From: a virus
IMG/VR virus record: IMGVR_UViG_3300004941_000002
Coordinates: 1-32,551 of that record
Strand: one strand, 5' to 3'
DNA: 32,551 bases
In this document: one piece after another, positions 1-32,551 of the stretch
Numbering within the stretch: position 1 is the stretch's first letter
Layout of the letters: each line of letters starts with the position of its first letter
Made by a program: the position numbers and the translations under genes
Notes under the pieces: generated by a model
What the model was told of the DNA's origin: nothing
Seen by the model: the letters and a program-made list of their open reading frames with translations, nothing else
Database searches by the model: none

Positions 1-91
1 TTTTGGTGGCATTGTTGCTAGAGGTTCATCGGTAATTCCTGCTGCAAACATAGTGGACATTTTAGATTGGCAAGACACTAATAAATACCCA
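1..91. repeat. Terminal direct repeat, copy 1 (identical to 32461..32551); circular-closure overlap
   Basis: Base-by-base comparison shows bases 1..91 match 32461..32551 exactly. The repeat lies inside a coding frame that reads through the junction. Confidence 0.95.
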
Positions 92-262
92 ACAGTCAGA
101 GTTTTGCAGGGTGCAACTAACTCGACTCAAAATTCTATCGGTTTAGTTTCGGGTTCTTGGAGAAACACCGCTACGATTACCTCGCTGACTTTGGCAGCAG
201 AGAGTGGCGATAGCTTCCGCATTGGTGGGCGTTTTTCTTTATACGGATTGAAGGCGGCATAA
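1..262 (+). CDS. 3' part of junction-spanning A-type tail-distal paralogue (A1); 5' part is 32117..32551
   Basis: The frame of ORF 53..262 is open from base 2 and is in phase with the ATG at 32117 once the 91-bp overlap is collapsed. The full product is 201 aa, the same length as paralogue A2 (1283..1888). It shares SMLAGNTA(F/Y)SPS, ASVTFS, Y(R/K)HLQIR and DILD..T.KY with A2. Confidence 0.85.
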   Translation, partial: FGGIVARGSSVIPAANIVDILDWQDTNKYPTVRVLQGATNSTQNSIGLVSGSWRNTATITSLTLAAESGDSFRIGGRFSLYGLKAA

Positions 263-750
263 TGGCAACGGGTACTTACACAGCTCTAGCTGAAACGACC
301 TTGACAAGCACGGCCTCAAGTGTAACTTTTTCTTCTATACCAACAACGGATGCCAACGGCAACTCTTTGCGGGATTTAGTATTGGTTACAAACATGTATG
401 CCAATCAGATAAACGAGGGCTTCGTAATTTTGAATGGTAGTTCCTCAGGCTTTACCGCTGTAAGGATGCTGGGTTATTCAAGTGGAGCAATTTCGGGAAC
501 CTATACAACCAACAACCTAGTGCCTACTCAAACATCTCCATCTGCCTACAAATTGCAATTTTTAGATTTTTCAGCAACCGATAAACATAAAATAATTCTT
601 ATGAATCATGGTAGGGCGGATGATGTTACAGCCAGTTATGCTGCTCGCTGGGCAAGCACATCAGCAATTACTTCTATCAAAATACAAACAACCAGCCCTT
701 ATGTATTTGTCGCTGGGGCCACATTTGCGTTATACGGGATTGCAGGGTAG
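262..750 (+). CDS. Tail-distal paralogue B1 (small beta-rich protein, function unknown; candidate receptor-binding or tip component)
   Basis: 162-aa ORF whose start overlaps the upstream stop (TAATG). It shares TL(T/S)STASSVTFSSIP and D(F/Y)SATDKHK with 1888..2370, and ends in the family motif GA.F.LYG. Confidence 0.85.
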   Translation: MATGTYTALAETTLTSTASSVTFSSIPTTDANGNSLRDLVLVTNMYANQINEGFVILNGSSSGFTAVRMLGYSSGAISGTYTTNNLVPTQTSPSAYKLQFLDFSATDKHKIILMNHGRADDVTASYAARWASTSAITSIKIQTTSPYVFVAGATFALYGIAG

Positions 751-752
751 CT

Positions 753-1283
753 ATGACACAGGCAATAACACCTATTGAACACATTGAATTGTCTTCAGCG
801 CAGGGAAGTATTCAATTTAGTTCAATCCCATCAGACTTCACCGACCTAATGATTTTGACTTCTTTACGAAGCGATAGGTCTGCCGTTGTAGACATTTTGG
901 AATTGCAACTAAATGGGGCAACAGCCAATAGGTCTAGTCGAAGCTTGCAGGGAGATGGCTCGGCTGCAACAAGCAGTAGCTATACATCAGGTCGTATTGC
1001 ATTGGATACGGCAGCAAGTGCGACTAGCAACATTTTCGGCAATGGACAGATTTACATTCCGAACTATGCGGGGTCGCTGCAAAAATCCGCTTTTGTCGAA
1101 TTGGTATCAGAAAATAATGCGACAAATGCCTACCAACAAATTTATTCGTTTAGGTGGGCAGACACCACAGCGGTAAATTCAGTTATTCTGATTCCAAATC
1201 TAGGAACTAATTGGGTGGCTGGAAGCTCAGCCACTTTGCTAGGCATCACAGCAGGCTCAGACGGAACAACGGCGGTGAGCTAA
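753..1283 (+). CDS. Tail-distal paralogue C1 (function unknown)
   Basis: 176-aa ORF. It shares FSSIP, GDG(S/A).A.S, IPNY..S..KS, ENNAT and the identical-type C-terminus GITAGSDGTTAVS with 2367..2912. Confidence 0.85.
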   Translation: MTQAITPIEHIELSSAQGSIQFSSIPSDFTDLMILTSLRSDRSAVVDILELQLNGATANRSSRSLQGDGSAATSSSYTSGRIALDTAASATSNIFGNGQIYIPNYAGSLQKSAFVELVSENNATNAYQQIYSFRWADTTAVNSVILIPNLGTNWVAGSSATLLGITAGSDGTTAVS

Positions 1284-1888
1284 TGGCAATCAAATCATTT
1301 ACTCGTAGCACGATAGAAAACAACATCTTCTACCGCTCTATGCTTGCAGGGAATACGGCATACTCACCCTCAACAGACGAGGATGTTCTTGCCGAGGAAA
1401 TCCTGACATCATCACAGGCTTCGGTCACCTTCTCAGGGCTTGACACTTTGGCTGCGGAATACAAGCACTTGCAGATTCGCTATACCTCTAGGATTGACGA
1501 AACAGTTGGGGGAGCTGGAACATTTTATGTCAATGTGAATAGCGATACAGGTTCAAATTATGCAAGACATTTTTTGCGTGGCAATGGTTCTACAGTCATA
1601 AGTGCCGCACTTACTAGCACTTCGACACCCGACATTGGTTATACGGCAGGTGCGGAAAGTGCCTCTGGCGTTTTTGGCGCAGGTGTAATTGACATACTGG
1701 ATGCTTTTGAGACTACAAAATACACAACGATGCGTAGCTCTAGTGGTTTAGCTTCGGGATACAAAGAAGTTTGGCTGGGTAGCGTTTTATGGATGAATAC
1801 AGCAGCTTTGACTTCTGTTAGTTTTGAAACATTTGGCGTTTGGAATTTTGTTTCTGGCTCAAGCTTTACCTTGATAGGAGTGAAATAA
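1283..1888 (+). CDS. Tail-distal paralogue A2 (function unknown)
   Basis: The ATG at 1283 overlaps the upstream TAA (TAATG), giving a 201-aa product. It aligns along its whole length with the junction-spanning A1. The track start at 1211 lies inside the upstream gene and is less likely. Confidence 0.85.
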   Translation: MAIKSFTRSTIENNIFYRSMLAGNTAYSPSTDEDVLAEEILTSSQASVTFSGLDTLAAEYKHLQIRYTSRIDETVGGAGTFYVNVNSDTGSNYARHFLRGNGSTVISAALTSTSTPDIGYTAGAESASGVFGAGVIDILDAFETTKYTTMRSSSGLASGYKEVWLGSVLWMNTAALTSVSFETFGVWNFVSGSSFTLIGVK

Positions 1889-2370
1889 TGGCAACTCCCG
1901 CATGGGTTCCGCTGGCTACGACAACGCTATCTAGCACAGCAAGCTCGGTCACTTTTTCTTCTATTCCTGCTGGGTATCGAGATTTGCGACTGATTATTTG
2001 GTTTAACAGCACAGTAAACGCTCAAGGAAGCATGAATTTCAATGGAGACGGCGGAAACAATTACAGCAGAGTTGCTATGTGGGGAACAGGCTCAACAGCG
2101 GGTTCAGGGACACAAACAGGCTCTAGCGTAAACATTGCCGCAGAAGCAACAATTACATCTACAAATGCAGCAATGTGCATTATTGACATAATGGATTATT
2201 CAGCAACTGATAAGCATAAGACAGGAATGGAAAGACTTACCGCTACAGCGGATGTAACATTAGCTCAGGCTTTCAGATGGGCTAATACTGCTGCAATAAA
2301 TAGCATTTCGCTTACAAGCCCTTTCGCCTCTGGTGCTACATTTAGCCTTTGGGGAAGGAACGCACTATGA
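1888..2370 (+). CDS. Tail-distal paralogue B2 (function unknown)
   Basis: The ATG at 1888 overlaps the upstream TAA, giving 160 aa. Motifs are TLSSTASSVTFSSIPAGYRDL, NFNGDGGNNY and DYSATDKHK. It pairs with B1. Confidence 0.85.
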   Translation: MATPAWVPLATTTLSSTASSVTFSSIPAGYRDLRLIIWFNSTVNAQGSMNFNGDGGNNYSRVAMWGTGSTAGSGTQTGSSVNIAAEATITSTNAAMCIIDIMDYSATDKHKTGMERLTATADVTLAQAFRWANTAAINSISLTSPFASGATFSLWGRNAL

Positions 2371-2912
2371 AAAAGACCCTAATAGAGCGTGTAGATGTTG
2401 GGGCTGGTGGGGCTGCAAGCATTACCTTTAGCTCGATACCGCAGACTTATGACGGGTTGTATTTACTCGTATCTGCTCGAATTTCAAGGGCTGGCAGCAC
2501 CTCTACAATTTTGGCTTTGCGATTCAATGGAGACACGGGCACAAATTATGCTTGGAGATTACTAAATGGTGACGGAGCTTCGGCAGCTTCTTATAGCTCT
2601 AGTTCTACAAGTTTAGCCTCAGCTGGGTATGCGAGTGGTCCCTCGGCAACTGCCAGCACCTTTTCTAATCACGGTATTCTTATCCCTAATTACACAAGTA
2701 GTTCTGCCAAGAGTATTTCTACGGATAGCGTGACGGAAAATAACGCTACGACTGTGACACTAAATCTCTCAGCTAGTTCGTGGTCTGGCACAGCTGCAAT
2801 AAGCAGTTTGACACTAGCTGAGCTAAGTGGCCCGAGCGACTTTGTGCAATACTCGTCAGCGAGTCTTTACGGCATCACCGCTGGTTCAGACGGCACAACA
2901 ACAGTAAGCTAA
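2367..2912 (+). CDS. Tail-distal paralogue C2 (function unknown)
   Basis: The ATG at 2367 overlaps the upstream TGA (ATGA), giving 181 aa. Motifs are SITFSSIPQTY, RFNGDTGTNY, IPNYTSSSAKS and ENNAT, with the C-terminus GITAGSDGTTTVS. It pairs with C1. Confidence 0.85.
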   Translation: MKKTLIERVDVGAGGAASITFSSIPQTYDGLYLLVSARISRAGSTSTILALRFNGDTGTNYAWRLLNGDGASAASYSSSSTSLASAGYASGPSATASTFSNHGILIPNYTSSSAKSISTDSVTENNATTVTLNLSASSWSGTAAISSLTLAELSGPSDFVQYSSASLYGITAGSDGTTTVS

Positions 2913-2932
2913 AATAGACATAGGAGATAAAC

Positions 2933-3172
2933 ATGGCAACTGCAAAACCAACCAAGCTGATTGTGGACTGCTCAACAGGTGAGCGCACAGTCGTAGAGCT
3001 GACCGCTGCTGAAATCGCAGAGCGTGAGGCAATGGCAGCCGAGGCTGAGGCACAGCGACAGGCTGAGGAAGAAGCTGCTGCTGCACTTCAGGCACTCAAG
3101 GATTCCGCTAAGGCAAAACTGATTGCTGGCGAGCCTCTGACGGCTGAAGAAGCAGACACACTCGTACTGTAA
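2933..3172 (+). CDS. Small Ala/Glu-rich protein between the fibre genes and the lysis cassette (function unknown)
   Basis: 79-aa ORF with an AGGAGA Shine-Dalgarno sequence upstream. It has a helical AEAEAQRQAEEEAAAA segment. Its position and composition recall the small XkdW-type proteins found after tail fibre genes, but this is recollection only. Confidence 0.6.
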   Translation: MATAKPTKLIVDCSTGERTVVELTAAEIAEREAMAAEAEAQRQAEEEAAAALQALKDSAKAKLIAGEPLTAEEADTLVL

Positions 3173-3219
3173 AATAGTCGTAAACCTACACCACTTTTGA
3201 AACTATTGGAGCGTGTGTA

Positions 3220-3456
3220 GTGAGCGATGATGACATGACCCCTAAATGGGCAGTCGAACTAATGATTCGGTTTGAGCGACTCGAAGCTCGCATTGCAACC
3301 AACGACGAGAGGCATCACTCACACGCTGAGTGGGCAACACGCAACATAAAAGACCATGAGATTCGTCTGCGTGCTATCGAGAAGAAGCTTTGGGGAGCTG
3401 TCGGTGCAGCAGGAATCATCGCAACGATAATCACTATGGTAGGTAGGGCTGTCTGA
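3220..3456 (+). CDS. XhlA-like lysis-associated membrane protein (coiled-coil N-terminus, single C-terminal TM)
   Basis: GTG start, 78 aa. A helical RFERLEARI...EIRLRAIEKKLW segment is followed by the hydrophobic stretch GAVGAAGIIATIITMVG. The gene sits immediately upstream of the endolysin and overlaps its start. Confidence 0.55.
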   Translation: MSDDDMTPKWAVELMIRFERLEARIATNDERHHSHAEWATRNIKDHEIRLRAIEKKLWGAVGAAGIIATIITMVGRAV

Positions 3457-4013
3457 TGTCTAAGCGAGTCTCCGACTGGCGACTACCTTACCCAGACAAA
3501 TACATCACGGGTCACTACGGCACGCTCTCAGACTTCCGTAGGGCACGAGGTATGCAACCACACTCGGGAACCGATTGGGCCAGACCTCGAGGCACACGCA
3601 TCCCTGCAATCGCTAAGGGGACCATCCGCCTTATTCAATACTCAAAGGTTCTCGGCTGGGTTGTCGTGCAATCTGCGATGGACAAAGACGGCAAGGTTTG
3701 GTATCTCGGATACTGCCACATGGACGAGCGACCTGGCTACAAGGTCGGCGACAAGCTAGCCAAAGGTCAGACCGTCGGCAAGATAGGCAACACAGGCGTA
3801 TCCTCAGGCCCTCACCTACACGCAACGGCATCGAAAACGCTGAAGGGAGTATTCGCTGAGACCTCAAGAAAAGTCGACCTCTACAAACTCATTCTGGAAA
3901 ACACCAAAGGGCCAGAGACAGAACAAGCGGACACGAAAGTCGAAAAGGTGGTGGAGCAGGTCGAGAGTAAAATAGTTTACGCCTGCCCTCACTGCAAGAA
4001 GGAATTATGTTGA
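3456..4013 (+). CDS. M23-family metallopeptidase endolysin
   Basis: HxxxD motif (HSGTD) and HxH motif (GPHLHAT) with GNTG just upstream. The gene is flanked by two small membrane-protein genes. Confidence 0.85.
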   Translation: MSKRVSDWRLPYPDKYITGHYGTLSDFRRARGMQPHSGTDWARPRGTRIPAIAKGTIRLIQYSKVLGWVVVQSAMDKDGKVWYLGYCHMDERPGYKVGDKLAKGQTVGKIGNTGVSSGPHLHATASKTLKGVFAETSRKVDLYKLILENTKGPETEQADTKVEKVVEQVESKIVYACPHCKKELC

Positions 4014-4360
4014 AAGAGTATCTAAAGCAATTCGGACTAAGGTCTCTTGGTCTTGCGATGGCTACTGCCTTTGGTGGCACGGCTATCGGTGCAGTTGCAG
4101 GTGACTGGCTGATGGGAACCATCATCGGTGTTGGCTCTGCCTTTGCCGTAGTGTTCACGACCCTAGGTGTGTCACTTGCTTGGAAGGGCGGGCTGGCAAT
4201 CAAGGACATCGAGAACGCCTACCGAGCTGCTGTTGCTAAGTCAGACTCCGAGGCGGTTCAGGATGCTCTTGAGGTCAATCAGGACGGCGACTTTGACTGG
4301 GACGACCTACCGAACGATTACGACCCAGACCTCGCAGACGACTCCTCTCCTTCGGCGTAA
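4007..4360 (+). CDS. Holin-like membrane protein (two predicted TM segments, acidic C-terminal tail)
   Basis: Hydrophobic stretches LGLAMATAFGGTAIGAVAG and GTIIGVGSAFAVVFTTLGVSLAW. The start overlaps the endolysin stop, and the C-terminus is Asp-rich. Confidence 0.6.
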   Translation: MLKEYLKQFGLRSLGLAMATAFGGTAIGAVAGDWLMGTIIGVGSAFAVVFTTLGVSLAWKGGLAIKDIENAYRAAVAKSDSEAVQDALEVNQDGDFDWDDLPNDYDPDLADDSSPSA

Positions 4361-4589
4361 GTCCACCCCAAATACCGTCTGTCTGATTCGTCTCCATAGC
4401 GAATGTCAGGCACTCTGTCTGCACAGGACATTGACTGCAAAACTTCTTTGCCACTCTAGCCTCACCTAAGCCACCGCCCGTTTCAGGGAACCATAGCTCG
4501 GGGTCAGTCTCCATACATACAGGATTTTGTCCCGACTTTTTTATTGCCTTCATTAGTTTCAGATAGTTGCGAGCGTCGTGCATACGCAC
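4275..4589 (-). CDS. whiB: WhiB-family Fe-S transcription factor (copy 1)
   Basis: Cys pattern C...CSQCPVQTEC followed by GIWGG and a basic tail (RLRGLGRNR). GTG start at 4589, or ATG at 4583. The 3' end overlaps the convergent gene 4007..4360 by 86 nt. Confidence 0.85.
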   Translation of the reverse strand: MRMHDARNYLKLMKAIKKSGQNPVCMETDPELWFPETGGGLGEARVAKKFCSQCPVQTECLTFAMETNQTDGIWGGLTPKERSRLRGLGRNRSVGRPSQSRRPD

Positions 4590-4619
4590 AATCTAAGGAT
4601 TGCTAATCAGCTTGTCAAA

Positions 4620-4880
4620 TTAGCGTTCGTCGGGTGAGGTTGCTCCCCAGATTCCGTAGCGTTGATTCGTCTCAAGGGCGTATGTAAAACACTCCGTGAC
4701 CATCTGACAGGACTTGCAGATTTTCTTTGCTGCCTTCGTTGCAAGCTGTCGTTTCTCAGGGTCGGGATAGTCCTCAGGGAAGAACAAGTCGGGGACCCTT
4801 TGGCACTCGGGGTCAACTTCGTTCGTCAATTTCAGGAAGGCCAAGTACTTTGAACTTGAAAGATGTCTGTGCCTAGCCAT
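4620..4880 (-). CDS. whiB: WhiB-family Fe-S transcription factor (copy 2)
   Basis: Cys pattern C...CKSCQMVTEC followed by GIWGA, 86 aa. It lies upstream of, and on the same strand as, copy 1, with a 30-nt gap. Confidence 0.85.
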   Translation of the reverse strand: MARHRHLSSSKYLAFLKLTNEVDPECQRVPDLFFPEDYPDPEKRQLATKAAKKICKSCQMVTECFTYALETNQRYGIWGATSPDER

Positions 4881-4909
4881 ACACTAAGGCTAACTAACAA
4901 GGAGGAGAA

Positions 4910-5782
4910 ATGAAAACTCACGCACCGCAAACATTCAACAAGGCGGAACTGGTCGGAGTCTTTGAAAATGGCACTTCAGAGTGGCACGAGGCACGCACAG
5001 ACGGCTTAGGAGGCTCTGAGATAGGTGTTGCTATGGGATTGAGTCCCTTTCAGTCTCCGTTCCATCTGTGGGCTGTCAAGACAGGACAGATAATCCCCGA
5101 ACCGTTGAACAATTGGGCAGTGCGATTCGGACAAAAGTTTGAGCAACCTATTCTTGAGTTGCTGCAAGAAGAACACCCCGACTGGGAGTTATACACGACG
5201 GGAACTTACCGTCACCCCGAACACAAGTTCTTGCAGGCTAACCCCGACGCATTGGCTAAGGTCGATGGCGAGTGGGTAATCGTCGAGGTCAAGACCTCAC
5301 GCAACTACTGGCACGAGATTCCTGCGACATATATTGCTCAGGTGCGTCACTACATGGCGGTTATGAATGTCAACCGTGCCGTCATTGTCGGTGTGGTAAA
5401 CATGGCTTGGGTAGAACACTGGGTTGAGCGAGATGAGTTTGAGGAGCAAGTCCTAATTGACCAAGCGACTCGCTTCTGGAAGTATGTTATCGACGGCACG
5501 CAGCCAGACTGGGACGGCTCGGAGTCAACCTATGAGGCGGTGCGAACAATGCACCCAGACATCGAGGACGAGGAGGTCGAGATTGACGGGCTACACTATC
5601 TGGCTAATCTGCAAAGCCGTTATGACGAAGCTGAGAGAGAACTCAGGAAAGCGAAGTCAGAAGTCTTGAACGCAATGGGCAAGGCAAAGCACGCTTACAT
5701 ACAAGTCAACGGCGAGAAGATTCGAGTTGCCACCAGAGAAGCTCGAGGTAGCAATCGTCCCTTCCTAAAGGTGGTTAGATGA
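4910..5782 (+). CDS. YqaJ-type (lambda-Exo-like, PD-(D/E)XK) recombination exonuclease
   Basis: GGSEIGVAMGLSPFQSPFHLW N-terminal motif and NPDAL...VIVEVKTS catalytic-type motif. Strong AAGGAGGAG Shine-Dalgarno sequence. Confidence 0.8.
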   Translation: MKTHAPQTFNKAELVGVFENGTSEWHEARTDGLGGSEIGVAMGLSPFQSPFHLWAVKTGQIIPEPLNNWAVRFGQKFEQPILELLQEEHPDWELYTTGTYRHPEHKFLQANPDALAKVDGEWVIVEVKTSRNYWHEIPATYIAQVRHYMAVMNVNRAVIVGVVNMAWVEHWVERDEFEEQVLIDQATRFWKYVIDGTQPDWDGSESTYEAVRTMHPDIEDEEVEIDGLHYLANLQSRYDEAERELRKAKSEVLNAMGKAKHAYIQVNGEKIRVATREARGSNRPFLKVVR

Positions 5783-5979
5783 TGCAAGTATTTCTAGGCG
5801 ACGAGGTGACACTTATTAGAGGTGGCACAAGCGTCAGCGGACAGGTTTCAGGAATTATCCTGAATGAAAAGCGTGAGCTAGAACGACTCTATGTTCACGG
5901 TATCGAGCAAGCTTTTTGGTTCGACAAAGGCTGGTCGATTATTGACTACGACGAGGAGGAAAATGATGGCGAGGTTTGA
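5779..5979 (+). CDS. Hypothetical protein (66 aa)
   Basis: ATGA overlap with the upstream stop, consistent with translational coupling. No motif recognised. Confidence 0.55.
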   Translation: MMQVFLGDEVTLIRGGTSVSGQVSGIILNEKRELERLYVHGIEQAFWFDKGWSIIDYDEEENDGEV

Positions 5980-6538
5980 CCTCAACGCATACGCAACAGT
6001 AGGAGAGCGGTTGGCTCAGTTCCACCAGGACTACCCAGATGGACGAATCGTAACCAAATGGACAAACAATTTCTGGGTGGAAAAGGATGGCAAGCAGAAC
6101 TGGGTAGTGAAGGCAACCATCTACCTATCGGCAGGGGACCAAGCTAACAAGCTGCCAAAGGCCACAGGCTATGCCAATGAGATTGACGGCTCAGGAGGGG
6201 CGAATAATGTTGCTGCCTTGCCTAATGCAGAGACTTCGGCAATCGGGCGTGCTCTGATGGTGATGGGGTATTCGATGAACAAAGACCCTAAGACTTTGGC
6301 TAGTCGGCAAGAAATGGAAAAGGTACAAAAGTCAGAGCGAGACTTCGTTGCTGAGGCAGGTAAACTTACAGATGTTGAGGGACTCAGGTTTCTCTACGCT
6401 CAAGCTAAGGCAGCAGGCGCACCTGCGGATGTCTTAGAGAAGGTGAAGGCTCGTGGCGAAACACTCAGTTCTGATAGCAAAGATAGCGGAGCTGGAACAG
6501 GCGTATCTAGTGGCCCTAAGGGAGGGGCAAAGAAATGA
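5963..6538 (+). CDS. Putative single-strand annealing protein (Rad52/Sak-like), partner of the YqaJ exonuclease
   Basis: ATG at 5963 preceded by GAGGAGGA. The N-terminal region, with AETSAIGRALMVMGY, resembles the conserved helix of Rad52-type annealases, and the position next to an exonuclease gene fits. This is a motif-level call only. Confidence 0.45.
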   Translation: MMARFDLNAYATVGERLAQFHQDYPDGRIVTKWTNNFWVEKDGKQNWVVKATIYLSAGDQANKLPKATGYANEIDGSGGANNVAALPNAETSAIGRALMVMGYSMNKDPKTLASRQEMEKVQKSERDFVAEAGKLTDVEGLRFLYAQAKAAGAPADVLEKVKARGETLSSDSKDSGAGTGVSSGPKGGAKK

Positions 6539-6585
6539 TGCCCACTTCTGGAACCGTGAGCTTATACATCACTTGTTGGTGCTAA

Positions 6586-6912
6586 GTGACTCCATTAGAG
6601 ATTCAGAAGCTCCTAGCCGAACTGACGGCGGAGAATAGCAAGGGCGTTCAGGCACTCTACGAGGCCGAAGTTGCACTAGCTGAAGCAGAACACGCACTCG
6701 ATAATGTCGAGGCTAAGGCGTTTATCAAACACCAGGGAACCGTAGCTGACCGAACTGCGTTAGCACGGCTTGAGGCAGCTGACAATCGTTTACAACGGGA
6801 TTTGAGGAAGGCCGAGGCTAATCGTATTCGGATGAAAATCAAAAGCCTTGAGACGGCGATTATGGCTGCACAGACGCAGGCTAAACTATTGCAATCTGAA
6901 CTCAAGATTTAG
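6586..6912 (+). CDS. Coiled-coil protein (function unknown)
   Basis: The GTG is the first codon after an in-frame stop. The 108-aa product is predicted helical throughout (AEVALAEAEHALDNVEAKA...). Confidence 0.55.
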   Translation: MTPLEIQKLLAELTAENSKGVQALYEAEVALAEAEHALDNVEAKAFIKHQGTVADRTALARLEAADNRLQRDLRKAEANRIRMKIKSLETAIMAAQTQAKLLQSELKI

Positions 6913-6919
6913 GAGCAGC

Positions 6920-7264
6920 ATGGCGGTCACTCGCAAGATGTCACTACAACTGCGAGAGCGTGACCCCTATTGTGTTCACTGCGGGGCTGATGATGTCTTG
7001 CAAGTCCACCATCGACGCAATCGTGGCATGGGTGGCTCCAAGACTCTTGACCGTTACGACAACCTCATCAGGATTTGTGCGTGGCTCAACTATGCGATGG
7101 AGCAGAACGCAGAAGTCGCAGCCGAGGCTCGTGAGATGGGTTGGAAGCTAGGCCAATGGGACGGGTTCGACACACCAGTATTTGACAAACCAATGAAGAA
7201 GTGGTTTATTCTTACGCAAGATGGGCGGAAGGTCGAGTCAACTCCTCCGATGTATCTCATCTAA
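6920..7264 (+). CDS. HNH endonuclease (copy 1)
   Basis: CVHCG...LQVHHRRNRGMGG...N motif. ATG at 6920 with a GGAG Shine-Dalgarno sequence. The track start at 6848 overlaps the upstream gene. Confidence 0.75.
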   Translation: MAVTRKMSLQLRERDPYCVHCGADDVLQVHHRRNRGMGGSKTLDRYDNLIRICAWLNYAMEQNAEVAAEAREMGWKLGQWDGFDTPVFDKPMKKWFILTQDGRKVESTPPMYLI

Positions 7265-7275
7265 CAAGGAGGATA

Positions 7276-7488
7276 ATGAAAGACCCAGAACTCGTGGCCT
7301 GGTCCATGAGACAAGAAGCGTTGGCAAAACCCGAGAAGCCTGAACCCCTCATTGTCTATGAGCAGGTCTATACTCCAAGCGAAGAACAGAAGAAGCTGTA
7401 TTTCAACGCAGGCCGTTGGGCAGGCGGGTCAAGAGACTGGACAGCTCGCAAGGCATACGAAGAACTTTTTAGGAAGGAGGGCATTTGA
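7276..7488 (+). CDS. Hypothetical protein (70 aa)
   Basis: ATG at 7276 preceded by AAGGAGGA. No motif recognised. Confidence 0.6.
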   Translation: MKDPELVAWSMRQEALAKPEKPEPLIVYEQVYTPSEEQKKLYFNAGRWAGGSRDWTARKAYEELFRKEGI

Positions 7489-8246
7489 GCATCGAGATTA
7501 TGAACGCAGTTTGGCGTGAGTCAAAGTCAGATGGCAGAGCCAGACTTGTCCTCTTGGCTATTGCAGACCATCAGGGAGAAATTGGGGCATGGCCTTCAAT
7601 TGCAACCCTAGCCAAAATGGTAAACGGGTCAGAGCGCAGCGTTCAAAGGGACATAAAATACCTGCAAGCAATCGGTGAGCTAAAGGTCGAGGTGCAGAAC
7701 GCTCCGACTCGCAAACAATACAAGTCGAACCTCTATTGGGTGACTTTGCCAGGGGTGACAAATGGTGCATCAGGGGTGACAGATTCGACACCAGGGGTGA
7801 CAAATGAGGCATCCAGGGGTGACACTGTTGGCGTACAAAACCTTAATAGAACCATTATTAAAAGAGAGAGGCAAGAAACTCTCCTCCCGAGCGATTGGAA
7901 ACCTAGTCAACAGCTACTTGAGATGTTCAACAGCAAGTGGCCTTTGCTTGACCCCGAATACAACATTGAGCAATTCCTTTTGCACTTCCAAAGCGTGAAC
8001 TCACGCAAAAAGGATTGGGATAAAACATTCATGACTTGGATGAACAAGGAGCAGAAATACCACGAGAGCCGAGGTAACAAACCACAGCCAAGGTCAGCAT
8101 CGGGAGTAAGCAAGTCAGAGATTGAGCGCAAGAACGCAACAGAGTTTCTTAGGGAGCAAGAAGAACTGGCTGCAAAGGCATCGCCTCCTCCTAAATGCCC
8201 TCACGGTGAGTCGATTGCGAGGTGTGTCAAATGCCTGAGGTCGTAA
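7485..8246 (+). CDS. Winged-helix replication initiator / origin-binding protein
   Basis: TTG start overlapping the upstream TGA, preceded by AGGAAGGAGG. The N-terminus (RLVLLAIADH...WPSIATLAKMVNGSERSVQRDIKYLQAIGEL) is a typical HTH replication/primosome-type domain. The gene contains four phased iterons. Confidence 0.65.
   Translation: MSIEIMNAVWRESKSDGRARLVLLAIADHQGEIGAWPSIATLAKMVNGSERSVQRDIKYLQAIGELKVEVQNAPTRKQYKSNLYWVTLPGVTNGASGVTDSTPGVTNEASRGDTVGVQNLNRTIIKRERQETLLPSDWKPSQQLLEMFNSKWPLLDPEYNIEQFLLHFQSVNSRKKDWDKTFMTWMNKEQKYHESRGNKPQPRSASGVSKSEIERKNATEFLREQEELAAKASPPPKCPHGESIARCVKCLRS
7749..7824. repeat. Four 12-bp iterons (C/T)CAGGGGTGACA spaced 21-22 bp apart; candidate replication origin
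   Basis: Copies at 7749, 7770, 7791 and 7813. They are followed by an AT-rich stretch at about 7835..7870 (acaaaaccttaatagaaccattattaaaagagagag). Confidence 0.7.
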
Positions 8247-8506
8247 CACAATGTCGGAAGTGTGGGATAACTTGGGTAGAGTCAACATCCCGAAAGAACT
8301 CCGAGCTTTGCCAAAGTTGCAGAGCAAGGAAGATGCAAAAAATAGACGGGTGCATAGTCTGGCACGGTCACTTTGACAATGACATGGTGACTCCAGTCGA
8401 CGACGAAGGCAACATCGTGTTGCAAGGAAAGCGTCGGTGTGGGAAGCTAGACTGCGTAAACCCGTCACACATAGAAAGAGAAGGAAATGGCAAAGATACA
8501 AATTGA
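8231..8506 (+). CDS. Cys-rich zinc-ribbon protein with CxNPxH-type motif (possible HNH-related DNA-binding protein)
   Basis: CRKCG...CQSC pair plus CGKLDCVNPSHI. ATG at 8231, or GTG at 8222. Confidence 0.5.
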   Translation: MPEVVTQCRKCGITWVESTSRKNSELCQSCRARKMQKIDGCIVWHGHFDNDMVTPVDDEGNIVLQGKRRCGKLDCVNPSHIEREGNGKDTN

Positions 8507-8762
8507 GACCGCTGAGGTTTTCAAAATCATCGAGGGCTACGGCTTCCGAGCAGTCGAGAATTTCAAGCTCCGCAACGGTGAGGACGCAAAGCGTTACTAC
8601 ACCATCTGGACTGACCAGAAGGTTCAAGAAGGCGATGTCGTGTCAATCGAAGGCGACCTCTCGGTCAAGGTCGAGGAATACACTGGCAAGGACAACCAAC
8701 CAAAGACCTCCGCTGCGGTTCATGTGAACAACGCACGGATAACCGCTGACGCTCCGTTCTAA
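8487..8762 (+). CDS. Short OB-fold single-stranded DNA-binding-like protein
   Basis: 91 aa, beta-rich. It ends in ...DAPF, resembling the acidic D-x-P-F SSB tail. It sits within the replication module. Confidence 0.45.
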   Translation: MAKIQIETAEVFKIIEGYGFRAVENFKLRNGEDAKRYYTIWTDQKVQEGDVVSIEGDLSVKVEEYTGKDNQPKTSAAVHVNNARITADAPF

Positions 8763-8771
8763 GATAGAAGG

Positions 8772-9173
8772 GTGATTCGGCTCAATGTCATTGGCAGACC
8801 TACCCCGCAAGGTTCAAAGCGGGTGTTCAATGGCAGGTTGGTCGAAGCACAGTCAGCCAATCTGAAGAAGTGGCGTAAGGCAATCGAAGAAGCCTGCCAG
8901 CCATACTCAGAGGAGAACATCCATCTCGGACCCGTAAGGCTCGAGGTGGATTTCTTTTTGGAAAGACCTAAGACAGTAAAGAGGAGTCGTCGGGAGAGAC
9001 CAATCGTTCCTCCCGACCTTTGACTTGACAAATTGCTAAGAGGTGTCGGGGACGGCATCGGTCAGTCAGGAATGATTTGGGGTGATGACTCTCAGGTGGT
9101 TGAGATAGTCGCTCGCAAGCACTACGCCGACGAGCGTGAGCCAGGGGCCGAAATCGTCATCCACTTCCTGTAA
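8772..9173 (+). pseudogene. rusA: RusA-family Holliday junction resolvase interrupted by an in-frame TGA at 9021..9023
   Basis: GTG start. The N-terminus VIGRPTPQGSKR and the region after the stop (LDKLLRGVGDGI...WGDDSQVVEI) are both RusA-like and lie in the same frame. Deleting 9021..9026 (TGACTT) restores the catalytic-type motif PDLDKLL. The track ORF ends at 9023. Confidence 0.7.
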
Positions 9174-9203
9174 TTTTCGTTACCTTTTTGTTACATAAAA
9201 AGA

Positions 9204-9243
9204 TTGAAAAATAGTTGCATAGTGTTGCCTAATGTGTCATACT
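9204..9243 (+). promoter_or_regulatory. Promoter-like element A: phased TTG(A/C) boxes, -35 TTGCAT, 17-nt spacer, -10 CATACT
   Basis: TTGAAA 9204, TTGCAT 9215, TTGCCT 9225, CATACT 9238..9243. About 75 percent identical by eye to the element at 20591..20630, and followed by the same ACAACAAGGAAAGG leader. Confidence 0.55.
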
Positions 9244-9270
9244 TGTATCACAACAAGGAAAGGAAACAAA

Positions 9271-9474
9271 ATGATTGCAACTTACAGCAACACACAGGGC
9301 AACCGACTGCTAAAGGTCTACGGCCCACTAAACGGAATCTCAACAACTCACTACGAGGCAGAGCTTTTCATTGACGGCGTAAGTCAAGGGCTGGAGGCTA
9401 TTACTACAGCTCAGGTCAAGCACCGTTACCCAGTATTTGTCGGAGCAGAACTAAAAAAGGTGCTGACAATCTAA
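9271..9474 (+). CDS. Hypothetical protein (67 aa), first gene after promoter element A
   Basis: ATG at 9271 with a GGAAAGGAAA Shine-Dalgarno sequence. The track start at 9232 lies inside the promoter-like element. Confidence 0.6.
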   Translation: MIATYSNTQGNRLLKVYGPLNGISTTHYEAELFIDGVSQGLEAITTAQVKHRYPVFVGAELKKVLTI

Positions 9475-9599
9475 TGAGACTTTGGTATTCAATCCGTCGA
9501 CCTATCGGCTACCTACTACTCGGACTACTTGTGTGGTTCGCACTCGGGGTCATTCACGGACTACCGTTTCTATTCGCCGACATAATTCTGGGGAGGTGA
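9474..9599 (+). CDS. Small hydrophobic peptide (41 aa), not in the ORF track
   Basis: The ATG overlaps the upstream TAA (TAATG) and the stop overlaps the downstream GTG (GTGA). The product MRLWYSIRRPIGYLLLGLLVWFALGVIHGLPFLFADIILGR is one TM-like segment. Confidence 0.45.
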   Translation: MRLWYSIRRPIGYLLLGLLVWFALGVIHGLPFLFADIILGR

Positions 9600-9772
9600 A
9601 ATTGAATCTATACACCGTAAAGGAAGCAGCAGAGATGCTGTCCGTGCATCCCAATACAATTCGCAAGTGGGTGCAGAGCGGGAAACTCCCCGCACAACGC
9701 TTTGGTCAAAGGACCATTCGTATCAACCTAAGTGACATACAAGGAAGGAAAGAAAATGAGCAAACTAACTGA
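9596..9772 (+). CDS. Excisionase/MerR-like helix-turn-helix DNA-binding protein
   Basis: LYTVKEAAEMLSVHPNTIRKWVQSGKLPAQRFGQRTIRI is a typical Xis-type HTH. Start is GTG 9596 (GTGA coupling) or TTG 9602. The N-terminal extension in the track ORF (from 9482) has non-protein-like composition. Confidence 0.7.
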   Translation: MKLNLYTVKEAAEMLSVHPNTIRKWVQSGKLPAQRFGQRTIRINLSDIQGRKENEQTN

Positions 9773-9962
9773 CGAGCTGCGTCAAAGAGTTAGCCTCAAC
9801 CTCGACGCACTAGAGATGGCAGCGTTCAACTCTGGCTTTGAGGCAGCAGTAAACGGCATTGACGAAATCTCAAACGCAAAGCACAACCAAGGTGACAGCA
9901 TCGCTGCCGAGGTATTGCGATGGGTCTCACTAGAGCTACGAGGAGAGAACATTGAATCTTAA
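9756..9962 (+). CDS. Hypothetical protein (68 aa)
   Basis: ATG at 9756 preceded by AGGAAGGAAAG. No motif recognised. Confidence 0.55.
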   Translation: MSKLTDELRQRVSLNLDALEMAAFNSGFEAAVNGIDEISNAKHNQGDSIAAEVLRWVSLELRGENIES

Positions 9963-10209
9963 AGAAGTCCTCTCAGAAATCAAGTACCAGATTGCGGACA
10001 AGTTGTTTTGCAAGGAAATGGACGAAGCCTACTCAATGGGTATCCGTGCAGGTGCAGAGTTCGCAACTCGCAAGCTGTCGTTTGAGGTCAGCCTGAAGCG
10101 ACAACTCAAGCTCACCAAGACCGAGGAGCGTGGCTACGACTACGCCATTGACGCAATCAAGCGGGTCAAGCCTGAGATTGCTGTTACGACAGGAGCGATA
10201 GTTGACTAA
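9952..10209 (+). CDS. Hypothetical protein (85 aa)
   Basis: TTG start overlapping the upstream gene end. No motif recognised. Confidence 0.5.
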   Translation: MNLKEVLSEIKYQIADKLFCKEMDEAYSMGIRAGAEFATRKLSFEVSLKRQLKLTKTEERGYDYAIDAIKRVKPEIAVTTGAIVD

Positions 10210-10213
10210 CCCA

Positions 10214-10522
10214 ATGAAGATTACGGTTTGGGAAAAGCCAAACTGCGTTCAATGTATGCAGACCAAGAGAGTCATGGACCAAGAGGGCATCCAGTACGAG
10301 ACCCGACGACTTGACAGGTCCTCAAAAGCAGTCGAGAGGTTCAAAGAGATGGGACTTATGGCTGCACCGATTGTCGAGACTGACACTAAGCGTTGGTCAG
10401 GGTTTCGAGTAGAGAAGATTCGTAGCCTAGCCAACCACCTTCGAACCGAGCGTATGCACGGCAAGAATGTTCCACTAGAACCAATTACACAAATAGCAGA
10501 TGAGGTAGAGGACGATGAGTGA
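10214..10522 (+). CDS. nrdH: NrdH-like glutaredoxin/thioredoxin-fold redoxin
   Basis: KITVWEKPNCVQCMQTKR has the CVQC active site, and WSGFRVEKI matches the NrdH WSGFRP-type motif. Confidence 0.8.
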   Translation: MKITVWEKPNCVQCMQTKRVMDQEGIQYETRRLDRSSKAVERFKEMGLMAAPIVETDTKRWSGFRVEKIRSLANHLRTERMHGKNVPLEPITQIADEVEDDE

Positions 10523-10724
10523 CCTACATGACCTAATTGCCAGGGCAAGTGTCTTGGCTTATCAACAAGGAAGAAAAGACGAGAGGATAAACATCCTCAA
10601 GCTCGCTGATGAAGCAGCAGTCCGCAACGACAACGGGGACTATGTCTACATAAGCGACCTGAACGACTACATAGACAACGACGAGGAGAAACGAAATGAG
10701 AAAAGAAATTCGCAAAAGGACTAG
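10515..10724 (+). CDS. Hypothetical acidic protein (69 aa)
   Basis: The ORF overlaps the upstream stop. No motif recognised. Confidence 0.5.
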   Translation: MSDLHDLIARASVLAYQQGRKDERINILKLADEAAVRNDNGDYVYISDLNDYIDNDEEKRNEKRNSQKD

Positions 10725-10932
10725 CGAGAGGCTGTATGCCGATTTTAAACAGGCTGCTGCTCTGCTCGATGACGACAATCTAGTCTGGGACGACAACCTA
10801 GACGCTATCCGTCGTGACCTAGCACGCTACATAAGCGTAAAGGCATCACTCGGAGCAGGTAACAACCCGCACCTAATCAACCTCGTTCAGACTCTCATAG
10901 CTGACGAGAACGACATAACGATAGGACTCTAA
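10696..10932 (+). CDS. Hypothetical protein (78 aa)
   Basis: ORF in the gene-dense early region. No motif recognised. Confidence 0.5.
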   Translation: MRKEIRKRTSERLYADFKQAAALLDDDNLVWDDNLDAIRRDLARYISVKASLGAGNNPHLINLVQTLIADENDITIGL

Positions 10933-11162
10933 TGCTTGAGGGACTAGAGCCTCCAACAAACAAGTCTGTCTATTGCAAGGTAGACCAGATGAAGGACACA
11001 CTCTCTGCCGACGACTACGCAATCTTCATTGCAGCAGTCGACGACAAGGACAGATGGCCTGCCAAAACTCTTACCAATGCCCTAAGGCAACGGGGCGTTT
11101 CGATAGCCGACACGACTCTTTCGAAGCACCGCCAGCGAGCGTGTGCTTGCTACAGAGGTTAG
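10932..11162 (+). CDS. Small putative HTH DNA-binding protein
   Basis: TAATG coupling with the upstream gene. The segment AKTLTNALRQRGVSIADTTLSKHRQ looks like a helix-turn-helix. Confidence 0.45.
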   Translation: MLEGLEPPTNKSVYCKVDQMKDTLSADDYAIFIAAVDDKDRWPAKTLTNALRQRGVSIADTTLSKHRQRACACYRG

Positions 11163-11171
11163 GCTTGAGGG

Positions 11172-12341
11172 ATGCTTGAGGACCTAAACTCACTATCGTC
11201 ACGAGGTAGCGACAGAGTAGCAAAGCCACCTAAGGAAGCTTGGCGACCCCAGCTTGAGCTAGATGCTGACGGTGGCTACTTTGTATCGACACCGAGAAAC
11301 GAAGAAGTCACTAACGCCGAGGACTTGTTAGTTGAGTTCGACCTTGACCCGAAGGACTGGATTGTCGTCTCCGTTCGTCGCTCCAAGTGGGAAGGCGGGC
11401 GTTCAGGTGAATGGCTCAACTCCTACCGAGTCTCACTCAAGCCACGAGGCTTCAAAGGTCAGATGCTTGACCCTACCGAGCTGGAAAAGGAAATCAAGAA
11501 GTGGCGACCACCTCGAGGAGCCAAACCAGCCACAGGTGAGCTCACTGCACTCTACGCAGTAGGCGACACCCAATGGGGTAAGGACGCAGGTGACGGAACC
11601 GAGGGAACCGTTCGTCGTGTTCGCAACGCACTCTCCGAAGCTCTCGCTCGGCAGCAAGAAATAAAAAAGAGGGGGGTAGGCCCGATAGCAATTCCACAAA
11701 TGGGAGACTGCATCGAGGGTGTTGTATCTCAAGGTGGCAAGATAGCGGGAAGGCTAGACCTAGACCTCACCTCACAGATACGAGTAGGACGCAGAGTTCT
11801 CTTAGAGTGGGTCAAGGCGTTCGCTCCCCTAACCAACGAACTCATCATCCCAGTCGTCCCAGGTAACCATGACGAGTCACACCGACAACTCATCACCGAC
11901 CCGATGGACAGCTTTCAGGTAGAGATAGTCGCTCAAGTCCTAGACATCTGTCAGGAGAACCCAGACCTAGCTCATGTCAAAGGACGCTTCCCAGAGCGAG
12001 ACAACTCAACCCTTGCCGTCAACCACTCAGGCACGATGGTCGGTTACGCACACGGACATCAGATGCGAAACCCAGAGAAGTTCCTATCGGGCCACGCCTT
12101 AGGCGACACCGACTTCGGTAGGGCAGAGCTGTATGTCACTGCCCACTATCACCACTACGCTGTCAAGCAGTTCAATCACCGCTTGTGGGTACAGACCCCA
12201 GCACTCGACGGCGGTTCGTTCTGGTTTGCTGACAGAACAGGTATGGGTGGCAGGACACCGACAGGGATTGTCTCGATGGTTGTAGGAGAAGGGTATGACC
12301 CTCGTCGTGACTTGTCCGTGCTAGCGGGAGAGATGCGATGA
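11172..12341 (+). CDS. Calcineurin-like metallophosphoesterase (Mre11/SbcD-type fold), with an N-terminal extension of about 110 aa
   Basis: Ordered motifs AVGDTQWG, MGDCIEG, VPGNHDES, YAHGHQ and TAHYHHY. Confidence 0.7.
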   Translation: MLEDLNSLSSRGSDRVAKPPKEAWRPQLELDADGGYFVSTPRNEEVTNAEDLLVEFDLDPKDWIVVSVRRSKWEGGRSGEWLNSYRVSLKPRGFKGQMLDPTELEKEIKKWRPPRGAKPATGELTALYAVGDTQWGKDAGDGTEGTVRRVRNALSEALARQQEIKKRGVGPIAIPQMGDCIEGVVSQGGKIAGRLDLDLTSQIRVGRRVLLEWVKAFAPLTNELIIPVVPGNHDESHRQLITDPMDSFQVEIVAQVLDICQENPDLAHVKGRFPERDNSTLAVNHSGTMVGYAHGHQMRNPEKFLSGHALGDTDFGRAELYVTAHYHHYAVKQFNHRLWVQTPALDGGSFWFADRTGMGGRTPTGIVSMVVGEGYDPRRDLSVLAGEMR

Positions 12342-12874
12342 ACTGGTCTTACTCGCTTACGGCTCAAGAAGAAGGCATCGCTGCTCGAATAGGTTATGAG
12401 CGACAGGCTCCTATGTATGGCAAGCCAGAGCGCAACAGAAACTACAGCGAAGGCGACATCTGGGAGCAATGGCAACATTCAATAGCAGCAGGCTCGGAGA
12501 TAGCAGCAGCAAGGATGCTTGGCTACCTAGACTTTGAGCCTCATGTCAATACTTTCAAGTCAAGGCAAGACATCCCTAACTACGAGATTCGTTATTGCTT
12601 TACTAAGAAGTCAGAACCGAAGTGGGGCTTGCGTTACCGTCCAGGCGTAGACAAACCAAGCGAGGTTTACATTCTGATTGTCGGAGGACCTGAGTATAAA
12701 ACAAGAAGGACAAAAGAGAATGATTACGCCTCACCTGCGTACCGAGCTATCGGATGGATGTATGGCTTCCAGTGCGACGGTGAACAATACAGAGTGACGG
12801 ATACTTACTACTTAGTCCCATACACAAGCCTCAACGCAATGGAAAACCTACCCGAAGGAGGAGTCCCCTTCTGA
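12338..12874 (+). CDS. Hypothetical protein, possible PD-(D/E)XK-like nuclease
   Basis: ATGA coupling with the upstream gene. GSEIAAARMLG...D...YEIRY loosely resembles a restriction-endonuclease-like core. This is a weak call. Confidence 0.3.
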   Translation: MNWSYSLTAQEEGIAARIGYERQAPMYGKPERNRNYSEGDIWEQWQHSIAAGSEIAAARMLGYLDFEPHVNTFKSRQDIPNYEIRYCFTKKSEPKWGLRYRPGVDKPSEVYILIVGGPEYKTRRTKENDYASPAYRAIGWMYGFQCDGEQYRVTDTYYLVPYTSLNAMENLPEGGVPF

Positions 12875-13053
12875 TGCCTTTGTATAGATACAAGTGTGAG
12901 AACGAGAAGTGCCAACACGAGATGCACGACCTACGAGGTATAGACCATAGAGACATCACCCCTGAGTGCCACCTGTGCGGTAGCCCTACCAGACGCATGA
13001 TGGATGTTGCTTCTGTTTCTTTTATTGGAAAAGGTTTCGCTACAAATGAGTAG
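12874..13053 (+). CDS. FmdB-type zinc-ribbon protein (59 aa), not in the ORF track
   Basis: MPLYRYKCENEKCQHE...CHLCGS has two CxxC pairs. The ATG overlaps the upstream TGA. Confidence 0.65.
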   Translation: MPLYRYKCENEKCQHEMHDLRGIDHRDITPECHLCGSPTRRMMDVASVSFIGKGFATNE

Positions 13054-13381
13054 ATTCCCCCAGCCCTGCGGGGTGTGTGGCAAACTCACGAAAGGTAAAA
13101 GTCTTTGTGAGCCACATGAAAAAGAAGCTAGAGCGAGGAGGGGCCGTAGCCACGACAACGCTTCACGGGTGGCACGGAAGTCAGAACTCTACAACTACGC
13201 CTACCGTCAAGAGGCCAAAAGAATCCGTGACACTGCAACGCACTGCCACATTTGTAAGAGGGCGTTCGTCGAGGGCGACAAGATAGAAGCTGACCATTTG
13301 ATTGCGGGACTTATCGGGGGACCTTTGGCAGCAGCTCACCGACACTGTAACCAGTCGAGAGGCAACAAGCCCATTGCATAG
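13046..13381 (+). CDS. HNH endonuclease (copy 2), packaging-associated position
   Basis: CHICKRAF...EADHLIAG...HRHCNQSRGNK motif. ATG at 13046. It lies upstream of the terminase genes, as in HK97-type cos phages. Confidence 0.8.
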   Translation: MSRFPQPCGVCGKLTKGKSLCEPHEKEARARRGRSHDNASRVARKSELYNYAYRQEAKRIRDTATHCHICKRAFVEGDKIEADHLIAGLIGGPLAAAHRHCNQSRGNKPIA

Positions 13382-13546
13382 CCTTGTAGAAGCCCAAATA
13401 ACGCTTATTACCGCCAGCATAGGGGCATTACCTAGGGGGCGGGGTAAATGCCTAAGAGTTCCGCTACCAACACCCCCCAACCAAGCTCAGCGCACATACC
13501 CGCAAAATTATTGGTTTTCGGTTAGGCTAATTTAGGAAAGGTAATT

Positions 13547-14698
13547 ATGAAAGTTGAACTTCTAAAAGTTAGCGAGCTAAGACTCGACCCCAATAATGCT
13601 AGAACTCATGATGATAACAACATTGAAGCAATTGCTGGAAGCCTCATGAGATTCGGCCAGCGCAAGCCGATTGTTATTTCGCAGGACAACACGGTAGTAG
13701 CGGGGAATGGCACGCTCACTGCTGCCAAGTCTTTAGGCTGGCAAAAAATTGAGGTAGTTCGTATTCCTGCAGACTGGGATGCCGACAGAATCAAAGCCTT
13801 TGCTCTAGCCGACAATCGCACGGCAGAGCTTGCATCATGGAATCAGCAGGTCATGTCAAGTCAATTGCTAGAGCTACAAGAGGCGGGTTTTGACATTGAA
13901 GAACTTGGATTTAGCCTTGAGCCAGAACCCTTAGATTTAGATTCAATACAAGAAGATGTAGTACCAGAAAATGTTGAAGCTAGAACTCGGCTTGGTGACA
14001 TTTGGAAACTTGGGAATCACCGCTTGCTTTGTGGTGATAGCACAGACCCTACATTGGTCTCAGAAATCATGGAAAATCAAAAAGCTGCGCTAGTTTTTAC
14101 CGACCCTCCTTATGGAGTCGAATACCAGTCAAACATGAGAATAAAATCTCAGAAATTTGATGTGCTAGAAAACGATGATAAGTTTCTCGATTTCGCTCCA
14201 GTAATTACCGCTCATTCAATTGGGTGGGTTTTTATTTGGACAAGTTGGAAAGTGCAAAATGTCTGGATTGACAAGCTGAAAGAATTTGGCTATCCAACTA
14301 ACATCATTGTTTGGCATAAACCAGGAGGCGGAATCGGCGACCTCAAAAAGACCTTTAGCAGTGATTATGAAGTTGCTCTCGTTTGGCACAGGGGCGCACA
14401 GCTCACTGGCAAGCGTATTGGTTCAGTTTGGACTATAAACAAAGATGGTTCAAGCTCTTACTTGCACCCAACTCAAAAACCCATAGCATTAGCGGCAGAG
14501 GCAATTGACAAGACAACCCATAGAGGGGCTCTCGTATTGGACTTGTTTGGCGGGTCAGGCTCAACCCTTATTGCTTGCGAAAAGACCAATCGTTTAGCAA
14601 GGGTTGTGGAGCTTGACCCTAAGTATTGCGATGTTATTGTGCAGCGTTGGGAAAACTTAACAGGTCAGAAAGCAGTATTAGTAAATGCCAGCAGGTAG
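13547..14698 (+). CDS. ParB-like nuclease domain fused to a DNA methyltransferase (DPPY type, N6-adenine or N4-cytosine)
   Basis: ParB-N motifs (DPNNARTH, GQRKPIVIS, VAGNGTLTAA), motif IV TDPPYGV, HPTQKP, and motif I LDLFGGSGST. Two sampled 60-nt lines are about 38 percent GC, against about 58 percent for one sampled backbone line. Confidence 0.85.
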   Translation: MKVELLKVSELRLDPNNARTHDDNNIEAIAGSLMRFGQRKPIVISQDNTVVAGNGTLTAAKSLGWQKIEVVRIPADWDADRIKAFALADNRTAELASWNQQVMSSQLLELQEAGFDIEELGFSLEPEPLDLDSIQEDVVPENVEARTRLGDIWKLGNHRLLCGDSTDPTLVSEIMENQKAALVFTDPPYGVEYQSNMRIKSQKFDVLENDDKFLDFAPVITAHSIGWVFIWTSWKVQNVWIDKLKEFGYPTNIIVWHKPGGGIGDLKKTFSSDYEVALVWHRGAQLTGKRIGSVWTINKDGSSSYLHPTQKPIALAAEAIDKTTHRGALVLDLFGGSGSTLIACEKTNRLARVVELDPKYCDVIVQRWENLTGQKAVLVNASR

Positions 14699-15119
14699 GC
14701 CCTCTAAACCAATTGAGCAAAAGCGTCTTCTTGGGAATCCAGGCAAGCGTGCCCTGCCTACTGATGCGATAGCAATTCCAATGGTTGAAGAAGTCCCAGA
14801 ACCGCACAGGCCATTGCTAAAATACGGTAAAGAGCTATGGGATAAGGTTTGGGCAACGGGCGCAACATGGATTAGTCCGAATACAGATACCGAGTTATTA
14901 CTAATGACTTGTGAAATGATTGACGAACGCTGGAACCTTAGAGTAAAGGTTATGCAAACTGATGATTCAAAGATGCGTAGAGGACTCAGGGAGCTGGACA
15001 GACAAATAGTGTCTAACCTCTCTCTAATGGGCTTTTCGCCAAGTGACCGCAGCAGGCTAGGCGTTGCAGAAATAAAGGCAAAGTCTAAGTTGCAGGAGAT
15101 GCTGGAAAAGAATGGCTAA
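14685..15119 (+). CDS. Terminase small subunit (P27-like)
   Basis: The N-terminus MPAGRPSKP...LLGNPGKRALP is typical of P27-family TerS. The gene sits immediately upstream of TerL and overlaps it. Confidence 0.75.
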   Translation: MPAGRPSKPIEQKRLLGNPGKRALPTDAIAIPMVEEVPEPHRPLLKYGKELWDKVWATGATWISPNTDTELLLMTCEMIDERWNLRVKVMQTDDSKMRRGLRELDRQIVSNLSLMGFSPSDRSRLGVAEIKAKSKLQEMLEKNG

Positions 15120-16632
15120 GTCTTGGCCCCCTCGCTGGCTAACTTCGATTGAAGATAAAGCCCTAGCTGCAGGCAAGGGCGAACTTGCTATTGAGTTTGT
15201 TGAGGCTTTTGGAATTATTACCAAGGATTCAATTGCTGGTAACGCTGGCACACCGCTCATTCTGCGTGACTGGCAGAAGGAACTAATCAGACACCTTTAC
15301 GCAGGCGACGGCAACGGCGGGTTTTTGCATCAGATAAATTTAGTCGGCTTAATGAGGAAACAGGGCAAGTCGGCACTGGCTAGTTGTTTGAGCCTTTTCG
15401 ATGCCTTCTTCGGCCCCAAAGGTGGCGAGGTCTATGCCGTTGCTGCCGAGAAGGAGCAGGCACGAATCGTGTTTGGGTCAGCTCGCAAAATTATTGAGGC
15501 CAACGAAGAACTGTCGGCAATGGTAAAGCTCTATCGTGATGCTGTAGAGATACCTTCGACTGGAACTGTTTATCGAGTGCTTTCGGCAGAGGCCTATTCC
15601 AAAGAGGGGTTGAACTCCTCCTCGGTTTGGATTGACGAGTTGCACGCTCACCCTGATAGAACCCTCTACGATGTCATGGCCCTCTCTATGGGTGCTAGAG
15701 GCCGTAAGGGGCATTTGGTCGCAATAACTACGGCGGGTCGTCGTTCGGACTCCACGGGCAACGACTCAATCGCTTATACCCTTTATCAAACAGGTCAAAG
15801 GATTGCCAACAAAGAAATCGACCCCTCGATGTTCATGGCATGGTGGGAAGCACCTAAGGACGCTGACCATAAGGACCCTAAGACTTGGGAGCTTGCATCT
15901 CCAGGCTACGGCGACATTTGTTCTGCTGAGGACTACGCAACTGCCGTCCAGCTAACCCCTGAGGCTGAGTTCAAGACCAAGCGACTCAACATTTGGACTA
16001 ACACAAAAGCAGCTTGGCTACCTGCGGGTGCTTGGCAAGCAATCGAGGAGGACTTTGAAATTCTGCCAGATGACGAGTATGTCCTTGGCTTTGACGGTTC
16101 TTGGAAGAACGACTCAACCGCTGTCGTCGCTGTAGTCTTGCCTCGGTCTGAGGACGATGTCTTTAGGGCCTACCGAGTAGCCTCTTGGGAAAAGGACTTT
16201 GCTATTGACGACGACTCTTGGATAGTCGACAAGAAGGAAGTAGCGAAAGCGGTCATGGACTTCTACGACAAGAACCCTAACTGCCGAGAGATGGCTTGTG
16301 ACCCCTCCTACTGGGAGGACGAGATGTTCCAATGGGCAGACTATGGAATCCCAGTCGTGGAATACCGCAACACCATCCAGCGCACCGTCCCTGCAACCGC
16401 AAAGTTGTTTGAGGCGATTATGAACAAGAAGCTGCAGGTTAGGCCCGATGCCTCTCTTGCAAGACACATAGACAACTGCATCCTCAAGATTGACGGACAA
16501 CGAGGTGGCAGAATCACGAAGGACTATCGCAACCCCAAGCTCAAGATTGACTTGGCTATCGCATTGCTTATGGCGTATGACCGAGCAAGCGTTAGAATGG
16601 AAGAAGCATTAGTGCCTCAGATTTTCGTATAG
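15112..16632 (+). CDS. Terminase large subunit
   Basis: Walker A-like RKQGKS, Walker B-like VWIDELH, and a C-terminal nuclease-type GFDGSWKNDSTAVV. 506 aa. Confidence 0.9.
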   Translation: MAKSWPPRWLTSIEDKALAAGKGELAIEFVEAFGIITKDSIAGNAGTPLILRDWQKELIRHLYAGDGNGGFLHQINLVGLMRKQGKSALASCLSLFDAFFGPKGGEVYAVAAEKEQARIVFGSARKIIEANEELSAMVKLYRDAVEIPSTGTVYRVLSAEAYSKEGLNSSSVWIDELHAHPDRTLYDVMALSMGARGRKGHLVAITTAGRRSDSTGNDSIAYTLYQTGQRIANKEIDPSMFMAWWEAPKDADHKDPKTWELASPGYGDICSAEDYATAVQLTPEAEFKTKRLNIWTNTKAAWLPAGAWQAIEEDFEILPDDEYVLGFDGSWKNDSTAVVAVVLPRSEDDVFRAYRVASWEKDFAIDDDSWIVDKKEVAKAVMDFYDKNPNCREMACDPSYWEDEMFQWADYGIPVVEYRNTIQRTVPATAKLFEAIMNKKLQVRPDASLARHIDNCILKIDGQRGGRITKDYRNPKLKIDLAIALLMAYDRASVRMEEALVPQIFV

Positions 16633-16643
16633 GCGGGTAGATT

Positions 16644-18005
16644 TTGGCAAGTTTTTGGGACCGAGTGTTCAATCGCAGAGCGATTTCTTATCAGACCATT
16701 TGGGGAGCTGGCGACGACATTAGCTTGTCGAGCAACGCTGGCACAATCGTCGACTCCAAGACGGCCCTACAAATAAACGCTGTCTACTCAGCCGTTTCTC
16801 TAATCTCCGACACCGTCGCCTCATTGCCAGTAGATGTTTTCATTCGTCGTGACGGTGCAAGGTTTCCTTTCCGTCCTGCACCCGCTTGGGTCTATAAGCC
16901 AGATGTCGACACAACAAAAGAAGCGTTCTGGGGAGCCATAATTGTTTCGATGCTGATTGACGGCAACGCCTATGTACGCATTTTCTCTAACCAGCGTGGC
17001 GAGATTGTTTCCATGATGGCTCTATCCCCTCTAGATGTCGAGCCACAGCGTAACGGTCTTGGACAGCTTATGTTTAAGGTCGAGGGTGAGGAAAGGCTAC
17101 TCTCTAGCGATGAAATTGTATTCATCCCAGATGTTGTACGACCAGGTCACATAAAGGGCATCTCAAGAGTTGACTATCTAAAGAACAACCTCTCGCTAGC
17201 AACTGCTCTCGAAAACTACGCTGCAAGGTTCTTCGGTACTGGAACCCACACCTCGGGTGTAATCGAGTTCCCAGGCAACCTAACCGCAGAGCAGGCTAAA
17301 TCCCTGCAAGACGCTTTTGACTCTCGTCACCGAGGCTGGCAGAAGGCCCACAAGACTGCCGTTCTTTCAGGCGGTGCGAAGTATGTCCCAACTACTTCAG
17401 AGAACGACAAAGCTCAGTTCATTGAGGCACGCAAGTTTGCAGTAGAAGAAATTGCTCGTGCGTTCAGAATTCCACCGTCGATGCTAGCAATCGAGGGTAG
17501 CTACACCTATTCGTCAGTGGAACAACAGTCGTTGGCCTTCTTGCAATATTGCATCCGTCCCGTCATTCAGAAACTTGAGTCAGCCTTCTCACCGCTTATG
17601 TCACGCACGCAGGGTGGCGAGAACGCCTTTATTAAGTTCAACTTCGATGGACTGCTTCGAGCAGACATCGAGAACCGCATGACCGCCTACTCGACAGGCC
17701 TACAAGCAGGATTCTTGACGGTCAACGATGTCCGTCGCCTTGAGGACCTGCGTCCGATTGACGACCCTTCGGCTGACCAGCCTCGAGTGCCACTTGCGAA
17801 TGTTAACATCGACGCAGCCGAATTGGTAGCCACCGACAAGCGGGTCTCAATGGCCTCCAAGCTCGTTCTGGCAGGCTATGACCCAGCCGAGGTTCTAAAC
17901 GCTATGGGCTTGCCTGAAATGGCTCACACGGGCGTTCCAAGCGTTCAGCTTCAGGGGCTACAAAATCTCAATCCTGAGGACCCAACAAGCGAATACGAGG
18001 TCTAA
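16644..18005 (+). CDS. Portal protein (HK97 family)
   Basis: TTG start, 453 aa. The ARKFAVEEIARAFRIPPSMLA core is typical of HK97-type portals, and the gene follows TerL. Confidence 0.85.
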   Translation: MASFWDRVFNRRAISYQTIWGAGDDISLSSNAGTIVDSKTALQINAVYSAVSLISDTVASLPVDVFIRRDGARFPFRPAPAWVYKPDVDTTKEAFWGAIIVSMLIDGNAYVRIFSNQRGEIVSMMALSPLDVEPQRNGLGQLMFKVEGEERLLSSDEIVFIPDVVRPGHIKGISRVDYLKNNLSLATALENYAARFFGTGTHTSGVIEFPGNLTAEQAKSLQDAFDSRHRGWQKAHKTAVLSGGAKYVPTTSENDKAQFIEARKFAVEEIARAFRIPPSMLAIEGSYTYSSVEQQSLAFLQYCIRPVIQKLESAFSPLMSRTQGGENAFIKFNFDGLLRADIENRMTAYSTGLQAGFLTVNDVRRLEDLRPIDDPSADQPRVPLANVNIDAAELVATDKRVSMASKLVLAGYDPAEVLNAMGLPEMAHTGVPSVQLQGLQNLNPEDPTSEYEV

Positions 18006-18719
18006 ATGTCGATTACCACAAATGTAGTAACAGTTGGCACAGCAGGTGCAACACTTATTGCACCGACTATCGACGCTCAAGATGCTTGGATTGAAAACCT
18101 TGAACCGAGCAATGATTTAGGTAGCTACTCTCGTGACGGCTACTCTTACGCAGCCAAAAGTTATTTCCCTATCGCCAACAACGGCACAGCGATTTTCTCC
18201 TTTACTACAGGCACAACTGGAGCGCAAATAGATAGCTGGGATTTTGACTCCAGAAATTCATCGGTTATTGGAGAACTTATTGAGGGTGCGACTATCACGA
18301 CTAGCGGAACTGCTATCCCAGGGTATAACCTGAATCGCAACGAGAGCGATGCCCACGATGCCTCTTTGGTAACCGCTTCAGCCCTAACTGGTGGAACTGT
18401 TGTTTATTCGACTTTTATTGGAGCTTCTAATCAGTCAACTGGCGGTGCATACTCAAATGTCATAATTACACTCGAGCCAAGCACTCAGTATGGATTCCGC
18501 TTTAGAGATGTTGGTGGCAACGGAACAAATGTTCACGCCGTAATTGGTTGGGTTGAGAAATACAATGGATTGAACGATGTCTACCTAAACGGAGCTACAG
18601 GCGCATCCGTAAGGCTAAGAGGTGGCGAGAAGATTCAACTAGAGCTACAGCAAGGAGAGGGAATCACGGCCTTTGCATCTCGTGAAGGTGTCCAAGTCGC
18701 CGTGATGAGACAGGACTAA
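18006..18719 (+). CDS. Beta-rich protein of unknown function inserted between portal and prohead protease
   Basis: 237-aa ORF, Gly/Thr/Ser/Asn-rich, with no recognised motif. Its start lies 1 nt after the portal stop, and its stop overlaps the protease ATG (TAATG). Confidence 0.7.
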   Translation: MSITTNVVTVGTAGATLIAPTIDAQDAWIENLEPSNDLGSYSRDGYSYAAKSYFPIANNGTAIFSFTTGTTGAQIDSWDFDSRNSSVIGELIEGATITTSGTAIPGYNLNRNESDAHDASLVTASALTGGTVVYSTFIGASNQSTGGAYSNVIITLEPSTQYGFRFRDVGGNGTNVHAVIGWVEKYNGLNDVYLNGATGASVRLRGGEKIQLELQQGEGITAFASREGVQVAVMRQD

Positions 18720-20263
18720 TGCCGTATTTCATTTGGGACGAACATCCAGACTGTGACAACTGGGCGGTAGTCAAAGAAGATGGTGAGCTTGTAGCTTGCC
18801 ATGACACTAAAGATTCAGCCGTTGACCAGATGGTCGCAATTTCAATAGCAGAGGAGATGGAACCAGGTGGCACTTATACCAGAGAAGGGCGGGCTGCTCC
18901 CGACGAACTCTCAGTCGGGGACTTCGTCCGCTGGAACAGCTCAGGGGGAACCGCAAGGGGTCGCATTGAAAGAATCGAGCGTGACGGCGAAATCAATGTC
19001 CCAGACTCAAGCTTCACAATCACAGGGACCGCTGACGACCCAGCAGCCCTCATCTCCGTCTGGCAAGAAGGCGAAGAAGGCTGGCAAGAGTCAGACACCC
19101 TAGTCGGACACAAGTTTTCAACACTAACTAAAATTGACAGCCTACGGTCACTGACAATAGAGACAAGAGAAGTCAACCTAACCCCACCTGCCTACATGAG
19201 AGCTGCTGCTCGAAGGGGACTCGAGTATTACGAGGAAGGACTCGGCGGAGATGGCTTGGTTGAAAGAACTATACGAGAAGCTCGGGCTATGGCTAGGGGT
19301 TCTGTTACTGCTGAGAAGTGGGTTAGGATTCGGGCTTGGATTGCTCGCCATCTGGTTGATTTGGACTCTCCCTCCGCACGACCTAGTTCGGACGATTATC
19401 CTAGTGCTGGTGTAGTCGCCCATCTACTATGGGGTTCAGGGCCATCGAAGGCTGCTGCTCGCCGTGCATTGGCGTATGCCGAAGGCGTTGTGAGTAGAAT
19501 AGAAGCAGAGAATGAAGGACGAGCGAAAGGCGAAGCATTGTCCAAAATTGAAACTCGTGTTCTCACGACTGACTTTGAGGTGCGAGAAGAAGCAGACGGT
19601 ATGCACCTTACTGGCTACGCTGCCAGATTCAATGAGCCGTCCGAGCCACTACCGTTTATTGAGCGGATTGCACCAGGGGCTTTCAAGCGTTCGCTAAAGT
19701 CACGCAACGACATAAAGCTTCTATGGAACCACGACAGCTCAACCGTCTTAGGTTCAACTCGTGCGGGAACTCTAACCCTCACAGAGGACAATCAAGGTCT
19801 ACGGGTCAACGCAGTCTTGCCAGACACTCAGGCAGGCCGTGACGCAAAAGTCCTAATTCAGCGTGGGGATGTTACAGGATTCTCCTTCGGCTTTACCGTG
19901 CCTAAGGGTGGGGACACATGGAACGAGGACGGGACCGAAAGAACCCTAAACTCAATTCGCCTAATGGAGGTCAGCACGGGAGTCGCCTTCCCTGCGTACC
20001 CGACAACTAATGGCACTGCACAAGTTCGTGGCCTAGACAAGCTTGCTAAGAGGGCAGAGGTCGACGCAGACGCTCTGGCTGATGCAATGATGAAACTTGA
20101 GGAGGGCGAAGAAATTACCGCTGAGGAAAAGGACATCCTTAGTAGAGTTATCTCAGAGCTAGCACCGAAGCAGGAGGAAGCTCCAACCGAGGAGCCAAAG
20201 GGCGACCTCGCTATGTTGCAACTCAAGAAGAAGAAGCTAGAACTACTCCTGAAGGGACTATAA
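18719..20263 (+). CDS. HK97-type prohead serine protease (S78) with an N-terminal extension of about 270 aa and a coiled-coil C-terminus
   Basis: The C-terminal half carries GYAARFNE...GAFKRSL...LLWNHD...GFSFGF...MEVSTGVAFPAYPTT. The N-terminal half has no protease motif. Confidence 0.8.
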   Translation: MPYFIWDEHPDCDNWAVVKEDGELVACHDTKDSAVDQMVAISIAEEMEPGGTYTREGRAAPDELSVGDFVRWNSSGGTARGRIERIERDGEINVPDSSFTITGTADDPAALISVWQEGEEGWQESDTLVGHKFSTLTKIDSLRSLTIETREVNLTPPAYMRAAARRGLEYYEEGLGGDGLVERTIREARAMARGSVTAEKWVRIRAWIARHLVDLDSPSARPSSDDYPSAGVVAHLLWGSGPSKAAARRALAYAEGVVSRIEAENEGRAKGEALSKIETRVLTTDFEVREEADGMHLTGYAARFNEPSEPLPFIERIAPGAFKRSLKSRNDIKLLWNHDSSTVLGSTRAGTLTLTEDNQGLRVNAVLPDTQAGRDAKVLIQRGDVTGFSFGFTVPKGGDTWNEDGTERTLNSIRLMEVSTGVAFPAYPTTNGTAQVRGLDKLAKRAEVDADALADAMMKLEEGEEITAEEKDILSRVISELAPKQEEAPTEEPKGDLAMLQLKKKKLELLLKGL

Positions 20264-20500
20264 ATGGCAAACAAAGACGAAATCAAGAAGGTCATTCTGG
20301 ATGTTGCGGGCAACCCAGAATCGGGTGTTGTGCGTGACTATGCAGACAAGTGGGCAGAAGCTATTGCCTCACTTATGACAGGCACGCCTTACAAGGTCAA
20401 CGCCAAGGACGGCGATGGCGACGGTAAGGTTCAAGACGGCACTCCACATGAGAGGCCAGTAAAAGAGACTCGTGTAACCAAGCCGACAGACATTAGGTAG
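20264..20500 (+). CDS. Hypothetical protein (78 aa) with a DGDGDGKVQDG loop (DxDxDG-like)
   Basis: The ORF starts directly after the protease stop. It has a calcium-loop-like DxDxDG string and is followed by a terminator. Confidence 0.55.
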   Translation: MANKDEIKKVILDVAGNPESGVVRDYADKWAEAIASLMTGTPYKVNAKDGDGDGKVQDGTPHERPVKETRVTKPTDIR

Positions 20501-20520
20501 TCGCCAAGCATCAAGTCTCT

Positions 20521-20561
20521 CCCCCTCGGTCTTATCCTTTCTGCCGAGGGGGTTCTCTTTT
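20521..20561 (+). terminator. Intrinsic terminator
   Basis: 9-bp GC stem CCCCCTCGG / CCGAGGGGG with a 14-nt loop, followed by TTCTCTTTTG. Confidence 0.7.
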
Positions 20562-20590
20562 GCCGTTATCAAACTGTTACAAATAAATTG

Positions 20591-20630
20591 TTGCAAAGAG
20601 TTGCTTATTGTTGCTTAGTGTGACTATACT
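20591..20630 (+). promoter_or_regulatory. Promoter-like element B: three tandem 10-bp TTGC boxes, -35 TTGCTT, 18-nt spacer, -10 TATACT
   Basis: TTGCAAAGAG / TTGCTTATTG / TTGCTTAGTG at 20591, 20601 and 20611, with TATACT at 20625..20630. It resembles element A at 9204..9243 and has the same ACAACAAGGAAAGG leader. Confidence 0.6.
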
Positions 20631-20659
20631 GAATACAACAACAAGGAAAGGTTTCTCAA

Positions 20660-20899
20660 ATGGCAAAGACAACATACAAGGCAACAGCTCCAGATGGGCG
20701 CCTGTTTACCCGCAAGACTGACCGCACCTACACACACGCTATTGCTATTTACCGCAACGACGCATGGGCAATCGAGGAATGGTGCGGAAGGCAAGACCTA
20801 GCTGAAAAAGCAGCTTCTAGGTGGCTAACTGGTTACGACGGCTTTTTTCTAAAACAACACCCAGAGGGCAAGGTAGCAATCGTCGAAGTTGCAATCTAA
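20660..20899 (+). CDS. Hypothetical protein (79 aa) in a stand-alone promoter-gene-terminator unit (moron-like)
   Basis: ATG at 20660 with a GGAAAGG Shine-Dalgarno sequence. Bracketed by the terminator at 20521, promoter element B and the terminator at 20912. Confidence 0.7.
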   Translation: MAKTTYKATAPDGRLFTRKTDRTYTHAIAIYRNDAWAIEEWCGRQDLAEKAASRWLTGYDGFFLKQHPEGKVAIVEVAI

Positions 20900-20911
20900 A
20901 ACTTAAAAGGG

Positions 20912-20939
20912 ACCTCCCCTTCGGGGAGGTTTTCTTTTG
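20912..20939 (+). terminator. Intrinsic terminator
   Basis: Stem ACCTCCCC / GGGGAGGT with a 3-4 nt loop, followed by TTTTCTTTT. Confidence 0.8.
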
Positions 20940-20975
20940 TCTAGGGGACCTTGATAAATTTTGTCTAGTACCCCT

Positions 20976-20986
20976 TGTTATAGAAT
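20976..20986 (+). promoter_or_regulatory. Candidate extended -10 promoter (TGTTATAGAAT) upstream of the capsid gene
   Basis: TGn + TATAGA / TAGAAT lies in the 130-nt non-coding gap after a terminator. There is no good -35. The TAGAAT recurs at 26576. Confidence 0.3.
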
Positions 20987-21072
20987 GTTACTAGCGGATA
21001 AGAGTAAGCTCTGCCGTCACAGTTGAGCGTCAACGCCACTAACCCTAATCAACATTCAATCAAGGAGACTAA

Positions 21073-22239
21073 ATGTCTGAGTTCATCAAGACTCAGTACG
21101 AAGTCCGCAACAACCTCATCATGCAGGTTCGTGAGGTCATTGACCTTGCCGAAACTGAAGGTCGTGGTTTGGACTCCGCTGAGCTAGAAAAGATTGACAG
21201 GATTGAGGCTGACATCCGCAAGGCGGACGAGGCTATTTCTGTCGCAGAGCGTAATGAGGAGCGTCGCCTAGAGGCTTCCGTCGCTGCAAAGGGCTTCGTG
21301 CCAACCGTATCCGAGGACCGTTCGGCTGCTGACATCCTTCGTGCAATCGCACAGGGTGAGCAGAGGGACCACACCTTCGAGCGTCGTGCAGCTCTTACTC
21401 CATCCACCAACACCGTTCCAAAGTCGTTCTACGACCAGGTATTCGATGTTGCTCGTCTGACTTTCCCGCTGGACGAGTTCGAGGTTATCAACACCACTTC
21501 TGGTGAGGACCTAACCATCCCAACCTTGACCGCATACTCCGCTGCATCTCTAGTAGCTGCTGCTGGAACCGTATCGGCCTCAGAGCCTACCTACGCAAGC
21601 ATCACCCTAGGTGCTTACAAGTACGGTATGCTCGCACAGGCTGCTTCCGAGCTAGTAAGCGACGCAGGTTTCGACCTAGCATCGCACCTTGCAAACCAGG
21701 CTGGTAACGGCATTGGTTACGCAGTAGGTTCGGCTGTAACCCTTGGCGACGGCTCAAGCAAGCCTCAGGGTGTTGTAGCTGCTGCTGGTTCTGGTGTCAC
21801 TGGTGGCACTGGTGTCTCAGGTGGCTTCACCGCTGACAACCTCATTGACCTCGCCTACAGCGTCGATGGACAGGTTCGCAGAATGAGTCCAGCGTTCATG
21901 GCTAACGGTGCAACCATCGGTGCTATGCGTAAGCTCAAGGACGGCGCAGGAAACTACCTCTACCAGATTGGTCAGTTCGGACCTGCTGGTGGCGACACCT
22001 TCGCAGGCTACCGTGTCGTGGAGAACCCACACATGGCTGACATTGCAACTTCCGCAAAGTCGGTTGTTTTTGGCGACCTTAAGTCTCACAAGGTCAGGAT
22101 TGCAGGCGGTTTGTCTGTGGCCTCATCTACAGACTATGCCTTCAACACTGACTTGGTTACATGGAGATTCCTCATCAGAATTGACTCTGATTTGACCCAT
22201 GCAGCCCATGTCAAATACTTCGCAGGTGCAGCTAGCTAG
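21073..22239 (+). CDS. Major capsid protein (HK97 fold) with a coiled-coil N-terminal delta-like domain
   Basis: 388 aa. The helical N-terminus (about 100 aa), the GDGSSKPQGVV motif, strong AAGGAGA Shine-Dalgarno sequence and flanking terminators all fit a major capsid gene. Confidence 0.9.
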   Translation: MSEFIKTQYEVRNNLIMQVREVIDLAETEGRGLDSAELEKIDRIEADIRKADEAISVAERNEERRLEASVAAKGFVPTVSEDRSAADILRAIAQGEQRDHTFERRAALTPSTNTVPKSFYDQVFDVARLTFPLDEFEVINTTSGEDLTIPTLTAYSAASLVAAAGTVSASEPTYASITLGAYKYGMLAQAASELVSDAGFDLASHLANQAGNGIGYAVGSAVTLGDGSSKPQGVVAAAGSGVTGGTGVSGGFTADNLIDLAYSVDGQVRRMSPAFMANGATIGAMRKLKDGAGNYLYQIGQFGPAGGDTFAGYRVVENPHMADIATSAKSVVFGDLKSHKVRIAGGLSVASSTDYAFNTDLVTWRFLIRIDSDLTHAAHVKYFAGAAS

Positions 22240-22260
22240 TAGCTAACCAGCGAACAAAGC

Positions 22261-22303
22261 GAAACCCCTCGAGCTTGTAGGTTGGCTCGGGGGGTTTCTT
22301 TAT
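22261..22303 (+). terminator. Intrinsic terminator after the capsid gene
   Basis: 14-nt arms GAAACCCCTCGAGC / GCTCGGGGGGTTTC pair with one mismatch (13 bp), separated by a 10-nt loop and followed by TTTAT. Confidence 0.8.
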
Positions 22304-22397
22304 GCTACGCTTTTCAAGCGGACATCAGCACTTCTCAGTGCGGTCCGTAGTTATGGCCCTCCCTAGTGGTTGCGTTCATTTCTTTCCCTTGTTGAGG

Positions 22398-22430
22398 AAC
22401 CCCTGCTGGAAACGGCAGGGGTTTCTTGTT
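22398..22430 (+). terminator. Second intrinsic terminator about 100 nt downstream of the first
   Basis: Stem AACCCCTGC / GCAGGGGTT, loop TGGAAACG, followed by TCTTGTT. Confidence 0.7.
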
Positions 22431-22441
22431 AGGCTGTCACT

Positions 22442-23632
22442 ATGCCAACCTACGAAAAGCTCAACGGAGCAGTCTCACTTGCAAGCAACACCCCAGGTGT
22501 CCCAACGGGCTACGGGGTGCAGGGCATGATGTTAGCCGAACGCATGAAGCGTCACGGACTAGATGTTGCCTCACTATCGAACTATGGGCTTGAGGGCAGA
22601 ATGGATACCCTCAAAACCAAGCACGGTTCTATCCCTCACTACCCTCGAGGAATCACGACCTACTCGGGCGATGTCATAAAGCTCTACCACGAAGATTTCT
22701 TAGCGGGCAGGGAAGTGCCTAACTTTGTTCTCACCCTCTACGACGCTTGGGTGTATCTGCAATACCCCGAACTCGAAACGATGGACATTGTCTCGTGGGT
22801 TCCCATTGACCACCTAAGCATCCCTCCAAAGGTCGAGCTATGGTGCAAGAAGGAAAATGTAACCCCAATAGCCATGAGCGAATTTGGTCTCAAGCAGTTG
22901 CAGTCAAAAGACATCGACGCTCGCTACATACCTCACGCCGTCGACACCTCGGTCTATAAGCCAACACCAAAAATCGACGGTATCCCAATGCGTGAATACT
23001 ACGGACTAAAGGAAGATGACTTCCTAGTCGGCATGGTGTCAGCCAACAAAGCCAACGGTCAGATTCACCGCAAGGCTTACGCCGAAGCTCTGCTTGCCTT
23101 TTCGCTATTCAAGAAGAACCACCCCAACGCTTACCTATACATTCACGCTGAGCCAGGGAAGCACTACGGCGGGTTCAACCTCGTCACGCTGATACAAGCA
23201 GTCGGGCTAGACAAAGAGGATGTTCTATTCCCAGACCCTCACAAGCACCGCATGGGATTCTCTGACAAGGAGATGGCAGCTCTCTATACGGGCATGGATG
23301 TTTTGTTGCACGCCTCCTACGGAGAAGGATTCGGAGTGCCGTCAATCGAAGCTCAGGCTTGTGGAACACCAGTCATTGCTTCTAGCTGGACAGCATCGCT
23401 TGAACTTGCAGGGCCAGATTCTCTGCTTGTGCAAGGTCAGCCGTTCTGGGACGAGGCACAGCTTTCATGGTGGCAAGTGCCGTCTATCCCGTCAATCACA
23501 GCAGCCCTTGAGAAGGCTTACGATAAGCGTGGGCAGGAGTTCCCTGCAACCATAGAGTTCGCTAAGTCTTACGATGTTGAGGCCGTTTGGAACGCATACT
23601 GGCTACCCTTCCTCAAAGAGAGGCTAAAGTGA
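22442..23632 (+). CDS. GT4-family (GT-B fold) glycosyltransferase
   Basis: The C-terminal signature DVLLHASYGEGFGVPSIEAQACGTPVIAS is E-x7-E type. 396 aa. No Shine-Dalgarno sequence; TAGGCT lies 6 nt upstream of the ATG. Confidence 0.8.
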   Translation: MPTYEKLNGAVSLASNTPGVPTGYGVQGMMLAERMKRHGLDVASLSNYGLEGRMDTLKTKHGSIPHYPRGITTYSGDVIKLYHEDFLAGREVPNFVLTLYDAWVYLQYPELETMDIVSWVPIDHLSIPPKVELWCKKENVTPIAMSEFGLKQLQSKDIDARYIPHAVDTSVYKPTPKIDGIPMREYYGLKEDDFLVGMVSANKANGQIHRKAYAEALLAFSLFKKNHPNAYLYIHAEPGKHYGGFNLVTLIQAVGLDKEDVLFPDPHKHRMGFSDKEMAALYTGMDVLLHASYGEGFGVPSIEAQACGTPVIASSWTASLELAGPDSLLVQGQPFWDEAQLSWWQVPSIPSITAALEKAYDKRGQEFPATIEFAKSYDVEAVWNAYWLPFLKERLK

Positions 23633-24276
23633 TTCCCGTCCTAGGGTTTGCCACTCTGTCGAAGTTTGACATGGCCCAACGCCTACTAGATTCAATCGAC
23701 TACCCAGTTGAGCATTTGGTAATTATCGACAACTCTGGGAAACGTGAGTTTCAGCCAGTAGTCCCCGAGCTAGTGCAGAACACTTGGTTGCTACAAGTTC
23801 CAAACGGACTAGGTGCGAATGGTGCTTGGAATCTGATTATCAAATCAACCCCGCACGCTCCGTATTGGGTTCTACCAAATGACGACTCTTGGTTTGCCGA
23901 GGGAAGTCTTGAGTCCATTGCTAAGGATGTAGACACCGAGGCGTTCAACTTCGTTGACATTCATCCTCGCTGGTCTTGCGTGATTCCCACTGAGGGCAGT
24001 GTCCGCAAGGCAGGGCTATGGGATGAGGCGTTTCACCCCATCTATTTCGACGACGACGATTACGAGTGGCGTATGCGTGAGCTGGGGGTTCGCTTTCACG
24101 ACATCCCTGCAAAGGTGCATCACGACAACTCCTCGACGCTCAAGTCGGGCTACCAAGACAAGAACACCTTTACCTTCCGTCGCAATCAAAGTCTGCTAGT
24201 CAACAAGAGGGCAGCAAAGAATCTAGGCATACACGGCTGGTCTCTCGACATAAGGAGAATGAACTCTTGGGAATGA
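23629..24276 (+). CDS. GT2-like (GT-A fold) glycosyltransferase
   Basis: GTG at 23629 overlaps the upstream TGA (GTGA). The N-terminus VIPVLGFATLSKFDMAQRLLDSIDYPVEHLVIIDNSG and the later NDDS are typical of the GT-A layout. Confidence 0.6.
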   Translation: MIPVLGFATLSKFDMAQRLLDSIDYPVEHLVIIDNSGKREFQPVVPELVQNTWLLQVPNGLGANGAWNLIIKSTPHAPYWVLPNDDSWFAEGSLESIAKDVDTEAFNFVDIHPRWSCVIPTEGSVRKAGLWDEAFHPIYFDDDDYEWRMRELGVRFHDIPAKVHHDNSSTLKSGYQDKNTFTFRRNQSLLVNKRAAKNLGIHGWSLDIRRMNSWE

Positions 24277-24689
24277 CGGTTTACACGGGCGGAACCTTCG
24301 ACCTCTTTCACAGGGGTCACGCTAACTTCTTGAAACGTTGCAAGGAGATAGGAGAAGTCACCGTTGCCCTAAACACCGATGAGTTCATCTGGGAGTATAA
24401 GAACAAGATGCCCATAATGACCTACACCGAGCGTGAAGAAGTCCTCATAGCTTGCAGGTATGTCGACAGGGTTATCCCTAACTTCGGCGGGGCCAACTCA
24501 AAGCCAAGCATTGAGCTAGTGCAACCCGACATCATCATCATTGGGTCAGATTGGGCTAGGCGTGACTACTATGCTCAAATGCAATTCGACCAAGATTGGT
24601 TGGACGAGAGACAGATTGCACTCTGCTACATCCCCTATACAGACGGGATTAGCTCTACTAAGGTCAAGGGTCGATTAGCGGTAGACTAG
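24273..24689 (+). CDS. tagD: Glycerol-3-phosphate cytidylyltransferase-like nucleotidyltransferase (TagD-like)
   Basis: GGTFDLFHRGH (HxGH), NTDEF, CRYVDRVIP, IGSDW and PYTDGISSTKVK are collinear with TagD motifs. The ATG at 24273 overlaps the upstream TGA. Confidence 0.8.
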   Translation: MTVYTGGTFDLFHRGHANFLKRCKEIGEVTVALNTDEFIWEYKNKMPIMTYTEREEVLIACRYVDRVIPNFGGANSKPSIELVQPDIIIIGSDWARRDYYAQMQFDQDWLDERQIALCYIPYTDGISSTKVKGRLAVD

Positions 24690-24705
24690 AACTCGGAGGT
24701 TTATT

Positions 24706-25305
24706 GTGGCAATTACCAATGGCTATTGCACTCTCAACGAGCTAAAAGCATCACTCAGGATTCCCGTGTCTGACACGGTTGACGACGACTTGCTTGAGCT
24801 TGCTGTCGAGTCTGCAAGCCGAGACATCGACCAAGCTTGCGAGCGTCAGTTCTTTTCTACGGCGACTACTCGCATCTACACCCCTCGTGACTCTTTCAAC
24901 TGTGAGATTGACGACCTAATTTCTGTCACCTCAATCAAGGCATCTTCGGCAGCAGACGGTGTGTTCGATGTCACTTGGACCTCAAGCGATTACCAGCTAA
25001 TGCCACTCAACGGATTGGCAGGCGGTATGGAGATGCCTTACGACCTCATCTACGCCGTTGGGGATTACACCTTCCCTATCTCGGGTAACGAGGCAACGGT
25101 ACAGGTCAACGGAACCTTCGGCTTTTCATCAGTGCCTACTGCAATCAAGCAGGCAACCGTCCTACTCTCGGCAAGAATTTTCAAGCGCAACGACTCCCCA
25201 GGTGGAGTGATGGGCTTTGGAGACCTCGGAGTAATTCGTGTGGGACGCATGGACCCAGACATCGACAGGCTCATTCAGCCATACAAGAAGGTCCGCTTCG
25301 CATGA
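24706..25305 (+). CDS. Head-tail connector/adaptor protein (gp6-like N-terminus)
   Basis: GTG start after GGAGG. YCTLNELKASLRIPVSDTVDDDLLELAVESASRDIDQACERQF is the typical gp6-like opening. Confidence 0.7.
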   Translation: MAITNGYCTLNELKASLRIPVSDTVDDDLLELAVESASRDIDQACERQFFSTATTRIYTPRDSFNCEIDDLISVTSIKASSAADGVFDVTWTSSDYQLMPLNGLAGGMEMPYDLIYAVGDYTFPISGNEATVQVNGTFGFSSVPTAIKQATVLLSARIFKRNDSPGGVMGFGDLGVIRVGRMDPDIDRLIQPYKKVRFA

Positions 25306-25703
25306 GCATAGCTAACATCCGCTCAGGGATTGCTACCAACCTGAGGACCATCTCAGGTCTGCGGGTGTTCGAAGAAATCCCAGACCAAGTTTCACCTCCC
25401 GCTGCCATCGTGCAACTCAATTCGGTTGAGTATCACCAAGCCTTCTCAGGCGGGCTAAACATCTTCCGCTTCACCGTCAGGGTGATTGTGGGCAGAGCTG
25501 CCGAGCGTCAAGCTCAGCGGAACCTCGATACCTACGCAGAACCGACAGGTGCTTCATCTGTCAAGAGTGCGATAGAATCGAATAGAACTTTGAGCGGTGC
25601 TTGCCAAGACCTTATAGTCGAGTCAATGCCGAACATCGGTTCAATAACTGTAAACGAGAACGAATACTTAGCAGGTGAGTGGACTGTCACCTGCTACGCA
25701 TAA
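25302..25703 (+). CDS. Neck / tail-completion protein
   Basis: 133 aa, ATGA coupled to the upstream gene. Its position between the adaptor and the tail tube is the main evidence. No strong motif. Confidence 0.5.
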   Translation: MSIANIRSGIATNLRTISGLRVFEEIPDQVSPPAAIVQLNSVEYHQAFSGGLNIFRFTVRVIVGRAAERQAQRNLDTYAEPTGASSVKSAIESNRTLSGACQDLIVESMPNIGSITVNENEYLAGEWTVTCYA

Positions 25704-25712
25704 GGAGATAAA

Positions 25713-26129
25713 TTGGCTAAGTATGTAGTAACGGGAAACACCGTTAGCTTCAACGGAACCGACATTTCTGGCAGCGTCGCTCGTGCAGAGTTAGTAATCA
25801 CCTCGGCTGAGGTCGATGTAACTGACTTCGCATCGGGTGGCTACACCGAACTTGTCGGAGGATTGAAGTCTGGAACCGTGTCCCTTGACTTCCACAGCGA
25901 CTTTGGTGCAGGCGGTCTTTCAACCGTCGTATCAGAGGACCTAGTTGGAACCATCGGAACCGTAGTAATCATCGCAGGCAACGGAACCGCAGCTTCGGGC
26001 ACGACCCCTAGCTTCACCGCCGAGTGCCTCATCACATCTGTAACCAGCGTCAGCGGTGCAGTCGGAGACCTTTCGACCTGGACTGTTAGCTGGCCCACCT
26101 CAGGTGAGATTACTAAGGCAACGGCCTAA
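25713..26129 (+). CDS. Major tail (tube) protein
   Basis: TTG start after AGGAGA. 138 aa, beta-rich, with VDVTDFASGGYTELVGGLKSGTVSLDF typical of siphovirus tube proteins. It lies upstream of the chaperone and tape measure genes. Confidence 0.75.
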   Translation: MAKYVVTGNTVSFNGTDISGSVARAELVITSAEVDVTDFASGGYTELVGGLKSGTVSLDFHSDFGAGGLSTVVSEDLVGTIGTVVIIAGNGTAASGTTPSFTAECLITSVTSVSGAVGDLSTWTVSWPTSGEITKATA

Positions 26130-26139
26130 GGATAAATAA

Positions 26140-26388
26140 ATGAAAATCAACCTACAACTAACCTACGACGGCAACATCAAAGACATTACTTGTAATGCTG
26201 CGGACATGGTTGCTTTTGAGGACAAATTCAATGTCTCAATCGCATCTCTGACCAACGACCCAAAGATGAGCTACATGCTCTACTTGGCTTGGCACTCAGA
26301 GAAGCGGACTGGGGCAACAAAGGAATCGTTCGAGAAGTGGCTAGAATCCGTCGAGATGGTGGGAGCGAGTGACTCAGACCCAAAATAA
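26140..26388 (+). CDS. Tail assembly chaperone (G-like)
   Basis: 82 aa, located just after the tube gene. It ends with the slippery C_CCA_AAA heptamer directly before its stop. Confidence 0.7.
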   Translation: MKINLQLTYDGNIKDITCNAADMVAFEDKFNVSIASLTNDPKMSYMLYLAWHSEKRTGATKESFEKWLESVEMVGASDSDPK

Positions 26389-26540
26389 TTGGGCTGGGTG
26401 ACTCCTCTACCCACTGGTTCATCGCAGGACTCGCTTGTGAAACAGGTATTGCACCGAGTGTGTTGATGCAAGAATCCGAGAGGATGCTCTGGACAATGCA
26501 CCGCTGGCTGGTAGCAAAGAATCTACCGCCGAGGCAATAG
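26140..26540 (+). CDS. Tail assembly chaperone frameshift product (G/T-like, about 133 aa; join 26140..26385, 26385..26540)
   Basis: The -1 frame translates without stops as IIGLGDSSTHWFIAGLACETGIAPSVLMQESERMLWTMHRWLVAKNLPPRQ. Confidence 0.55.
26379..26385 (+). promoter_or_regulatory. -1 programmed frameshift slippery heptamer C_CCA_AAA
   Basis: It fits X_XXY_YYZ in the zero frame of 26140..26388. The -1 frame stays open from 26385 to the TAG at 26538..26540. Confidence 0.6.
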
Positions 26541-26545
26541 AGAGG

Positions 26546-26570
26546 CCCTCCCTTCGGGGAGGGTTTTCTC
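26546..26570 (+). terminator. Intrinsic terminator inside the tail operon
   Basis: Stem CCCTCCC / GGGAGGG, loop TTCG, followed by TTTTCTC. Confidence 0.75.
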
Positions 26571-26572
26571 AT

Positions 26573-26581
26573 TGGTAGAAT
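26573..26581 (+). promoter_or_regulatory. Candidate extended -10 promoter TGGTAGAAT
   Basis: TGn + TAGAAT lies immediately after the terminator, 18 nt upstream of the ATG at 26600. An AGGAG Shine-Dalgarno sequence sits between them. Confidence 0.35.
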
Positions 26582-26599
26582 TAGAGGGTTAGGAGCGTC

Positions 26600-27202
26600 A
26601 TGGGTTCAAGCTTGAGTGGTTCATCTGATGTAATCAAGGTTTTGAAAACCTATGAGAAAGATTTATACAAAGAGCTAGGCAAGAGCCTAGACTCAAAGTT
26701 GCGACCCATTATGGGGCCTATACAGGGTCAAATAAATGGAAGTGTGGCAGGTCAGCTAAGAAGCCGTAGGGATGCTGGTATGTTCAATCACAGCGGGCGA
26801 ACCTCGTGGGGCGGGGCAGAGGTCAAGGTCAAGACATCAGCAAGTCCTAAGAACCTTATTTTCATTGAGGGCAAGGGTCCTGGTAGCGGAGATTATGGCA
26901 AGCTAGGTTTCAATTATGCAGAGCTGGCTGGTATCCGTCGCAAACCTCCCCGACCAATTTCAAAGGGTTGGAACGAAACCTCAGCAGGTGGCTATCACGC
27001 ATACTTTGTTCGTGGTCAAGGTGATGGGTTTATCAAGATGCTCAATCGCTACGGTGGCCCAGGTAGGTTCTTGTGGAAGCGTGTCTTGAATCGCAAGCCA
27101 GAGATTGAGGAAAAGGTTATACAAATAGCGGAGTCTTACAATCTGAAAATTACACGCCGACTAACTACCTCGGTTAGCAACAAAGACATGGAAGTCAAAT
27201 AA
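26600..27202 (+). CDS. Hypothetical protein (200 aa) inserted between the tail chaperone and the tape measure
   Basis: Clear ORF with a Shine-Dalgarno sequence, basic and Gly-rich, with no recognised motif. Its stop overlaps the tape measure ATG (TAATG). Confidence 0.7.
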   Translation: MGSSLSGSSDVIKVLKTYEKDLYKELGKSLDSKLRPIMGPIQGQINGSVAGQLRSRRDAGMFNHSGRTSWGGAEVKVKTSASPKNLIFIEGKGPGSGDYGKLGFNYAELAGIRRKPPRPISKGWNETSAGGYHAYFVRGQGDGFIKMLNRYGGPGRFLWKRVLNRKPEIEEKVIQIAESYNLKITRRLTTSVSNKDMEVK

Positions 27203-30114
27203 TGAGTATTAAGATTCGCATTGTCTCCGACTTTGATAAGAAGGGACTAACAGAGGCAGAGAAGGCCCTCGGTAGCCTCTCTAAAGCAGCGGGTGTTGCA
27301 CTTGCAGCTGTTGGTGCAGCAGTCGCAGGTATCGCTGTCAAGTCGGTTCAAGAGTTCGCTAAGTTTGACGGTGCTCTTACCAAGTCTCAAGCCATCATGG
27401 GTGACCTCACCAAGACGATGGAAGAGGACATGGCTAAGGCTGCCCGTGAGGTAGCCAAGCAAACTACATTCTCAGCCGAACAAGCTGCCGAGTCGTTCTT
27501 CTTCCTAGCGTCCGCAGGTTTGGATGCTGAAGCCTCTATCGCTGCCCTGCCTCGAGTAGCCCAGTTCGCTCAGGCGGGTATGTTCGACATGAGCCGAGCT
27601 ACCGACCTCTTGACAGACGCTCAATCCGCTCTTGGCCTCACCATCCGTGACGATGCTGTCGCAAACATGGAGAACATGATAAAGGTGTCGGATGTCCTCG
27701 TCCGTGCGAACACCTTGTCAAACGCCACAGTCGAGCAGTTCTCTACCTCGCTGACCACTAAGGCTGGTCCTGCTCTTAGAACTCTAGGTAAGGACATGGA
27801 AGAAGGTGTCGCTGTATTGGCAGCGTTCGCCGACCAGGGTATCAAGGGCGAGGAAGCTGGAACCCAGCTCTCCATCGTTCTGCGTGACCTCTCGACTAAG
27901 GCCATCAAAAACAAAGAGGACTTCGCACAATTCGGTGTCTCGGTATTTGACGCTAACGGCGAGATGCGTAACCTCGGCGACATCATTGCCAACCTTGAAA
28001 CTGCTCTTGCGGGAATGTCCGACGAGACGGCAAAGGCTACCCTTCTTCAGCTTGGATTCGCAGACCGCTCGGTCCAGTCAATCCTTGCCCTCTTGGGAAC
28101 CTCAGATGCAATCAAGGGCTACGAAGAAGCACTCCGTTCCTCAAGTGGCTTCACAGACCAAGTAGCAAACAAGCAACTTGACACTTTCAACTCACAGCTA
28201 CGCCTACTTGAGTCAGCCTTTATAGATGTAGGTATTCAGATTGGTGAGGAGCTTACTCCTTACTTGCAAGACCTTATTCCAGTCATACAAGACCTGCTAC
28301 CGATTGTCGGTGAGAAGCTTGCAGATGCCTTCAAGAAGGTTGACTGGGAAGGCTTGATTGAGGCAGTCGGCGAGTTCATCGCTCTAATTGTCGACAACCT
28401 TGACAACATCGGCAGGTTAGTCGGAGTCATTGCTGGCATCTCAGGAGCACTTGTCACCTACACGGTTGTAACAAAGATTGCCACAACCGCTCAAAAGATT
28501 TTCAACTCAACGCTACTGCTCAATCCTTGGGGACTAGCAGCTGTCGCACTAGCAGGATTCACCTACCTCCTAATCAGGAACAATGGCGAAGTAGACAAGG
28601 CAACAGAGAACTATCGACAGCTCAACTCGCAGATTGACCAGAGTAATTACACTCAGAAGAATCTCGCCGACACCTACCGTGAGTCTGCTTATGTAGCTGG
28701 CAAGTATGGAGTTGAGACTGACGACCTGAGAAATGCAAACCTCAAGCTCGCAGGTGCAGCAGGCATGGTTTCGGGCGAGATAAATCGCTTCAATCAAATA
28801 AAGCTAGATAGCCTACGCAACGAACTCAATGCAACAAAGACTACCGCTGAGCAACTAAACGATACAGCTAGGGAGTATGGACTAGCTCGTCTTGGCCTAT
28901 TGAAGGGCACGCCGTCAGGTGCAGGACTCGAGGTGCAAGCATCTCTCATTACTACCCCGAGTGGGCCGTCTGTATTTGAACAGACTCGTGACAGAGTTCG
29001 AAGCCTTATCAAGGATTCTCAAAAGCAACTTGCTAACGCACAGAAGCAATACAACAAGACCGTCCAAGACGCTAACGAAAACTACGCCTCATCGGTTGAA
29101 CGACTGCAACTCGAGTATGCAAACCGACTCGAAGGCATAATCAGGCAATCTCAGCAAAGACTGACCGACGCATACAAGTCTGCTGTTGCGGTCAACATCT
29201 CATCGCTATTTGAGCGTGACGAGAACAAGTCCGTAGAGGGCCTAGTCAAGTCCCTAAGCGACAAACTCACGGCCTCTCGTAATCTCCTATCAAACTCCGC
29301 AGAACTCGCCTCAGCGGGCTTCTCACAGACCTTCATTGAGCAGGTCGTTTCGGCTGGAACCGAGACGGGTAACGAGCTTGCCTCGGCAATCTTGAACTCC
29401 ACACCAGATGTGCAGCGTGAACTGCAAACCCTATTCGGTGCTTTGGAGATTGAGTCTGAGCAGGGAATGGATGCTCTTGCTGAAAGCATCTATGAACGGC
29501 AAGGACTTGCAACTCAAGCACTTGTAGCTCTTTACGCTCAAACTCAAGCCGAGCAAGCCAACGCAATGATTGACTTGCAAACCCAGCTCGATGAGACTCT
29601 AACTAACGCTGCCACTACCTTGCAAGACAGCATAAAGTCAATCAAGGATAATGTCCTCGAGCAGATTGCAGAAATGGACTCTGGTCTTGGCGGACTTGGT
29701 AAGACCGTCGACATGTTTATCGGCAAGCTAGACAAGCTCATTACAAAGTATGGTGAAGCTAAAGAGGCTATGGAGGTTCCTGACATACCCGCTCCTGCAC
29801 CTGCTCCTGCACCTGCACCTGCACCGTCACCTGCCCCGTCACCTGCACCTACTCCTAAGAAGATTCCAGAGCCAGACATCAAGTTCCTGCCACAACAAGA
29901 CATCATTCCAAAGTTCAAGCCTTTGACTAATGCCGAAATCGAAGCCATCAAAAGGGATTCGTTTGACCCAGGTAGCCGAACAATTATCAACCTCAATGTC
30001 AAGACTGACGCAACACAATCGCCGTCAATGGTTGGTTCATCAATCGCTAACGCCATTAGTAAATACACAACAAAGGGCGGAGGAATTAGCGGGTTCAAGG
30101 TGATTGCGGTCTAA
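27202..30114 (+). CDS. Tape measure protein
   Basis: 970 aa, the largest ORF in the window. It is helical and Ala/Leu/Gln-rich with internal hydrophobic segments, and lies between the chaperone and distal tail genes. Confidence 0.9.
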   Translation: MSIKIRIVSDFDKKGLTEAEKALGSLSKAAGVALAAVGAAVAGIAVKSVQEFAKFDGALTKSQAIMGDLTKTMEEDMAKAAREVAKQTTFSAEQAAESFFFLASAGLDAEASIAALPRVAQFAQAGMFDMSRATDLLTDAQSALGLTIRDDAVANMENMIKVSDVLVRANTLSNATVEQFSTSLTTKAGPALRTLGKDMEEGVAVLAAFADQGIKGEEAGTQLSIVLRDLSTKAIKNKEDFAQFGVSVFDANGEMRNLGDIIANLETALAGMSDETAKATLLQLGFADRSVQSILALLGTSDAIKGYEEALRSSSGFTDQVANKQLDTFNSQLRLLESAFIDVGIQIGEELTPYLQDLIPVIQDLLPIVGEKLADAFKKVDWEGLIEAVGEFIALIVDNLDNIGRLVGVIAGISGALVTYTVVTKIATTAQKIFNSTLLLNPWGLAAVALAGFTYLLIRNNGEVDKATENYRQLNSQIDQSNYTQKNLADTYRESAYVAGKYGVETDDLRNANLKLAGAAGMVSGEINRFNQIKLDSLRNELNATKTTAEQLNDTAREYGLARLGLLKGTPSGAGLEVQASLITTPSGPSVFEQTRDRVRSLIKDSQKQLANAQKQYNKTVQDANENYASSVERLQLEYANRLEGIIRQSQQRLTDAYKSAVAVNISSLFERDENKSVEGLVKSLSDKLTASRNLLSNSAELASAGFSQTFIEQVVSAGTETGNELASAILNSTPDVQRELQTLFGALEIESEQGMDALAESIYERQGLATQALVALYAQTQAEQANAMIDLQTQLDETLTNAATTLQDSIKSIKDNVLEQIAEMDSGLGGLGKTVDMFIGKLDKLITKYGEAKEAMEVPDIPAPAPAPAPAPAPSPAPSPAPTPKKIPEPDIKFLPQQDIIPKFKPLTNAEIEAIKRDSFDPGSRTIINLNVKTDATQSPSMVGSSIANAISKYTTKGGGISGFKVIAV
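29788..29856 (+). repeat. Pro-Ala/Pro-Ser dipeptide repeat tract within the tape measure (PAPAPAPAPAPAPSPAPSPAPTP)
   Basis: 23 consecutive codons of CCN-GCN/TCN/ACN, read directly from the sequence. Confidence 0.9.
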
Positions 30115-31346
30115 TGGCTATCCCAGCACCTAAAGTCGAAATTGGTTTCGACATTCTGTCGAGCGGTTTCGGACCGTACTTTATCCTCGATGACCCCCTC
30201 AAGGGCAAGCTAGACAACACGGACTACTTGCTTGCGGGAACAATCTTCTTCGATGTCACAGACTCCGTTCGTAGCATTGCAATAAAGCGAGGAAAGAACC
30301 AGTCACTTGACCAATACGAGGCGGGACTAGCTAATGTCGTGTTCAACAACAACGACAGAACCTTTGACCCTGAATACCCAAGCTCGCCTTACTTCGGACA
30401 GATTATTCCTAAGAGGCAGATTCGTATTAGTTCGGCTGGCGAGGTAGCCTTTACGGGAATTATTGACGACTGGGGTTTGAACTACCAGCCAGATGGGGAT
30501 TCAACAGCCTCAGCTGCTTGCTCTGACGCTTTGGTTTACTTCTCTAAGCAGAACCTCAGCGAGCGTACGAACTCCGTGCAGGCTTCAGGTGACAGGCTTG
30601 CAACAATACTTTCATTGCCTGAGGTCAACTGGCCCGTTACAGAGCGTGACATTGAGACGGGCAACATGACTCTCGGGGCTGACACAATCACCGAGGGAAC
30701 AAACGCACTTGACTACATACGACGCATTACAAAGTCAGAGCCAGGGTCGTTCTTTGTTGCTAAGGCGGGCGGAGTTGTTTACCGTGACCGTCGGACAGGG
30801 CCAACCTCAGAGGGTATCCACCTAGCCAATGATGGTAGTGGCATCCCCTATACAAACATGGTGGTTGAGTATGGCTCTGAGTTGCTATACAACCAAGTCA
30901 GCGCAACTTCTACATTCCTTGAAACGGGAGTTACTGCGGAGTCAGCAACCTCGATTGACACCTACGGTATTTTCAACCTGACTCGTAACGACCTGCTAAT
31001 CAACGCTGACGCAGACCTCGAGGCGTATGTCTCGTTCTTGGCTAACAAGTTCAAAGACCCTGAGTATCGATTCAAGTCCGTGCAGATTCAGCTTGACCAA
31101 AGAACCCCTGCTCAACAGGCGGACATCCTTGGTCTGGAAATTGGAGATGTCGTCGGAATCGACTTCACCCCTAACGGCATTGGGCCTGCGATTGAGAAGC
31201 ACGCCGAGGTCATTGGCATCGACCACTCGGTGACTGCAATCTCGCACACGGTCACTCTCAGCTTCGCAACACTCGACTTCTCACTGCTCGTCTTAGATGA
31301 TGCGGTGTTTGGTAAGCTAGACAGTGGAAACGCTTTGGCGTTCTAA
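30114..31346 (+). CDS. Distal tail protein (Dit-like minor tail protein)
   Basis: 410 aa, TAATG coupled to the tape measure. VTDSVRSIAIKRGKN...AGLANVVFNNNDRTFDP is typical of the first minor tail protein after the tape measure in actinophages. Confidence 0.7.
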   Translation: MAIPAPKVEIGFDILSSGFGPYFILDDPLKGKLDNTDYLLAGTIFFDVTDSVRSIAIKRGKNQSLDQYEAGLANVVFNNNDRTFDPEYPSSPYFGQIIPKRQIRISSAGEVAFTGIIDDWGLNYQPDGDSTASAACSDALVYFSKQNLSERTNSVQASGDRLATILSLPEVNWPVTERDIETGNMTLGADTITEGTNALDYIRRITKSEPGSFFVAKAGGVVYRDRRTGPTSEGIHLANDGSGIPYTNMVVEYGSELLYNQVSATSTFLETGVTAESATSIDTYGIFNLTRNDLLINADADLEAYVSFLANKFKDPEYRFKSVQIQLDQRTPAQQADILGLEIGDVVGIDFTPNGIGPAIEKHAEVIGIDHSVTAISHTVTLSFATLDFSLLVLDDAVFGKLDSGNALAF

Positions 31347-31357
31347 AGGAGAAATTC

Positions 31358-31771
31358 ATGGCAGGTTTGGGTAGAAAAGTCTGGTCCGCAGGAGATGTTC
31401 TTGCAGCAGCAGACCTTCAGGGCTATGTCCAAGACCAGGTGGTTATGGTCTTTGACGACGCAACAGCTAGGTCATCAGCCATTGGAACTCCGACAGAGGG
31501 TATGGCCTCGTACTTAAAAGACAGCAACACCCTCGAGCTTTTCGATGGCGCAGTCTGGTTTAGTGCCGACAGCGAGATTCCCTCGCAGTCTGGTGAGGGT
31601 GGCAACTACCTCACAACCGATGGAACTGCCCTATCGTGGTCAGCCGTAGATGCTCTGCCTAGCCAAACTGGTGAAGGTGGCAAGTACCTAACCACAGACG
31701 GAACAGCAGCTTCGTGGGCTACAATTACTACAGACCCTACGCCTTCAGTATTTCTTTTGATGGGAGCATAA
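31358..31771 (+). CDS. Small tail fibre-like protein with a duplicated G-G-x-Y-L-T-T-D-G-T-A-x-S-W motif
   Basis: 137 aa. Two copies of PSQ(S/T)GEGG(N/K)YLTTDGTA(L/A)SW lie 26 aa apart. I recall this motif type as common in phage fibre proteins. Confidence 0.65.
   Translation: MAGLGRKVWSAGDVLAAADLQGYVQDQVVMVFDDATARSSAIGTPTEGMASYLKDSNTLELFDGAVWFSADSEIPSQSGEGGNYLTTDGTALSWSAVDALPSQTGEGGKYLTTDGTAASWATITTDPTPSVFLLMGA
31580..31717 (+). repeat. Tandem 78-nt (26-aa) repeat inside the fibre-like gene
   Basis: Repeat units start at 31580 and 31658. Each encodes the GGxYLTTDGTAxSW motif. Confidence 0.8.
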
Positions 31772-31772
31772 A

Positions 31773-32105
31773 TTGGCAACAGCTTACAAAATTCTCGGGC
31801 AGTCAGCCCCGAGTGCGACAACGGAGACTGACCTTTACACAGTCCCTGCTGCAACCGAGGCAGTCATCTCTAGCCTTATTGTTTGCAACCGCTCGGCTTC
31901 CGATGCGACCTACAGAATCTCGGTAGCTGCTGATGGCGCAACTACCGCAAACGCACAGTACCTAGCCTACGATGTCACAGTCGGTGCTTCCGATTCGACA
32001 ACACTCACCCTCGGTATCACAATCAACGCCACCGATGTAGTGCGTGTTTATGCCTCAACTGCCGACCTGACATTCAGCGCATTTGGTTCTGAAATAACCG
32101 CTTAG
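31773..32105 (+). CDS. Small beta-rich tail-associated protein (110 aa, function unknown)
   Basis: TTG start 1 nt after the upstream stop. YKILGQSAPSATTETDLYTVPA...VISSLIVCNRS...YRISV is a pattern I recall from small proteins in aquatic phage tail regions, but I cannot name the family. Confidence 0.6.
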   Translation: MATAYKILGQSAPSATTETDLYTVPAATEAVISSLIVCNRSASDATYRISVAADGATTANAQYLAYDVTVGASDSTTLTLGITINATDVVRVYASTADLTFSAFGSEITA

Positions 32106-32116
32106 GAGGGCTACGC

Positions 32117-32551
32117 ATGGGCGTTGTAAAGCTCTCTACCGCTGGGATACTTGACTATCAGAAGTATTCGTCAATGCTTGCGGGTAACACTGCGTTTAGT
32201 CCTAGCTCATACGACCTGCTTGAAACAGAGATACTGACAGGCACGACAGCAAGCGTGACCTTCAGCTCGCTAGGGTCTTATGCTGCTGATTATCGGCACT
32301 TGCAGATTAGATGGGTCGCTGGTAATACCAACGCAGCTACAAACATTGATAATGTCAAACTAAATTTCAACGGAGACACGGGAGCAAACTACTCTTCTCA
32401 CAGACTACTGGGTTCTGGGTCTAGCGTAAATTCTTACGCCGCTTCTAATGCAAGTTATTGTTTTGGTGGCATTGTTGCTAGAGGTTCATCGGTAATTCCT
32501 GCTGCAAACATAGTGGACATTTTAGATTGGCAAGACACTAATAAATACCCA
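32117..32551 (+). CDS. 5' part of junction-spanning A-type paralogue (A1); continues into 92..262
   Basis: ATG at 32117 preceded by TAGGAGGG. The frame is open to the window end and is therefore absent from the ORF track. It translates as MGVVKLSTAGILDYQKYSSMLAGNTAFSPSS...ASVTFSSLGSYAADYRHLQIRW...NFNGDTGANY. Confidence 0.85.
   Translation, partial: MGVVKLSTAGILDYQKYSSMLAGNTAFSPSSYDLLETEILTGTTASVTFSSLGSYAADYRHLQIRWVAGNTNAATNIDNVKLNFNGDTGANYSSHRLLGSGSSVNSYAASNASYCFGGIVARGSSVIPAANIVDILDWQDTNKYP

Follow-up and report, generated by a model that had tools for sequence, protein, structure and literature searches.

Gene content of the locus

The window (the whole stretch of DNA analysed, 32,551 nucleotides) is a complete siphovirus genome of 32,460 bp with a 91-bp assembly overlap, and the virus is an actinobacterial phage. 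Bases 1-91 are identical to bases 32461-32551, being the assembly overlap of a circular contig, and because of this duplication the gene that crosses the contig junction (A1) measures 201 aa only after the repeat is removed. Six overlapping or abutting paralogous genes in the order A-B-C-A'-B'-C' close the tail module; they lie between the tape-measure and tail-tip genes and the lysis genes, in the same orientation as both. The features are:

27202..30114, + strand: tape measure protein, start of the tail-tip module
30114..31346, + strand: g410, conserved tail-tip protein directly 3' of the tape measure
31358..31771, + strand: g137, conserved small tail-tip gene upstream of the A-B-C genes
31773..32105, + strand: g110, 110 aa, resembling the N-terminus of a tail-fibre protein (matches to PHROGs 1276, 11338 and 693)
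32117..32551, continuing at base 92 (= 32117..32460 + 1..262), + strand: A1, 5' part, type A, 201 aa
1..262, + strand: A1, 3' part (bases 1-91 repeat 32461-32551, the assembly overlap)
262..750, + strand: B1, type B, 162 aa, no extensions
753..1283, + strand: C1, type C, 176 aa, C-terminal tail GITAGSDGTTAVS
1283..1888, + strand: A2, type A, 201 aa, putative anchor MAIKSFTRSTIENNIFYRSMLAGNTAYSP
1888..2370, + strand: B2, type B, 160 aa, a 12-strand beta-sandwich in its model (pLDDT 93.3)
2367..2912, + strand: C2, type C, 181 aa, tail GITAGSDGTTTVS
2933..3172, + strand: g79, 77-79 aa, directly after the A-B-C genes (downstream of C in 69/81 loci)
3220..4013, + strand: lysis genes bounding the module downstream (DUF7201-like 78-aa protein, M23 peptidase endolysin)

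The first-pass annotation had placed all six paralogues at these coordinates, and their lengths (201, 162, 176, 201, 160 and 181 aa) and junctions are as it described: TAATG at A1/B1, C1/A2 and A2/B2, ATGA at B2/C2, and a 2-nt gap at B1/C1 (TAG-CT-ATG). The start codons chosen agree with those of orthologues (e.g., at loci L018 and L069), and A1 has a GGAGG Shine-Dalgarno motif 8 nt upstream. Its pairing of the genes as (A,A')(B,B')(C,C') holds, with 40-43% identity in the pairs A1-A2, B1-B2 and C1-C2 vs 23-36% between types (BLASTP E-values of 6e-30, 5e-14 and 2e-20 within types and of 3e-7 to 0.2 between them). The shared motifs that it listed are present, but one of them, NGD.G.NY, is degenerate in B1 and C1.

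The A-B-C triad as the conserved unit

Relatives came from 80 viral contigs, and the domain clustering comprised 251 domains drawn from 81 loci. Of the 80 contigs, 72 have exactly three adjacent copies on the same strand, and five others have six copies or arrays cut by the contig end; counted by locus, 72 of 81 have three, and those left over have six or are cut off by a contig end. The real unit is a triad, not a hexad. UPGMA into three groups reproduced gene position exactly, the first of three positions being occupied by type A in 71/71 cases, the second by type B in 72/72 and the third by type C in 68/68, an agreement between type and position that is far beyond chance. The ancient triplication proposed from the six genes alone is borne out, since A, B and C are orthologous groups that occur in fixed order in >70 phages. 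In the window as at the other loci, the gap from A to B or from B to C is in most cases -4, -1 or 0 to +3 nt, and in each type the conserved core motifs flank two hypervariable segments.

The second step of the same proposal, duplication of the whole unit, needs a change, since the second triad is no simple local duplicate: A2 shares 68% identity with the type-A protein of a phage that has one triad, against only 41% with A1. The second triad stems either from an old duplication or from acquisition by recombination. In a mirror-tree test the distance matrices of A, B and C were mutually correlated at 0.26-0.45 and correlated with that of g410 at 0.31-0.48; because the correlations with g410 are no lower, the test yields no specific co-evolution signal for the three types.

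Seeming fusions of B and C among public proteins were considered as Rosetta-stone evidence and rejected as gene-calling artefacts (at locus L083 the ‘Q’ at the B+C junction corresponds to B's own in-frame stop codon, TAG, after which ACT ATG follows, whereas TAA ends all other genes of that contig). A C+A' fusion in one close relative is the only fusion that translates with the standard code. Among GenBank phages, the region (blastn) and B2 (tblastn) found no match, and C2 matched the two acI phage genomes only. A scan of genome contigs with a B-type pattern, which reaches close relatives only, found a single MAG contig and hence no sign of prophage carriage within that reach.

Fold and family

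The model of B2 is best matched in the PDB (Foldseek) by galectin-8/-9, MIC1-GLD, spike NTD and SHBG LG, with probabilities of 0.8-1.0 but TM of only 0.38-0.47 and rmsd of 7-11 A, and the modelled fold appears remotely galectin/ConA-like. With so slight a likeness to lectins (TM about 0.4), the binding of glycans is no more than conjecture. A TNF/C1q-like fold, one of those brought forward by the first-pass annotation, was rejected on the evidence of the same search, in which the best TNF-family match was RANKL (4e4d; probability 0.23, TM 0.23). Matches of B2 in BFVD (TM 0.7-0.92) include C-terminal domains from proteins that bear the annotations collagen-like, lambda Stf repeat, FN3, glycine-rich or tail fibre; the same domain occurs distally in recognised fibre architectures, and FN3-A and Gly_rich_2-A fusions exist.

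The six window proteins had no match in Pfam (including Gal-bind_lectin and Laminin_G_*) at E <= 1 and no naming match in PHROGs and NCBIfam. Searching PHROGs with 102 family members gave only 5 and 3 weak matches, to two PHROGs of unknown function, and the family profile had no sequence match in the PDB. About 39,800 protein clusters (50% identity) match the family, 10,221 of them at E <= 1e-30, and none is annotated. To our knowledge, this very large family has never been characterised.

Gene neighbourhood

The gene order TMP-g410-g137-(g110)-ABC-g79-holin-endolysin is conserved, and the tail-fibre or receptor-binding role assigned to the six genes at first fits both this synteny and the BFVD matches to fibre C-terminal domains. 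A PDB profile search with g410 found no match. The conserved fourth gene, g79, was absent from the first-pass annotation; it also occurs in the cultured ‘Ca. Planktophila’ phage E7, and its product starts with a beta segment, continues with a helix rich in Ala and Glu and ends in an LGLT..E..AL-like sequence. Searches of Pfam, the PDB and NCBIfam found nothing for g79, which is possibly an assembly factor or a fourth subunit.

The position of the genes next to the lysis cassette, together with the lack of recognisable attachment modules in B and C, would suit late proteins that are not part of the virion (lysis-associated, superinfection-exclusion or secreted decoy lectins) and are encoded between tail and lysis genes. 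We regard such a role as very improbable, because the domain occurs in fusion with fibre proteins (FN3, glycine-rich, collagen-like, Stf-repeat), the genes share orientation and translational coupling with the tail-tip genes, no signal peptides or TM segments were noted by eye in the six translations, and at loci L020/L021 the module is doubled together with g79, a fibre gene and g110 at a place remote from the lysis genes.

Type-specific extensions and the putative anchor

An N-terminal anchor peptide, or an FN3 or glycine-rich stalk in front of the domain, occurs in A only, and every A either has an N-terminal extension or forms the C-terminus of a stalk protein with FN3 or Gly_rich_2. Tails and additional domains at the C-terminus are confined to C, B has no extension at any locus, and B and C are without anchor or stalk in ~75 loci. 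That the N-terminal extension of A serves as an anchor, as first supposed, is well supported comparatively: it is found in A only, is swapped for FN3 or glycine-rich stalks, and is gone from the genuine C+A' fusion; moreover, the peptide is common to other fibre proteins of phage E7 and co-varies with the upstream g110. The peptide of A1 is MGVVKLSTAGILDYQKYSSMLAGNTAFSP, and A1 and A2 have SMLAGNTA(F/Y)SP in common. The N-terminal motif M.I.S(L/I)K...LL(A/V)GN is common to A and two Gly_rich_2 proteins of phage E7, where a homologue of g110 precedes these anchor-bearing genes. (A strict regular expression for the anchor motif found no match over all ORFs, the expression being too strict.) The gene g110 adjoins A in 4/5 loci with a long LAGN-type anchor vs 0/45 loci with a short anchor (these loci are phylogenetically non-independent), which makes its product a candidate docking platform for ...LAGN-type anchor peptides.

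The extensions of C bear on whether A·B·C could be a node or spacer within a fibre, placed between a proximal anchor and a distal element that would be the actual receptor-binding or enzymatic part (such as a Gly_rich_2 domain or the next triad), with the two triads of the window stacked in series. Such an arrangement would accommodate the C-terminal glycine-rich domain to which C is fused in six loci (L010, L024, L059, L060, L070 and L072); in relatives of this kind the triad may be an intermediate node and not itself the terminal binder of the receptor. Units are joined covalently in C+A' fusions and in 57 clusters of domain-FN3-domain proteins. However, in most loci and in the window nothing but a 9-13-aa tail is distal to C, the hypervariable loops resemble a binding surface, and the anchor of A2 is homologous to that of A1, which argues for a docking site of the same kind and not for docking on C1; we consider a node or spacer unlikely.

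Single-chain relatives

Of the best 150 family representatives, about 60 contain exactly three domains in tandem within one chain, joined by genuine linkers, and one of these chains was modelled as one compact body (pLDDT 91.6, pTM 0.92). Domain numbers that are not multiples of three (4, 7 or 11) occur in some large proteins. A Foldseek search of the PDB with the three-domain model found no global analogue (laminin LG, the galectin-8 tandem and neurexin L2-L3 reached TM of at most 0.19). An attempt to match the domains of the single chains to A, B and C was abandoned, as the differences in HMM score (<=20 bits) were too small; these relatives may represent an independent triplication.

The packing of three domains into one body is of importance for a further explanation, according to which the phage displays three (here six) receptor-binding proteins that act independently, A, B and C each forming a homo-oligomer of its own (e.g., a homotrimer) and broadening the host range as separate adhesins. 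Multiple receptor-binding proteins per phage are common, and a single copy of the domain forms the C-terminus of collagen-like and Stf-repeat fibre proteins, a kind that is normally homotrimeric; in addition, the nearest neighbours of A, B and C differ between phages, suggesting partly independent exchange. Against this, B and C would be unable to join the virion alone because they lack an anchor or stalk in ~75 loci, a strict 1:1:1 orthologous set in fixed order is unexpected for separate adhesins, and the single-chain relatives pack as one body; to us, independent proteins seem quite unlikely.

A proposed A·B·C knob

We think it somewhat probable, judging from sequence comparison and structure models, that A·B·C is a compact 1:1:1 receptor-binding knob anchored via A and present in the window in two divergent versions. 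We infer the hetero-oligomer from the strict 1:1:1 co-occurrence of the three types and from the compact single-chain three-domain relatives. The three-gene set probably builds a three-part, sugar-binding host-recognition knob; the docking partner, the binding of glycans and the arrangement of the two knobs on the virion are predicted features of the model.

A, B and C would be ~170-aa paralogous subunits with a galectin/ConA-like beta-sandwich, most likely assembling 1:1:1, and the knob would form the host-recognition module at the distal end of the tail and would probably bind glycans. The N-terminal peptide of A would tie the knob to the virion, its ...SMLAGNTA(F/Y)SP segment probably docking on the 110-aa protein encoded just upstream. 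B, with no attachment element of its own, would be recruited via A and C, and C would face outward; at its C-terminus there is a short tail, conserved, in this phage, and in relatives there are entire additional domains. The overlapping stop and start codons would favour equimolar synthesis, and the conserved 79-aa product of g79 would be a further part of the module, either an assembly factor or a fourth component. The two divergent triads (40-43% identical) would yield two knobs with different variable loops, by which receptor specificity may be widened or altered.

Comparison with known systems

Three consecutive co-oriented ~200-aa paralogous genes, conserved as a set, are known from the DSLV2 virophage and a related Synechococcus phage (J Virol 2025, PMC12724248), and their products form a 1:1:1 heterotrimeric receptor-binding fibre, as shown by co-purification and AF3 (PMC12724248). 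The window resembles this system in having three consecutive co-oriented paralogous genes kept as a set. It differs in that its proteins have no Pfam match and do not show PF07484 or a gp37-tip-like fold, and in that its subunits are modelled as globular beta-sandwiches, only one of which has an anchor.

The globular head of C1q is a heterotrimer of A, B and C chains from tandem paralogous genes, and it is considered here together with TNF-like trimers. The presumed likeness lies in three tandem paralogous genes giving one pseudo-threefold beta-sandwich head, and in some relatives the phage domain follows collagen-like repeats; however, the fold search did not support a TNF/C1q jelly-roll, and the window proteins have no collagen stalk. 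Galectin/ConA-like (LamG) lectins, including tandem-repeat galectins and laminin LG1-3, are the best likeness among solved structures for the single domain and for the three-domain model, although without a sequence-family match and with TM of 0.38-0.47 per domain.

In the dual tailspikes of Klebsiella phages and the TSP complex of Ackermannviridae, receptor-binding modules share an N-terminal anchor and a common docking site. A1 and A2 (and the two glycine-rich proteins of phage E7) likewise share the ...LAGN anchor. In contrast to the folded trimeric adapter domain of those systems, the putative anchor in the window is a ~25-45-residue peptide on one subunit of a presumed heteromer, and its docking partner is a predicted one.

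In the acI phages E7/F5, three DUF2541 proteins lie in a hypervariable metagenomic island and are possibly tied to host recognition (ISME J 2023, PMC10202952). Phage E7 has an A-B-C triad beside a tail-fibre gene and two glycine-rich (‘collagen-like’) genes, and this is the neighbourhood listed for the island; the three DUF2541 proteins of E7/F5 would then be the E7 triad. That study gave the DUF2541 label only, with no further analysis (PMC10202952). DUF2541 of the current Pfam had no match to the triad proteins of the window or of E7, even at E <= 1.

Implications

It is commonly assumed that the receptor-binding proteins of phages are homotrimers. For gene-encoded heterotrimeric adhesins we know of one recent precedent, which is structurally unrelated (PMC12724248). 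We tentatively suggest, as a possibility that falls somewhat short of an even chance, that the triads are the first recognised example of a class of obligate heteromeric receptor-binding knobs, very large and so far uncharacterised, each knob an asymmetric pseudo-trimer of three ancient paralogues (A as anchor, B as core, C distal) unlike any solved structure, in which the N-terminal plug peptide would be exchangeable, a dedicated 77-aa partner would mature the knob, and host range would be varied by swapping or adding triads. The putative host-recognition island in which the E7 triad would lie belongs to phages of the most abundant freshwater Actinobacteria (PMC10202952), and because phages E7/F5 and their host are in culture (PMC10202952), our reading is directly testable. 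Defining the family would allow thousands of ‘hypothetical’ genes of aquatic viromes to be annotated as host-recognition genes and would give a handle on host range in uncultured actinophages, and the family may serve as a model for the diversification of adhesins by subunit asymmetry and plug-in anchor peptides.

Genome context of the six paralogues

Bases 1-91 of the window are identical to bases 32461-32551, and these identical 91-bp ends (a terminal direct repeat) indicate circular closure of the contig and a genome of 32,460 bp, so that the junction gene A1 has to be read with the repeat removed. Once this overlap was taken out of A1, the six paralogous genes described in the first-pass annotation (A1-B1-C1-A2-B2-C2, encoding 160-201 aa) were recovered with the lengths proposed for them, as were their junctions (three TAATG overlaps, one ATGA overlap and a single 2-nt gap). 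The suggested pairing of A1 with A2, B1 with B2 and C1 with C2 agrees with identities of 40-43% within a type versus 23-36% across types (BLASTP E-values: 6e-30, 5e-14 and 2e-20, respectively). None of the six proteins was assigned to a family in Pfam, PHROG or NCBIfam, and the sole near-match was that of A2 to a long-tail-fibre PHROG (marginal, E = 0.003).

The window encodes a complete siphovirus gene set (small and large terminase, portal, protease and major capsid protein), and further a head-tail adaptor, a major tail protein and a 970-aa tape measure protein. The tape measure gene is followed 3' by genes for proteins of 410 aa (g410), 137 aa (g137) and 110 aa (g110, similar to the N-termini of tail-fibre PHROGs), the six paralogues, a 79-aa gene (g79), a DUF7201-like small protein and an M23 endolysin.

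Other genes of the window
4275-4589 and 4620-4880, minus strand: adjacent pair of WhiB-family genes, just past the lysis genes on the opposite strand
13547-14698, plus strand: fusion of a ParB-like nuclease domain with a DNA methyltransferase, just 5' of the terminase genes
18719-20263, plus strand: protease-like protein of 514 aa, the C-terminal half of which also matches major-head-protein PHROGs
21073-22239, plus strand: separate major capsid gene (388 aa), about 800 bp past the 514-aa protease-like gene
22442-23632, plus strand: GT4 glycosyltransferase, within the structural module
23587-24276, plus strand: galactosyltransferase-like protein, within the structural module
24267-24689, plus strand: cytidylyltransferase, within the structural module

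The two minus-strand WhiB genes, a pair also found in the relative L081, indicate an actinobacterial host. The sugar-enzyme genes (22442-24689) are placed between the major capsid and head-tail adaptor genes and may form a virion-glycosylation cassette, for which the Ser/Thr-rich C-terminal tails of C-type proteins are, speculatively, candidate substrates.

The triad is the conserved unit

A profile of the six window proteins retrieved more than 7,500 proteins, every one of them unnamed, and an exhaustive HMM search of 1.84 billion cluster representatives yielded 39,800 matches at E <= 1e-3, of which 10,221 also passed E <= 1e-30. The family is one without a name and without a solved structure. 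Scanning of reference genomes returned one MAG contig only.

Eighty IMG/VR loci were fetched and scanned with the family HMM for copy number. Exactly three adjacent same-strand copies were present in 72 of the 80 loci, two copies in three loci, and five or six copies in the remainder. When 251 complete domains were clustered, unsupervised, into three groups, these followed gene position in every case (A first in 71 of 71, B second in 72 of 72 and C third in 68 of 68; positions 1-3 were A, B and C in all six-copy loci), and type-specific HMMs agreed with this assignment. The A-B and B-C spacing was mostly -4, -1 or 0 to +3 nt. Given the prevalence of three-copy loci, the six copies of the window represent a minority state. 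The fixed positions of the types across loci also uphold the ancient triplication proposed earlier. A mirror-tree test among A, B and C was uninformative.

Apparent B+C fusions in public protein sets (the "two-domain" proteins at L083 1982-3001 and P0006-P0021 of the public collection) were rejected as gene-calling artefacts: the following gene begins in frame, 3-12 nt on, and the other genes of the contig use TAA, so that the B stop codon (TAG) was translated as Gln. The recurrent in-frame TAG-NNN-ATG could in principle allow low-level read-through.

With C2 as query, tblastn found only OX376640 and OX376641 (39,112 and 38,889 bp), which correspond to the cultured "Ca. Planktophila" (acI) phages E7 and F5 (host LanE-43). 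The gene order in E7 is g110 homologue, two Gly_rich_2 proteins, anchor-bearing A, B, C and a g79 homologue (E = 9e-27); the Gly_rich_2 proteins (L084 6163-7893) are free-standing and carry the same N-terminal anchor motif as A. "Three proteins encoding DUF2541" were reported from a 5-kb hypervariable island of these phages, possibly tied to host recognition (PMC10202952); Pfam gave no DUF2541 match in the triad proteins of the window or of E7.

Fold and three-domain proteins

B2 was modelled with AlphaFold2 from a 102-sequence alignment as a 12-strand all-beta domain (pLDDT 93.3, pTM 0.87). Comparison of the model with PDB gave consistent but weak similarity (probability 0.8-1.0, TM ~0.4) to galectins, MIC1-GLD, the coronavirus spike NTD and LG domains; no member of the TNF family was matched, which speaks against the TNF/C1q-like fold considered initially. 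Against BFVD, TM values reached 0.8-0.92, the matches including uncharacterised uncultured-phage proteins as well as proteins that match through their C-terminal domains and carry the annotation collagen-like, lambda Stf repeat, FN3, glycine-rich or tail fibre. From this C-terminal position in fibre proteins, the domain is assigned to the distal fibre end; that A, B and C are non-virion proteins appears highly improbable. Each type has two hypervariable segments (approximately residues 41-50 and 71-100 of B2) between strongly conserved core motifs.

In about 60 of the best 150 representatives, a single chain of 485-560 aa holds exactly three domains in tandem, joined by genuine, conserved linkers (VVDERYL, VP(K/R).L); the same 150 also include about 20 larger proteins with three internal domains and three proteins with six. 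One three-domain chain (P0139, 35-sequence alignment) was predicted with pLDDT 91.6 and pTM 0.92; a pTM this high is to be expected only where the placement of the three domains to one another is predicted with confidence, and is evidence that they form one body. The whole unit had no similar solved structure (TM <= 0.19), and no one-to-one correspondence of its domains to A, B and C was found. Alternatively, A, B and C might be independent homo-oligomeric adhesins, which we consider quite unlikely.

Some distant members (P0156, P0170, P0130, P0132, P0135) are very large proteins of 1,100-2,150 aa in which the domain is repeated 3, 6 or 11 times in tandem. P0156, read by eye, shows a hydrophobic segment at the N-terminus and TM-like segments at the C-terminus; P0170 additionally contains a Laminin_G_3 domain. 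Use of the family domain may thus extend to the cell surface or to other settings outside phages.

Synteny and division of labour

The recurrent order is tape measure, g410, g137, (g110), A, B, C, g79, holin-like gene and M23, with a g79 homologue immediately 3' of C in 69 of 81 loci; in L020/L021 the unit is present twice, g110 and g79 included. The g79 product has a conserved N-terminal segment (PTKLVVDCSTGE.T.VPLT.EE), followed by an Ala/Glu-rich helix and an LGLT..E..AL-like end, and had no match in Pfam, PDB or NCBIfam.

An N-terminal extension is present in every type A member and takes one of three forms. Some members begin with a short, hydrophobic peptide of the M.IPLGIL.AAGAGG type; others, those of the window among them, have a longer one that ends in (L/M)LAGN..(F/Y); still others carry an entire stalk, for example five FN3 repeats (L080), two Gly_rich_2 domains (L040) or a single FN3 (L020). 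Directly upstream, g110 was present in 4 of 5 distinct loci with the long LAGN-type anchor but in none of 45 short-anchor loci. Extensions are never present in type B, and C-terminal additions are confined to type C: a tail of 9-10 aa ((K/A)GS(D/S/G)G.VT.S type) in 44 of 75 C proteins, including those of the window, and large extensions in eight, of which seven are Gly_rich_2-like and one, in L009, is a different domain. Glycine-rich domains fused to the C-terminus of C (L010, L024, L059, L060, L070, L072) are Gly_rich_2-like by eye. Within the triad system, Gly_rich_2 (PF21722) is thus met repeatedly as an alternative module.

Origin of the second triad

By sequence, the two window triads are not each other's closest relatives: identity is 57% between A1 and the A protein of L069 and 68% between A2 and that of L029, compared with 41% between A1 and A2. 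With closer A relatives elsewhere, the second set is either an old duplicate or an import by recombination. Of the whole-unit duplication first suggested, the doubled A-B-C set stands, and duplication is one of two options for its origin.

In a close syntenic relative (L081/L082) the order is A, B, a genuine C+A' fusion in which A' is without anchor, B', an HNH insertion, C' and g79. HNH endonuclease genes lie in the array between B' and C' and past g79 (L081 1558-1998 and 2788-3303; L082 2682-3122), which suggests homing-endonuclease traffic in this module. The C+A' fusions, together with C-FN3-A and C-Gly_rich fusions, suggest a reading of the triad as a structural node instead of a binder, with two triads possibly in series; we regard this as unlikely.

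A model for the triad

The most economical reading, which we hold to be somewhat probable, is a host-recognition knob of A, B and C in 1:1:1 stoichiometry, with hetero-oligomerisation, docking partner and ligand all inferred. In its logic, this reading comes closest to the tripartite fibre of virophage DSLV2, in which three consecutive paralogues were demonstrated to form a heterotrimer (PMC12724248). The DSLV2 fibre possesses a collar domain and adopts a gp37-like fold, both absent from the window proteins. The likeness to C1q is an analogy only, and anchor-based multi-RBP systems resemble the shared-anchor arrangement.

In the proposed knob, A would attach the complex to the tail by means of its N-terminal peptide, which in this phage probably docks on g110, B would be kept in place by A and C, and C would be oriented outward, with g79 as a putative assembly helper or fourth component. 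The variable loops would bind the host surface, perhaps a glycan, since the fold is lectin-like. The window phage would then carry two knobs differing in specificity.

Follow-up and report, generated by a model that had tools for sequence, protein, structure and literature searches.

A glycosyltransferase-nucleotidyltransferase cassette as one allele of a variable island between the capsid and adaptor genes of aquatic phages

The cassette described here, in which the genes of two glycosyltransferase-like enzymes (a GT4 enzyme and a GT-A-fold enzyme) are followed by a nucleotidyltransferase gene (NT), is an allele of a glycan-synthesis island that is widespread and variable, and whose place, between the genes of the major capsid protein and the head-tail adaptor, is fixed. 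It is found in a large lineage of aquatic siphoviruses that are uncultured, related to the Pontimonas phage phiPsal1 and probably actinophages. Judging from the genes and their surroundings, we put at about one half the probability that the cassette serves late-expressed cytoplasmic glycosylation of virion proteins, which would give the particle a variable glycan. Virion decoration had been suggested in an earlier note on this DNA, and by context it is the best-supported target.

The window (the whole stretch of 32,551 nucleotides that was analysed, IMG/VR record IMGVR_UViG_3300004941_000002) holds a complete genome of 32.46 kb, with a 91-bp terminal repeat, of an uncultured phage. The major capsid gene, the GT4 gene, the GT-A-fold gene, NT and the adaptor gene follow one another on the + strand (Table 1). 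As the earlier note had stated, three coupled genes lie between capsid and connector: GT4 and GT-A overlap by GTGA at 23629-23632, and GT-A and NT by ATGA at 24273-24276. No terminator was found in the 16 nt between NT and the adaptor gene, which has its own GGAGG Shine-Dalgarno sequence. Membrane segments are absent from the GT4, GT-A and NT products, which are soluble cytoplasmic enzymes.

Table 1. Features of the island and its borders in the window
Feature	Position	Strand	Details
HK97-type major capsid protein gene	21073..22239	+	Pfam Phage_capsid 163 bits; phrog_10; left island border
Hairpin 1, post-capsid intrinsic terminator	22261..22298	+	15 bp stem, T-tail TTTCTTTAT
Hairpin 2	22394..22427	+	15 bp stem, weak T-tract TTTCTTGTT
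Extended -10-like element TGT-TAGGCT	22427..22435	+	six bases 5' of ATG, leaderless-type start
GT4-family glycosyltransferase (GT-B, EX7E)	22442..23632	+	396 aa; PF00534, phrog_2170
Type-A GT-A-fold glycosyltransferase-like protein	23629..24276	+	215 aa; phrog_29879, AlphaFold and Foldseek
HxGH/ISST nucleotidyltransferase (NT)	24273..24689	+	138 aa; PF01467
Head-tail adaptor gene (gp6-like)	24706..25305	+	Pfam Phage_connect_1; phrog_442; right island border

A variable island between capsid and adaptor

In 79 relatives chosen solely by their capsid or adaptor genes, 25 have an empty slot and 22 have GT4-GT2-NT in it, and the others carry different combinations built around GT4; GT4, present in 52 of the 79 loci, is a near-universal core gene of the island. 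The order capsid-GT4-GT2-NT-adaptor is colinear in 72 of 144 loci (L001-L144), down to about 40% capsid identity, and the remainder, loci selected by NT or GT2, mostly show shortened versions or variants of the same order. We rejected a reading of the cassette as a recent moron, given this colinearity across deep divergence and a GC and GC3 content equal to that of the neighbouring genes. The accessory genes of the island encode a second GT4, GT17 and GT2-like enzymes, an NAD epimerase/dehydratase (156 bits), an RmlD-like reductase, FkbM and class-I methyltransferases and radical-SAM/SPASM proteins; all are glycan-tailoring enzymes.

NT and its partner are mutually dependent, with 0 exceptions in 126 intervals. 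The 80 intervals with NT contain either a type-A GT-A enzyme (67 intervals, 52-88% identity) or, in other alleles, the 170-aa protein U170 together with a type-B GT-A enzyme (13 intervals), and none of the 46 intervals that lack NT has a type-A GT-A or U170. The two types of GT-A enzyme differ at the nucleotide-binding motifs. U170 gave no relationship to the GT-A enzyme or to PHROGs.

A megablast search with the region as query returned no match among 50,697 phage records, and relatives were found at the protein level. The closest cultured one is phiPsal1 (genes 10-12, MG835450), which has the same gene order, a GT4 enzyme (gp10) 52% identical to that of the window and a GT-A homolog (35%, type B) in the same capsid/neck slot, but which lacks NT and carries an opposite-strand SAM methyltransferase in its place. 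We found no analysis of the phiPsal1 cassette in the literature. A scan of genome contigs yielded mostly short MAG contigs, probably mis-binned phage, and about 7 loci that are clearly cellular or prophage. The same glycan theme recurs within the head/neck modules of unrelated phages: like cassettes sit in the MCP/adaptor interval of Mae-JY09 and in the portal/protease interval of S-CBS4, and an Acidobacteriota prophage has the order GT-GT2-NT-x-SU10 adaptor.

The earlier note knew of no phage that pairs glycosyltransferases with an activated glycerol-phosphate supply. Pairings of glycosyltransferase and nucleotidyltransferase genes are already in deposited genomes, and the cassette is not a one-off. 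About 60 Streptomyces phages (Stanwilliamsviridae) have a GT-GT-NT triad in which NT, 52-55% identical to that of the window, overlaps the stop of the preceding GT gene; the triad lies amid DNA-metabolism genes (dNMP kinase, DnaQ, ThyX) in genomes of 130 kb. The Streptomyces glycosyltransferases (Kenrey gp79 and gp80) were considered as GT-A homologs and are not homologous, so that the triads have only NT in common. Tetrasphaera phage TJE1 also combines donor supply with a glycosyltransferase, in an NT-kinase-epimerase-MTase-GT cluster at a pre-terminase position in a 49-kb genome. The functions of the Streptomyces triad and of the TJE1 cluster are putative, as are those of the present cassette.

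Terminators and the start of the GT4 gene

Two terminators had been proposed to insulate the cassette upstream. Both hairpins are borne out: hairpin 1 (dG -29.7, z -5.5) has a canonical T-tail and is listed by the terminator scan, and hairpin 2 (dG -27.5, z -4.8) has a weaker tail and is absent from that list. In an alignment of the intergenic regions, from which row L146 was left out for wrong coordinates, both hairpins recur in L004, L007 and L109, preserved by compensatory changes such as one from C-G to T-A in hairpin 2 of L007. The intergenic region of the relatives has a median of 74 nt and one hairpin; in most, this single hairpin is the equivalent of hairpin 2, directly 5' of the -10 element. 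In the long intergenic region Rfam gave no match above the gathering score, and a RybB match (25 bits versus 40) was discarded as a hairpin artefact. The idea of an insulated cassette, however, has to be modified: among empty-slot relatives, terminator and leaderless promoter precede the adaptor gene in 13 of 20, and the arrangement is a feature of the phage backbone, not specific to the cassette.

At the GT4 start no Shine-Dalgarno sequence was found, and TAGGCT-N6-ATG lies at 22430-22444, both as reported before. This exact motif has 2 copies in the window where 0.27 would be expected; a count of two was reached in 2 of 100 shuffled sequences. Its likeness to the start of the second whiB copy holds for the layout and not for the literal hexamer, since the other exact copy lies at 11160, before the gene of an SbcD-like exonuclease. 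Both whiB genes are on the minus strand and have TAGCCT-N6-ATG and TTGACA-N17-TAGATT-N6-ATG upstream; the element common to the GT4 and whiB starts is the general TANNNT-N6-ATG architecture.

Of 90 distinct relatives, 76 have TANNNT in precisely the same place before the GT4 ATG (-12..-7), mostly in the form TGnTANNNT, and a Shine-Dalgarno-like sequence precedes GT4 in only 15. With TANNNT 6-7 nt 5' of the ATG, no Shine-Dalgarno sequence and conservation of both traits in relatives, a leaderless promoter of actinobacterial type at the predicted GT4 start is well supported. The leaderless transcript proposed in the earlier note is thus upheld, but not from a promoter of the cassette's own: it is the backbone promoter of the neck/tail operon, of which the cassette is the first cistron. 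The island lies directly 3' of the post-capsid terminator and the leaderless-type promoter, and the late neck/tail transcript therefore begins with it. Late co-transcription is likewise suggested by the conserved terminator and TGnTANNNT-N6-ATG, the gene overlaps and the terminator-free adaptor junction. A terminator and, after it, a leaderless promoter separate capsid from neck/tail expression at this locus, in an arrangement that is well conserved.

The three enzymes and the activated donor

The families named in the earlier note (GT4, a GT2-like enzyme, here with GT-A fold, and a TagD-like nucleotidyltransferase) are borne out, and the motifs that it quoted, EGFGVPSIEAQACGTPVI in GT4 and GTFDLFHRGH and ISSTKVK in NT, are all present. 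GT4 matches phrog_2170 and, with 43.5 bits (cutoff 26.4), Glycos_transf_1 (PF00534); its quoted string includes the EX7E motif, readable in the translation as E-GFGVPSI-E, and score and motif together place it in the retaining GT4 family.

The GT-A enzyme has no Pfam hit and stays below the gathering score of PF00535, a family for which precomputed matches exist on a few homologs (73-85% identical). It matches phrog_29879 at 3.5e-31. A Foldseek search of PDB with its AlphaFold model (pLDDT 78.8) returned GT-A glycosyltransferases with probability 1.0 and TM 0.58-0.63, including AvpGT, WrtF, GlfT2, HAS, K4CP and SunS (TMq 0.54-0.63), and the conserved acidic motifs D34-N35, N84-D85-D86 and D140-D143 are of the DxD type of GT-A enzymes. 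Its real start is GTG 23629 and not TTG 23587, because homologs have 215-216 aa, the phiPsal1 alignment begins there and a GAGAGG Shine-Dalgarno sequence precedes it.

NT matches CTP_transf_like (PF01467) with 60.2 bits (cutoff 21), and the top 50 PDB matches of its AlphaFold model (pLDDT 85) all fall within the cytidylyltransferase-like superfamily. TagD converts CTP and sn-glycerol-3-phosphate to CDP-glycerol and PPi, and the earlier note had ascribed this reaction to the present gene. The TagD identity of NT is not established. The best NCBIfam match of NT is the TagD equivalog TIGR01518, where it reaches 80.2 bits against a cutoff of 165.4, followed by rfaE domain II (66.6 versus 181.5). 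Fom1, a hydroxyethylphosphonate cytidylyltransferase, is equally close: NT is 36% identical to TagD (TM 0.79/0.85) and 35% identical to Fom1 (TM 0.80/0.86, E 1e-10), whose cytidylyltransferase domain (PDB 5X3D) is the top fold match, compared with only 27-28% for HldC. By profile, too, Fom1 is as close as TagD, which leads only marginally as single-domain match (87.0 against 85.8 bits).

With TagD/TarD (PDB 1COZ, 2B7L) NT has in common the fold, the HxGH motif (here HRGH), the NTDEF segment and an ISST-type C-terminal motif; K43 aligns with TagD K44 and R54 with TagD R55, and neither residue varies within the family. NT of the window also has K45, for the second lysine of the TagD pair K44/K46, where the Streptomyces phage homologs have Asn. 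NT differs from TagD in a 10-residue insertion, RRDYYAQMQF, and in a Tyr for R113. It reads YTDGISST, in contrast to the LPRTEGISTT of TagD, with its RTEGISTT signature and R113; the Tyr is invariant in the aquatic NT family (A3), as in IPYTPGISST of Fom1, and the motif IPYTxGISST is common to NT and Fom1. Unlike TagD, NT is never linked to TagF/TagB and always lies beside GT2/GT4 enzymes and methyltransferases. No TagF/TagB (PF04464) or LicD-type transferase was found in the complete genome, among the accessory genes of the island or beside cellular homologs. In contrast to Fom1-type enzymes, NT stands alone, and neither PEP mutase nor other phosphonate enzymes were found in the genome or in the accessory genes of relatives examined. 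CpgD, a CTP:phosphoglycerate cytidylyltransferase considered as a substrate analogue, does not share the fold of NT (COG1213 instead) and has no bearing here. NT is closest to cytidylyltransferases for small substrates; it is probably one itself, CTP-dependent and acting on a small phospho- or phosphono-alcohol.

The most parsimonious substrate is sn-glycerol-3-phosphate, because it is a universal metabolite. Alternatively, NT may activate another compound, and the glycan would carry that group. Candidates are 2-hydroxyethyl- or 2-aminoethyl-phosphonate (as for Fom1 and PhpF-type PF01467 enzymes), phosphoglycerate or a phospho-sugar, and such a donor would fit any of the targets discussed below. 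We regard this second option as tentative, though a contender. The Fom1 match, gap-free over the family-specific segment, and the common IPYTxGISST motif argue for it, as do the wide margin by which NT misses the TagD equivalog cutoff and the lack of any linked CDP-glycerol-using transferase; moreover, 23.6% of PEP mutases have a fused PF01467 domain, and such domains serve cell-surface phosphonate tailoring (PMC6697681). Without phosphonate genes in the genome or accessory genes, on the other hand, the substrate must be host-derived, and a supply that needs only one enzyme is easiest to understand if the substrate is a universal metabolite, for example sn-glycerol-3-phosphate. The invariant TagD-type lysine K43 and R54 and the marginally best TagD profile point the same way.

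No GT4 or GT-A enzyme is known to use CDP-glycerol. Together with the absence of TagF/TagB/LicD, the missed TagD cutoff and the missing R113, this counts against the virion reading. It is conceivable, if unlikely, that type-A GT-A and U170 are transferases with a CDP-activated non-sugar donor, which would put phosphodiester-linked glycerol-phosphate or phosphonate on a virion glycan. If true, this would be the first virus particle with a teichoic-acid-like anionic decoration, a new donor class for the GT-A fold and, in U170, a new transferase family.

Candidate targets of the glycan

If virion proteins are the target, GT4 would attach the first sugar directly to one of them (capsid and/or tail tube) in the cytoplasm, and the GT-A enzyme would then extend or decorate this glycan. 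From CTP and a small phospho-compound of the host, NT would make a CDP/CMP-activated donor, to be consumed by the strictly co-occurring type-A GT-A or, in other alleles, by U170. Particles would end up coated with a glycan that varies between strains, an analogue of the glycan shield on the mycobacteriophages Che8, Corndog and Myrna.

In mycobacteriophages it was shown experimentally that phage glycosyltransferases glycosylate the virion (Freeman 2023, as reported in PMC12363180 and PMC11256854). According to the accounts in PMC12363180, PMC11256854 and PMC4351075, the enzymes are expressed in infection and absent from the virion, and capsid and tail-tube proteins are glycosylated; in Corndog the genes are described within the head-morphogenesis operon, in the portal/protease interval (PMC4351075). 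As far as these sources describe it, that system likewise comprises soluble actinophage-encoded glycosyltransferases, often with a methyltransferase, in a structural operon. The present cassette would be analogous to it and not homologous. A tblastn search with the GT-A enzyme, GT4 and a GT17-like accessory protein against the 50,697 phage records recovered no mycobacteriophage, and Che8 gp110 and Corndog gp38, the essential glycosyltransferases of that system, have no detectable sequence homology to the cassette enzymes, which speaks against the virion reading. The present cassette further differs in its capsid/adaptor insertion site, in the added cytidylyltransferase with its obligate partner and in the aquatic hosts of its phage, which is uncultured. 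Also against virion glycosylation, no feature of the capsid and tail-tube C-termini, compared between empty-slot and cassette-bearing relatives, tracks the presence of the cassette.

If virion glycosylation is indeed the function, it would be common and fast-diversifying in abundant aquatic phages and not peculiar to a few mycobacteriophages, and it would be encoded at a predictable hot spot by the capsid gene, organised like a bacterial O-antigen locus. This would bear on the interactions of virions with hosts, grazers, particles and antibodies, and would offer leads for enzyme discovery, as the co-occurrence of NT with type-A GT-A or U170 points to the user of the activated donor. It would also bear on the reading of auxiliary metabolic genes in viromes, such as phage tagD, now filed under host cell-wall metabolism.

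That filing, made for cyanophages and lake viromes, reflects another possible target, the host envelope. The enzymes might act on wall glycopolymers or lipid-linked precursors, for example with NT boosting CDP-glycerol for teichoic-acid-type polymers and the glycosyltransferases adding or altering side chains, so as to block superinfection, prevent re-adsorption of progeny to lysing cells or ease release. NT is TagD-like, teichoic acids are usual in Microbacteriaceae (PMC6106888), and cell-wall modification has been proposed as one role of phage glycosyltransferases in the literature on aquatic actinophages (PMC10202952); the island-like variability would also agree with an arms race in which a surface receptor of the host is at stake. 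Yet we consider this improbable. The products are soluble, and neither lipid-carrier, flippase, polymerase or priming phosphoglycosyltransferase genes nor TagF/TagB were found in the complete genome, which is of lytic type, no integrase having been detected by PHROGs and Pfam. The genes are late and co-transcribed with those of neck and tail, and for a host-directed moron there would be no reason to find equivalent cassettes within the head modules of several unrelated lineages.

A third target would be phage DNA, with the glycosyltransferases modifying bases, NT supplying the donor and the genome being shielded from host nucleases. Protection of DNA has been suggested in the literature on related phages, and the homologous NT and GT sets beside replication genes, in the Streptomyces phages and in one relative (L053) where they follow primase and nuclease, favour it over the virion. 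It is nevertheless very improbable: the same scan of the complete genome revealed no thymidylate-synthase-like base hydroxymethylase, TET/JBP or other base-activating enzyme, only a ParB-DNA methyltransferase; the Streptomyces glycosyltransferases are unrelated to those of the cassette; the position of the genes and their late co-transcription with those of the neck are at odds with it; and the accessory enzymes of relatives (NDP-sugar epimerase/dehydratase, RmlD-like reductase, O-methyltransferases, GT17) are typical of protein and polysaccharide glycans.

A variable island between the capsid and adaptor genes

Judging from gene content, the junction between the capsid and head-tail adaptor genes behaves like a small O-antigen-type locus, because a core glycosyltransferase (GT) of the GT4 family is combined there with interchangeable enzymes for donor tailoring and transfer. 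The window has no close DNA relative among 50,697 deposited phage genomes; its GT4 shares 52% identity with gp10 of Pontimonas phage phiPsal1, in which the order is capsid, GT4, a methyltransferase on the opposite strand, GT2 and neck. A scan of IMG/VR with the nucleotidyltransferase (NT) and the GT2-like middle protein (GT-A) as queries yielded 140 loci, and the window proteins were mapped on 144 loci (the 140 together with phiPsal1 and two Streptomyces phages), 72 of which possess the complete colinear series capsid-GT4-GT2-NT-adaptor, with capsid identity down to ~40%. To counter selection bias, loci were also fetched by the capsid or adaptor protein alone, and 79 of them contain both genes. 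Nothing lies between the two in 25 of these (~100 bp), GT4-GT2-NT in 22, GT4 alone in five and GT-A alone in two, the remainder having GT4 with other genes; GT4 (52/79) is the conserved core enzyme of the island.

Apart from occasional HNH endonucleases, the accessory genes of relatives are predicted glycan-tailoring enzymes: a second GT4, a GT17-like enzyme, another GT2-like protein, an RmlD-like reductase, FkbM-type and class-I methyltransferases, an MptE/DUF115-like protein, a radical-SAM/SPASM enzyme, and an NAD-dependent sugar epimerase/dehydratase (Pfam, 156 bits) that occupies the exact position of NT. In some alleles of the island the radical-SAM/SPASM enzyme (313 aa) lies between the GT-A gene and NT; its presence is unusual for a glycan locus of a phage, and a radical tailoring step such as C-methylation or epimerisation is suggested. 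The HNH genes lie at differing points of the island, and their insertion fits a recombination or insertion hot spot at the junction.

In the window, the three open reading frames of the earlier note exist and their assigned families stand. GT4 scores above the Pfam Glycos_transf_1 threshold, with its EX7E motif inside the string quoted in that note, and NT, which carries HRGH and ISST motifs, belongs to the PF01467 nucleotidyltransferases. The GT-A protein has no Pfam match and matches phrog_29879; its AlphaFold model (pLDDT 78.8, pTM 0.80) matches GT-A-fold sugar-nucleotide glycosyltransferases with probability 1.0 (AvpGT, WrtF, GlfT2, hyaluronan synthase, chondroitin polymerase, SunS), and gave no match to phosphotransferases of the TagF or LicD type. 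The gene is better started at the GTG at 23629, because homologs have 215-216 aa, the phiPsal1 alignment begins there and a GAGAGG Shine-Dalgarno sequence lies upstream. The genes overlap by GTGA (GT4/GT-A) and ATGA (GT-A/NT), the usual sign of translational coupling, and their GC and GC3 equal those of their neighbours, which points to an old resident rather than a recent acquisition.

Table. Positions of features in the window and in compared loci
Feature	Position	Strand
Terminal direct repeat	window 1-91 and 32461-32551	
Two tandem WhiB-like genes	window 4278-4592 and 4623-4883	-
RecE-like gene	window 4910	+
Second exact TAGGCT-N6-ATG	window 11160-11174	
SbcD-like exonuclease gene	window 11172-12341	
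ParB-methyltransferase fusion	window 13547-14698	
Prohead protease	window 18719-20263	
HK97-type capsid gene, left neighbour of the island	window 21073-22239	+
Inter-hairpin spacer	window 22300-22393	
TAGGCT-N6-ATG of GT4	window 22430-22444	
GT4	window 22442-23632	
GT-A	window 23629-24276	
NT	window 24273-24689	
gp6-like adaptor gene, right neighbour of the island	window 24706-25305	+
Tape-measure dipeptide repeat	window ~29840-29920	
HNH endonucleases in the island	L019:1261-1779; L144:304-843	
HNH endonuclease in the island	L186:1715-2218	-
Radical-SAM/SPASM enzyme (L060, L061, L065, L066, L075, L076)	e.g. L076:5054-5995	
U170 (L022, L035, L043, L047, L050, L053, L059-L062, L065, L067, L069, L072, L076-L078)	e.g. 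L062:6417-6923	
GT-GT-NT triad, Stanwilliamsviridae (Kenrey)	L002:4729-6453	
Acidobacteriota prophage-like stretch (OY969418.1)	L295:6704-9850	

Partners and substrate of the nucleotidyltransferase

The association of NT with its partners was counted over 126 distinct capsid-to-adaptor intervals. All 80 intervals with NT contain either a window-like (type-A) GT-A, 52-88% identical to the window protein (67 intervals), or a protein of ~170 aa, here called U170, together with a phiPsal1-like (type-B) GT-A that is 31-38% identical to the window GT-A (13 intervals); neither type A nor U170 is present in any of the 46 intervals that lack NT. The distribution of GT-A identities is cleanly bimodal, and types A and B differ in their nucleotide-binding elements: DNSG versus DNG, NDD versus (S/A)ND, and FDDDDYEWR versus FEDNDFxRR. 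The sample is partly biased, as some loci were fetched with an NT or type-A query, but the lack of exceptions in either direction is still informative. The simplest reading of this gene association is that type-A GT-A and U170 would be alternative consumers of the NT product. U170 (MIVIGTTPxRExWL...) occurs only where NT is present and type-A GT-A is absent, has no detectable relative and no Pfam or PHROG match, and is a candidate new transferase family. In one 66-kb viral contig (L053), NT-U170 and several GT2 enzymes lie beside replication genes, a non-structural context.

The identification of NT as TagD held only in part: the TagD equivalog is the best NCBIfam match, but its 80.2 bits are far under the cutoff of 165.4, Fom1 is as close, and a TagF/TagB or LicD neighbour is missing. 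The heptose adenylyltransferase domain gives 66.6 bits (cutoff 181.5). The AlphaFold model of NT (pLDDT 85.4) is as near to the cytidylyltransferase domain of Fom1 (35% identity, TM 0.80/0.86), the substrate of which is 2-hydroxyethylphosphonate, as to TagD (36%, TM 0.79/0.85); identities are 27-28% with HldC and 23-26% with CCT and ECT. An NT-family profile scores TagD, TarD and Fom1 at 87.0, 85.5 and 85.8 bits. Fom1 aligns with NT without gaps across the conserved segment RRDYYAQMQFDQDW, which is missing from TagD, and both have IPYTxGISST where TagD has LPRTEGISTT. Automatic database names conflict as well ("glycerol-3-phosphate cytidylyltransferase" at JGI, "FAD synthase" at NCBI). The nearest cellular and prophage homologs again neighbour GT4, GT2 and methyltransferases, and no TagF/TagB, LicD, heptose-pathway or PEP-mutase genes were found beside them; cell-surface phosphonate tailoring often involves PF01467 enzymes (PMC6697681). 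We conclude from alignments and model that NT is a predicted cytidylyltransferase whose substrate is a small phospho- or phosphono-alcohol. Among such substrates glycerol-3-phosphate is a tentative choice, at somewhat less than even odds, favoured mainly by parsimony, since supply by a single enzyme calls for a precursor that is universal. If confirmed, such chemistry, with a CDP-activated non-sugar group placed on a phage glycan, would be notable.

Hairpins and predicted promoter upstream of the island

Two intrinsic terminators had been proposed upstream of GT4. Both hairpins fold strongly (z -5.5 for the first and -4.8 for the second, against shuffled controls) and are kept, with compensatory substitutions, in the closest relatives, but a canonical T-tail follows only the first. 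Capsid-GT4 intergenic regions of ~200 nt with two hairpins are found in the window and its closest relatives (L004, L007, L109 and L248); elsewhere the median is 74 nt, with one hairpin. The spacer of ~95 nt between the window hairpins is poorly conserved and has neither a significant fold (z -0.07) nor an Rfam match.

The TAGGCT-N6-ATG described for the cassette start is present, and the layout TANNNT-N6-ATG is indeed common to GT4 and whiB; the second exact copy of the hexamer, however, heads the SbcD-like exonuclease gene, and the whiB genes (both on the minus strand) have leaderless-type starts, with TAGCCT-N6-ATG in one case and a textbook TTGACA-N17-TAGATT-N6-ATG in the other. TANNNT stands at -12 in 5 of 48 plus-strand gene starts of the window (~0.75 expected), and several leaderless operon starts are suggested for this phage. 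Among 90 distinct capsid-GT4 intergenic regions, 76 have TANNNT exactly at -12 to -7 of the GT4 ATG (~1.4 by chance), mostly with TGn and a G+C-rich, T-tract-bearing hairpin ahead of it, whereas a Shine-Dalgarno-like sequence occurs in only 15 of the regions. Because the inner bases and the spacer vary, conservation applies to T, A and T and to their spacing. Of 20 distinct relatives with an empty slot, 13 have a terminator and TAGAAT-N6-ATG ahead of the adaptor gene, which makes the predicted promoter a feature of the backbone, one that would separate capsid expression from that of neck and tail. The island has its insertion site right after this unit, and in the window the displaced adaptor gene, no longer first, has a GGAGG Shine-Dalgarno sequence. 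Since the island lies behind the backbone promoter and no terminator was found between NT and adaptor, late expression of the cassette, on one transcript with the neck and tail genes, is predicted.

Virion glycosylation and the presence of glycosyltransferases within structural operons of actinophages are already known, annotations of cyanophages, roseophages and lake viromes list phage "tagD" genes among auxiliary metabolic genes, and an NT adjoining a GT has precedents in Streptomyces phages and TJE1. In the literature consulted we found no earlier description of the capsid-adaptor junction as a modular glycan island of wide occurrence, of such an island placed right after a conserved unit of terminator and leaderless promoter, or of an exception-free coupling of NT to type-A GT-A or U170.

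Possible targets of the cassette

Gene context and analogy point to virion glycosylation as the role of the cassette, with a probability of about 0.5. Genes of this type sit in head and neck modules of several unrelated lineages: between capsid and adaptor in Microcystis phage Mae-JY09; between portal and protease in Synechococcus phage S-CBS4 (GT, GT-A homolog, methyltransferase) and in Corndog (PMC4351075); and, in an Acidobacteriota prophage-like stretch, as GT1-like, GT2, NT homolog (45% identity) and unknown ORF before an SU10-type adaptor, the same kind of cassette beside the adaptor although phage lineage and host phylum are unrelated. The predicted late co-transcription with neck and tail genes argues for the same target, as does the variability of the island, which is reminiscent of diversifying selection acting on a surface that is exposed. 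There is also experimental precedent, as capsid and tail-tube proteins of Che8, Corndog and Myrna are glycosylated by the phages' own GTs (Freeman 2023, as cited in PMC12363180 and PMC11256854). Against a virion target count the lack of homology between the cassette enzymes and those of mycobacteriophages, the lack of an acceptor signature in the capsid and tail-tube sequences, and ~60 Streptomyces phages with homologous NT and GT sets amid DNA-metabolism genes. In these Stanwilliamsviridae (among them Kenrey, and Jay2Jay, L003) the GT-GT-NT triad is conserved; its NT is 52-55% identical to that of the window, and its GTs are unrelated to the window GTs.

For GTs of aquatic actinophages, DNA protection or cell-wall modification has been suggested (PMC10202952). 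Remodelling of the host envelope by the cassette is unlikely: the enzymes are soluble, and the complete genome has no lipid-carrier, flippase or polymerase genes, hence no machinery for making or exporting a lipid-linked polymer, which again favours the virion. DNA modification, to which the Streptomyces gene sets would lend themselves, is very improbable because the complete genome has no partner enzymes for hypermodification (no recognisable base-hydroxymethylase or TET-like enzyme), a further point for virion glycosylation; the remaining probability is assigned to none of these three targets.

The window, with its exact terminal repeat of 91 bp, forms a circle of ~32,460 bp (GC 50%) and is a complete, circularly closed phage genome, in which no integrase was found. 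The order is tail-distal unknowns, M23-type endolysin, two whiB genes (minus strand), RecE-like exonuclease, replication initiator, NrdH-like redoxin, SbcD-like exonuclease, HNH endonuclease, ParB-DNA methyltransferase fusion, small and large terminase, portal, S78 protease, HK97-type capsid, the three cassette genes, gp6-like adaptor, tail terminator, tail tube and tape measure. The tandem WhiB-like genes are divergent from the RecE-like gene. The fusion protein (phrog_498, 1.4e-97) joins a ParB-like nuclease domain at its N-terminus to the methyltransferase, and its gene directly precedes that of the small terminase. The prohead protease (514 aa) has an N-terminal Hva1_TUDOR-like domain (residues 67-113), a conserved phrog_2859 segment before the S78 domain (286-442), and a Lys/Glu-rich C-terminus that may be a scaffold. 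The tape-measure protein carries a Pro-Ala/Pro-Ser dipeptide repeat, PAPAPAPAPAPAPSPAPSPAPTP, near its C-terminus (residues ~880-905).
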